Source: Macrostomum lignano
Lineage: Eukaryota
Assembly (NCBI GenBank): GCA_002269645.1
Contig: NIVC01000114.1
Coordinates: 372,001 to 436,000, forward strand
DNA length: 64,000 nucleotides
Reading direction: 5' to 3'
How positions within the stretch are numbered: the stretch's first letter is position 1; each line of letters starts with the position of its first letter. A program made the translations under genes and the position numbers. Below the pieces are notes generated by a model. It had not been told where the DNA came from. It searched no databases and saw nothing but the letters and a program-made list of their open reading frames with translations. Shown in pieces: positions 1 through 64,000 of the stretch.

Positions 1-116
1 GTTGCAGTCGAACGGCAGGAACTGCGCCTAATGCTGGGTCTAATTTAGCGCCTAATGCGGCACCTAATGTGGCACCAAGCGCGTCGCCAAACGCTCATCC
101 GGCAAGCCAAGTCTGA
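1..116 (+). CDS. Possible 3' end of an unknown gene entering from the left (low-complexity Ala/Pro/Asn C-terminus)
   Basis: The frame from position 3 reads SRTAGTAPNAGSNLAPNAAPNVAPSASPNAHPASQV and stops at TGA 114-116, followed by T-rich UTR-like sequence. No recognisable domain; it could instead be a repeated GCGCCTAATG motif. Confidence 0.3.
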   Translation, partial: CSRTAGTAPNAGSNLAPNAAPNVAPSASPNAHPASQV

Positions 117-610
117 TTTAAAACGGCTTTTGAAAAGAACTGTGTGCTAGTCTGAGCAATATTTCTTGGGCCTGTTGTTGTTGATTAATTTGTTAGTTTT
201 TAACCACCTTTGATAATGCATTTTTATGCTCCAATAGATTTTTGAAGTGTTTAAAATATTTTCTAACTTTTTATTGCCTGTTTATCTTTTGAAAACGCCG
301 TCTTTCTCTTGCGCTTGAAGTTTGATTTCGGGTTTTTAGTTGCTCCGAATTATATTTTTAACTGCCCGCCTGTTGTTGCTTGTTATGTTTTTACCTTGCT
401 CAAAAATATCGAGTAGAAATGATTACAGGTTTGTTTGATTCGTTTCGGCTGCAGATTCTCAATGTTTTTTTTGAGTTGCTCTACGTAAATTCTTAACAAA
501 TATAAAATATTTTCTCTCTGGCATTTTTTAAATCGAGTTTTGCTTCAAAAAATCCTGTTTTGTTACTGATTATTGATTATGTTTATTGATTTTGAGCAGT
601 GAGAAATGAA

Positions 611-3283
611 GTGCTAATCTATCTCTTCAATGTGAATGCAGGTATAGAATGGATTGCTAATCTATCTCTTCAATGTGAATTCAGGTATAGAATGGATTGC
701 TAATCTATCTCTACAATATGAATTCAGGTATAGAATGGATTGCTAATCTATCTCTTCAATGTGAATGCAGGAATAGAATGGATTGCTAATCTATCTCTTC
801 AATATGAATACAGGAACAGAATGGATTGCTAATCTATCTCTTCAATATGAATGCAGGAATAGAATGGATTGCTAATCTATCTCTTCAATGCGAATGCAGG
901 AATAGAATGGATTGCTAATCTATCTCTCCAATATGAATGCAGGAATAGAATGGATTGCTAATCTATCTCTTCAATGTGAATGCAGGAATAGAATGGATTG
1001 CTAATCTATCTCTTCAATGCGAATGCAAGAATAGAATGGATTGCTAATCTATCTCTCCAATATGAATGCAGGAATAGAATGGATTGCTAATCTATCTCTT
1101 CAATATGAATGCAGGAATAGAATGGATTGCTAATCTATCTCTTCAATATGAATGCAGGAATAGAATGGATTGCTAATCTATCTCTCAATATGAATGCAGG
1201 AACAGAATGGATTGCTAATCTATCTCTTCAATGTGAATGCAGGAATAGAATGGATTGCTAATCTATCTTTTCAATATGAATGCAGGAATAGAATGGATTG
1301 CTAATCTATCTCTTCAATGTGAATGCAGGAATAGAATGGATTGCTAATCTATCTCTCCAATATGAATGCAGGAATAGAATGGATTGCTAATCTATCTCTT
1401 CAATATGAATACAGGAATAGAATGGATTGCTAATCTCTCTACAATATGAATTCAGGTATAGAATGGATTGCTAATCTATCTCTTCAATGTGAATGCAGGA
1501 ATAGAATGGATTGCTAATCTCTCTACAATATGAATTCAGGTATAGAATGGATTGCTAATCTATCTCTTCAATATGAATACAGGAACAGAATGGATTGCTA
1601 ATCTATCTCTTCAATATGAATGCAGGAATGGAATGGATTGCTAATCTATCTCTTCAATATGAATGCAGGAATAGAATGGATTGCTAATCTATCTCTTCAA
1701 TGTGAATGCAGGAATAGAATGGATTGCTAATCTATCTCTTCAATGCGAATGCAAGAATAGAATGGATTGCTAATCTATCTCTCCAATATGAATGCAGGAA
1801 TAGAATGGATTGCTAATCTATCTCTTCAATATGAATGCAGGAATAGAATGGATTGCTAATCTATCTCTCAATATGAATGCAGGAACAGAATGGATTGCTA
1901 ATCTATCTCTTCAATGTGAATGCAGGAATAGAATGGATTGCTAATCTATCTTTTCAATATGAATGCAGGAATAGAATGGATTGCTAATCTATCTCTTCAA
2001 TGTGAATGCAGGAATAGAATGGATTGCTAATCTATCTCTCCAATATGAATGCAGGAATAGAATGGATTGCTAATCTATCTCTTCAATGTGAATGCAGGAA
2101 TAGAATGGATTGCTAATCTCTCTACAATATGAATTCAGGTATAGAATGGATTGCTAATCTATCTCTTCAATATGAATACAGGAACAGAATGGATTGCTAA
2201 TCTATCTCTTCAATATGAATGCAGGAATAGAATGGATTGCTAATCTATCTCTTCAATGCGAATGCAGGAATAGAATGGATTGCTAATCTATCTCTCCAAT
2301 ATGAATGCAGGAATAGAATGGATTGCTAATCTATCTCTTCAATGTGAATGCAGGAATAGAATGGATTGCTAATCTATCTTTTCAATGCGAATGCAGGAAT
2401 AGAATGGATTGCTAATCTATCTCTCCAATATGAATGCAGGAATAGAATGGATTGCTAATCTATCTCTTCAATATGAATGCAGGAATAGAATGGATTGCTA
2501 ATCTATCTCTTCAATGTGAATGCAGGAATAGAATGGATTGCTAATCTATCTCTTCAATATGAATGCAGGAATAGAATGGATTGCTAATCTATCTCTTCAA
2601 TATGAATGCAGGAATAGAATGAATTGCTAATCTATCTCTTCAATGTGAATGCAGGAATAGAATGGATTGCTAATCTATCTCTTCAATGTGAATGCAGGAA
2701 TAGAATGGATTGCTAATCTATCTCTTCAATATGAATGCAGGAATAGAATGAATTGCTAATCTATCTCTTCAATGTGAATGCAGGAATAGAATGGATTGCT
2801 AATCTATCTCTTCAATGTGAATGCAGGAATAGAATGGATTGCTAATCTATCTTTTCAATATGAATGCAGGAATAGAATGGATTGCTAATCTATCTCTTCA
2901 ATATGAATGCAGGAATAGAATGGATTGCTAATCTATCTCTTCAATGTGAATGCAGGAATAGAATGGATTGCTAATCTATCTCTTCAATATGAATGCAGGA
3001 ATAGAATGGATTGCTAATCTATCTCTTCAATATGAATGCAGGAATAGAATGGATTGCTAATCTATCTCTTTAATGTGAATGCAGGAATAGAATGGATTGG
3101 TCATCTATCGCTTCAATGTGAATGCAGGAATAGAATGGATTGCTAATCTATCTCTTCAATGTGAATTCAGGAATAGAATGGATTGCTTATCTATCTCTTC
3201 AATATGAATGCAGGAATAGAATGGATTGCTAATCTATCTCTTCAATATGAATGCAGGAATAGAATGGATTGCTAATCTATCCA
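611..3283. repeat. 43-bp minisatellite array (about 60 units)
   Basis: Unit AATATGAATGCAGGAATAGAATGGATTGCTAATCTATCTCTTC with minor variants. It directly abuts the last visible exon of the RDL-like gene. Confidence 0.97.
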
Positions 3284-6200
3284 TTCACTGCTTCAGCAAG
3301 GCTCAGCCCCATGGTTCTCACAGTCTGCGCCAGAAACGGCGTCTCCTCATGCAGAGCATCTGGTTGAGTTCTGCCAGATTCGCAGTTCGAACTCTGCTGC
3401 TGAGAGGGCGGACACCTTCGCTTCAAAGTGGCGGCTCCACCTCTGATGCTGTTGGATGCCGCAGGTGGCGGCTGCTGCTGCTGCTGCTGTTGGGTCTGAA
3501 AGCAGACCCCTGGCTGACCAATCAGGGGAAAGCTAGCAGAGGCATGGGACTCGGCGAGAGGGTTGCCCTGACTACCAGAGTCATCATCAATCATGTCGAA
3601 CTGATGCAGATTGAAGCTGTTCAACACTGGAGTTTGCTGCTGCTGTTGCTGCTGCTGTTGCTGCTGCTGTTGTTCCTGTTGTTCAATCGGCTGTTGCTCT
3701 TGCTGTTGCTGCCTTCTAGAAGATTTATCTAAATCAGCTGTTCGTTTAGCAATGTAACTGACCGCGGCGTACTCAAGAAGGGAGGCGAACACCATGAAGA
3801 AGCAGGTGACCAGAAATACGTCAATTGATTTCAGGTAGCTTATCTTAGGCAGGGCTGCGTTTGTTGATGAAATCAGCGTTGTCATGGTGAGCACTGTGGT
3901 GATGCCTGGGGATTCGCAGGGTGGGAGGTGTTGCTGCGCGATAGAGGAATGCTAGCGAAAATTGTCGGAGCGGGATTAAATTTAGGATGGAGAAATGGAC
4001 TGAAGGGTTGAAATTAGAAGTATTGATTGAAAAGCGAGTGAGAGGGAGAGAGGAAGAGAGAGAAAGTAGGGTAGAGGGAGAGAGGAAGATAGAGAAAGTA
4101 GGGTAGAGGGATAGAAGAAGATAGAAGAAGTAGGGTAGGGGGAGAGAGGAAGATAGAAGAAGTAGGGTAGGGGGAGAGAGGAAGATAGAAGAAGTAGAGT
4201 AGGGGGAGAGAGGAAGAGAGAGGAAGTGGGGTAGAGGGAGAGAGGAAGGTAGAGGAAGTAGGGTAGAGGGAGAGAGGAAGGTAGAGGAAGTAGGGTAGAG
4301 GGAGAGAGGAAGGTAGAGGAAGTGGGGTAGAGGGAGAGAGGAAGAGAGAGGAAGTAGGGTAGAGGGATAGAGGAAGATAGAAGAAGTAGGGTAGAGGGAG
4401 AGATGAAGATAGAAGAAGTAGGGTAGGGGGAGAGAGGAAGAGAGAGGAAGTGGGGTAGAGGGAGAGAGGAAGGTAGAGGAAGTAGGGTAGAGGGAGAGAG
4501 GAAGGTAGAGGAAGTGGGGTAGAGGGAGAGAGGAAGAGAGAGGAAGTAGGGTAGAGGGATAGAGGAAGATAGAAGAAGTAGGGTAGAGGGAGAGATGAAG
4601 ATAGAAGAAGTAGGGTAGGGGGAGAGAGGAAGAGAGAGGAAGTGGGGTAGAGGGAGAGAGGAAGGTAGAGGAAGTAGGGTAGAGGGAGAGAGGAAGGTAG
4701 AGGAAGTAGGGTAGAGGGAGAGAGGAAGGTAGAGGAAGTGGGGTAGAGGGAGAGAGGAAGAGAGAGGAAGTAGGGTAGAGGGATAGAGGAAGATAGAAGA
4801 AGTAGGGTAGAGGGAGAGATGAAGATAGAAGAAGTAGGGTAGGGGGAGAGAGGAAGAGAGAGGGACAGAGGGTGAGAAGGAGAGATGTACAGCATTGACT
4901 TGGAACAGCTCGCTAACCTCTTGTATAAAAAGTCGAAATAAAAATGTTAAAAGTACACCAAATCCCTAATTCTCTACCTACTAAAGTATTCTGGGAAAAT
5001 TTTCTAAATTCAACTTAAGACAGCTTGAGCAGCAACCCTTGGCCACCAGCAGCTGATCAGCTCACCCAGAGCCACCCTGGCGGGCACGGCAGTCCTTGAC
5101 AACCAGAAGCTGACCCAGCTGAGCACCACAATCAGAGTGCTGGGTATGTAGATCTGGATCAGATAGTAGCCCATGCTCCTGGCGAAGTAGAACTCTGCCG
5201 CTAAGCGAGAGTAGTTGCCTGGGTAGGTTTGGGGAGAGAGCCGGTTGGTTTTGTACTCTTGTTGTTGAGCACTAATAGTTCCAGTTTTTCTGATACCACC
5301 GAAGTATTTTTAATTTAACGGCTTCTAAATACTGGCTTTCCAAACATTATCCACCAATGTCTGCCCCTCTATCTACCCCTTTTATCTACCCTCTCTACTC
5401 TCTTCCATTTACTCTCTCTACCTCTCGTTTATCGACCTTCTCTTCTCTCTTCTATCTACCTCTCTACTCTCTTCTATCTACCTCTCTACTCTCTTCTATC
5501 TACACTCTCTACTCACTTCTATCTACCATCTCTACTCTCTTCTATCTACCCTCTCTACTCTCTTCTATCTACCCTATCTACTCCCTTTTATCTACCTTCT
5601 CTACTCTCTTCTATCTACCCTATCTACTCCCTTTTATCTACCTTCTCTACTCTCTTCTATCTACCCTATCTACTCCCTTTTATCTACCTTCTCTACTCTC
5701 TTCTATCTACCCTATCTACTCCCTTTTATCTACCTTCTCTACTCTCTTTTATCTACTTCTCTACTCCCCTTTGTCTACCCTCTCTACCCCCTTTTATCTA
5801 TCTTCTCTACTCTTTTATATCTACTTCTCTACTCCCTTCTATCTACCCTCTCTACTCTCTTCTTTCTACCCTATCTACCCCTTTTATCTACCATCTCTAC
5901 TTTCTTCTATCTACACTCTCTACTCTCCTATCTACCCTCTCTACCTCTCTTTTATCTATCTTCTTGACCTTCTTCCATCTACTCTTACTTGCTCCCTTCT
6001 TTCTAGAGTCTCTGCCCTCATGAATCTAACTTTTTAACTTCCTCTCCCACTCTCTTTACCCAATATCTACCCTGTTTTCTACTTTATTTCACTCATTTAT
6101 CAAGTGCTAATTATCCCTCAACCTTTGGCTTTGAATCATCCTCTCGAGCTTCTGCTTCCCTTGAACAAGTCAAATGCGGTTACACAGTTATGAGGACTGA

Positions 6201-9200
6201 TAACCGTGAGCAGGTCTCAGACAAGAGTCTCACCAGTTGACAGGGCCACCTCTTTGATTTTCTTCCGTTTGCCTCGGACAACATACTGCGGCAGGCGGAC
6301 ATCCTCGGACACCTCTAGAGGCTTCACCACATCCCAGTGATAGCGAATGTCCTTTGTTGTGTAGCCGACTGGGAGAGGGGAGGTAGTGAGGGAGTATGTA
6401 CAGATGTCACAGCTTTACTGATTCTCAGATTTACAGATTCCCAGATTCACAGATTCACAGATTTAGAGTTTCACAAATTCACATATCTATTGATTCACAG
6501 ATTCACAGATTCACAGATTCACAGATTTACAGATTCACAGATTTACAGATTTACAGCTTTACTGATTCTCAGATTTACAGATTCCCAGATTCACAGATTC
6601 ACAGATTTAGAGTTTCACAAATTCACATATCTATTGATTCACAGATTCACAGATTCACAGATTCACAGATTTACAGATTTACAGATTCACATGTTTACAG
6701 ATTAACAGATTCATAGATTTACAGATTTACAGATTCGCAGATTCACAACTTCACAGATTCACAGGTTCACAGATTTACAGACTCACAGATTCACAGATTT
6801 ACAGACTCACAGATTCACAGATTTACATACTGTATTCACAGACTCACAGATTCACAGATTCACAGATTTACATATTCACAGATTCACAGATTCACAGATT
6901 CACAGATTCACAGATTCACAGACTCACAGATTCACAAATTTGCGGACTCACAGTTTCTTGGGTTTGCACATTTACAATTCACAATTCTTGATCGATAAAT
7001 TTTTAACTTATGGATTTTGGTTTATCATTTATCACTTGAATGAATAAAAAAAAACTTTTCTTTCACTCACAACTTTCAATTTCCACCGAACAGATCTGCG
7101 CGTCCATTGGGAAGTAGGTCAAGTCCATTGGGCACATGGCAGTTACTGTAAGTCTGCAATAGGAGAAACATATAATTAATTAAAATACGGTTGTAAAAGT
7201 CTAAATTTAGTTTGTTTAGTTAGCTGGGAATGGGACAGCCCATTCCGCTGACGCCTGAGCAACTTTTATATTGCACAAATTTTAATCTGCAAAAACCTGC
7301 TAGAGCACTTATTCAGAAGCTGCTCAATAAATGACATAGTCTATGGCCAAACCTACGATGTCCTAACGCAATTGGAACATCCAGCTTTAAAATTCTCAAA
7401 GATTTCGATGATAACAGACAGATATTAAAACTGTCAATCTGATCACATTATTTCCAAGAAACGCCGGCACAAACAATACACCGCCATCATGACTTATCGG
7501 GAGATGAAATTTCGCGAGCAATACATCATGCCGATCTGCGATCAGACCCTGCAGATGGTCAGCGACACCCGCATCAAGGCCGCCTGCACTCGAACTCGGT
7601 GCATCTTCTCCGTGTGCAACAAGATGCTCACTAGAAAGATCAGCTCACAGTCGATGCGATTTTGCATCCTGGAGATTCGCGGCGGGACTCAGGCCGATAT
7701 TGATCGGTGCAACAAGCAGTTAGAGAACTATTTTCCTGCCTATAAGCTCAGGAAGAAGTATGATTATAAACTGGTGCACACCAAAGTGCAGTACAACGAG
7801 TGGACACCTGATAACACTTATCTGTACTATTTGAGTCAGCGGTTCGGTTTGGGTAGAAACAAAATTGCCGAGATGGATCTCAATGCGCCGTGCGGAGGCG
7901 AGAAAACCGATGTTCTGCCGTGTGAGTCTACGGGGTTGCTATGGGGTTGCTATGGGGTTGCTATGGGGTTGCTATGTAAAATTGTTGCTATGGGGTTGCT
8001 ATGGGGTTGCTATGTAAAGTTGTTGCTATGAGGTTGCTTAGTTGCTATGTAAAGTTGTTGCTATTGGGTTGCTATGGGGTTGCTATGTAAAGTTGTTGCT
8101 ATGGGGTTGCTATGGGGTTGCTATGTAAAGTTGTTGCTATGGAGTTGCTATGGGCTGCTAAAAGTTTGCTATAGGGTTGCTATGGCGTTGCTATATTGTT
8201 GTTTTTGTTGTTGTTATGTCCCAATGGCTTTTGTTACTCATTTGCAATCGGGTCACTGTGATGTTCTTTGTGGTTGCTATGGGGTTGCTTTAGGAAACCC
8301 GTGAGACAGACGTAGGAAAAATTCCACCACTTTCTGACCCTTCAGTCTCAATGCAACAATCTTACTCTTAAATCTCATCCCTAAAATCTCATCCCTAAAA
8401 TCTCATCCCTAAAATCTCATCCTTCAAACCCGCAGTCCCCTCCACTCTCATGGACATGGTGGCGGAGCGACCTCGCAGTGACTGGATTATCGACAAGCGC
8501 GAAATTGACGGCGCCTACACGACCTCCTTCGGCAACTGCCTGTCGTTCCGCAACACCATCTTCCGCCCGGCTCAGAAAAATCGAACCTACAAAGGCGTGA
8601 TGATGCCCAATTCAACCACAAAGCCGTTGCCAAGAATGAATTACTTCCAGGATCCGGGATATTTAGACAGGCTGATTGATCCCACTCTGGCAGAGACCGA
8701 ACGACATCGGGAGATGATGCTGGAGGCTGAGCGGCATTCGCACAAAACTGTGAAAGGCAGTTTGCCCAAGTCTGCATCTAATTGAAGCCACACTCTTGTA
8801 CTAGAAATGACAAAGACTGCAGGACTTACTGAACTGGTGGACCCTTACACCCTAACTAGGATTGTACAGAAACAAAATTATTCTCATTGCGTTTACAAAA
8901 AATACAACACCCACCTCACTCCGTCTTCGATAACAAAGACTAGCTAAGCTTTAACAGCCACTTCACTCCGTCTTCGATAACAAAGACTAGCTATAACACC
9001 CACCTCACTCCCACTGCGATAACAAAGACTAGCTATAACACCCACCTCACTCCCACTGCGATAACAAAGACTAGCTATAACACCCACCTCACTCCCACTG
9101 CGATAACAAAGACTAGCTATAACACCCACCTCACTCCCATTGCGCTAACAAAGACTAGCTATAGCACCCACCTCAGTCTCTCTCGATAACATATGTTAGC

Positions 9201-12072
9201 CATAACACCCAACTCACTCCCACTGCGATAACAAAGACCATACAGCACCAAAACAACTCTTTTTTCAGTAACAAAGACTACAAAGAGTTACTTATTGATT
9301 TAGCCAGTGTAGATTTTTTGTTAGTTTTCTAAACCTGCATGTACACTGGAAAGCATTTCTGATCTGCAAACGTGAAAATTTTTTTTATTATATCTTAAGC
9401 AGAGCATTCATTTTAACAATTGTAACTGTAATCTGCAAGATGCAACACAACTTACCAATTTTTTTCTGCAGCACTAACCACTGAAATTTTGCTTTTTTTC
9501 TTAGAAATTGCCTGCACTCCAACGGATAAAACAGAAGTGCATCGTTAATTGCTAAAAAATAGCACTATCTATATAATACACTGTTGATCTGAGTCCCTTC
9601 AATATTTTTGTCGGTCTGGTTTGGTCTATTCTGAAGCACCAAGGGGCTTTAGCACCAAGGGGCGCCAGCTCCAGAAGTGACAATCAAGGTCATTTTCCCA
9701 TGTTTCCTATGCTCGAACTTTCGATTTGAATTCGAATCGAACAGGTCACTTAAATTTTATTCCATTATCGAGAGTTAAATTTCAATTTGCAACCGGGCGA
9801 AGAATGAATGTTATTAAAGTTCCATCGAAAAAAAACTTTGATCAAAATGTTGATGCAGATGACTGCTGGAGCCGCTCTGAGTCCGAGATGCAGCTCGAGA
9901 GGCTGTGAAAAATTAAATAAACTCCCTCTCACTGAGGCGGCGTTCCCCTCCATCCCAGAGGGATCAGACTGCCTTGCCCCGCAGCCCTAACAGCAGTATA
10001 TTCTGCGTGTTTGTTTAACTTCTCAAACCGACCGTGTGACTTCCTCTTTTGAGAAGCTGCTGTCAGTCGGACAGAGACCGACAGGACTCACCGAGTCTAA
10101 AGGAATACTCAGCCAGTCCGTTGGCAAGTTCACTGAATCTCCCTTGCGGCAAGGATATCCCGTTTTGGGATAAGCAGAGAAGGAGTCAAGAAAGACCGCC
10201 CGGGGGTCTGTGGTGTTCTGTGCAAGGAGCATCTCTCTGCAAAGAAAGTCTGCAAGAAGCAACGGGAGGCTGGATTATATTAGCTAAAGGATGCTGCATC
10301 TTTATGAGCGAATTGCTCAAGTTTGCTCCACTGTTTGGGGGACAAAATCGACTGACCGATTTGAAGGGAGAAAGAGTGTGAAATGCTGCAGATCCCTGTT
10401 GAAGGCTTTATCTGTGACGATCTAATAGTGCAATACTTATCTATATACATGTAATAATTAATGTCATTGTAGTGAAGTTTTTTACAACTCATATATGACT
10501 AGGCTCATATATTTACTGATGTCTTCTCATTCATAGATCCCCCGTAATCATTCACAGATCCCAATATCCAATTCACATATCACATATTCCCATTCACAGA
10601 TTTCACATTTCCATTCGCAGATCTCTTATTCCGATTCACAGATTACATATTCCCATTCTCGAATCCCATATTTGTATTCAAAGTTCCCTTTTCGCATTCA
10701 CAGACACTCTATTTGCATTCACACATCCCCTATTCGCATTCACAGGTCCCCTATTCGCATTCACAGGACCCCTATTCGCATTCACAGGTCCCCTATTCGC
10801 ATTCACAGGTCCCTTAAATCGCATTCACACATCCCCTACTCGCATTCACACATCCCCTACTCGCATTCACAGGTCCCCTATTCGCATTCACAGATCCCCT
10901 ATTCGCATTCACAGGTCCCCTATTCGCATTCACAGATCCCCTATTCGCATTCACACATCGCCTATTCGCATTCACAGATACCCTATTCGCATTCACAGGT
11001 CCCCTATTTGCATTCCTAAAACACCTAAGCACAAAATCGCATTTCCATTCGCTAAATTGATTAATCTATCAAAAACGGCCTTTGAAAGCGGGAGGATTTA
11101 ACGGCCATAATTGCAAAGCCTTACCTCAATGAGCAATATCCCTCTCTAGCGCTGCAGCTTTTATCACTAATTGACCAAAACTGCCTCCGAAATTTCAGCC
11201 CAAACTAATTGGCAACGGAAATCCATTTAGTAAAATTAAGGCTAAAGCGCGACATGCATTCAAATTGGCAAGTTTAAAGTGCCACTTTTGAGATACTCAG
11301 GGCCGCATCTATGCGAAATTGACAGCGCCAATGCTGAGTTGAAGGCAGCTTCATCCTGCCCCAGCCTCCCCTTGAGCTGCTAGCTGTATTGAGTCCTGAT
11401 GTTTGCCGGCTTGAGTAGCTCTTTTGTGCTGCGTGAACTGTCACTCTCAGTGACACTCTCAGTGTCACTCTCAGTGTCACTCTCAGTGTCACTCTCAGTG
11501 TCACTCTCAGTGTCACTCTCAGTGTCACTCTCAGTGTCACTCTCAGTGTCACTCTCAGTGTCACTCTCAGTGTCACTCTCAGTGTCACTCTCACTGTCAC
11601 TCTCACTGTCACTCTCACTGTCACTGTCACTCTCTCACTCTCACTCTCACACTCTCACTCTCACACTCTCACCCTCACTCTCTCTCACTCTCACTCTCAC
11701 ACTCTCACCCTCACTCTCTCTCACTCTCACTCTCACTCTCACACTCTCACTCTCACTCTCACTCTCTCACTCTCACTCTCTCACTCTCACTGTCACTGTA
11801 ACTCACACTGGCACTCTCACTGTCACTCTCACTGTCACTCTCACTGTCACTCTCACTGTCACTCTCACTGTCACTCTCACTGGCACTCTCACTGTCACTC
11901 TCACTGTCACTGTCACTCTCTCACTCTCACTCTCACACTCTCACCCTCACTCTCTCTCTCTCACTCTCACTCTCACACTCTCACTCTCACTCTCTCTCTC
12001 TCCCTCTCTCTCACCCTCACTCTTTCAATCTCAATCTCACTCTCTCTCACTCTCACTTTCACTCTTTCTTTA

Positions 12073-12111
<39 letters not shown>

Positions 12112-15100
12112 GTCACTTACTCTCCTCACTTTCTCACTCTCACTCTCACTCTGAATCTAAGTCGCACAAATTAATAGGCTTATGTCTTGTTCTGCGATTC
12201 ACGCCTCAGAGTGCCAACCTCCAAGGAAAAGAAAAACTGCCAGCCAATAAGAAAGTCAAGGCCGCTGTGTGAGCTTGTGTGCGGCCTAAGGCCTCAGCGG
12301 AATGGGGCATGACTGCTTGCCTTCTCTCCGACTGAGGGTCTACTCATTGAGTAGCTCTCTCTCGCTCCGCTCCCAGACCGCACCTGAGGCTGTGGAAGAC
12401 ATTTCCCAGGCTGTCAATCCGCAGGAAAGCGTTCCTAGTGGTGGCGTGATGGAACTCGGACTTCTTTGCGTTGGCGAAAAATGTGTCGGGCCACCAGATT
12501 TTGTGCAGCATCTCCTCGGCGATGTTGACACTGCCTTCAAGCTCGTCCTCGCGACCTTTCAGGTAGCTGGCGAATGCCAGGCGCTTGTCCTGCCACCGCT
12601 GGCGGAAGTACATGTCCACAGTGAAGTCCTGCGGGTGTCGGAGTTGAATTTGGAGTCGGTTTTTACCAGCAAATCAGAGATGGCCATGACACCCACCTCA
12701 CTCCCTTGCTCGCAGCAAATCAAAAACGGCCATGACACCCACCTCACTCCCTTGCTCGCAGCAAATCAAAGACGGCCATGACACTCACCTCACTCCCTTG
12801 CTCGCAGCAAATCAAAGACGGCCATAACACTCACCTCACTCCCTTGCTCGCAGCAAATCAAAGACGGCCATGACACCCACCTCACTCCCTTGCTCGCAAC
12901 AAATCAAAGACGGCCATGACACTCACCTCACTCCCTTGCTCGAAGCAAATCAGATATGGCCATGACACCCACCTCACTCCTTTGCTCGCAGCGAATCAAA
13001 AACGGCCATGACACCCACCTCACTCCCTTGTTCGCAGCAAATCAGAGATGGCTATGACACCCACCTCACTTCTTTGCTCGCAGCAAATCAGAAACGGCCA
13101 TGACACCCACCTCACTCCTTTGCTCGCAGCCAATCAGAGATGGCTTATGACACATCTCTTTATAGCAACCAAATTTTAACAATTTAAAAAACGAGAACTT
13201 TAAAAACTATTTTGTAAAAAAAGAAGTCTGTCTAAAAAGTGTGATCGAAAAAATATAGTCTCTAAACTTTTTTGAGTACAGTATGTCGTTGCCACTTTAA
13301 GTGTAAATAGAACAAACTTCTAAACTTCAAGAAGCTTTGCATATCAGGGCAGCAATAAGAACGAAAATTGAGAAACCATGTAATTTAAAAAAAAAGCACG
13401 AACAGACCTCGATTAAGACCACGATTATTATTCCCAAACTTGCAAGCACACTGGCGAACAGGAAGCTGAAGATCACGACTTTGAACTTTTCTCATTTTTG
13501 ACCGAAAAGTTTTTCCATTCGGAAAAGTCAGTGAATTTGCTTAGAAAAGCAGCGAATAAGAAGTTGCTGCAACAGCAATTCGAATCTTTGAAATTCGTTA
13601 CAGAAATTTACGCTCGTATTGAAGCAATCAGAGACAAAACCATCCATCCACTCAGCTTCCAGCCAATCAGAGACAAAACCATCCATCCCACTCCGCTTCC
13701 AGCCAATCAGAGACAAAACCATCCATCCCACTCCGCTTCCATCCAATCAGAGATAAAACCATCCACCCCCACTCCGCTTCCAGCCAATCAGAGACAAAAC
13801 TATCCATTCCACCCCGCTTCCAGCCAATCAGAGACAAAACCATCCATCCCACTCCGCTTCCAGCCAATCAGAGACAAAACCATCCATCCCACTCCGCTTC
13901 CAGCCAATCAGAGACAAAACCATCCATCCCACTCCGCTTCCAGCCAATCAGAGACAAAACCATCCATCCCACTTCGCTTCCAGCCAATCAGAGACAAAAC
14001 CATCCATCCACTCAGCTTCCAGCCAATCAGAGACAAAACCATCCATCCACTCCGCTTCCAGCCAATCAGAGACAAAACCATCCATCCCACTCCGCTTCCA
14101 GCCAATCAGAGATAAAACCATCCACCCCCACTCCGCTTCCAGCCAATCAGAGACAAAACTATTCATTCCACTCCGCTTCCAGCCAATCAGAGACAAAACC
14201 ATCCATCCCACTCCGCTTCCAGCCAATCAGAGACAAAACCATCCATCCCACTCCGCTTCCAGCCAATCAGAGACAAAACCATCCATCCCACTCCGCTTCC
14301 AGCCAATCAGAGACAAAACCATCCATCCCACTCCGCTTCCAGCCAATCAGAGACAAAACCATCCATCCACTCAGCTTCCAGCCAATCAGAGACAAAACCA
14401 TCCATCCCACTCCGCTTCCAGCCAATCAGAGACAAAACCATCCATCCCACTCCGCTTCCAGCCAATCAGAGACAAAACCATCCATCCCACTCCGCTTCCA
14501 GCCAATCAGAGACAAAACCATCCATCCCACTCCGCTTCCAGCCAATCAGAGACAAAACCATCCATCCCACTCCGCTTCCAGCCAATCAGAGACAAAACCA
14601 TCCATCCCACTCCGCTTCCAGCCAATCAGAGACAAAACCATCCATCCACTCCGCTTCCAGCCAATCAGAGACAAAACCATCCATCCCACTCCGCTTCCAG
14701 CTAATCAGAGACAAAACCATCCATCCCACTTCGCTTCCAGCCAATCAGAGACAAAACCATCCATCCCACTCCGCTTCCAGCCAATCAGAGACAAAACCAT
14801 CCATCCCACTCCGCTTCCAGCCAATCAGAGTCGAGACAAGCCACTCGAAACCTTCTGAAATTAAATTCATTCCATTATCCTAGCAGCTGTCTTTTAAGCG
14901 TCAAATCAATCTTAATCAGAGTGGTAGCTAATGAGGCTTTGGTCGCGTGTTAATCCTACCTCATTCTTCCCTGAGAGAAGTTTGCTAATCATAGAAAAGT
15001 TTCTTTCTAGATTCCTTGACCCTTGCGTGAGAATTCAGTTGGGAAGTACAGGATTAAAATAAATCTGAGACGAAACGATTTGCCCTTTACAACTTTTTTT

Positions 15101-17959
15101 TTTAAATCGTAAATTCATAGAACAATAGAACGTACACCTAGGATCGGCTCAAGGCAGAATTCTTATTCTAGATTTTACTATTCAAGTGCATCAATTATTC
15201 AAAATGATACAGTGATGTCGCTGATCAGATGAAACAGCTGAGTTGGGAAGAGAATGCGGCACAATGGAATTGCTGGGATGCAGGGGAGCAAGGGATTTAC
15301 CATCTGTGCGTCCCAGAAGTTTTTCTAACGCGGTAACTTAGGTACCACTTGGAAACAGTAAAACAGTTCATATTGAAATTATGATATTCCATAATATGAG
15401 ATTATGGAAGTCATATTGGTAATAATAACCGTGTGATATGATTATTGATGGCAGTTTCTTAGGCTGGTGGTTTCTCATGTGTCTCACTGCCATGTGTCTC
15501 ATTGTCATGTGTCTCACTGCCATGTGTCTCACTGTCATGTGTCTTATTGCCATGTGTCTCATTGTCATGTGTCTCACTGTCATGTGTCTCACTGTCATGT
15601 GTCTTATTGCCATGTGTCTCATTTTCATGTGTCTCATTGTCATGTGTCTCATTTTCATGTGTCTCATTGTCATGTGTCTTATTGTCATGTGTCTCATTGT
15701 CATGTGTCTTATTGTCATGTGTCTCGCTGTCATGTGTCTCACTTCCATGTGTCTTTTTGTCATGTGTCTCACTGCCATGTGTCTTATTGTCATGTGCCTC
15801 ATTGTCATGTGTCTCACTGTCATGTGTCTCATTGTCAATTTTAATCCTTCTTATTACAATCGAAATTATTCACAGGAGCCCCACAGTTCTAGTATAGTTC
15901 ATAACTGCAGCTGGCCTCACCATGTTAACTTCGGAGATGGAGCTCACAGAGGATATTCTGACGCTGACATTCACATTGACAGGAGTTTGTTCTGAAATAT
16001 AAAAGTTTGGTGTGAAATAGGGAATTATTTATGAGAAATGGTGGAGCCTCACCCTACTCAACATTGGAACCTCTCCCTACTCAACACTGGCGCCTCTCCC
16101 TACTCAACGTTAGTACCTCTCCCTACTCAACACTGGGGCCTCTCCCTACTCAACATTCGGGCCTCTCCCTACTCAACACTCGGGCCTCTCCCTACTCAAC
16201 ACTCGGGCCTCTCCCTACTCAACACTCGGGCCTCTCCCTACTCAACACTCGGGCCTCTCCCTACTCAACATTCGGGCCTCTCCCTACTCAACACTGGGGC
16301 CTCTCCCTACTCAACACTCGGGCCTCTCCCTACTCAACACTCGGGCCTCTCCCTACTCAACACTCGGGCCTCTCATCACTACTCAACATCGGCGCCTCTC
16401 CTTACTCAACACTGGCGCCTCTCCCTACTCAACATTGGCGCCTCTCCCTACTCAACACTGGCGCCTCTCCCTACTCAACACTCGGGCCTCTCCCTACTCA
16501 ACACTCGGGCCTCTCCCTACTCAACACTCGGGCCTCTCCCTACTCAACACTCGGGCCTCTCCCTACTCAACACTCGGGCCTCTCCCTACTCAACACTCGG
16601 GCCTCTCCCTATTCAACATCGGCGCCTATCCGATCCCTGCTCAACTCACTTTTCGCATTGATGTATCCGGGTCGAATCCTCTTGTCATATTTTGACAGAA
16701 TGTCATCCAGGATGGCAGTCAAAGTGATGGATTCGTTGGTGTCCAACAAGTCGCTTGAGATCGACCGCTGCCTAAAAAAACGGTTGTTTATCCCAGAATA
16801 AAGACGGGTTTTGTTTTACTTTTTTGTTGCTTTCTAGGAAAGAAAATTGATTATAACAAAACTTCTGTTTTTTACATTAAGATACTTTTGGCATCAGACA
16901 GCTTGTGTCTTTCCCACGATTAATTTATGACCAACTCATTGGCAGCTCATGGGAACACCTGAGGCCGTGAGACACCAGCTCGTATTGATCTCCTATCGCA
17001 AGTTTTGAATGCTAATATGGTTTATCAGTTTATTCCGCACTTCAGACTGTTATTCATAATCTAATGAACTCACTCATGGTGTCAGTCATGAACTCAGTCA
17101 TGAACTCAGTCATGAACTCAGTCATGAACTCAGTCATGAACTCAGTCATGAACTCAGTCATGAACTCAGTCATGAACTCAGTCATGAACTCAGTCATGAA
17201 CTCACTCATGAACTCAGTCATGAACTCACTCATAAACTCAGTCATAAACTCAGTCATGAACTCAGTCATGAACTCAGTCATGAACTCAGTCATGAACTCA
17301 GTCATGAACTCAGTCATAAACTCAGTCATAAACTCAGTCATGAACTCAGTCATGAACTCAGTCATGAACTCAGTCATGAACTCAGTCATGAACTCAGTCA
17401 TGAACTCAGTCATGAACTCAGTCATGAACTCAGTCATAAACTCACTCATAAACTCACTCATAAACTCAGTCATGAACTCAGTCATGAACTCAGTCATGAA
17501 CTCAGTCATGAACTCAGTCATGAACTCAGTCATAAACTCACTCATAAACTCACTCATAAACTCAGTCATGAACTCAGTCATGAACTCAGTCATGAACTCA
17601 CTCATGAACTCACTCATGAACTCACTCATGAACTTACTCATGAACTCACTCATGAACTCACTCATGAACTTACTCATGAACTCAGTCATGAACTCACTCA
17701 TGAACTTACTCATGAACTCACTCATGAACTCACTCATGAACTCACTCATGAACTCAATCATGAACTCACTCATAGACAAGCTCATAAATTCCATGACTCA
17801 CCTGCCCTCTCTCGGTTCCATAGCGTCAGCCAACAACCTTGCTTCGTGCAAAGCCTCCGAATCAGTAGGCATCCCCATAGCAACCAGCAGATACGCGGAG
17901 ATCAAGAGCCACCCTAGCAACAAAGAGCATAGAAAATATCTGTCTCGATAACTTGACAT
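3277..17959 (-). CDS. Rdl: RDL-like GABA-gated chloride channel subunit (Cys-loop pLGIC); 8 exons in window, terminal M4 exon not found
   Basis: Phase-consistent GT-AG exons: 17959-17802 (signal peptide [29 protein letters not shown]), 16771-16650 ([11 protein letters not shown]), 15991-15921 (SSISEVNM), 12628-12384 ([12 protein letters not shown]...WWPDTFFAN), 7153-7071 (Cys loop [15 protein letters not shown], 83 bp), 6368-6234 ([10 protein letters not shown]), 5218-5066 (GNYSRL...[14 protein letters not shown]...PARVALG), and 3905 to about 3322 or 3277 ([29 protein letters not shown]3, polyQ loop). The M1-M3 sequence closely follows insect RDL. Confidence 0.93.
4030..4890. repeat. Purine-rich (G/A) low-complexity tandem repeat in RDL intron 7
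   Basis: Units such as GGGTAGAGGGAGAGAGGAAGATAGAAGAAGTA; the ORF 4014..4895 is its artefact. Confidence 0.9.
5365..6000. repeat. Pyrimidine-rich (C/T) low-complexity tandem repeat in RDL intron 6
   Basis: Units such as CTCTCTACTCTCTTCTATCTACC. Confidence 0.9.
6405..6960. repeat. 8-bp ATTCACAG/ATTTACAG tandem repeat in RDL intron 5
   Basis: Direct reading; it includes a higher-order duplication of about 120 bp. Confidence 0.92.
7489..8785 (+). CDS. Uncharacterised two-exon protein (about 260 aa) nested antisense in RDL intron 4
   Basis: Exon 7489-7921 ends CCG T|gtgagt and exon 8436-8785 starts cgcag|TC CCC. Both junctions are phase 1, giving ...[23 protein letters not shown]...SASN*. The sequence is complex and non-repetitive, and the intron holds a minisatellite like the other genes. 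The start codon is uncertain. Confidence 0.72.
7930..8165. repeat. 11-bp GGGGTTGCTAT-type repeat in the intron of the nested gene
   Basis: Direct reading. Confidence 0.85.
8905..9240. repeat. 42-bp minisatellite
   Basis: Unit CACCCACCTCACTCCCACTGCGATAACAAAGACTAGCTATAA, about 8 copies. Confidence 0.9.
10540..11010. repeat. 21-bp minisatellite
   Basis: Unit CGCATTCACAGGTCCCCTATT, degenerate at the left end. Confidence 0.9.
11430..12155. repeat. 12-bp GTCACTCTCAGT grading into 6-bp CTCACT repeat
   Basis: Direct reading. Confidence 0.92.
12680..13140. repeat. 46-bp minisatellite in RDL intron 3
   Basis: Unit GACACCCACCTCACTCCCTTGCTCGCAGCAAATCAAAGACGGCCAT, about 10 copies. Confidence 0.92.
13620..14830. 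repeat. 40-bp minisatellite in RDL intron 3
   Basis: Unit CAGAGACAAAACCATCCATCCCACTCCGCTTCCAGCCAAT, about 30 copies. Confidence 0.95.
15470..15835. repeat. 15-bp minisatellite
   Basis: Unit CATGTGTCTCATTGT. Confidence 0.92.
16050..16630. repeat. 23-bp minisatellite filling RDL intron 2
   Basis: Unit CCTCTCCCTACTCAACACTCGGG. Confidence 0.93.
17064..17775. repeat. 12-bp minisatellite in RDL intron 1
   Basis: Unit CATGAACTCAGT/CATGAACTCACT; the MTEF/MNSV ORFs are artefacts. Confidence 0.95.
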
Positions 17960-18499
17960 TCTATTCTTTTGGTGAAGCAAGGTCGAAATGTTGAATTACA
18001 GCCAAAAAGACGATTCGGATTGAAGTTCCAGCAGAAGACAGATGATATAGCGGCTGTTTTGGCCCTCGTGCTGCTCTGTCATTGGCTCACTGCAATGTCA
18101 GCCAATGACAGGCAATGATCTGCGTTATTACAAACTAAGCATCTTAAGTCCTCCTACCTAATTCCTGATTATTAATTTCTTCTAAATTTAGCTAGTATAT
18201 ATCTACTATATTATTACATTCCCGTAAGTATGGCCCATAGAATAAAAATACTCTCAAAATTAGAATTTGATTTATTAAAAAAATAATCTTCTAACTTATA
18301 ACACGAGCTACTAATCGCCTATAAAGTGCATTTCGAGAGTCGTTTTGTTTATCTTTCATTGTCTTGCACGCGAAGCACGCATTGATTCAGAAGTTCCGGC
18401 TGCAGATCAGGGACGGAAGGACCTGCGCGTGCGGTGAATCGTGAGCTTGTGGAATTCTGCTCACTGTGGTGTGGGTCCTCTCTGGCCTCTGGACTCTGC

Positions 18500-19280
18500 C
18501 ATTCCTTTTAGATCCCCTCTCTCCTTCTCTACTCTCTACCTCTACCTCTCCTATCTCTCCCTCTCCCTTCTCCCCCTCCCTATCTTTTCCCTACCCCTCT
18601 GTCTCTCCTTTTCTCTCTCCCCCCTACTTCTCCACTCCCTATCTCCCCTCTCTCCCTCTCCCCTCTCTCCCTCTCCCCTCTCTTCCTCTCCCCTCTCTCC
18701 CTCTCCCCTCTCTTCCTCTCCCCTCTCTCCTTCTCTCCCTCTCTCCCTCTCCCCTCTCTTCCTCTCCCCTCTCTCCCTCTCCCCTCTCTTCCTCTCCCCT
18801 CTCTCCTTCTCTCCCTCTCTCCTTCTCCCCTCTCTTCTTCTCCCCTCTCCCCTCTCTCCCTCTCCCCTCTCTTCCTCTCCCCTCTCTCCCTCTACCCTCT
18901 CTTCCTCTCCCCTTTCTCCCTCTCCCCTCTCTCCCTCTACCCTCTCTCCCTCTCCCCTCTCTTCCTCTCCCCTCTCTCCCTCTCCCATCTCTTTCTCTCC
19001 CCTTTCTCCCTCTCCCCTCTCTCCCTCTCCCCTCTCTTCCTCTTCCCTCTCTCCCTCTCCCATCTCTTCCTCTCCCCTCTCTCCCTCTCCCCTCTCTTCC
19101 TCTCCCCTCTCTCCTTCTACCTCTCCGCTCTGTCTCTCCCTCTCCACTCTCTCCCTCTACCTTCCTTCTAGATCCCGTCTCTTCTTCTCTACTCTCTTCC
19201 TCTACCTCTCAACTCCCTAAATCTCCTTCTCTCTTTCTCCTTATTCCCCTCTACTTCTCACTTTTTTCTTTACCGTTCCT
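18500..19280. repeat. C/T low-complexity tract between the divergent RDL and ZIP genes
   Basis: CTCTCCCCTCTC-type repeats. Confidence 0.9.
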
Positions 19281-19515
19281 CTCTCCCTCACAAAATCACA
19301 AAAAACACTTCAGATGGGGACACTGCGCCGCCATTTCCTGCCGTTGACAAAACCCGTGTGATCCCTGACCGGCCATGACTCAGTAAGCAGTCCGACTAAG
19401 CCGAGAAGTCCTGGGCTCGACTCTCAGCACAGCTCTTCACTTTCTGTTATTTAACAAAAAGTTTTAGTTTGTTCGCACGCTTGGCTGTTTTTTGGCTGCA
19501 ACCAAACAAAGAGCT

Positions 19516-21483
19516 ATGTCAAATGACTCAGCACTGAACAGCACCGTGGCTACCGCAGATGCTGGCATTGTTTGGAGAAGTAAGCTGATTTTAGTTATAG
19601 TAAATCATTGCATGTATTTTGAGCAAGGGTTGCCGGCACCTGCATGGCGCAGCGCCTTCGGTGACATCGGTCCCACAACCAGCGCTGACGCCAATTCTTC
19701 GGAATTGAAATAGCCGATATGTATCGAAAGAATAATAATTTAAACCTCCTCCTTAACAACACTGCAGATCCGTACCTGCTGGGTTTCATCGCGGTCACAG
19801 TCATCACGGTGCTGCCCACCCTCATCAGCATAATGTTTGTCTGCCGACAGGCGCACCTGTTCAACTACTGGAGCCTGTTCCTGGTGGAGATGGCAGTGGG
19901 CTCGCTCACCACCGAGGCCATTGTGCACCTGCTGCCTGCGCTGATCCTGCCCGACAAGTCCATGAAGCCTGGCGTGCCAGACTACTTCCCCTACTTGGCC
20001 ACCGTCACAGCCGGTGTCTGCGTGCTGCACGCCCTGGACACCGCATCCGCCGTGTTCTTCGGCCGTCGGCAGAGCACCTCGCACGCAATGGAGTGGCGCG
20101 AGAGAACCGCCGAAGCCGATGCAACCGACAAGCACAACCACAGCTCCAACTGGCGGGTGAATCGCAACAATCAGCGACAGTCGATTCAGCAGCAGCAGCA
20201 GCAAGATGAAGACAAGGCCAATGAGGAGCAGGAAGTAGACGAGGACGACTGGACGGGTGACGATGAGAGGAACAAGTTCTACTGCCGCGAGGACAGCCTC
20301 AGCAGGGAGTCCTCGATCAGAGCCAACGGATCTGTCATTGCCGACCCAGTGGAGCCTCAGAAGAAGTGCTGCGGCAGTAGCAGTGTCGACTCACAGCAGC
20401 ATCTGCAGCACCGACGAGGTTCCGCCGAGATCACAATCCGGGAGGCGCTGCGGAACCCTCGAAAGTGCTTCGAGCCGGGTCCCTACCGATTGTGCTCCAT
20501 CGTGTCCGCTGGCTCCGTGCTGCACAGCTTCGCTGGCGGAATCGCCATCGGGGCGGCATTCGTGAAACAGTGGGACTACGGCCTGCACCTCAGCGTGTCT
20601 GTCGGCATGCACGAGCTGGCGCACAAGGTGGCGGATTTTTCCGTGCTCACCACCAGCGGGTTCAACATCAAGGCTGTGCTGCTGCTCAATTTCTGCTACT
20701 ACCTGTCCAGCATGCTGGGTCTCGCGATTTCGGTCCCGCTGTCGCTCAAGTCAGACGAAGTGCGGGCCTGGATAACCACCATTGCCACAGCCGTGTTTGT
20801 TTACATTGCGCTGGTTACCATGGTGAGTTGCGGCTGAAGTCAGTGTGAACTTGCTGTGTGAATGCTGTCAGTAAATAATTGCTAACACCGCGAAAAAGTC
20901 ATTGTTGCATGCAAACGACGTGAATGAGTAACTGTAAACGCCGTGAATGAGTGAATTGCGAACGCCGTGAATGAGAAAAATAAATATTGTGAATGAATCA
21001 TTGCGAACACCGTGAACGCGATTCCTAGTAAACGCCGTGAATGAGTCATTGTGAACGCTGTGAATGAGTCATTGTGAACGCCGTGAATGAGCAATATGAA
21101 CATAGTGAATTAGTCATTGTGAACGCCGTGAATGAGCAATATGAATATCGTGAATTAGTCACTGTGAACGCGGTGAACGATTCCTAGCAAACGCCGTGAA
21201 TGAGTCATTATGACCGCCGTGAATGATTCATTGTGAGCGACGGGATTCGGGAATGAGTAATTGTGAACCGATCAGCGTGAATGCCGTGAGTGCCAATCCG
21301 ATAACTAAAACAAGCGTGAATGAAGTATCATATTTAGCGTGAACACTACTCAATTTCCAGAGCAGCATGGTGCGCAAGAACTATCACGCCAAGAATATAC
21401 TGGCATTTTTTATTGGCAACCTGGGCATGACAGTGGGCTACTTGCTCATGATGCTGGCCTCTTTACTGGAGTTCTACGTCTGA
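19516..21483 (+). CDS. ZIP/SLC39 metal transporter, LIV-1-like, with a degenerate transport site; 3 exons
   Basis: Exons 19516-19579 (MSNDSALNST...WR A|gtaagc), 19768-20822 (cag|AT; ...AVGSLTTEAIVHLLP...LHSFAGGIAIGAAF...HELAHKVADF...YIALVTM|gtgagt) and 21361-21483 (ttccag|SSMVR...FFIGNLGMTVGYLLMMLASLLEFYV*). The TM2, TM4, TM5 and TM8 patterns match LIV-1 family ZIPs. Confidence 0.88.
20915..21290. repeat. About 23-bp degenerate repeat in ZIP intron 2
   Basis: Unit GTGAATGAGTCATTGTGAACGCC. Confidence 0.85.
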
Positions 21484-21739
21484 GAGTCCCGCCAGACTGC
21501 CTGAAAGTGCTTCGCGTGGGTCGCTTGAGTACACAATATATATTCTTGAGTTTGTTTTGCGTTTTACTTCTTTTTTCTGACCGAGACCTCAGCGGTTTTT
21601 GTAACTGTATGGAGATTATAATATCAATATATTTTGAGTCAAGTGGCTGTCACGACTGAATGAGCACCAGATCGAATGAAGCGCTTCAGTGAAGTGTTTG
21701 TCATTTTGAACTAAAACGGCGGCGATCTGTGTGGTTTAG

Positions 21740-23270
21740 AGACGATTCTCAGGGTGGTTTAGGGGCGATTCTCAGGGTGGTTTAGGGGCGATTCTCAGGG
21801 TGATTTAGGGGCGATTCTCAGGATGGCTTTGAGGCGATTCTCAGGATGGCTTAGAGGCGATTCTCAGGGTGGTTTAGGGGCGATTCTCAGGGTGGTTTAG
21901 GGGCGATTCTCAGGATGGCTTTGAGGCGATTCTCAGGATGGCTTAGAGGCGATTCTCAGGATGGCTTAGAGGCGATTCTCAGGATGGCTTAGAGGCGATT
22001 CTCAGGGTGGTTTAGAGGCGATTCTCAGGATGGCTTAGAGGCGATTCTCAGGATGGCTTAGAAGCGATTCTCAGGGTGATTTAGGGGCGATTCTCAGGAT
22101 GGCTTAGGGGCGATTCTCAGGATGGCTTAGAGGCGATTCTCAGGATGGCTTAGAGGCGATTCTCAGGGTGGTTTAGAGGCGATTCTCAGGATGGCTTAGA
22201 GGCGATTCTCAGGATGGCTTAGAAGCGATTCTCAGGGTGGTTTAAAGGCGATTCTAGTGGTGGTTTAAAGGCGATTCTCAGGGTGGTTTAGGGGCGATTC
22301 TCAGGGTGGTTTAGGGGCGATTCTCAGGGTGGTTTAAAGGCGATTCTAGTGGTGGTTTAAAGGCGATTCTCAGGGTGGTTTAGAGGCGATTCTCAGGGCG
22401 ATTTAGGGGCGATTCTCAGGATGGCTTAGAGGCGATTCTCAGGGTGGTTTAGGGGCGATTCTCAGGATGGCTTAGAGGCGATTCTCAGGGTGGTTTAGAG
22501 GCGATTCTCATGATGGCTTAGAGGCGATTCTCAGGATGGCTTAGAGGCGATTCTCAGGGTGATTTAGGGGCGATTCTCAGGATGGCTTAGAGGCGATTCT
22601 CATGATGGCTTAGAGGCGATTCTCAGGATGGCTTAGAGGCGATTCTCAGGGTGATTTAGGGGCGATTCTCAGGATGGCTTTGAGGCGATTCTCAGGATGG
22701 CTTAGAGGCGATTCTCAGGGTGATTTAGGGGCGATTCTCAGGATGGCTTTGAGGCGATTCTCAGGATGGCTTAGAGGCGATTCTCAGGATGGCTTAGAGG
22801 CGATTCTCAGGGTGATTTAGGGGCGATTCTCAGGATGGCTTTGAGGCGATTCTCAGGATGGCTTAGAGGCGATTCTCATGATGGCTTAGAGGCGATTCTC
22901 AGGATGGCTTAGAGGCGATTCTCAGGGTGATTTAGGGGCGATTCTCAGGATGGCTTTGAGGCGATTCTCAGGATGGCTTAGAGGCGATTCTCAGGGTGAT
23001 TTAGGGGCGATTCTCAGGATGGCTTTGAGGCGATTCTCAGGATGGCTTAGAGGCGATTCTCAGGATGGCTTAGAGGCGATTCTCAGGGTGATTTAGGGGC
23101 GATTCTCAGGATGGCTTAGAGGCGATTCTCAGGGTGGTTTAGGGGCAATTCTCAGGGTGGTTTAGAGGCGATTCTCAGGATGGCTTAGAGGCGATTCTCA
23201 GGGTGGTTTAGAGGCGATTCTCACGATGGCTTAGAGGCGATTCTCAGGGTGATTTAGGGGCGATTCTCAG
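21740..23270. repeat. 23-bp minisatellite
   Basis: Unit GGCGATTCTCAGGATGGCTTAGA and the variant GGCGATTCTCAGGGTGGTTTAGG. Confidence 0.96.
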
Positions 23271-24170
23271 TGGTAATTTTGGGCCAAGTTCATGACACAG
23301 CTGTCAAAGTACTAAAAAAGAAATCAAAACGTAACGACATCAAACGCAAAAAAATTCTTAGAAATTGACCTAATAAACTTTTAGTCGCGTATGCAATAAT
23401 AATAATAGTAGTAAATAGTGTTAATATATTTCAAAAACTGACCATTCATAGAAGCTGAAATTTCATGCAAAACTACAGGTAAATAAGAGTTACTAATTAT
23501 AGCTTAAATATAGAAATGATTGCAACTTACTAGGTAAAACTAATATAAAAAAACTATAAGCGTGGTTTAAACTATTTAATAAATAAATAAACTGCCATAC
23601 ATACTAATACCAACATATTGCATTGTCGAGGGTTAAAAAAACAGAAAAAATACAAACAAAAAAGTTCATCATTGGGAAGCAATAAATATAATTAGGTGTA
23701 CTTTTATAAATATAATAATAATAGTAATATAATTAACTGCTTATAAAGTCAGATAGAAAGTTGAGCATAATTATATAAAGTAATTTAATTAAAAAATTAA
23801 ATATAGTTTTTTTTTTGAATTTCGGCGACATTGCTCAGCAGATACTACTGACACAATCTCGTAGAAAATTTACCGAGTAGAAAAAATTGACAAAATAATT
23901 TTGTGATAATGTTCTTTTAAAAATTTAGCTAGAATAAAAATGAATTGGTAATTGGGGACAGAGCACAGCAACTCGGCTAGTCATTAAATAATCCAACAAT
24001 TATTGCACCAAAGAAAACGGCAAGCATTGAATAAATAAAATAAATTATAATAATAAACGCGCACTCATATTACTGGTGAGTAGTTTAGTGAGATTTGAAG
24101 CTTGAGATAAGTTTACTTCTCGGTCAATTTTTCCGCTTATTAATTGTGAGATATAAGAATTGAGTTAGAC

Positions 24171-24581
24171 TCAACCGGAAGCTTTCACCTTCTCCTTGAT
24201 GGTGACTTCGTCCACCTCTGACAGGTCGCTGGCCTGGATTTCAACAACGCCTTTCAGGTCGCGTTTCAGAGCATCCTTGGATGAGGCGTACAGCATCTTG
24301 TCGCGAATCTTGGCGCTGTCGGGCGCCCAGTGAATGAAGAGAAGCTTCTCCCGTTTCGACCCGTCGTCAAGGCAGTATTTGTAGTCGAAGACAGCGTAGC
24401 GACACTCGTTGGCTGGCAGGCTGGAGGTGAATTCGTCGTAGGTGCAGCTGACGCAGGTGCGCTCAGTTTTAATCATGGACTCCGAATCAATCTTGAACAC
24501 CATGTAGGCGTACTTGTGGCCCAGTTTGATGTCGTTAAAATCATCCTTCACGCTGGGATCGACGGCTACACCGGAGGCCAT
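24171..24581 (-). CDS. cofilin: Cofilin / actin-depolymerising factor (136 aa, single coding exon)
   Basis: MASGVAV start (regulatory Ser3), ECRYAVFDY, KLLFIHWAPDSAKIRDKMLYASSKDALKR, EIQASD: canonical ADF-H motifs. Confidence 0.97.
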   Translation of the reverse strand: MASGVAVDPSVKDDFNDIKLGHKYAYMVFKIDSESMIKTERTCVSCTYDEFTSSLPANECRYAVFDYKYCLDDGSKREKLLFIHWAPDSAKIRDKMLYASSKDALKRDLKGVVEIQASDLSEVDEVTIKEKVKASG

Positions 24582-25139
24582 TGCGCATGAATTGGCGAAA
24601 ATTTAATTTTTTATTCATACCAGACTGGGATTGTAAAGTGTACTTTCGATACATATCGGTAAAACCGTGTTTAACTTTAAACTTCTAAACTTTTAGATTG
24701 TTGACTGTATAAATTATGAAAACATGATACACTAAACAATTATCGCATTAGAGTTAACTTTTTATGAGTACTAAGGATTTAAATCTATAATCGAAAAAAA
24801 ACTATAAATTGAAGCCTACTTTAAGTAGGTGAGGCGAACACTGCAACCGAAACATTCAAAAGAAAAAAGACAAAAAAGCGCACCGATTCCAAATCGATCC
24901 AATAAAAATGCATTTGCTATTGTTTAATAAAATCGCCATTTTTTTTTCACTGTACTTTCGTGCCGCTGCGTTGAAGGCAGGAACTCAGACTCATAATTCA
25001 TAATTTGATGCTGAGAACCAATGAACCACAACAGATAGTTTGCGCAACAACAAATGAAACAAAATGCATTAGTAACAAAGGAACAGATGATAAAAGTTTG
25101 AAGAATGCAATTTTAGCACGAAAAAGACCATCTTTTTTA

Positions 25140-25396
25140 AGCTATCGATACTTACCGGTCTACTTTAGTTATTTTGAAACTTTCGATACATATCGGCGTT
25201 TTTTATTATTTAAAGCTTCTCTTTGATATTTTCTATATATATCGGCCTTTTTTTAGTTATTTACTGCTTTATTTTAAAATTTTCGATACATATCGGCCTT
25301 TTTTAGTTATTTACTGCTTTATTTTAAAATGTTCGATACATATCGGCCTCTTTAGTTATTTATGCTTTATTTTGATATTTTCGATACATATCGGCT
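25140..25396. repeat. About 50-bp AT-rich tandem repeat (5 units) with palindromic core TTCGATACATATCGG
   Basis: Cores at about 25182, 25232 (degenerate), 25282, 25332 and 25380, immediately 3' of the PWP2 stop codon. Confidence 0.8.
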
Positions 25397-25425
25397 GAAA
25401 AAAACTTAGGTTAAATGGTGCCCTA

Positions 25426-28400
25426 TCACTCCATGGTCTCCATTGGCTCCAAGTCAGCAGATTGAGCTGGCAGTTCTCCATCATCAGTGCCCTGCAGAGC
25501 ATCGCCAGCTTTACTACTCTTGGTATCGCCAAGCCCGCCAGCTAGATGGCACAGATAGTCCAGCGTGTGCATATTTCCCGAGCAGATTCGTTCCAACTGA
25601 CTGCGCCTATCGCCAACTGCCCGCTGTAGCCGAGTCAGACCGGGACACGGATCCCTGCGCTGTCTGGCCGTGTTAGACTGGCCCAAACAGCACACCCTAG
25701 CAACCGCTCTGGCCCAGGCCATGCAGTGCTCCAACCGGTTGCTATCCGCCAGCCAATCGGCTACGTGAGGCGCCAGCACGTCTCTACAGGTGTCCAACGG
25801 CAGCTGGGAACAAAGAAGGTCAACCAGATTGCGATTCTCCCCGCTAGTAGGCGTAGCCTCAAGGCACTGCCTGACCAAACCCGGCTGGTTGATACGCAAA
25901 GCGACGTCCAATGCGTCGCCAAATCGACCAGCTTGAATCGACTCCACGACAGTTTGCGGCGTATCGCGAAGAGTCAGTCGTCGGCAGCTGGCTACCAGAG
26001 ACTCCGACGGCAGCAGGTGACGCGATCCAGGTGAGCAGTACAGCAGTACACCTTCAGTACAGGCTGCCAGGAACATGTCCCCAGCTGGACTAAACGACAC
26101 TCCAGTCACCGACACTCTGGCATCCGACGAGTCGACAGCGTCATCCTCAAAGTTGACCTCAGTACCGCCGGCATTTGACCCAGCCCGGACACCCAGATCT
26201 CGAACCAGTTTAGCTGCTCGCTTCTCCAACGCTACGGCTTTCAAGCTGCGATTAGCTGTGACAGGGAATTTGCGCAACAACAGCTGATCGCTAGGCGAGT
26301 ACAGACAGATGTGCTTGGAGAGGCCACCAGCTAGCAGTAGTTGGCCTGTGGGACTGTACGACAGCGAGTTGAAACCGCCGCCAGCTTCGGCCAGCCGTCG
26401 GCCGCTGATCAGGGCACCGTCGGGTTTGTCGTAGCCGAGGTCTTGACGACAGTCGATGGTGCGAGTGGATTGGAACTCGGGGGCGTCGGTGCCGCTGCCA
26501 GATGGCACCGCGTCCATCACCAGAATGGTGCCGTTGTTGATGGCAACGGATAGTTGCTGACCGTCCGGTCGCCATGCAAGTGAGAGAACGTCGTGACCGC
26601 ACTGGATGACCTCGGGCTGCTGGTCAGAGCCGAGAACGTCCCAGAGACGGACTGTGCTGTCCCAGGAACCGCTGGCCAGGATTGTGGAGCCGGGACCCGG
26701 CCTGGTTGGTGACAGGAGGGTGGGTGGGGCTACAGGTGATTCTATTAGGGTGATAGGGCGATTCTACAGGTAAACAGGGACAATTCTACAGGTGAATAGG
26801 GCGATTCTACAGGTAAATAGGGAGATTCTACAGGTGAATAGGGCGATTCTACAGGTAAATAGGGAGATTCTACAGGTAAATAGGGACGACGACAGGTAAT
26901 TAAATAGGGGCAATTCTACAGGGTAATTAAATAGGGGCAATTCTACAGGGTAATTAAATAGGGGCAATTCTACAGGGTAATTAAATAGGGCAATTCTACA
27001 GGGTAATTAAATAGGGGCAATTCTACAGGGTAATTAAATAGGGCAATTCTACAGGGTAATTAAATAGGGGCAATTCTACAGGGTAATTAAATAGGGCAAT
27101 TCTACAGGGTAATTAAATAGGGACAATTCTACAGGGTAATTAAATAGGGCAATTCTACAGGGTAATTAAATAGGGGCAATTCTACAGGGTAATTAAATAG
27201 GGTAATTCTACAGGGTAATTAAATTGGGTAATTGTACAAGGTAATTAAATAGGGGTGATTCTACAGGGTAATTAAATAGGGGAAATTTTACAGGGTAATT
27301 AAATAGGACAAGTAATTCTACAGAGTATTTTAATAGGTCTGACTCTATAACAGCAGATTAAGAAACTTCAACTCACCTGAAGGCTACGCAAGACACAGGC
27401 GCTGTATGGCCAGTGAGGGTCACCAGCAGCCTCCCAGTCTTCAGCGACCAAATCAACAGATGGAACTCATCTAGACAGCCAGCAGCAATCAGATCCCCAG
27501 AGGGATCCGCATCCAAGCAGCTCAACTGTAGCGGAGTAGGCGATACCAGCGTACGAAAATTTCTATACCGACCGAGGTCCCAGGCTCGAATCGAGCCATC
27601 AGCTGAACTGGCAATCACAACTCGTTTGCCGCAGAACCTCACCCCGGTGATGCAGCTGGTGTGCTCAGTCAGGGTGGCGAATGACAGGCTAGACTGGGAG
27701 CTCCACAACCGGACTCGGCCGTCGCTGTAGCCGCACACCAGCTGGCCGCCATCCGGCGAGAAGGCGGCACAGCGGAGGCAGTTGAAACTGCCAGCCTGCC
27801 GCATCACGTAGGCTGAGGCGCGCCAGTCCCACACCAGCAGCTGACCGTGGGCGGCGCCTGCGGCTGCGATCCACAGACCGTCTGGCGAGATGGACACCGA
27901 GTCCACCTGCGAGTCGCATACCTGTTTAAAAGGAGGCGTCGGTTTTGATGCCCTGTAAGTAAAGACGTGCGATAATCTTTTGATCTCGCCGCTTCTCTTA
28001 TCTGTCCCTTTGATCTCACCGCTTTTTTATATGTCCCTTTGATTACGCCGCTTCTCTATCTGTCCCTTTGATCTCGTCGCTTCTCTATCTGTCCCTTTGA
28101 TCTCGCCGCTTCTCTATTCTATACCTTTGATCTCACCGCTTCTCTATCTGTCCTTTTGATCTCACAGCTTCTTTATTTGTCTTTTGATCTCGCCGCTTCT
28201 ACATCTGTCCTTTTGATCTGGCCGCTTCTCTATTCTATCTCTTTGATCTCGTCGCTTCTCTATCTGTCCCTTTGATCTCGCCGCTTTTCTATTATATTCA
28301 TTTGATCTCACCGCTTCTCTATCTGTCCCTTTGATGTCGCCGCTTCTCTATCAATTCTTTTAATCTCGCCGCTTTTCTATCAATTCTTTTGATCCCGCCG

Positions 28401-30496
28401 CTTACCTATTTTGTTTGTTTGATCTCGTCACTTCTCTATCTATTTTTTTGATCTCATCTCACCGTTTCTCCATCCATCCCTTTGATCTCGCCGCTTTTCT
28501 ATTTGTCCTTTCGATATTGTCGCTTTTGCTATCTTTCCCTTCCATCTTTTTAATCCGTCCTTAATAAAATTCTTACCTGCAGCGACAGCAGCAGGGCACA
28601 GTTGTCAACAGCATAGAGCATCACCCGGCCATCCTCAGTACCGCACACCAACTGCTTGGAGCCGGGACAAAAAGCCAAACAATCAATAACAGCGCTAACC
28701 CGTTTGCTATCCTCAGCATCCTCTCTTAGCCGCATCTTTTTCGGCTTCAAATATCGCAGCTTATTAATAAAAATCTTCTCTAATTCCGGTTTATTCTCTT
28801 CGTTTTTTGTTTCTTTCAAATCGCAATCTTCACTGTCAGATGGTGAGTCATCGTTGTCATCACCAGTGCCGTCAGTGAGCTGAGGCTGCTGCTGCTGTTT
28901 AATCAACAAGTCAGACAGCTCCGTGTCGCACTGCCACAGCATCACGAAACCGGCGCTTGACACGGCAAACAGGTTCAACGAATCTGGCAGGAATGCCACG
29001 CCGACAATGTCCTCAGTGAAACCGCCGAGACTGTAGCAGCCTGGCAGGCGGGCGGTCTTGTGCAGAGAGAACACCCGAACCTGAAATGCATGGCGTTTGG
29101 GGACCTCTGCTCATGAAGAGGGTCTTAGAGGAATCTAAGGTGAGATTTTTAAAGTCTAATGGGAATCTAAGGTGAGATTCTTCTGGGAGTCTGATGGGAA
29201 TCTAAGGTGAGATTTTTAGAGTCTAATGGGAATCTAAGGTGAGATTCTTACAGTCTGATGGGAATCTAGATGAGATTCTTACAGTCTGATGGGAATCTAA
29301 GGTGAGATTCTTACAGTCTGATGGGAATCTAGATGAGATTCTTACAGTCTGATGGGAAGCTAAGGTGAGATTCTTACAGTCTGAAGGGGAATCTAAGGCG
29401 AGATTCTCACAGCCTGATGGGAATCTAAGGTGAGATTCTCACAGTCTGATGGAAATCTAAGGTGAGATTCTTACATTATGAGGAAATCTAAATTATGGCA
29501 GACACTGAGGGTATCCAATAGGACATTCTAAAGATATCTAATGGGAAATCCTGAGGGTATCTAATGGGAGACACTGAAGGTATCTAATGGGAGACACTGA
29601 AGGTATCTAATGGGAGACACTGAGGGTATCTAATGGGAGACACTGAGGGTATCTAATGGGACACTATGAGGGTACCTAATGTGAGACACTGAGGGTATCT
29701 GATGGGAGACACTGAGGGTATCTAATGGAAGACACTGAGGGTATCTAATGGGAGACACTGAGGGTATCTAATGGGAGACACTGAAGGTATCTAATGGGAG
29801 ACACTGAAGGTATCTAATGGGAGACACTGAGGGTATCTAATGGGAGACACGGAGGGTATCTAATGGGAGACACTAAATGTATCTAATGGGATACTCTGAG
29901 GGTATCTAAAGGCAGACACTATGGGTATCTAATGGCAGACACTATGGGTATCTAATGGGACACCCTGAGGGTATCTAATGACAGATCCAACTCCAACGAA
30001 CCTGCAGGTCCCTGCAAGCGCACACAAACGCTTTAGAATCGGAGCTCCACGCTATGCTCGTGACCTCATCTCGGTTGCCATAGTAACTGCGATACAACTT
30101 GAACTGATTGAAGTACCGCTCCAGCCCAGGTCCATGGTACACGTGCACCCGGTTGTCTCGAGCCATAGCAAAATAGTCACCATCTGGTGAGTAAGCCAAC
30201 GCGCTGACTCTTGATGGCAATTTCTGACGAGCAATAGCTGCTCCGGTTGCCATGGCAACTAAGTGAGCTTCGCCTTTGCAATCGACAGCTAATAACAGAG
30301 CATTGTCAGGTGACAGAGCAATGTGCTCAATATCGTACGAGGCCTCCAGCTGCAGTGTGTGAGACCGGTCATGCCTCAGATCGAATACTGTCACCCGGTT
30401 ACCCACAGGGCTGATGAGTTGAAAGCCGTCTTCTGTGAAGCAGACATTGCCTCTGCGGTAGACTGTGCCCAGTAGGTTGGAGAAGCGGAAGTCCAT
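25426..30496 (-). CDS. PWP2: PWP2/UTP1 WD40 small-subunit processome protein (about 939 aa, 4 exons)
   Basis: Exons 30496-30002 (MDFRFSNLLGTVYRRGN), 29080-28577, 27921-27377 (GQLLVWDW...FSPDGGQLVCGYSDGRVRLW...RAWDLGRYRNFRT) and 26701-25426 (LASGSWDSTVRLWD...FNSLSYSPTGQLLLAGGLSKHICLY). All junctions are GT-AG and in phase. Confidence 0.96.
26735..27310. repeat. 21-bp then 27/28-bp minisatellites in PWP2 intron 3
   Basis: GATTCTACAGGTAAATAGGGA, then GGGCAATTCTACAGGGTAATTAAATAG(G). Confidence 0.92.
27975..28530. repeat. 29-bp minisatellite in PWP2 intron 2
   Basis: Unit TTTGATCTCGCCGCTTCTCTATCTGTCCC. Confidence 0.9.
29130..29980. repeat. Two adjacent minisatellites (32-bp and 23-bp) in PWP2 intron 1
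   Basis: GGTGAGATTCTTACAGTCTGATGGGAATCTAA (29130-29480) and GAGGGTATCTAATGGGAGACACT (29500-29980). Confidence 0.92.
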
Positions 30497-30699
30497 GCAC
30501 GGTCAGGCATGAAGTGAAAATCATTTTTTGATTGGTCTTTGTTAATTAATGAGGCTAATTTTATGATAATCTAAGAAAAAAGTAAGATTATTTTAGGGGC
30601 AAAATATGAATTAGGAATATTATGATAATTAGGGGATTAAACTATTGGGAAGATTGTTATTGGGATTATTATTATTATTATTGTTATTCTTGGGATTAT

Positions 30700-31390
30700 T
30701 GGATTGTTAACTTTGGGAATAATAATCTGGGAAGAATATGATAATTATATAGATTGAATTATTAATTACGAAGAAAATGATAATCAGATTATGAATTATG
30801 ATTTGTGAGGAATATGATAACTGGATGGATAAAACTATAAATTGGGAAGAATATGATAATTAGATAAATTGAAAGATGAATTGGGATGAGTATGATAATT
30901 AGATGGATTATGAATTGGGAAGAATATGATAATTAGATGGATTATGAATTGAGAAGAATATGATAATTAGATAAATTAAAAGATGAATTGGGATGAGTAT
31001 GATAATTAGATGGATTATGAATTGGGAAGAATATGATAATTAGATAAATTGAAGGATGAATTGGGAAGAGTATGATAATTAGATGGATTATGAATCGGGG
31101 AGAATATGATAATTAGGTGGATTATGAATTGGGGAGAATATGATAATTAGGTGGATTATGAATTGGGAAGAGTATGATAATTAGATGGATTATGAATCGG
31201 GGAGAATATGATAATTAGGTGGATTATGAATTGGGGAGAATATGATAATTAGGTGGATTATGAATTGGGAAGAATATTATAATTAGGTGGATTATAAATT
31301 ATGAATAGGGAAGAATAAGATAATTAGATTGATTGAATTATGAATTGGGAAGAATACGATAATTAGACAAATTAAATTATGAACTTGAAA
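30700..31390. repeat. About 34-bp AT-rich minisatellite between PWP2 and PHAX
   Basis: Unit TATGATAATTAGATGGATTATGAATTGGGAAGAA. Confidence 0.88.
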
Positions 31391-31844
31391 GAACGATAAT
31401 TCCAGGGATTACTTTATGAAATAGAAATAGCATCATAAAAAGTTGATAAAATGAGATAAAAATATCGGCTTACTAGAAGAAAAAGGAAGTAAATCAAACA
31501 AAAATTTATTTTCCTACAAACTGACTGATTCGTAAAACAACTGAGGAGATGCACTTTTATTTAAATCGTAATTTAATTACACAAATATTACACACTATTA
31601 CATGAAACCAAGCAGATTGTTAACAATTGTCTGAATAAAAATGCATCAAGAAAGCTAACTTAACTACTTCAAGTAGACAGCGACATAGTAGTCAGTTACG
31701 AGCATGGATAATTAAGTAACAAAAATTATTGTATACATCTATATGATTCATGAGTTAATTTTAAATTTGCAATTTCCAAATAGACTTTAGATACTACTTA
31801 TTACAAGCGTACAGAGCTATTAGGTAGTATGAAGCGAAACATGA

Positions 31845-31899
<55 letters not shown>

Positions 31900-31935
31900 T
31901 AGACAGACAGACAGACAGATAGACAGACAGACAGA
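31845..31935. repeat. (GACA)n microsatellite just 3' of the PHAX stop
   Basis: Direct reading. Confidence 0.93.
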
Positions 31936-31979
31936 AAGAAAACAAATCATGAAAGAAAGATAAGAGAAATGCACTGATG

Positions 31980-34881
<2,902 letters not shown>

Positions 34882-36789
34882 TGAAATTTGTTTGTTTTTT
34901 ATTTTGTGCCAAAAAATAACATCAATTAGAATTATAGAATTAAGATATTTATTATTAACATACTAATGATTGTGGCTATATTATTTGCAACTAACTGTAT
35001 GTTAAAATGGGTACTTATTAATGCCTATAAGTACTATTATTAACAACAAATATAAATGTGTGACTATAGAATATATAGTCTTGTTTAAATTTTTTATGTT
35101 TTGCTATAATTTATGGCCATGGAAATTAAAATATGTGCTGATTTATAAAAATTAGTCATGTAAGTTTTTGGTTAAGGATAAAAAACAAAGTTTAATTTGT
35201 AGTGTCTGTCTATCGGTTAGCTCGTACTCGCACTCCTCAGTCCCACCAAGCACCGGTCTTTGTCTAGCCATTACAGTCATCACTGTATGGCCAATGCACG
35301 CCCAAGTCCTATGCACAAGTCTGTCTGTCTGCACCCTGCACCCCCAACAAGCATAGGCCTGCCGGTTGTCTTCCGCCAAGCTGGGAAGCAGAGAAATAAA
35401 TAAAGAAGCCCGAGGCCTGGCGCCTCTGTAAGAAGCTATGAACCAAGATCGAGCTGGCCTGCGAGGCTCACACACACTCGTGCACAATCTTATTCTTATT
35501 CATTTGGAGCTAGACTCCACATAATTGATAACCTACAAGCATAACCAAAGAAATAACACTGGATATGACTTGTGTTTTGACTAAAATTGTGGCTAGTTTC
35601 TCCTTTTAAGAACTTACTTTGTTTGAATTTTTACATTTAGCTTTTTGTTTGTTAGCTTTTCTATTTTGGATTCCTTGCGCTATTCTTTTCTTTTCCCCTC
35701 TTTTTTGTCATTAACTTCATAATTTATAATTGAAATGGTTGTGTTAGCTAGAAGTTATGCATGTGTGATTAATAAAGACAAAGTAGTTTAAATTATAGAC
35801 AAAACATAAAAAAACAATGCAAATGCTAGGACAAGGCATTTTAGTCTCAAACATTTATTTATTTAATGAAAAATGAAAGATCTTCAAATTCTTGAGGTTT
35901 TGATCACATTGAAGTGATAGTTCATTGGTTGGTTTGTGAGCAAAGTAATTGCACACATGGGATTTGTTTGTTTAACTTTATTTAATTAAACTTTATTTAG
36001 TCAACCTAATCACTAAACTTCATTTAATTTGCATCTTGCCTTTGGGATCAGCATGTTCTATATGCTTAGTAAACAAATGCATACTCTGTACAATTCAGTG
36101 TGGCAAATCATTTTGCTAGCCTTGCCTTATCCCTTAAGTCTCTCCACTTACTCAGCCATGTACTGATGTAGTCCATTGGCATTAGTGAAATTTAATATAT
36201 TTTAAAGCTATTGCTCTCAATTTATCTTATAAGTTATATTAATAAAACAACTTAGACTATTCTACAAATATATTTACTAGAATTCATACTTATTTAAACA
36301 AAATTCAGTTCATGACTTTAATGTCATATCATATATTTTATTGAATATTTTTATTTCTAATCGTTTAATTATTGATTATTAGATAGAATCATTTTTAAGT
36401 GGGGAAAAGATTAAAACTATTATTAGGACCTAGGACTTTTTAGGAAAAAAATAAGATTAGGATCAAAATCCTATTAACTAGTTCCATATTGCATATTTCT
36501 ATTTATTAAATGAAAAACCAGATGGTTAGCACTGCTATGTAAAATTATAGTGCTGCTTTAACATTGTCAAAACCCATTACTCGAGAGTGTGTTTAGAACA
36601 CTGTCCCCTGCTTTGGGGTTTTAGCCATAGAACCTATCATTGTGAACTGCTTCTGCCATTCTTTACTCAAATTATATCACTATCCATAATAAGATTTTTC
36701 TCCTTTGCATTCAAATCTAGATTGTTTATCTCTTTATTTTAAGAAGAATTGTCATATAATTTGCTATTTTGATAGATAAAAATAATAAG

Positions 36790-37830
<1,041 letters not shown>

Positions 37831-37950
37831 GAGGAAACTTGTCCTTGTTCATTTTACTCCTATAAACTACCTATTATTGTCTTGCCTCATAATGCATAAA
37901 AGTTAGATAGTATTATATAATAGCAATAGAAGTAAAGCTACATTTACTAC

Positions 37951-38243
37951 ATACATGCGCAACAGTCGGCCGAGTCGGCCGATCTGGCCGACTGATTTGG
38001 CAGCCAACCAAGGAAGTCGCAAAAATGCCCACCCAAAAATACCCACGCAGTAGTACTAAGTAGCTGACGAGGCATTTTTGCCTGATAAGACAGTTATAGT
38101 TACTCCCGCCGTTTACCCAAAGTTGCGTTAATTTTGCTTTAGGGTTTTTTACATGTAAGTCGCATTTTTGGCCAAAAACTACGTCGCATTTTTGTTAAAA
38201 CTAAGTCGCACGGCCGACCGAATTTTGGACGTTGCGCATGTAT
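37951..38243. mobile_element. MITE, about 290 bp, with 13-bp TIR ATACATGCGCAAC...GTTGCGCATGTAT (young copy)
   Basis: Perfect terminal inverted repeats; a second copy lies at 38974-39245. Confidence 0.82.
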
Positions 38244-38973
38244 GATTTACTAGATCTTTTGCAAAATTTAATAAACAAGAACTCAAAGCAATGCTAGATC
38301 TGGAAGCTAGAAATTCAAACCATTAAGACCATTTCAAAGTTTTACCTATTAATAACTTGAAAAAGTTTCAAAAAGTTGTAAACATAATATTATTTACTAG
38401 TTCACCACTATATTATTCAGTCTATAGAAGGTACTTTAGTATATTTTGGACTATTTTGCCACAATCAAGGTGTATATTATAGTAGAAAATTCCAGCACAT
38501 ATTATTTGACAATGATATCAACAAAAATATATGGGAAGTAGCACACATGGCACACAACAAAAGCCTAGTAGAAATTTTTAGAACATAGTGGTGCATAATA
38601 AAAGCTAATTAAAAAATTTAGCTCACAATGGCATGGGTTACCCAAAATGTATAATCTGCATAAATTACACATAAAATATGCTTTTATATTTTATTTAGGC
38701 TATTTATTTATTTAAGTCACAAGTGTATATATAAATTGTTTTTGGTAAGTGAAATAAATAATTAAATTCAAAATGGCACTTCATTAGGCCCTATAAACTT
38801 TTAGCTGATTTTTAGACATTTTTTATGTTAGCTAAAAAGGCATATAGGCCCTAGTTTAAAGTTAAAAAAGCCTAGACCTACAAAAAGTATAAAAATTGAT
38901 CTATTATTTTAACTTTTGATTTAATATAAATTTTATTGGATTTTTTAGTGCTATGCTACTATGCAATGTGTGC

Positions 38974-39245
38974 ATACATGTGCAACCTCCAAAATTCGGT
39001 CGGCTATGCAACTTAGTTTTAACAAAAATGCGACATAGTTTTTGGCCAAAAATGCGACTTACATATAAAAAAAACCCTAAAGCAAAACTAACACAACTTT
39101 GGGTAAATGGCAAGAGTAACTATGACTCTAATTAAGCCAAAATGCCTTGTCAGCTAGGGCCTACTTAGTACTACTACTTGGTCATTTTTTCAGGTGGGCA
39201 TTTTTGTGACTTCCTTGGTTGGCCGCCAAATCGTTGCACATATAT
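38974..39245. mobile_element. MITE, inverted and CpG-decayed copy of the 37951-38243 element
   Basis: Its reverse complement aligns along almost the full length of 37951-38243, with many CpG to TpG/CpA changes. Confidence 0.8.
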
Positions 39246-39433
39246 GAATGTGTGCATTAGTGCTTTAGCTATGCATATATTAATAAATATTAGCCAAGAA
39301 ATTGCATAGGGCAATATTACTTGGCTCTAGCATATCAGTCCAACCACTTTGCTGCTCGCTGCTCCTAAAGCCTACCCTAACCACATAGCCCAAACTGCCC
39401 TTGACCTAGCTCTGTCTTTATATTCTACCCCTG

Positions 39434-40027
39434 CAGGTAAAGGTCAAACTTGGGATTGAAATCTTTGGGTAGGATTGGGATCAAGAATAATTTTTTGGGA
39501 TTAAGATTTGGGAATTGGGATCAGGTCTTTTAGTGTATTGCAGTTTGTAGGTCTATATAAAGTTAAACAAAATTAAGCAAAAAATGTCAAAGATCAAAAG
39601 TAAAACATACATGCTTGAGTGCAACCTTGGGATTCACTTGGCCGTTTCAATTGGCAACACATACATGTAAGTCGCTATTGGACAGAATAGTAGTCACATG
39701 ACCACTCTCAGCCAATAGCAACTTACATGTGTGTGTTGCTAATAGAAATAGCTGGGTGATTCTCAAAGTTGCGCATGTATGAAAATATAGCAAAATCAAT
39801 TCAAGTTTTGTAACAAACAAAATAATAATATAATATCAATGAGTACAAGTTAAAACAAAATACATTAAAATAGGCCTAATCACTAATTCTATAAATTTTT
39901 AATCAAAAGACCTTTTCCCAATTCTCAGTTTTTTTAGGGTTGGGATTCTGGTCCCATGGGAATCTAATTTACCTTGGGATCCCAAGATTTTAGGATTGGG
40001 ATCGGGATCCTGTCTGACCTCTACCTG
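39434..40027. mobile_element. Old non-autonomous DNA element with imperfect TIRs CAGGTA(A/G)AGGTCA(A/G)AC, hosting a nested MITE
   Basis: 14/16 match between the two termini and internal GGGAT(C/T) repeats; no intact TSD seen. Confidence 0.45.
39607..39780. mobile_element. Palindromic MITE of about 170 bp (decayed copy)
   Basis: Self-complementary, ends GTTGCGCATGTAT; homologous in inverted orientation to 56041-56212. Confidence 0.78.
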
Positions 40028-41671
40028 TGGGCCCTGCCCTAGCCTAGGAAGAGGATTCTTATATTAAATTATAAAGACCCTGACTAGCAAACCCTGGGAA
40101 CAAGCGAACAATGCAATGTCACACTGACTTGGGATCCAAATAGCAAATATTATACTATCCATCTCAAAACTGTTTATCTTATTCCAACTCTATCTATATT
40201 GGTATTGCATTGCATTAGCAATATGCTATTATGCAGTGGGCAGAGGCAGAGCAGATCTAGGCCTATAAATTGAACTGAGGCATGAGCCTGTGACCTGAGA
40301 AGTGCACTGACTAAATGGCACAATTTGATGGAATCAAGAATGAAGGTCTAAAATGCTGAATTATCTAGACAGACTATGTAATCAGTATTAGAATTTTTCT
40401 GCAGCCAGTCGTTGCCGTTAACTGCCGAAAGCTGTACGCTGGAGAGTTATCACTATCAGACTACCAACTAAATAGAGAGCAGTAGTATTAGTAGTAGTAG
40501 TGAGTTTGGCTCAGGCAAGAAGCCTGTTTGGCCAATATATTTCAGTGTATTTAAGAATAATTCAAAAATAGAAGGCAATATTTATGCTAAGTAAAAACCA
40601 ACTAAGTTAAGTAGAGAAACGAACATTTTTAGAGCGTAGTGCAACTTGACGAAACAGAATTACTCATTTTCTATGAAACAAGAAACTAAAACAACATTTT
40701 TCAAAAGAATATTTTAGCATTTTTTCGTCTGATGAACGAATAAAGTTTTACTTAACAGTTTGTTTTGAATTTTTGCAAAACAGAATTTTTTACTATATTT
40801 ATTCTATCTGTTGTAATGACTCGCGCTGTGCATTTCGTATGCACTTCATTTGTACTTTTAAAGGTACATGAATCAATTATTGACAGCATATTTAAGTAGT
40901 GCATACATTCTGCTGTATACAATTATTAAAAAAACCGCAAACACGGACGGCTTATAAGTACATGCATGTAAGTCCAGAATCAGAATCGGTTCGGATCTTC
41001 CAAGAAAAACAGTAGTATAACTATTTAATTCTGTTGAATGTTTGACTGCCTTAACAACCTCACTTAGCACAATTTTTCACTTTCTTCTTAGCGATTGTAA
41101 TTCAATAATAAAAACTTTATAGCACGTATCTCCCTCAGTTATGGAGACAAAAAGTTATACTTCACAAATTGGTTCTGGTTCTGGAACCAGAACAAGCAAA
41201 TATGAAAAAGGCCTATAGTAGTCTGATATTCAACATGCTTGCAGGTCAATCATATAATACTAAATGCACATGTATGCCACATGTGTTGTACGTGTAACTT
41301 GACAAACCAACTTATGATAACTGTGGTTACGCTAATATTTCTACTATAACGTAAATGCTAACTATTATTATATCATTATTGTCTTTTACTTATACTGCCA
41401 CTTTAAGTAGAGTAGTTGATAAATTATCTGTATAATGTATTGTTAATCACTTGATATCTCTAGCTCTTTAATTCATCGATCGTGCAGTTTTTCTTGTGTA
41501 GTTAAAATATCGATCATGTAGTTTTTCTTAAATGACAAAAATATAAATAAAGCAACTACTGTACACGTCCGACGTCCGCACCTACCTACTAGCACTTTAC
41601 ATTTCAACTCAACTGGAAAACCTCAAGACTCGGCTACACAACAACATGCACATTGTGCAGTAAGTACGTGT

Positions 41672-42360
41672 GTATACCACGCATTATGCATTATGCCACG
41701 AACCGGAGTTTGAGCTCTGCCCTCCCTGCCCGGTCCACCTTGCTTTGTCCTCGGTTCCATCTGCTGGCTCCTCTGGTTGTCTCCCCGCCTCTGCTGTGTC
41801 TCTGGCTCTCTCATCCTGACAGTGGATTGGCGTCCCGGGGAACGAGTTCGTCCCGAATCGGGGATACCGACTGAGTCCGGGTCCTCTTGCGCCTTGTGCC
41901 CCTTCCCGACCTTGGCCTGGCCTCCAAGCTAAAGCTGGATAGGTGATACCCTTGGTGCTCATAGCTTGCTCGCCCTCGGAAACAAGCCTTCCAGCCAAAT
42001 TTCTAACTATAGCCTTTTCCGTAGACTTCGGGGTTTCCCCGCTCTCGGACCGCTCTAAGTAGTGAACTAAGCATTTCTAACTCTTTTTTTCGCGCGCACA
42101 CCCGAAGACTTGTCAGCTGGGGCCGGGGCGGTCTGGGTGGACTCGGTTTTAGCACCGTCCCTGATTCCATTGTTGGGTTGGCGGTGTCTTGTACCATATG
42201 TTTGGATTAGGTTGGCAGTTCACACCCAGCCGTGGCCTACGACGTCAGGGTCTATAATTACCAGTGGGTATCTCTAGAAGTGCCCCTCAGCGGCAGAGCC
42301 TCTCACAGGGCTGATCCGCGGGTAGCATAAGCTCCTACCCCCGTTTAACAACAAAACAAC
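41672..42360. mobile_element. About 690-bp GC-rich insertion flanked by a direct repeat, with an (AAC)n-like end; probable non-LTR/SINE-type fragment
   Basis: AAGTACGTGT at 41662-41671 and 42361-42370 (longer match with one GT indel), AACAACAAAACAAC at the right end, and a sharp composition change from the AT-rich flanks. No RT motif seen. Confidence 0.5.
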
Positions 42361-43154
42361 AAGTACGTGTATACATAACACCACTTCGCTAAATTAAACT
42401 AAATTTTGTGCATGGGATTGTAATAGAAGTACATAATAATATTTAAAGCTAGAAAGGCTTCGTAGGTCCCTTCGAATTCGTCATCACTGGCCATTTCGAC
42501 ATAGCAGTCAATTCTGGTCGCTTAATTATCTCCACTGTCCATCATTAGTGTTATCAACGTCCCTGACAATTATGTATTTTTACACTACACGTTTAGTCTA
42601 CCCATGAGATGTCGTATTCGCAGGAAAATATATGGGAGAGGCCCCCCCCCCCAATGACGCCAGCAGCATGCGCAGGCCGCGCAGCAGCAGCCTTCAGTGG
42701 TGGCCTCGGCTCAGCAGTCAGCAGGCTGGGAGAGCGGCTCCGACTTCCGCTGCTCATCTGCACTCACCGCGCCGGCCCGGCTGTCCGTCTTTCTTTGTCC
42801 CCCTGTCTTGCATATGTTAATATCATCGGGATTCACTGAGATGCTAATCAGCCAGGGACTTGCAGAACCCACCTCAGAAACTCAACGCATCCACACTGCT
42901 CGGTCCCGAACTCAAGCAAAGCAAAAAGGACCACCATTTTGAAGGACATTCAAGCCACCCTTGCACAGCACCAGAGCTGGCACTGAGAGCGAGTGGCAGG
43001 TCGCATCATTCTATATTTAGAAACCGAAGCAGTGCATTTGGTTTATGGCACAGAGCAGGCATCAAATATGGGTTCTGAGTTCATCAGCAGCGTGCGGAGC
43101 TCTTGGATCGGACAGAAAAATGAATGGCGACTGGGGCCGCGACCTGCCTGTCCG

Positions 43155-43880
43155 GTCAGTGAATGTTCATGAGGGAGCTGTCAGGCTGGCAGTCACTGAA
43201 TGTTTATGAGGGAGCTGTCAGGCTGTCAGTCACTGAATGTTCATGAGGGAGCTGTCAGGCTGTCAGTCACTGACTGTTCATTAGGGAGCTGTCAGGCTGT
43301 CAGTCACTGAATGTTGATGAGGGAGCTGTCAGGCTGGCAGTCACTGAATGTTGATGAGGGAGCTGTCAGGCTGTCAGTCACTGACTGTTCATTAGGGAGC
43401 TGTCAGGCTGTCAGTCACTGGATGTTGATGAGGGAGCTGTCAGGCTGTCAGTCACTGAATGTTGATGAGGGAGCTGTCAGGCTGTCAGTCACTGAATGTT
43501 CATGAGGGAGCTGTCAGGCTGTCAGTCACTGAATGTTCATGAGGGAGCTGTCAGGCTGTCAGTCACTGAATGTTCATGAGGGAGCTGTCAGGCTGTCAGT
43601 CACTGAATGTTCATGAGGGAGCTGTCAGGCTGTCAGTCACTGACTGTTCATTAGGGAGCTGTCAGGCTGTCAGTCACTGAATGTTTATGAGGGAGCTGTC
43701 AGGCTGTCAGTCACTGGATGTTCATGAGGGAGCTGTCAGGCTGTCAGTCACTGAATGTTCATTAGGGAGCTGTCAGGCTGTCAGTCACTGGATGTTCATG
43801 AGGGAGCTATCAGGCTGTCAGTCACTGAATGTTTATGAGGGAGCTGTCAGGCTGTCAGTCACTGAATGTTAATGAGGGAG
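43155..43880. repeat. 37-bp minisatellite (same family as 61465-61735)
   Basis: Unit GTCAGTCACTGAATGTTCATGAGGGAGCTGTCAGGCT. Confidence 0.95.
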
Positions 43881-44535
43881 GGTGTTGCGGGTGAAACAAA
43901 AGTTCCCCATAGACATTTACTTTTGTGACTGCGCATCGCGCAACTATGTTAATATGAAAAGATCGAACAGACCAAAACTAAGAAGGAAGATAAATGATAA
44001 ATGGATTGAGAGCTGAGCTCGGCATCAATGAGGCATGGATGCATTGAAGGCTTAAAGCCAGAAGTACAACACTTTTTGTAAAATTTCTGTTACTTGCGGC
44101 ATGTAAAAGAAAGCATCGAGAGCAAAAGTAAATGGCGAGTTCAAAAATGATTGCAAGAATTCTATCACTATTTTCAAATTTATCTGCAAATAGTCACAAG
44201 CAAGCAAACCTGCAAAGTATTAAAAAAAACAAATTCAACAGTACAGTACAGATTGATGCATTTTATCTTTTTCTATTTATTTTACCAATATGATCACTGA
44301 GACAGCAATAAATAAAAAACGGAATTGTAGCTGAATGTTCGTGAGTACATGATATAATCATTTGCAGACTTACTGAGCTGATTCTAAAAACATGTACTTA
44401 AATAATCGAGAAGCATGTACGCACTATTTTAAGCCATAAAAGTACATTTAAAATATTTCTCAGAAATGTGTGAAGTAAAATTTCTCAAACAGCTCGCGCA
44501 AAAACCAGAGAAGCTAACAAAATTTCAAGTTCAAC

Positions 44536-44610
44536 TCAAGTTGCTGCATCAAGTCTCTCCAGCTTCTCCTTGACTCAGCCGACCTTTCAATTTTCCAGGT
44601 TCATGCAGGT
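44536..44610 (-). pseudogene. Decayed duplicate of the cGLR C-terminal segment
   Basis: Reads NLEN*KVG*VKEKLERLDAAT*, homologous to KIGWVRQKLERLDAAA of the main ORF and to the intact 61975-62041 segment. Confidence 0.6.
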
Positions 44611-45557
44611 GTTGGATTTTCTGCTTCTGTCCGTGCAGACCGCAGACGGGTGATTGGGGGTTCGGGTGCGGGACTGCCCAGGGCTTGTCGGATGTGACAG
44701 GCGAGAGAGTGGCGAACCCAGAGGCGTACAGCACTTCGTCCAGACAGCAAGTGGAGGGGCGGGGAGCCTACAGACATTCGTCCAGCAGCCATACAGCAAG
44801 ATGCGGATGAGGAGGCCGTGAGCAGGTGGCCACTGAGCAGCGCAGAGGTGAGCACGGGTCTGGAGGCGTACAGACACTTCGCAGACCCGAATGAAGACTT
44901 CGACAAAAGAAGAGAATTATGAAGATAGGACAAATTAATGAAAAGCAAATGCTGTCTTACTGAAACGACTCATGAAGGACTGTTTTTGTTTCTGTATATT
45001 GCAGCTTCAGTTGAATTTTCACGCTCAGGGCGAAACTGGTAGAGAGCAGGGAGGTGAGGCCCACCCTCGCACTTAAAAACCGGGTGAGCAGGGCGCTGGG
45101 GACCCGCAAAGCTCACAGAGTTGAAGGGCAAGAGAGAAAGAAGAAGGGAGGCCAGCCAATAAGGAGCTCTCAAATGTGCAACCTTGAATATTTGCATTGG
45201 AAAGCATTGGCAATTGGAGATTGAACTCCGCATAAAAATCGCAGAGAAAAGCCCGCATCAAAGCAGACACGCAGTTCGAACAGAAGAAGCAATTCAGCAT
45301 GCAGTGTGAATTGAATTGCAGAACAAATGTGCAAAACTCCAGTTCAGAGCAGGAGGGCTTCTCGAATTCGATGGCTCTCGATGTACTCATTTCCTGAAGT
45401 GAAAGGTAGACAAACCAAAGCACCATTTCAGTTGCTCAATTAGGCAGAAATTGACATAAGACGGAGGTCCCTCATCAAGTGGGCATGCAGCAGAATAAAC
45501 AGTTTGATTGAACAAACCCAAAGTACATGAAAATTGTGTCAGCATCGCACCAGGCAG

Positions 45558-48500
45558 TCAGTCTGACTCGGCCTTTCTTTTCCGACCTCGACTTTGCGAC
45601 TCGACTTTGAGGACTCCGGCTGCTGCATCAAGTCTCTCCAGCTTCTGCCTGACCCAGCCGATCTTCTCCTCGTCCTGCGTCTCCATGACGACGCGTCTCT
45701 CTTTCTCGATCATCTCCATCTGCTGCAGGCTGAACTCCACGTGCTCGCGGCAGTCGCTGTAGTGAGCCAGAGTGAGCAGCTCCTCCAAGTCCGGGTCTTC
45801 TTCCAGCTCTCGCTTCCAATCCTCTAGTTTATTTGCAGGTGCGCGATTGCGGAGCAGCTCAGCTTGGAGACTCCAGCTCAGGCAGCGGAAGTTCACGTAC
45901 AGGTGGGAGGAGAGAGGCTGCGACATTCTGGCTGTGAACAGAGTCTGCGTGAAGTCGGGAAGGAATGGAAAGCGAGGCGGAGAGTCGCAGGGGAGGCAGA
46001 ACCTCCACGCCAAGTCAAATTCAGTTGAATTAGATAATTTCACTAGTTTCATTATATACGATAAATATTTGCGTTCTTGAATATCCTGCGGCTTGTACCC
46101 CGACTCAACCTGATGTCTCTGCAGCTCCATCGTGAGTCTCTCAGCCTCCTCAGATTCTCCGAACTTCAAATGCGCCATGGCGGTCATGCACAGGGCTGCG
46201 CACTTGCACCACTTCAGCTCATGCAGGAGACTGAGCTGCCTCATTAGGGTGTCTCTGTCGCTCGATTCCGACTGCAGCTCGCTCACACACTGGTGCACCA
46301 CACTGTACACGTCTGCTACTTTTTCGTCAAAACATTCACTGATCTTCGTAATAGCAGGTGGCGCTGTCAGAGGCAGCAGAGTGAACGGGTGAAAGTAGAG
46401 CTTCTCTGACTGCAGAGGTCTCACGAGTTTCCTCAGCTGCTCGACCACTCCGCCGATGTCGCTTCGCAGCTCACGAAGTCGGTCTCGAACCCTCGCCTTC
46501 GTGTTGTCGAAGTCACCGCCGATTCCAGCGTTCTTGAAGTAGAGCGGAGCGTCGGGCATGAAGAAGTGCGGCATGCACTCATCGGGCGAGCTGCTCGAGT
46601 CGATGAAGCTCAGCATCATGTCGAGAGACTCCTTGAGCAGAGCGATCAGATTGTGGGGCTGCCAAGCGTCAGTTTCAGGATCTGTGCCATGCTTCTCTAG
46701 CATTGTGAAGAGCAGAGTCTTTGCATGGTAGGTCTTGAGTCCAGGTGTGTCCAGAGTGAGCGGCAAGTGTCTCTTGAAGATGAACTTGATGAGTGTGAAC
46801 AGCTGGCCCTGGACTGTGCTCAGTCGTCTCATGATGTCTTTCTCCTGGAAGCTGAAGCTCACTCTGAGCTCGTTGGTCTCACTCGGTCTGGTCGCCCGAA
46901 CGAGGTGGACTGCAGTATAACTGTCATCAATCAGTTTTTTAACTCTGTCATTACAGAAACCACTGCAGCACTCGATCGCATGGCACGTGTCCTGTGCAGG
47001 CCGCACACCGCACGCCGTGGCTGTCACTGCAGGTTGGCTGCCTGCAGAGTGCAGTGAGCGGAGAGTCGCTTTGTGGCGAGTAAAAAAGATGGGTTGGTTT
47101 GAAACTGCTGATTTTTTCTTTGCTTTTCTAGTGTTTCTCTATCCAATTAAATATCCTTTCAAGCAAAAAGGTAATTTTTTCGCCTAATTTTTAACGAAAA
47201 CTTAGCTTAGACATTCACTCAGCTACCATCTGTGTTTTTCACTTTGTTGTTTAAATATATATTTGATAAGTGCAAGTGCACAATTGACTTGGCTGAAGTC
47301 AGGTCATGCACGTTTATTCAGCTCTTCAGAGACGCCACAGAATTTTGGTGCTCTCTGAAGAGCCAAACATATGCACCTGTGAGGCATGAGCCTCTGCACC
47401 CACTGAGTTAGCCCAGCTTCAGCTTCAGCTGCTCTGGCTTCATCAGGTTGCAGCTCAGCACAGTGCCCAAGCATCAATAGGACTCAGTGCCGCGCAGCAA
47501 GGCACCAATCAGGCAGTCAGGGCGGTTTCGGTTTGTTTTGATTAAAATTTTCCAAGTGAAAGCAGCAGCACCTCAGCAGAGCCATGCCGCCTACCGTGGG
47601 TCACCCAAGCACCGCTGCACCTGTTGCGTATTGCTATGAGTACTGCAAAGCATAGACTTTTATAATACTTCGGAAATAGTCTATGGTTTATGCGACGCGA
47701 TACGGTACTCTCCTTTGTTTGCTAAGCTTCGAATATTTTCATTTATGAACACAAGACCCTAGGACCGTTGCCGCTAAAATATAGCTTAATTTCAAACTAC
47801 CATAATTCATTGACTTGGCGTTATTCAAACAAAACACACTGCTGCAATCGGAGCCTGTGAATTCAAAACCCAATGGCCCAGCTCAGCCAGTCGGCATCAG
47901 AGTTTTCTTTTCAATTTCGCCCTCCACTTGTTTCAGCACCCAAGACGACATTTGCAGTCTCAGAAGCTGCTGGAGGCTTGGCGCCACTCGGTTGCGAATT
48001 TAAAATTGAGCAAAGTTAATGGGCTTCCAGTTGCATGCGGATCTCAGCATTCTGATGATGAACCCAGCCTCACTCACCTGCTCCCACTGCCACCTGTGCG
48101 TGGCCCTCCGTGACCTGCAGCCGAGTGGCGTCTCGGCAGGAACCAAATCGCTCTCTGTCGCAGCCACCTTCCAGATGGAACTGTTGCCCAGCAACCAGCA
48201 CAGTCCAATCAATGTCCGAGTCTGCAGCTGTCCTGCCGTTCACTTGCACCAGACTGTTGTCCCAGCCCTCTGCGTAGCTGCCCGTCATCCGCCTGTCTTC
48301 CTGTGTGAGGACTCGAGCGACTCCTTCCAGCCGGTCAGCCAGTCTCTGCTGACACTTTGCTCTCTGCTCGGTGAATCCCGCATCGCTGAGCAGTCGATGC
48401 AGCTCCTCGCTCAGGCGCCTGTCTTGCTGGGAGTCGTCTGAGAGCCTGGAATGATCCGAGATGCATGTGGGTGATTTGCTCAGAGTTTGATGGACAGAAC

Positions 48501-51500
48501 AAGCAGGAGAGCTGAGAGTGCAGCTGCTGCAGCACTCAGACTGGCATCTCAAGCAGGAGAGCTGAGAGTGCAGCTGCTGCAGCACTCAGACTGGCATCTC
48601 AAGCAGGAGAGCTGAGAGTGCAGCTGCTGCAGCACCCAGTCCAACCCAATCTCAGCCCTGCTGAGTTTCGCTGCAATTTCTGCCCCAAGCTGCTAGCCTG
48701 TTGGAAGGCGCAATGCGGCAGTGAAAGCCGAACCGGTCAGACTCACCGATAAGGGCCTGAAGCCGAGTGGTGAGCAGCTGCTTGTCGAGCCTCTGGGCTT
48801 CTGCAATGCGGGAAGGAAAGCCAGTGTTCTCACAGCAGTTGAGTATACAAATACATATATACATATATACATATATACATATATGCATATCTCTACCTAT
48901 AAAAATATACATATATACATATATACAAATAATACATATAATACATATATACAAAATTGACTATACAAATAACTTGTGTCGAAAACTTCCATTGTATTTC
49001 CTGGCCAAGTAACCAGTCAGTGCAGCTTTATCAACACCCAATGCTTTTTAGGTAAAGACGAGGATGACAGAAGGCAGAAGCAGAAGTGCATCAGCACATG
49101 TGATCTACTTTACATGTATTTAACTTGTTGGCGTCTGCCCTCGTTCTTCAGGCCCGCGCATGGCTCAGTGTGCATTTCCTAGTCGCATTTGCACACTGCA
49201 CAGTATCTAAATATCAATGCGCAATATCGGGAACAATCAAATATTCTAAATAAATATTATCGCACCGCCTGTTAGGGGCCTCTGAGCTTTTTTCATCGGC
49301 CAATTCTGCTAAATTATGCTAGAACTCATACAGGCATAATTCATGGCTTCCCTAGTCGAGTATGCTAAACGATAATGACAATAAGTCTATACATACGTAG
49401 CCACTCGTAATTTTGCTTATTGTTTACCTCTAGTACCGTATGTATAATCTTCCATTGTATCCTTTTGGAGGGGTTTTTAGGGGTCTACCAATGATTGTTT
49501 AACGATGTCTCAGCGAATCAGAAACGTCCTAGACTGCGCAGGTTTTGGCCATAGACATCGACAACGACTTCGACACTGCCATAGGAAGCGCTATGGAGCG
49601 ATTCCAACTGTACCATAGACTATCGAGTGAATATAGAGTAGAGAAATGCAGGGGACTGTGGTTTGATATAAGCTTGCTTGCTTTAACATCAACCACTAAA
49701 ATGCATCTAATAAATTGGAAAAATCTGCCTACTGATTCTCTTAACGGAGTGTACGTCTTCAAGCGAAATGGATTTCCATTCTCTGCTGAGTGCAACCGAC
49801 CACGCTGGCGACGCTGACCTAGCGGAGTTCATCCGTTTCTTAGAAGATCCTACGATGGATGACCATTCGGTTCTGGATACACCCCTACCGGATATATCAG
49901 ATGACGCTCCTTTGACGGTTGGCGACCTGGATCGCATTAAAATCGATTCGCTTCCTAAAACTACGGGAGAGAAGATGTTCCAACATGGTAAAGCATTTGT
50001 GGATTTTTTAAGTCGACAAACGTAACTGTCTTCCGTGGCAATATCCGAGGCTATGCTAAGCGAGTTTCTGCGCTACTATTACTTCTCGTTGAAGAAAGTT
50101 GATGGAGGAATTTACTCGCCTGCGTCCTTGGTGTGCATTTGTGCCGGCATTCAGCGATATTTTGCCCTAATTCTCAAGTGCCCAGTCAACATAATTTCCG
50201 GAGGTGACTTTGCAGCCGCTAACCGAATGCTACGCGTCAAAGTCCGAGATTTCGTTGGATCCGGTTCCACCAGAAAATAATTTCCCCCAATCGAGGATGG
50301 AGACCTAGAGCGACTGCGGCAATACTTTGACAGAAGCACAGCAGAGCGTCTTAAGGATGAAGTGATTTTTGTTACTCTATACGTCGGGTGAACGCGGCCA
50401 AGAGCACCTGAAGTTTCTCAAGAAGAAGGGTACTTAGGTAGAAGGAGTTGACGCTGATGGCGAAGCATATCTTGGCCTGCCGGATCTGCCAACGAAGAAT
50501 CAATCGACTGAACCGACACGTGCTAAGAACAATATTACAAAGCAAGCTCGTCTCTATGGACAGCAGCGAGAGCTTGTAGTATACTACTACGGCCTTCTAC
50601 CGGAGAGCACAAAGGATTCATCCTTCTTTCCACGACCATTGACCAATGATGGAAGCGGTAACCTTCGGTATTCGGCCAACCAAGTTCGAGGCATTAGCTG
50701 GTTAGCCAACTTCGTGCGTCATCTGCGCCAAGTCTGCAATTTGTCTAAAGCGTATACTAATCATTGTATTAGAGTAACGCGCATCGCGGATCTGCACGAA
50801 TGTGGACACAACCTGGACGACATTATGACTATTACAGGGCAGAGGGCCAAGTCGACCGTCCGGCGTTACCTGTCTAGAAGCTGTGATCGGTCCATTAGTG
50901 GTTCGTCATTAGACAGTAATCTAAGACAATTTATACTCATGACAGCTACGACCCAAGCTTCTATAACTCACAGCCTCCTCTAGAGATAAGGCATATTTAT
51001 AAATAAACTCGATCCCCATTTAGAAACTTTCGAACCTAAACCCCCATTCCTCATGCCCCATTGGTTGTCTTTAAGCTGCATACGAGTTTATAGTTGGGTT
51101 GAAGGTACTAAAAATGAAGCTTAAATTTGAAGTCCGCATCATCGAAAATCCTTGAAATCCTTGAACGTCTTTACAGTACTCTGTCCTTCTGTTGCCCTTG
51201 TTTTTGTTGTTTTTGTTTTCGTTTTTCATGCCGCCCCGCCCCGTCCCCCGTCTCGCGCCCGGGCCAGGGTTTGTGGAGGCCCTGTCCAATCTGGGTGCTT
51301 GCCTTACCCCTCCCTCCTTGCCCCGCCCCACCCTGGGCTGTGCTGTTCGCATTGGCTGTCTGGCTGATAAGCTGCCTGAGCCCCAGGGTTTGGCTCGCCC
51401 CTTTCGTTTCTACCCAAGAAAGTCGGGCACACAAATGATTCTTTGTGTCATTCTTTAATGGGAAATTCATTTTTTCATTTTGTGTCTTTAATGACTTTCC

Positions 51501-52750
51501 TTTTCCTTCCCTCTGCCTAACCCCACCAAATATACTTAAAATGTTTTCTATTGTATAAGGTTTTTTGCTAAGCTTTTCTTAATAAAATTACAATAATGCT
51601 TCACAAAATACAATGCGATACTGATAAGATTCATGAAATTATCGCTTCACTCACCCCGCTCCACTGGGATCCAGCAGCCGCAGCACCTGCCCCTGCTCAA
51701 ATCGCTGTGCCACCTGCGCGCACGTCTGACCCCGACCGTTTCGATGACTCGCATCCGCTCCTCTGTCCATCAGAGCCTTGGATGCTCGCACGTGACCGGC
51801 TTCGCACGCTCGTGACAGAGCAGTCCGACCCTGACTGTCTTCAGCACGCACTGACGCACCGAGATCGATGAGTTTCTCAATGAGCTCGTGATGACCTGCA
51901 TCAGCTGCCAGCATGAGAGCAGTGGCTCCAGTGCTGTCTGGCAGATCGACACGCTGTGTGCTGACTCGCTCATAATTGATCAGTGTGACAGCAAGAGCGA
52001 CGTGTCTTTGAGAGATGGAGAGACGGAGCAGCTGTGTGATGCGAGCTGGCTGCATTCGAGAGAGGGTGTCGGTAAGAACAGAGTTCCTGCCTTCGATGGC
52101 CATTGCTGCAGTGAAGCTGAGGATGGTGCTGGATTGGAAGAGCCAGTCGGGCTCGAGGCCGAGGGATGCAACGAAATCTTCGTGAAGACGAGAGCAAGCC
52201 GCGACTGCGCATTGGAAACGGAGATTCGCTCTCTGATCCAGAGTTGGGAGATAGGAGAGGAATAACTTGACGACTTCTAATTGACCATAGTTTGCAGCAG
52301 ATTTGGCAGCCTCGATGCAGCAATCATTTATTTTCGTTTGGTCGACGATTTTCGACACAAAAAGCTTGACAACCTCCCACTGACGATTGTATGCAGCAGT
52401 GTTGGCAGCGTCAATGCAGCACTGATCTCTTTTCGTTTGGTCAGCGACTTCAGGCACGAGAAACTTGACAATATGCCACTGATCATTTTTTGCAGCGGAT
52501 TCTGCAGCCTTGATATAGCAGTCATCTCTTTTTGCTTGGTCAGCGACTGCCGGCACAAGAAACCTGACGACTTCTAACTGACCCTCACTCGCAGCAAGTT
52601 TTGAAACGGTTTCGCAAAAAAGATATCTTTTGTTTTCTTCTTGCTGAAGTTCCAGGTGATGTTTGAGTGCCTGGATATTTCCTGTCTTGGCGGCCTCATC
52701 AGCACTGATCTGTTCGCTCATTTCGTCTGGTGCGCTGATGAGTGCTTCAT
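45558..52750 (-). CDS. Ankyrin-repeat + Mab-21/cGAS-like nucleotidyltransferase (cGLR) fusion, copy 1 (about 1000 aa; start codon unresolved)
   Basis: Exon 52750-51655 carries ANK repeats and ends GG|gtgagt (phase 2). Exon 48511 (or 48445)-48078 has phase-2 acceptors, carries TGSYAEG...DSDIDW and ends G|gtgagt (phase 1). Exon 47041-45558 has a phase-1 acceptor and carries QDTCHAI, VHLV, LRVSFSFQEK, LKTYHAKTLLF, W, CMPHFFMP (Mab-21 signatures) and then a helical tail. Candidate upstream exons lie at 53128 onward and end at 53381. The domain calls are strong; the ANK-NTase join is inferred. Confidence 0.75.
48500..48636. repeat. 50-bp unit repeated about 2.7 times over the acceptor region of the NTase exon
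   Basis: AAGCAGGAGAGCTGAGAGTGCAGCTGCTGCAGCACTCAGACTGGCATCTC at 48501, 48551 and 48601 (partial). Confidence 0.9.
49768..50983 (+). mobile_element. Crypton-type tyrosine-recombinase transposon, inactivated (DUF3504-like)
   Basis: Stitched reading: LSEFLRYYYFSLKKVDGGIYSPASLVCICAGIQRYF...ERGQEHL...TKNQ...FFPRPL...YTNHCIRVT...IMTITGQRAKSTVRRY. Lesions: TAA 50023, TAA 50278, frameshift near 50380, TAG near 50437. A short upstream ORF at 49545-49817 may belong to the element. Confidence 0.85.
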
Positions 52751-54289
52751 CTAGAAGGTACATAAATATTTTTCTCCTGGTTTATTACGAGTAATTAAAA
52801 TGGTTTAAAAAAGCAGGCAGAGAGAAAGAGGGTGGCGCCGTTCTCTTGAATACTTTTGAAAGGAATACGTAATGATTCCTGGATGTTGTCAGAGTGGCAT
52901 GAGTTTTAAAGGTTAGGGCAGCAATGTTGCGAGAGTCAGCTGCCCAGCCTCAGGCGAGGTGAACCATCCCAGGCCTGAGCAACCGAAACTTCTCTCCCGA
53001 GCATGAGCGCTGAGTCCGCCGCCTTCGCCTCTGTGCACCCAGCATGACAACGGAGAGGCTGCAGCTGCAGCAGCCACCCCAAGCTGTACTTGATGAGGCT
53101 GAGATGGCATATTGCGCCTCAGTGCAGTCTGAAATCCTAAAATCTCCTACTGAGAGGTGTAATGTCAGGTCTCAGCCCAGAGTCAACCTGAACTCCAGAG
53201 AGAAAGTGGGGAGCGAGAAAAACAGGGAAAAGAAAGAGGGGAAGGAGGAGGGAGAAGAGAAGGAGAAGCCAGTTTGGGAATTCAGAGTAAAGGATTTAGT
53301 GAGTGGGAAATCGCATGCCAAATTGACAGCTCACTCCAACGCCAGCACAGCAAACTGCAGCAGGGCAGTGCGGGACTCACCGATGGCCATTTCTGAACTC
53401 GCCAATCTGCTGATGGAGCAGCAGCAGAGACTCGCAGAGAAAGCACAACTCTCAAAAGCAGACAGGAGACTCGGCAGTAACGAAACACGGTACTTGTGAA
53501 AAGAGACAGGAGAGATCAGAGGGCAGAAAGACAAAAGAAAGTATGGTGGGCTGCTGCAGAAGTATTGAACGTGGGTTGGAAAGCAGGCGGGGAGAGAAAG
53601 GAAAGCCAAAAGTCAAGCAAAGCACAGAAATGCACAACAGAGTGAGCGCTTGTCGAAACGCGCGTACAAAGCCGTCACAGAAAGTCATTCCCGCACAACG
53701 GAAGGGCTGATAGTGCAAGCACAGAAAACAGGAAAGAAGGCCCTACCCGCACACCGATGAGTAAAATTTGATCGCGCATTGGCAGGAAAAGCGGGTTTGA
53801 AACGCACGTTAAATATTCGTAGAATAATACCCTCTACTTTCGTGCCCTATGGTAGTAAGCCTGGCGACGCTATTCAGGACGCCTGAGGATGCTTCGCCTC
53901 GGCCTTATGAATGCATCCTGGGAATTTTTTTTATAGAACATGAAGTTACAGGGTATTAGACAAGGAGCTCTATAATTAGCAGTCTCTAGAACTCTATAAC
54001 TCATGGGTATTATAAAGTACTTACAAGCTGTTGAAACCCGCGGATTTTGAACCCGGGGAATTTCAATCCCCGGAACTACGCTCGTATTTTGCATGTATTC
54101 TAAAATCTGAGGTCAAACTCAAACAAAAACTTGTTAATAGTTAGGATAGAGTTAAACATAAAATAGAGTACATTCGTGTAAAATAAGGATTTGAGGCAAA
54201 CATTGCTTTCGTTGGTTGGGGTGCTGCGCAGAATGTCAGGCAAACTCTGGCCTCTATCTGTGCCTCTCCCTATGTCCCTTGGATCCTTT

Positions 54290-54750
54290 GAAATTTCTTT
54301 CTTCTCTTCTTTTTCCTATCTTCTTTCGTCTCGTCTCTTCTCTCGTCTCTCGCCTCTTCTCTCTGTCCTCTCATCTCTTCTTTCTTCTCTCTTCTCTCCT
54401 CTCTCCCCTCTTCTCTCGTCTCAATTCCCTCTTCCCTCTATTCTTTTCTCTCTCCTCTCCTCTCTTCTCTCTGGTCTCTGATCTCTATCTCCTTTGACCT
54501 CCTTTATCTCTTCTCATTTCTCTCTGCTCTCTACTCTCTCCTCTCTCTGCTCTCTACCCTCTCTTCCCTATCCCCTCTTCTCACTCCTTACTCTACCCTC
54601 TCTTAACACTTCCCTCATCTCACCTCTCTCCTTGTTTCTCTCTTCTCTCTACTATCTCCTCTCATCTCTTCTATCGTCTCTTCCCTCACCTCTCAGACTT
54701 CTCTTATCTCTCCTTTTTCTTCTTTTATCTTCTCCCTCTTATTTTTTCCC

Positions 54751-54804
<54 letters not shown>

Positions 54805-55910
54805 ATCTCTCTGCTCTCTCATGTCCCATCTCTCTTCTCTCTAATCTCTCCCCTCTTTCCTCTTCTCTCGGCTCTCTCGTCCTTTTGCCCAATTTCCCCT
54901 GTCCTCTCAATTCAATCTCCTCCCCTCCTCTCTCCTCACTCACTTCTCATCTCTCCCTTGTCTCCACCTGTCATCTCTTAATTCTTATCTCTCCTCTTTT
55001 CTCTCTACTCTCCCATATCTCGTCTGTTCACTCTCGTTTCTGCTCTCTCATCTCCCTTCTCTCATCTCTCATCTGTACTCTCATGTTCTCTCACCTCTCT
55101 CCTCTTGTACTCTTCTCTTTCCCTTTTTTGACTCAGGACTCTCTTTCCTTTCTTCTTTCTTCTCGTCTCTTCTCTTCCCTCTTCTATACTCTCTCCCTCT
55201 CTTGTCTTCTCTCTACTCTCCTCTCTCCTGTGTACTCTTCTCTTTCTCCTCTTCTGACTCCTCTCTTTCCTACTCCTCTCTTCTCTTCCCTCTTGTATAC
55301 TGTCTCCCCTCTATTCTCTTCTCTCGTCTCTCTGCACTCTGCTCTCTCTTCCTTCATCTCCCATTTCTACTCATCTTTCCTTTCATCTCCCTCATCTCTG
55401 CAATATAATCTCTTTCCTCTCTCCTCCTCTTCCTTTTACTCTATCATCTCTCCTTTCTCCTCTCTTCTTTCTCAACTCTCTCATATCTTATCTCCTCTCT
55501 TCTCACTCCTCTTTCTTCCCCTCTCTCCCCCTCTTATCTCCTCTCTTCTCACTCCTCTCTCTTCCCCTCTCTCCCCCTCTTATCTCCTCTCTTCTCTATC
55601 CTTTCTAATCTCTCCTCTCGATCCTCTCTCATCTGCCTCTCTGTTCTCTAATCTCTCATATCTTCTCACTCTTCTCTACTCTCCTCTCTCATCGATCATG
55701 TCTCATCTCTCCCCTCTTCTCTCTCCCTCTTCTTACCTCTACTCTTTCCTCTCCCTCCTCTCTCCCCTCCCTCGCTTCTTCCTCCCATATTCTCTGCTCT
55801 CTCCTCACCCCCTCGTCTCTCCTGTTATCTTCTATCTTTTCTCTTATCCCCCTCTCGCCCCTCCTTTTTTCTAATAGTCTAATCCTTTTCCTTTTCACTC
55901 TCATCTAGCC
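54290..55910. repeat. Long C/T low-complexity tract including (CT)n
   Basis: Direct reading; the Leu/Ser ORFs are artefacts. Confidence 0.93.
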
Positions 55911-56040
55911 CGCAGCCATGAGCTGGATTCTTTATCTGGCCGTTCAGGTAAAAATCTGCCGATCCCTGCTTCGAAAGCCAGTTTGTGGGACATACATTGT
56001 AGTACTGTCATTGTTATCATTTCTCATGCTTGAATCTGAT

Positions 56041-56212
56041 TACATGCGCAACCTTGGGATTCACTCGGCCGTTTCTATTGGCAACACATACATGTAAGTC
56101 GCTATTGGCTGAGAGCAGTCACGTGACTAATATTCCGTCCAATAGCAACTTACATGTGTGTGTTGCCAATAGAAACGGCCGAGTGAATCCCAAGGTTGCG
56201 CCCAAGCATGTT
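56041..56212. mobile_element. Palindromic MITE of about 170 bp (young copy)
   Basis: Near-perfect hairpin TACATGCGCAACCTTGGGATTCACTCGGCCGTTTCTATTGGCAACAC...GTGTTGCCAATAGAAACGGCCGAGTGAATCCCAAGGTTGCG. Confidence 0.85.
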
Positions 56213-57399
56213 TAATCACGTCATCTTTCTGGCCAATTGGCAGCCCTGAGAGGAATTTGTGTATCTCCAGCTCCACCACTACAGTTTGCACTCTGCAGCA
56301 GTCTAACAACCAAGGAAATACGCATTTCTTAGAATCCATTTATTAACTTTTAAAGTTACCTTATGCCAATCTTAATTCTTAATGTTATAAGCTTCATGCT
56401 GTAACTAACTAATTTAGTAGGATTGCATTGTAATCAGTTAATCGTTAGTTTTTCGCTATTTTTACAAACCATCCCACATTGTCTTGACTCTTGATTTGCC
56501 ATCCACAGTTAAACTGCTGCAGACTTGTCTATACAGAGGACAGTGGTTTGAATCTCTCGCTAAACTGTCTCTCCTCTCCACGCCTCTCCACTCGCGGGGG
56601 TACAGAGAAGGCTATTAAAAAGTTATTCCAAAACACTGTACATTCGCTATGTACATTGAGCCCTATCGCCTGACCCTTCGTCTGGGCTGGGGGAATGAGT
56701 GAGTGAGCGGCACAAACAACAGAAAAAGCAGTCAAACTTCATATGCTTATAGTTTCTGTAAGCTTCGCTTCACGTGAAGCAAACTTATGGCAGCCCAAAG
56801 TTAGTCATTTAAAAACCTATTTGCACCCTTTGCCCAGATCGGGAAAGAGGCAGGCGGGCGGAGGTTGGGGTGGCTGCCTCGCTGAAAAAAACAGCCTAAC
56901 TTTAAAAGTGCACAGCGGCTTTCAGGATTAACTTTGAAATTTGAAATGTTACACGATTGTGTGTCAAAATAGTTGAAGATTGATTGTGATAAATTTGAAG
57001 AGAATCGGTAGAAGTGGAGCGGCGCTATGGAGGATTAAGCGAAAAAATCGCGCATTTTGAGCAGTTTTTTGTACTTTTAGGTGGTAAAACTTGAGTCTAG
57101 GAAATTTAAAGGTAGCCTAAGACATTCTCCGTAGTAAGTCTAGGGTGGGTGTAGTCTGGTGTCATTTGGTTGAGCGGTTTGGGAGTCCATAGCGATCAAA
57201 ATTGTACACAGACACACACACACAGACAGAGTTTTGATTTTTATAGGTAGAGATTGTTTCTCGGTCCACTCTTTGGGCCATAGACATGTTGTTGACCGGG
57301 CATCTGCATCCACAGACTGTGGATGCATTCTGTGTCTGCATCTGCATCTACATCTAACGGAACAACAACTGCGGCATATGAGGTATCTGCCACTGAATC

Positions 57400-57730
57400 C
57401 TCTACATCCTCAGAGCGATTCGATAGGCTAGATGATGCAGAAATAGAAATAGGCCTCCGCTATTCCGGACAAAACGCGTCGCAAGGAACACTCGGCCATC
57501 ATTGTGTTCAACAAGTGGTGCGCCTGAGCACAGATTTGCAAGGAGAAACCAAATCACTTCTTGTCTCCAAACCGATCGAAGAACCGAGTGGAGACAGTTG
57601 GAAGAATCTTCTGGGGCGGTTCTTTTTCGAAGTGCGCAAACAGAATGGGAGCAAGTGCAATGCATTAATTCAGCTGTTGCACGGGAGTGACTGTCTACAT
57701 TTACACCGTCAACAATACGATGCACTTTCG
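57400..57730 (+). mobile_element. Second, more decayed Crypton/DUF3504-like fragment (N-terminal part)
   Basis: IPDKTRRKEHSAIIVFNKWC, then by frameshift KNLLGRFFFEVRKQNGSK, resembling the Crypton N-terminal T..A..VF..W and L..FF.EVRK.DG motifs. It may continue beyond the 57.8-58.4 kb minisatellite. Confidence 0.5.
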
Positions 57731-57829
57731 AAAAATTGTTTGCCACTTTTAACTACTTGTCTCCTCGTTGCTGCAATTTTGCGCTCATCCTGCTTCTAGG
57801 TTCGTATGAGATGCTTCTACTAGTCCTCA

Positions 57830-58465
57830 AATCGTTTCTCAGTCATCAAGCAATCGTTTCTCAGTCCTCAACCAATCATTTCTCAGTCCTCAATCAATCA
57901 TTTCTCAGTCCTCAATCAATCGTTTCTCAGTCCTCAATCAATCATTTCTCAGTCCTCAATCAATCATTTCTCAGTCCTCAATCAATCATTTCTCAGTCCT
58001 CAATCAATCATTTCTCAGTCCTCAATCAATCATTTCTCAGTCCTCAATCAATCATTTCTCAGTCCTCAATCAATCATTTCTCAGTCCTCAATCAATCATT
58101 TCTCAGTCCTCAATCAATCATTTCTCAGTCCCAATCAATCGTTTCTCAGTCCTCAACTAACAGTTTCTCAGTCCTCAACTAACAGTTTCTCAGTCCTCAA
58201 CTAACAGTTTCTCAGTCCTCAACTAACAGTTTCTCAGTCCTCAACTAACAGTTTCTCAGTCCTCAACTAACAGTTTCTCAGTCCTCAACTAACAGTTTCT
58301 CAGTCCTCAACTAACAGTTTCTCAGTCCTCAACTAACAGTTTCTCAGTCCTCAACTAACAGTTTCTCAGTCCTCAATCAATCGTTTCTCAGTCCTCAACC
58401 AATCGTTTCTCAGTCCTCAACCAATAGTTTCTCAATCCTCATCTTGAGGACTGAGAAACGATTTA
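57830..58465. repeat. 22-bp minisatellite with two variant blocks, ending in an inverted unit
   Basis: TTTCTCAGTCCTCAATCAATCA then TTTCTCAGTCCTCAACTAACAG; GAGGACTGAGAAACGATT near 58447-58463 is the reverse complement of the unit. Confidence 0.92.
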
Positions 58466-60589
58466 ATGGCTCGAAAAATAAAGCAAAACCATGGACTGCA
58501 GTTGAGCATTCAACAGAAAAGAAAAGCCTCGTCAAACGATACAGTTTTAGTAGATTAAATTGTACATTACTCAACCATTTATTGCCCTAGAGACTAGATA
58601 AATGGCGAATATAATACGTGTGTATCCAATCACTTAGAAAGGACGCTCTTTGGTGTCTTGACACTAACGTAAGAACATATACTCAGCAACATTGAAAAGT
58701 CGCCATCACAGAAGATTCCGTCTGTGGTCGCCACTTTTGAGAGTGCAGGTAAAGTCTCTCAATCTTTGCGAGTGACGCAACTTGCTACGCCGCGGCAGAC
58801 TTGAGTTGAGGAATGAAGTGGGGGGAGCGGTGTGCTACCCCGATCAATTTGTTTGTATCTTTTATTCCAGAATAGTCCAAGAGAAATTGCTCACTGGCGC
58901 AGAGTGGCGACTTTTCAATGTTGCTGAGTATAAGTCTGTTCTGTGCCAGAACTTTGTATCCATAGCATGATGCCCGTACGAGCACATGTTCAGTGTTTGT
59001 GTGACGGCGGATTCCAGAGAAAATAATTTTTACTCTTATAAAAACTCGATCTTAAAATTTGAACCATTTTCCACTCCTTTTGCAGTTTGAGTTGGAGCAG
59101 AGGCGACTCCAGTGGGCTGAGCTGAGGGGCAGCTGCAGCCCCACTGAAATTTTGAGCTTCGATCCCTTCTGGCGACCCCGCCAGGACAGCCGCTGAGGAC
59201 CGGCGCCCGAATGGAGCACTGAGCTCGGCCTTCAGAACTCCGGTCTCAGCAGCCAAGCAGCCTCTGCAGCTATAGCGCCCTTTTCCTGCTGCCCCTGCAC
59301 TGCGGCCTGGCATTGGCGCCCTTTTCCTGCTGCCCCTGCACTGCGGCCTGGCATGGCGCCATTAGTGGGGCGCACTTAGTTGGCGCCCTTAGTTTGCACC
59401 CTCAATTGACGCCCTTAAAGTTGGCGCCCTCGTTTGGCGCCCTCAGCTTGCGGCCTTGAAGAGTTTACAAGTGGTGATCAGTCACTCAAAAACTCCCACT
59501 TCCAGACCGCAAGCCTGGGAAGAGAAGTCAGTGATCAATTCCTATTGCAGGCTCCTCTTGTTCGTCGAGCAGGTCTGTAGAGTCTCCTTAAAGTATTCTT
59601 CCTCCGGAGTTGTCTTCTTGAGTTCTGAAGTCGGCCGAGTATGAGAGCGTATAAATTCAATCCGTCGACGTCAATGTATTCTTCAAGTTCAGAAATCAGA
59701 ATCAGAGATGCGCCCTAATAACAAAGTCAGCTTTATAACAAAAACGAGGTCCTCCGAAAGAGCGTCTTATTCTAGAAATAACGAAATCGGAGTCCTGTGC
59801 CCCTATCGGTTACTCTAGGGTACCAAAATCAATCAATCAATAATCGTCTAAGAGTCCGCAGATCCTACCCAATCCCTTAGGAATAGGTGAACCTAGATTT
59901 AATAACTCAATAGAAATCAACTGATCAGTAACGGCCGGCAATAACCGCAGGTCTCAATAATCAAAATAACAAAGACTCTGACAAAGGCTTATCAATTCGT
60001 ATTCGTCTCCCTCGGAGATATAGCCTCATTTGCGTGCTCTGGCAAAGCACAAGATCTCTTGAGGCTGCTCCGAGTCTGAGGTTTCAGCTCCGATTTTTCG
60101 CTTGTATTTATACACAATTTGGGTCGACCTTGAACTCAAACCGTTTTTAATGAGGTCAAGAAAGAAATTTTATTATTTGAAAGCCGAGGGTTTTGAATAG
60201 AGAAGGGTGAGACTTGGGTCGCATTCAGGTTAAAATTTACCATATTTGGAAATTCTAAAGACGGACATTGAAAACGGTTTTTTCTGGTAGAATGATTACT
60301 CGCTGTTTTCGTGATATTACTGGTATTGCTAAAAATAGAGTACTGCGTATGTTATTTTTAAGTTTGTATTCGTAATTTTATCTTACTACTTCTACTAGTC
60401 TGCTATGCTTGGAGATCTCTACACACTCAGTTGGCGCCGCCCCCCCCCACGAAAAAGGTCATCATTTTCAGCCACTGTGAATTATTCAGGCATGTGAATT
60501 TTTTGATGTTTTGACAATTTACTTGGCTTAATTTAATTTTTTTGACCGACCAGAGAACAGAAGGGTCTGTGAGATGCCATTGGGTCTGA

Positions 60590-60785
60590 GGGCTGCCATT
60601 ATCTGTGTGAGGGCTGCCGTTGTCTGTGTGAGGGCTGCCGTTGTCTGTGTGAGGGCTGCCGTTGTCTGTGTGAGGGCTGCCGTTGTCTGTGTGAGGGCTG
60701 CCGTTGTCTGTGTGAGGGCTGCCGTTGTCTGTGTGAGGGCTGCCGTTGTCTGTGTGAGGGCTGCCGTTGTCTGTGTGAGGGTCCT
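60590..60785. repeat. 21-bp minisatellite
   Basis: Unit GTTGTCTGTGTGAGGGCTGCC, about 9 copies. Confidence 0.93.
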
Positions 60786-61035
60786 GCAGTCCCATGACCT
60801 CCTGACCATTAGAGGGCGAGTAGGTTTATTTACTTTTTGGATCCTACAGTTGAATGACTTTAAATATTTTTGTCTTAGCGTATATCCATTTATTTCATGA
60901 AATTTTTGCCGTGTAAAGACAATGCAAGAATGAGTTAATACAACTTGTTTTGTAGGCCTAAAGACTTGTGGTAGTAAGAGCAAAATATTGCTATTAAAAA
61001 TATTCATGCTCGAATTTTTCATTATTTTTTATTTT

Positions 61036-61325
61036 AACAACAACAACAACAAAATACGCTGTCATGATGGTAAAAGTCAGCGTCACAGGGCGCGCTTCAT
61101 GGCTTGGGCGCGAACAAAGGCCGCGCCACCGGCAGTGTCCGGGGCGCCGGCGTCAGCCAGCAGACAGTCGACATAACGCCGAGTTCGCGCTTGACCTCGC
61201 CGGTAGGGTGCCTGCAGCGTGAGCAGCAGCACCTCCTGCACCGGCTGTGGGCAGTACGACTCGGCGCGGATGAGATGGCCTGCGAGCTGGAGTCGCCGAC
61301 GGCGCAGTATTTTAGCTGGATATAA
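61036..61325 (-). mobile_element. 5'-truncated RTE-clade non-LTR retrotransposon 3' end
   Basis: ILRRRRLQLAGHLIRAE...LLL...RRGQARTRRYVDCLLADAG matches the RTE ORF C-terminus and is followed by a (TTG)n tail at 61036-61052. Confidence 0.75.
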
Positions 61326-61464
61326 TTCTAAAAATTTTAACAAAGCAAGTTTAGATATTGACTCGTACGGATCCAATCATTTTACGAATATCATTTTCTA
61401 TTAATTTTTGAACAATATGATCACATGAATAGAATTAGGATAAAAAACGGTATTGTAGCTGAAG

Positions 61465-61735
61465 TTCATGAGGCTGTCAGTCACTGAATGTTCGTAAAGG
61501 AGCTGTCAGGCTGTCAGTCACTGAATGTTCATGATGGAACTATCAGGCTGTCAGTCAGTGAATGTTCATGAGGGAGCTGTCAGGCTGTCAGTCACTGAAT
61601 GTTCATGAGGGAGCTGTCAGGCTGTCAGTCAGTGAATGTTCATGAGGGAGCTGTCAGGCTGTCAGTCAGTGAATGTTCATGAGGGAGCTGTCAGGCTGTC
61701 AGTCAGTGAATGTTCATGAGGGAGCTGTCAGGCTT
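61465..61735. repeat. 37-bp minisatellite, second array
   Basis: Same unit as 43155-43880. Confidence 0.93.
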
Positions 61736-61974
61736 GCAGTTGCTACAGGGTACATAAGCACACGATGAAAGTACATAATGAAATCGATTTGCAGATTTGC
61801 AGACTGATTGACATGATTCTGAGATCAGGTGCTTAAATAATCCAGGTGAATGTATAGGCACTAAGTTAAGCCATAAAAATAAGTTTGGATTATTTATCCG
61901 AATTACTTACACTGAAATGTCTTAAACTGTACGCGCCAGAGGGGCCAGAGAAGCTTACAAATTCCGAGTTCAAC

Positions 61975-62041
61975 TCAAGCTGCTGCATCAAGTCTCTCCA
62001 GCTTCTCCCTGACCCAGCCGACCTCTGAATTTTCCAGGTTC
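61975..62041 (-). other. Candidate alternative terminal exon of cGLR copy 2
   Basis: ttatctgcag|G AAC CTG...: NLENSEVGWVREKLERLDAAA*, an intact acceptor and open frame. Confidence 0.4.
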
Positions 62042-62459
62042 CTGCAGATAACAGCTACCTGTGCATTTGGCTTGAATATTTCATTAAAAAGCATTGGCAA
62101 TTGGGTATTGAAGTCCGCAGAACAAAATCGCAGAGAAAAGCCCGCATCGAAGCAGACGCGCAGTTTGAAGGGGAAAAGTAATTAAGCATGCAGTGTGAAT
62201 TGAATTGCAGCACAAATGAGCAAAACAGAAGTTCATAGCAGGAGGGCTGATCGCACTAAGTCAGCAACAATAATCTAGGATTATTCATTTTACAAAGAGT
62301 ATTTCGGCATTAAAACTGATTGAAATGAAAATGAGAAAACTTACTGACTCAACGGAATGTAACGTAACTAAAAAAAGGAACCCCAAAGATAGAAGAAAAA
62401 AATGAGTCTAAAACTCCAGTCTAGAAAAACTTCAAAATTTGAGCAACGAAGTCCTCAGG

Positions 62460-64000
62460 TCATTGCGGTCTCATCCGGCTGAGCTTGGCGTGAGTCCAGC
62501 TGTCTCTCTGCTCCGCTGCAGTTTCCATGGCTACCAGGCGCCCCAAGTCGGCCCCGTCTCGCCGCAGCCTCGCCCTCGCCCACAGCCTTCGCTCCTCATC
62601 TTCCCTGCTGCGGTGAGCGCCGCTGTCGCTGTCGCTGCGGTTCGAAACTCGCCACCGCTTCTGCCTGACCCAGCCGATCTTCTCCTCGTCCTGCGTCTCC
62701 ATGACGACGCGTCTCTCTTTCTCGATCATCTCCATCTGCTGCAGGCTGAGCTCCACATGCTCGCGGCAGTCGCTGTAGTGAGCCAGAGTGAGCAGCTCCT
62801 CCAAGTCCGGGTCTCCAAGCAGCTGTTCAATCCAATGATCGAATGCGATTGCAGGTGCGCGATTGCGGAGCAGCTCAGCTTGGAGACTCCAGCTCAGGCA
62901 GCGGAAGTTCACGTACAGGTGGGAGAAGAGAGGCTGCGACAGTCTGGCTGTGAACAGAGTCTGCGTGAAGTCGGGAAGGAATGGGAAGCAAGGCGGAGAG
63001 TCGCAGGGGAGGCAGAACCTCCACGCCCAGTCTGAGTCTTCTGGCAGTTCTATCTTATTTTGTAGCCAGTTACCCTTGTCTCGGATGTCGTGTGGCTTCA
63101 ACCCTGACTCAACCTGATGTCTCTGCAGCTCCATCGCGAGTCTCTCAGCCTCCTCAGATTCTCCAAACTTCAAATGCGCCATGGCGGTCATGCACAGGGC
63201 GGCGCACTTGCACCACTTTAGCTTATGCAGGAGGCTGAGCTGCCTCATCAGGGTGTCTCTGTCGCTCGATTCCAACTGCAGCCCGCTCACACACTGGTGC
63301 ACAACACTGTACACGTCTGCGCACTTGTGGTACATTTCTGGATATTCACTTCCTTTCCTGATCTCTGTGACAGCAGGCGGCGCTGTCAGAGGCAGCAGAG
63401 TGAACGGGTGAAAGTAGAACTTCTCTGACTGCAGAGGTCTCACGAGTCTCCTCAGCTGCTCGACCACTCCACCGATGTCGCTTCTCAGCTCACAAAGTCG
63501 GTGTCGAACCCTCGCCTTCGTGTTGTCGAAGTCGCCGCCAATTCCAGCGTTCTTGAAGTAGAGCGGAGCGTCGGGCATGAAGAAGTGCGGCATGCACTCA
63601 TCGGGCGAGCTGCTCGAGTCGATGAAGCTCAGCATCATGTCGAGAGACTCCTTGAGCAGAGCGATCAGATTGTGGGGCTGCCAAGCCTCAGTTTGAGGAT
63701 CTGTGCCATGCTTCTCTAGCATTGTGAAGAGCAGAGTCTTTGCATGGTAGGTCTTGAGTCCAGGTGTGTCCAGAGTGAGCGGCAAGTGTCTCTTGAAGAT
63801 GAACTTGATGAGTGTGAACAGCTGGCCCTGGACTGTGCTCAGTCGTCTCATGATGTCTTTCTCCTGGAAGCTGAAGCTCACTCTGAGCTCGTTGGTCTCA
63901 CTCGGTCTGGTCGCCCGAACGAGGTGAACATACTGCCCTTTATGAGTCAGTTTTTCAATTCTGTACTCACAGAAACTGCTGCAGCACTGGATCACATGGC
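62460..64000 (-). CDS. Mab-21/cGAS-like protein, copy 2 (large 3' exon; the gene continues beyond the window)
   Basis: Nearly identical to copy 1 from VHLVRATRPSETNELRVSFSFQEK through CMPHFFMPDAPLY and in the helical tail, with an offset of about 17.0 kb. The 3' flanks are also homologous. Confidence 0.88.
   Translation of the reverse strand, partial: HVIQCCSSFCEYRIEKLTHKGQYVHLVRATRPSETNELRVSFSFQEKDIMRRLSTVQGQLFTLIKFIFKRHLPLTLDTPGLKTYHAKTLLFTMLEKHGTDPQTEAWQPHNLIALLKESLDMMLSFIDSSSSPDECMPHFFMPDAPLYFKNAGIGGDFDNTKARVRHRLCELRSDIGGVVEQLRRLVRPLQSEKFYFHPFTLLPLTAPPAVTEIRKGSEYPEMYHKCADVYSVVHQCVSGLQLESSDRDTLMRQLSLLHKLKWCKCAALCMTAMAHLKFGESEEAERLAMELQRHQVESGLKPHDIRDKGNWLQNKIELPEDSDWAWRFCLPCDSPPCFPFLPDFTQTLFTARLSQPLFSHLYVNFRCLSWSLQAELLRNRAPAIAFDHWIEQLLGDPDLEELLTLAHYSDCREHVELSLQQMEMIEKERRVVMETQDEEKIGWVRQKRWRVSNRSDSDSGAHRSREDEERRLWARARLRRDGADLGRLVAMETAAEQRDSWTHAKLSRMRPQ

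What the first reader, a model, noticed from the sequence alone, without database searches (positions are those of the whole stretch)
45558..64000. Tandem ankyrin-cGAS-like (ANK-Mab21 NTase) receptor cluster: candidate flatworm innate-immune signalling system
Seen: three separate ORFs in the track (ANK 51651-52763, NTase fragment 48070-48585, Mab-21 45558-47027) have splice sites with matching phases (2/2 and 1/1). They fuse into one protein of about 1000 aa: N-terminal ankyrin array, NTase core with GS and all three catalytic acids (SDID plus the D of QDTCHAI), Mab-21 helical lobe, and an extra helical domain of about 250 aa. A second paralogue lies 17 kb away. Established: cGAS/cGLR enzymes use this hG[GS]...DxD...D core to make cyclic dinucleotides on sensing nucleic acid and signal through STING. 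Inference: an expanded family in which ankyrins or the tail act as variable sensors, possibly for non-nucleic-acid ligands, with an unknown product and effector. The W-P motifs usual between the third Asp and the HLV strand are missing here. Ankyrin-bearing cGLRs may already be catalogued computationally; I cannot check novelty.
Basis: partly seen in the sequence, partly recalled or inferred. Interest (0 to 1): 0.9.

Follow-up and report, generated by a model that had tools for sequence, protein, structure and literature searches.

The report
Flatworm ankyrin–cGAS-like receptor gene pair
The window holds one complete and one cut-off copy of a flatworm (Macrostomum) gene that joins ankyrin repeats to a cGAS-like enzyme. 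The gene is real and intact, but its family was already catalogued and screened in a 2023 survey, and its trigger, product and receptor are still unknown.

Summary
Three minus-strand ORFs join through canonical GT-AG introns with matching phases. The product is about 987 aa: ankyrin array, nucleotidyltransferase (NTase) lobe with GS, DID and a third Asp, Mab-21 C-lobe, and a 285-aa tail. Macrostomum lignano proteins align collinearly with all three exons. The NTase-exon acceptor at 48445 sits at the same codon and phase as in an annotated M. lignano gene. An AlphaFold model (pLDDT 84) matches cGAS, MAB21L1 and MB21D2 with Foldseek probability 1.0. The tail has no relative among solved structures. 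A second paralogue's last exon lies 17 kb upstream and runs off the window.

Li et al. 2023 already list ankyrin-fused cGAS-like receptors (cGLRs). They cloned five M. lignano members, including the closest homologue found here (PAA68676.1, 83% identical). No flatworm enzyme was among their 15 active ones.

New here:
- The protein is acidic (pI 5.7), unlike cGLRs that sense nucleic acid.
- The N-terminal ankyrin array is the most variable part (30-43% identity against 75-90% elsewhere).
- The tandem paralogues are mosaic, which suggests gene conversion.
- The expansion looks specific to Macrostomum (at least 90 clusters at 50% identity).

Verdict: a new member of a known kind, of moderate interest.

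The parts
51655..52763 (-). Gene 1, coding exon 1: ATG at 52763 and the ankyrin-repeat region (370 aa). The donor GG|GTGAGT follows 51655 (phase 2).
   Evidence: ORF. Sequence. Pfam Ank_2 E 1.6e-23. Collinear with M. lignano proteins.
52264..52583 (-). Variable N-terminal array of divergent 33-aa ankyrin-like units. At DNA level it is a 99-bp x3.2 tandem repeat. This is the most divergent part of the family.
   Evidence: Tandem Repeats Finder. Identity to M. lignano paralogues is 30-43% here against 75-90% elsewhere.
51741..51956 (-). Conserved canonical ankyrin repeats (residues about 270-341) next to the linker.
   Evidence: Best Pfam Ank_2 stretch is 270-341. Consensus is conserved across paralogues.
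48446..51654 (-). Intron 1 (3.2 kb). It may hide a mini-exon, as the M. lignano P0003 gene has one. It contains a decayed plus-strand tyrosine-recombinase-like element and tandem repeats.
48078..48445 (-). Coding exon 2: N-terminal spine helices and the NTase lobe. It carries G55-S56 (48282-48277) and D77-I-D79 (48216-48208). The acceptor is cattccAG|G and the donor is CAG|GTGAGT (phase 1).
   Evidence: Sequence. Motif conservation. The homologous acceptor in the M. lignano gene is at the same codon and phase.
47042..48077 (-). Intron 2 (1.0 kb). Its position is conserved with the M. lignano P0003 gene, where the intron is 17 kb.
45558..47041 (-). Coding exon 3. It carries the third catalytic Asp D140 (46991-46989), the Mab-21 C-lobe (Pfam PF20266 match at 46542-46754), the family-specific tail, and the stop codon at 45560-45558.
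45561..46421 (-). C-terminal tail domain (287 aa). It is modelled with confidence as helical hairpins plus a small beta element. No solved-structure relative was found. It ends in SRGRKRKAESD, which looks like a nuclear localisation signal (NLS).
   Evidence: AlphaFold model, pLDDT 83.9. Best Foldseek PDB match E 0.5 and TM below 0.3. No PADLOC hit.
62460..64000 (-). Paralogue 2: last exon only (Mab-21 C-lobe, tail and stop). Its upstream exons lie beyond the window end. Its different Arg-rich C-terminal end matches M. lignano P0003.
   Evidence: ORF. tblastn to P0003 residues 486-998 at 86%. Alignment to gene 1.

Best explanation
The locus holds two head-to-tail members of a greatly expanded gene family that appears specific to Macrostomum. 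One is complete and one is cut by the window end. The family encodes ankyrin-repeat / cGAS-like receptor (cGLR, Mab-21 superfamily) fusion proteins.

Gene 1 runs from 52763 to 45558 on the minus strand. It has three coding exons and encodes about 987 aa.

Shown here:
- The gene structure.
- The cGAS/Mab-21 fold of the core.
- Conservation of the [DE]h[DE]h-X60-h[DE]h active-site motif and of the GS motif.
- Acidic charge.
- A hypervariable N-terminal ankyrin array.
- A conserved tail of unknown fold.

Inferred mechanism, by analogy with characterised cGLRs:
- The protein rests inactive.
- A ligand engages the variable ankyrin array, the tail, or both. This ligand is most likely a protein or another non-nucleic-acid molecule rather than dsDNA or dsRNA.
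- That switches on the nucleotidyltransferase core.
- The core makes a cyclic di- or oligonucleotide second messenger from NTPs.
- The messenger is read by a downstream receptor that has not been identified.

Tandem duplication, gene conversion and fast protein evolution (Ka/Ks about 0.6-0.7) diversify the repertoire, as expected for an immune receptor family.
For: - Splice phases and open frame.
- Collinearity with M. lignano proteins and conserved intron positions and phase.
- At least 25 annotated M. lignano models carry Ank and this core in one protein.
- AlphaFold model of core plus tail: pLDDT 84.4, pTM 0.87.
- The 50 Foldseek matches listed (86 with E <= 0.001) are all cGAS, MAB21L1 or MB21D2. 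Probability is 1.0 and target-normalised TM is 0.44-0.55.
- The family profile hits the sequences of cGLR1 (8gjy, E 2e-4) and cGAS (E 3e-3).
- hhalign to mollusc cGLRs: 96.9% probability, E 1.4e-10.
- GS, DID and the third D are conserved in all aligned paralogues that cover the region except P0031.
- The D79-D140 spacing of 60 residues lies within the X50-90 of the cGLR motif as Li et al. define it.
- pI is 5.7 overall and 6.1 for the core. cGLRs that sense nucleic acid have pI above 8.5.
- The ankyrin array is the most variable segment.
- 90 clusters at 50% identity reach E below 1e-30. All 8 named ones checked are M. lignano.
- The two paralogues show mosaic divergence.
- Ka/Ks is 0.60-0.69 against the M. 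lignano gene.
- Li et al. 2023 class these proteins as cGLRs with ankyrin modules.
Against: - No enzyme activity is known for any member. Li et al. cloned the cores of five M. lignano members, and none is among their 15 active enzymes. Those came from insects, anemones, molluscs, hydras and corals.
- The NTase lobe is so diverged that Pfam PF03281 does not detect it, and hhalign aligns only the C-lobe.
- The loop from GS to DxD is about 20 residues, longer than the usual 9-13.
- The flanks of the third Asp (Q-D-T) are not hydrophobic in this subfamily.
- Without model coordinates, I could not check that the catalytic residues sit close together.
- No RNA evidence from this genome shows the splice junctions.
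- cGAS and STING were reported lost in flatworms (Wu et al. 2014). I did not test whether Macrostomum has STING, so the signalling route is open.
Confidence: 0.6

Rival explanations
1. The protein is a non-enzymatic Mab-21-type scaffold. It keeps the cGAS fold and relic motifs but works through protein-protein contacts via the ankyrin array and tail. For example, it could recruit kinases or adaptors and make no nucleotide messenger, as proposed for MAB21L1 and for crustacean Mab21 proteins.
For: - MAB21L1 and MB21D2 are among the Foldseek hits, with scores close to those of cGAS.
- No flatworm enzyme is among the active cGLRs of the 140-protein screen.
- A 2026 paper reports shrimp Mab21 proteins that activate IKK-epsilon outside canonical nucleic-acid sensing (PMC12928593, abstract seen).
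- Two large protein-interaction modules flank the core.
- One paralogue, P0031, has lost the DxD and the third-Asp region yet keeps the rest.
Against: GS, DID and the third Asp are kept in about 30 paralogues whose protein identity falls as low as 30% and whose Ka/Ks is 0.6-0.7. In a family evolving this fast, that argues the active site is under selection. Li et al. separate Mab21L1-like proteins as lacking a predicted active site, and this family has one.
Confidence: 0.27
2. There are two separate genes. The ankyrin ORF ends at its own TGA (51651). The NTase/Mab-21 exons form an independent mRNA, for example one that is spliced-leader trans-spliced at 48445. On this reading the apparent fusion is an artefact of annotation.
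For: - No transcript data exist for this genome.
- Intron 1 is 3.2 kb and holds a transposon remnant.
- Spliced-leader trans-splicing is common in M. lignano (PMC8629364, title and abstract seen).
- Some M. lignano models are clearly merged or broken. P0002 carries a second NTase unit, and P0039 and P0064 are 2381 and 3379 aa.
Against: - The stop codon lies inside a consensus GTGAGT donor, and the phases match.
- In the M. lignano P0003 gene, the ankyrin and NTase exons lie within 1.6 kb of each other in a single annotated gene model.
- The same architecture recurs in models from two annotation sources, NCBI PAA and UniProt A0A1I8.
- The first Met in exon 2 sits just before the GS motif, so a stand-alone product would lack the N-terminal spine helices.
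Confidence: 0.06
3. Gene 1 is a decaying or unexpressed extra copy in a large, fast-turnover family, with no function of its own.
For: - Ka/Ks of 0.6-0.7 is high.
- The family is very large.
- The neighbourhood is rich in repeats and transposon remnants.
Against: - About 2.96 kb of coding sequence across three exons stays open, with intact canonical splice sites.
- The catalytic and structural motifs are all intact.
- Ka/Ks is still below 1.
- The C-terminal end, including its stop position, matches that of the M. lignano paralogues P0001, P0004 and P0009.
Confidence: 0.07

Closest known systems
Macrostomum lignano ankyrin-cGLR proteins catalogued by Li et al. 2023 (PAA68676.1 = BOX15_Mlig016402g1, screen construct #93; PAA93208.1, construct #92)
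   Same: - Same architecture: ankyrin array, NTase, Mab-21 C-lobe and tail.
- 83% identity over core plus tail, with the same motifs.
- Same intron positions and phase.
- The C-terminal end of paralogue 2 matches P0003.
   Different: - The exact proteins of this window are not in the databases searched. The best match is 83-90% identical, so this is another species or an unannotated paralogue.
- The N-terminal ankyrin array is only 30-43% identical.
- Intron sizes differ. Intron 1 is 3.2 kb here, against two small introns and a mini-exon there. Intron 2 is 1 kb against 17 kb.
Animal cGAS-like receptors with known activity (human and mouse cGAS, Drosophila cGLR1, oyster and coral cGLRs)
   Same: Bilobal Pol-beta-type NTase plus Mab-21 helical lobe, the GS motif, and the [DE]h[DE]h...h[DE]h catalytic acids. 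By fold and by profile these are the best matches.
   Different: - Acidic (pI 5.7-6.1) rather than basic.
- No Zn-thumb sequence was seen.
- The GS-to-DxD loop is longer.
- The segment after the third Asp is short and lacks W-P motifs.
- It carries an N-terminal ankyrin array and a 285-aa C-terminal domain.
- No product or ligand is known.
- Sequence identity to cGAS in the fold alignments is 12-16%.
MAB21L1 / MB21D2 (Mab-21 proteins with no known enzymatic output)
   Same: Same fold, with Foldseek scores close to those of cGAS (5eom, 7lt1). No known product.
   Different: Li et al. describe the Mab21L1/2/3 group as lacking a predicted functional active site. This family keeps GS and all three acidic residues and has extra domains.
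[quoted passage not shown] 2023)
   Same: A cGLR core fused to ankyrin repeats, within a lineage-specific expansion.
   Different: Different phylum. Li et al. found 3 of the 42 coral cGLRs fused to extra domains such as ankyrin repeats and death domains. In Macrostomum the ankyrin fusion is the rule across dozens of paralogues. The coral has 7 STING genes, whereas STING in Macrostomum was not tested.

Membership tests
cGAS-like receptor (cGLR) / Mab-21 superfamily | Bilobal cGAS/Mab-21 fold: a Pol-beta-type NTase lobe plus a helical C-lobe | tested here: met
   AlphaFold model, pLDDT 84.4 and pTM 0.87. The 50 Foldseek PDB matches listed are all cGAS, MAB21L1 or MB21D2, with probability 1.0, E down to 1e-7 and target-normalised TM 0.44-0.55.
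cGAS-like receptor (cGLR) / Mab-21 superfamily | Sequence homology to the Mab-21 C-terminal domain | tested here: met
   Pfam PF20266 E 6e-6, 26.7 bits against a cut-off of 24.1. Profile against PDB sequences: cGLR1 8gjy E 2e-4 and cGAS E 3e-3. hhalign to mollusc cGLRs: 96.9% probability, E 1.4e-10.
cGAS-like receptor (cGLR) / Mab-21 superfamily | Sequence homology to the Mab-21 NTase lobe (Pfam PF03281) | tested here: not met
   No PF03281 hit even at E up to 10. hhalign did not extend into the N-lobe. The lobe is recognised only through motifs and the predicted fold.
cGAS-like receptor (cGLR) / Mab-21 superfamily | Active-site motif: G[GS], then [DE]h[DE]h, X50-90, h[DE]h (as used by Li et al. 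2023) | tested here: met
   G55-S56, D77-I-D79-W, then 60 residues, then Q-D140-T. In the model these lie on beta1/helix, beta2 and a later strand, as the fold requires. They are conserved in all aligned paralogues that cover the region except P0031. Caveats: the GS-to-DxD loop is about 20 residues, and the flanks of D140 are polar in this subfamily.
cGAS-like receptor (cGLR) / Mab-21 superfamily | Ligand-dependent synthesis of a nucleotide second messenger | not testable with these tools
In the published screen, the M. lignano cores (#89-93) are not among the 15 active enzymes.
cGAS-STING pathway | A STING (or other cyclic-nucleotide) receptor encoded in the same genome | not tested
   None lies in the window. 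Wu et al. 2014 reported cGAS and STING lost in flatworms, but they did not examine Macrostomum. The word-index protein search would be too insensitive and would be saturated by vertebrate STINGs, so I did not run it.
Nucleic-acid-sensing cGLRs | Basic protein (pI above 8.5) with a positively charged ligand groove | tested here: not met
   pI is 6.08 for the core and 5.74 for the full length. The criterion is from Li et al. 2023.
Bacterial CD-NTases (CBASS) | Match to CD-NTase defence-system profiles | tested here: not met
   No PADLOC hit at E up to 1 for the core or the tail.
Ankyrin-repeat proteins | Tandem 33-aa ankyrin repeats | tested here: met
   Pfam Ank_2 E 1.6e-23 with 4 stretches, and Ank E 3.7e-19. 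A 99-bp tandem period is visible at DNA level.

The most novel reading that the evidence does not exclude
The Macrostomum ankyrin-cGLR-tail family may be a germline-diversified repertoire of receptors for non-nucleic-acid ligands. On this reading the hypervariable ankyrin array binds pathogen proteins directly. The signal would leave by a route that does not use STING, in a phylum reported to lack it. That route could be a new nucleotide receptor, or the structurally unprecedented tail domain acting as an oligomerisation or effector module.
Probability: 0.2. Interest if true: 0.75.

Novelty: new member of a known kind. Interest (0 to 1): 0.38.

Why it matters
Most flatworms are said to have lost cGLR and STING immunity. 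Macrostomum, a free-living flatworm used as a laboratory model, is the exception, with dozens of ankyrin-fused cGLRs. If these enzymes are active, they would be a tractable case of a cGLR triggered by something other than nucleic acid: they are acidic and carry a variable ankyrin module. They would also raise the question of what reads the signal in this lineage.

The specific gain from this window is modest. It gives a clean three-exon gene model for one member and evidence of tandem duplication with gene conversion. It also points to the N-terminal ankyrin array as the diversifying part and to a conserved tail with no relative among solved structures.

Tried and rejected
- **Pfam on the fused core.** Only Mab-21_C was found. 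The NTase-lobe model PF03281 was not hit.
- **Single-sequence search of PDB sequences.** Only marginal cGAS hits, E about 0.14. The family profile did better.
- **hhalign against one coral cGLR.** Uninformative, 14% probability. A five-sequence mollusc profile gave 96.9%, but only for the C-lobe. Residue-level equivalence of the catalytic acids therefore rests on motifs and on secondary-structure positions in the model.
- **Tail domain alone.** No significant match to solved structures, to PADLOC or to Pfam. A TPR-like label was considered and rejected as unsupported, because TM is below 0.3.
- **Alternative acceptor 48511.** It is phase-compatible and has some similarity to the P0014 linker. 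I ranked it second because it lies in a 50-bp tandem repeat, and because 48445 is the positional homologue of the annotated M. lignano acceptor.
- **Exact look-up of a neighbouring gene product, to identify the genome.** Not on record.
- **STING and cGLR counts for Macrostomum in Li et al. Table S5.** Not found in the held copy.
- **Later papers on flatworm cGLRs.** None found.
- **STING homology search.** Considered and not run. The candidate cap of the word index would fill with vertebrate STINGs, so a negative result would mean nothing.


Full report
**What is in the sequence**

The window is eukaryotic. It has spliced genes, many microsatellites and remnants of transposable elements.

Reading the sequence gives these junctions:
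- The first ORF's stop codon lies inside a consensus donor, GG|GTGAGT. The exon ends at 51655 in phase 2.
- The second ORF has two possible acceptors, both supplying one base: 48445 (cattccAG|G) and 48511.
- It also has a consensus donor after 48078 (CAG|GTGAGT, phase 1).
- The third ORF is preceded by acceptors at 47041 and 47026. Both supply two bases.

All four combinations give one open frame of 982-1009 aa. I prefer 51655 to 48445 and 48078 to 47041, which gives 987 codons including the stop.

**Independent support for the gene model**

A protein search with the NTase/Mab-21/tail part returned 37 proteins. Thirty-six carry a Macrostomum lignano name and one is an unnamed JGI metagenome protein. 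The best are 83-90% identical, and most carry ankyrin Pfam domains in the same polypeptide.

tblastn of these proteins against the window is collinear with the three exons. P0003 residues 19-330, 348-466 and 464-942 map to 52595-51663, 48438-48076 and 47048-45615.

I fetched the M. lignano gene for P0003 and mapped its exons:
- Its NTase exon starts at the same codon, in the same phase 2, as window position 48445.
- Its NTase|Mab-21 intron is at the same position as the window's intron 2.
- Intron sizes differ. The M. lignano gene has a mini-exon between the ankyrin and NTase exons, so a mini-exon in the window's 3.2-kb intron 1 cannot be excluded.

The alternative acceptor 48511 lies inside a 50-bp x2.8 tandem repeat. 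No transcript data exist for this genome, so the junctions are inferred, but the inference is strong.

**The second paralogue**

Its last exon is at 62460 to beyond 64000 on the same strand and is cut by the window end. It matches P0003 residues 486-998 at 86%, and its stop codon lies 16.9 kb from that of gene 1. Nothing else from the family lies between the two genes.

**What the protein is**

Pfam finds ankyrin repeats (E 1.6e-23) and the Mab-21 C-terminal domain just above threshold (26.7 bits against 24.1). It does not find the Mab-21 NTase lobe, PF03281.

An AlphaFold model of core plus tail, built on 33 family sequences, is confident (pLDDT 84.4, pTM 0.87). The 50 Foldseek matches listed against the PDB are all cGAS, MAB21L1 or MB21D2. 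Probability is 1.0, E reaches 1e-7, and target-normalised TM is 0.44-0.55.

Sequence profiles agree:
- The family profile hits cGLR1 (8gjy, E 2e-4), then cGAS, MAB21L1 and MB21D2.
- hhalign against a small mollusc cGLR profile gives 96.9% probability, but only over the C-lobe.

The catalytic signature is present:
- G55-S56.
- D77-I-D79.
- D140, 60 residues after D79. This is within the X50-90 spacing that Li et al. use to define the cGLR active site.
- In the model these residues lie on the strands where the fold requires them.
- They are conserved in all aligned paralogues that cover the region except P0031.

The family departs from the norm in several ways:
- The GS-to-DxD loop is long, about 20 residues.
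- The flanks of D140 are polar.

**The tail**

The last 287 residues model with confidence on their own (pLDDT 83.9). They have no significant relative among solved structures. The best match has E 0.5 and TM below 0.3, and the weak matches are TPR-like proteins. There is no Pfam or PADLOC match either.

In the exhaustive representative search, the strong hits cover the profile through the tail. Ninety clusters at 50% identity have E below 1e-30. The weaker hits, at E about 1e-12, cover only the Mab-21 core. All eight named strong hits that I looked up are M. lignano proteins. As far as tested, both the tail and the expansion are specific to Macrostomum.

**Properties that bear on mechanism**

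- *Charge.* The protein is acidic: pI 5.66 for the ankyrin part, 6.08 for the core, 5.52 for the tail and 5.74 overall. Li et al. report pI above 8.5 for cGLRs that sense dsDNA or dsRNA. They suggest that acidic cGLRs respond to ligands other than nucleic acid.
- *Where the variation lies.* The N-terminal ankyrin array is 30-43% identical between the window protein and M. lignano paralogues. Every other segment is 75-90% identical in the close paralogues. The array is also a 99-bp tandem repeat at DNA level.
- *Mosaic paralogues.* In the last exon, the two window paralogues share 90 consecutive codons with no synonymous difference. Next to these lie patches where Ka equals or exceeds Ks. This pattern suggests gene conversion with local diversification, but the counts per patch are small.
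- *Rate of change.* Ka/Ks against the M. lignano P0003 gene is 0.60-0.69 in all three exons. That is fast, but not neutral.

**Most likely function**

I think this is a ligand-activated nucleotidyltransferase of the cGLR type. The variable ankyrin array, and perhaps the tail, would serve as the recognition or regulatory module. The ligand is probably not nucleic acid. Activation would produce a nucleotide second messenger.

Only the anatomy, the fold, the motif conservation, the charge and the pattern of variation are shown here. Activation, the product and the receptor are inferred by analogy. My confidence is about 0.6.

The main rival, at about 0.27, is a non-enzymatic Mab-21 scaffold. It is supported by three points:
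- No flatworm enzyme is among the published active cGLRs.
- MAB21L1 and MB21D2 are almost equally good fold matches.
- A report describes crustacean Mab21 proteins that signal outside the canonical route.

Conservation of the catalytic residues across a fast-evolving family argues against this rival.

Two minor rivals remain: separate genes (0.06) and a dead copy (0.07).

**Comparison with what is known**

Li et al. 2023 (PMC9980059) surveyed about 3,000 animal cGLRs.
- They state that some carry ankyrin-repeat modules. They also state that "most platyhelminthes" have no cGLRs beyond Mab21-like proteins.
- Their Table S2 lists Ank_2 domains on M. lignano PAA68676.1 and others.
- Their Table S3 lists five M. 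lignano constructs in the 140-protein screen. Construct #93 is PAA68676.1, my P0003, the closest homologue of the window proteins. Construct #92 is from the same subfamily.
- The constructs begin at the NTase core and so lack the ankyrin array.
- The 15 active enzymes they describe come from insects, anemones, molluscs, hydras and corals.

Wu et al. 2014 reported cGAS and STING lost in flatworms, but they did not examine Macrostomum. I found no later paper on flatworm cGLRs in the held library.

The kind of protein, the ankyrin fusion and even the nearest homologue are therefore already catalogued.

**Verdict**

The feature is a new member of a known kind.

Interest is moderate (0.38). The biology of this family is open and could be rewarding: an acidic cGLR with an ankyrin module, expanded in a phylum thought to lack the pathway, with an unknown receptor. 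This window adds one more member rather than a new principle.

Noticed in passing
window 49768-50983 (+), inside intron 1 of gene 1; similar ORF at 57323-57799 (+): Three consecutive plus-strand ORFs have weak Pfam matches to the QRICH1 domain (E 3e-3) and to Phage_integrase (E 6e-3), both below the curated cut-offs. This is probably a decayed Crypton-type tyrosine-recombinase element.
   Followed up: partly
window 48500-48639: A 50-bp tandem repeat (2.8 copies, 98% matches) lies just upstream of the NTase-exon acceptor.
   Followed up: partly
window 48175-48160 and 46985-46950 (core residues H90, C95, C142, C147, C148): A Cys/His cluster is nearly invariant across the family. It flanks the third catalytic Asp (FHLEGGC ... 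DTCHAIxCCSxFC). It could be a structural metal site. This could not be checked without model coordinates.
   Followed up: no
window 45561-45600 and 62463-62600; M. lignano P0017, P0022: The C-terminal ends differ between paralogues. Gene 1 ends in SRGRKRKAESD, which looks like a nuclear localisation signal. Paralogue 2 ends in a 45-aa Arg-rich extension. Some M. lignano paralogues end in hydrophobic, membrane-anchor-like segments. This hints at different cellular locations.
   Followed up: no
window 62460-63995 versus 45558-47027: Divergence between the tandem paralogues is mosaic. Ninety codons have zero synonymous change, and next to them lie patches with Ks 0.15-0.67 and Ka at or above Ks. 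This suggests gene conversion.
   Followed up: partly
window 19719-20837 (+); 25426-30496 (-); 3277-3894 (-): Other genes in the window: a ZIP zinc transporter exon (Pfam E 5.6e-28), a multi-exon WD40/Utp12 gene that may be PWP2-like, and the transmembrane region of a Cys-loop ligand-gated ion channel.
   Followed up: partly
window 54300-55806, 57830-58441, 60587-60781, 61471-61734, 32459-33616: The 9.7-kb spacer between the two paralogues and other parts of the window hold long CT-rich microsatellite tracts and several minisatellites (periods 21, 22 and 37 bp). These produce long spurious ORFs.
   Followed up: no
M. lignano proteins P0002, P0039, P0064: Some M. lignano models carry two or more NTase units or are 2,400-3,400 aa long. 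They could be true multi-cGLR fusions, as Li et al. describe, or merged tandem genes.
   Followed up: no
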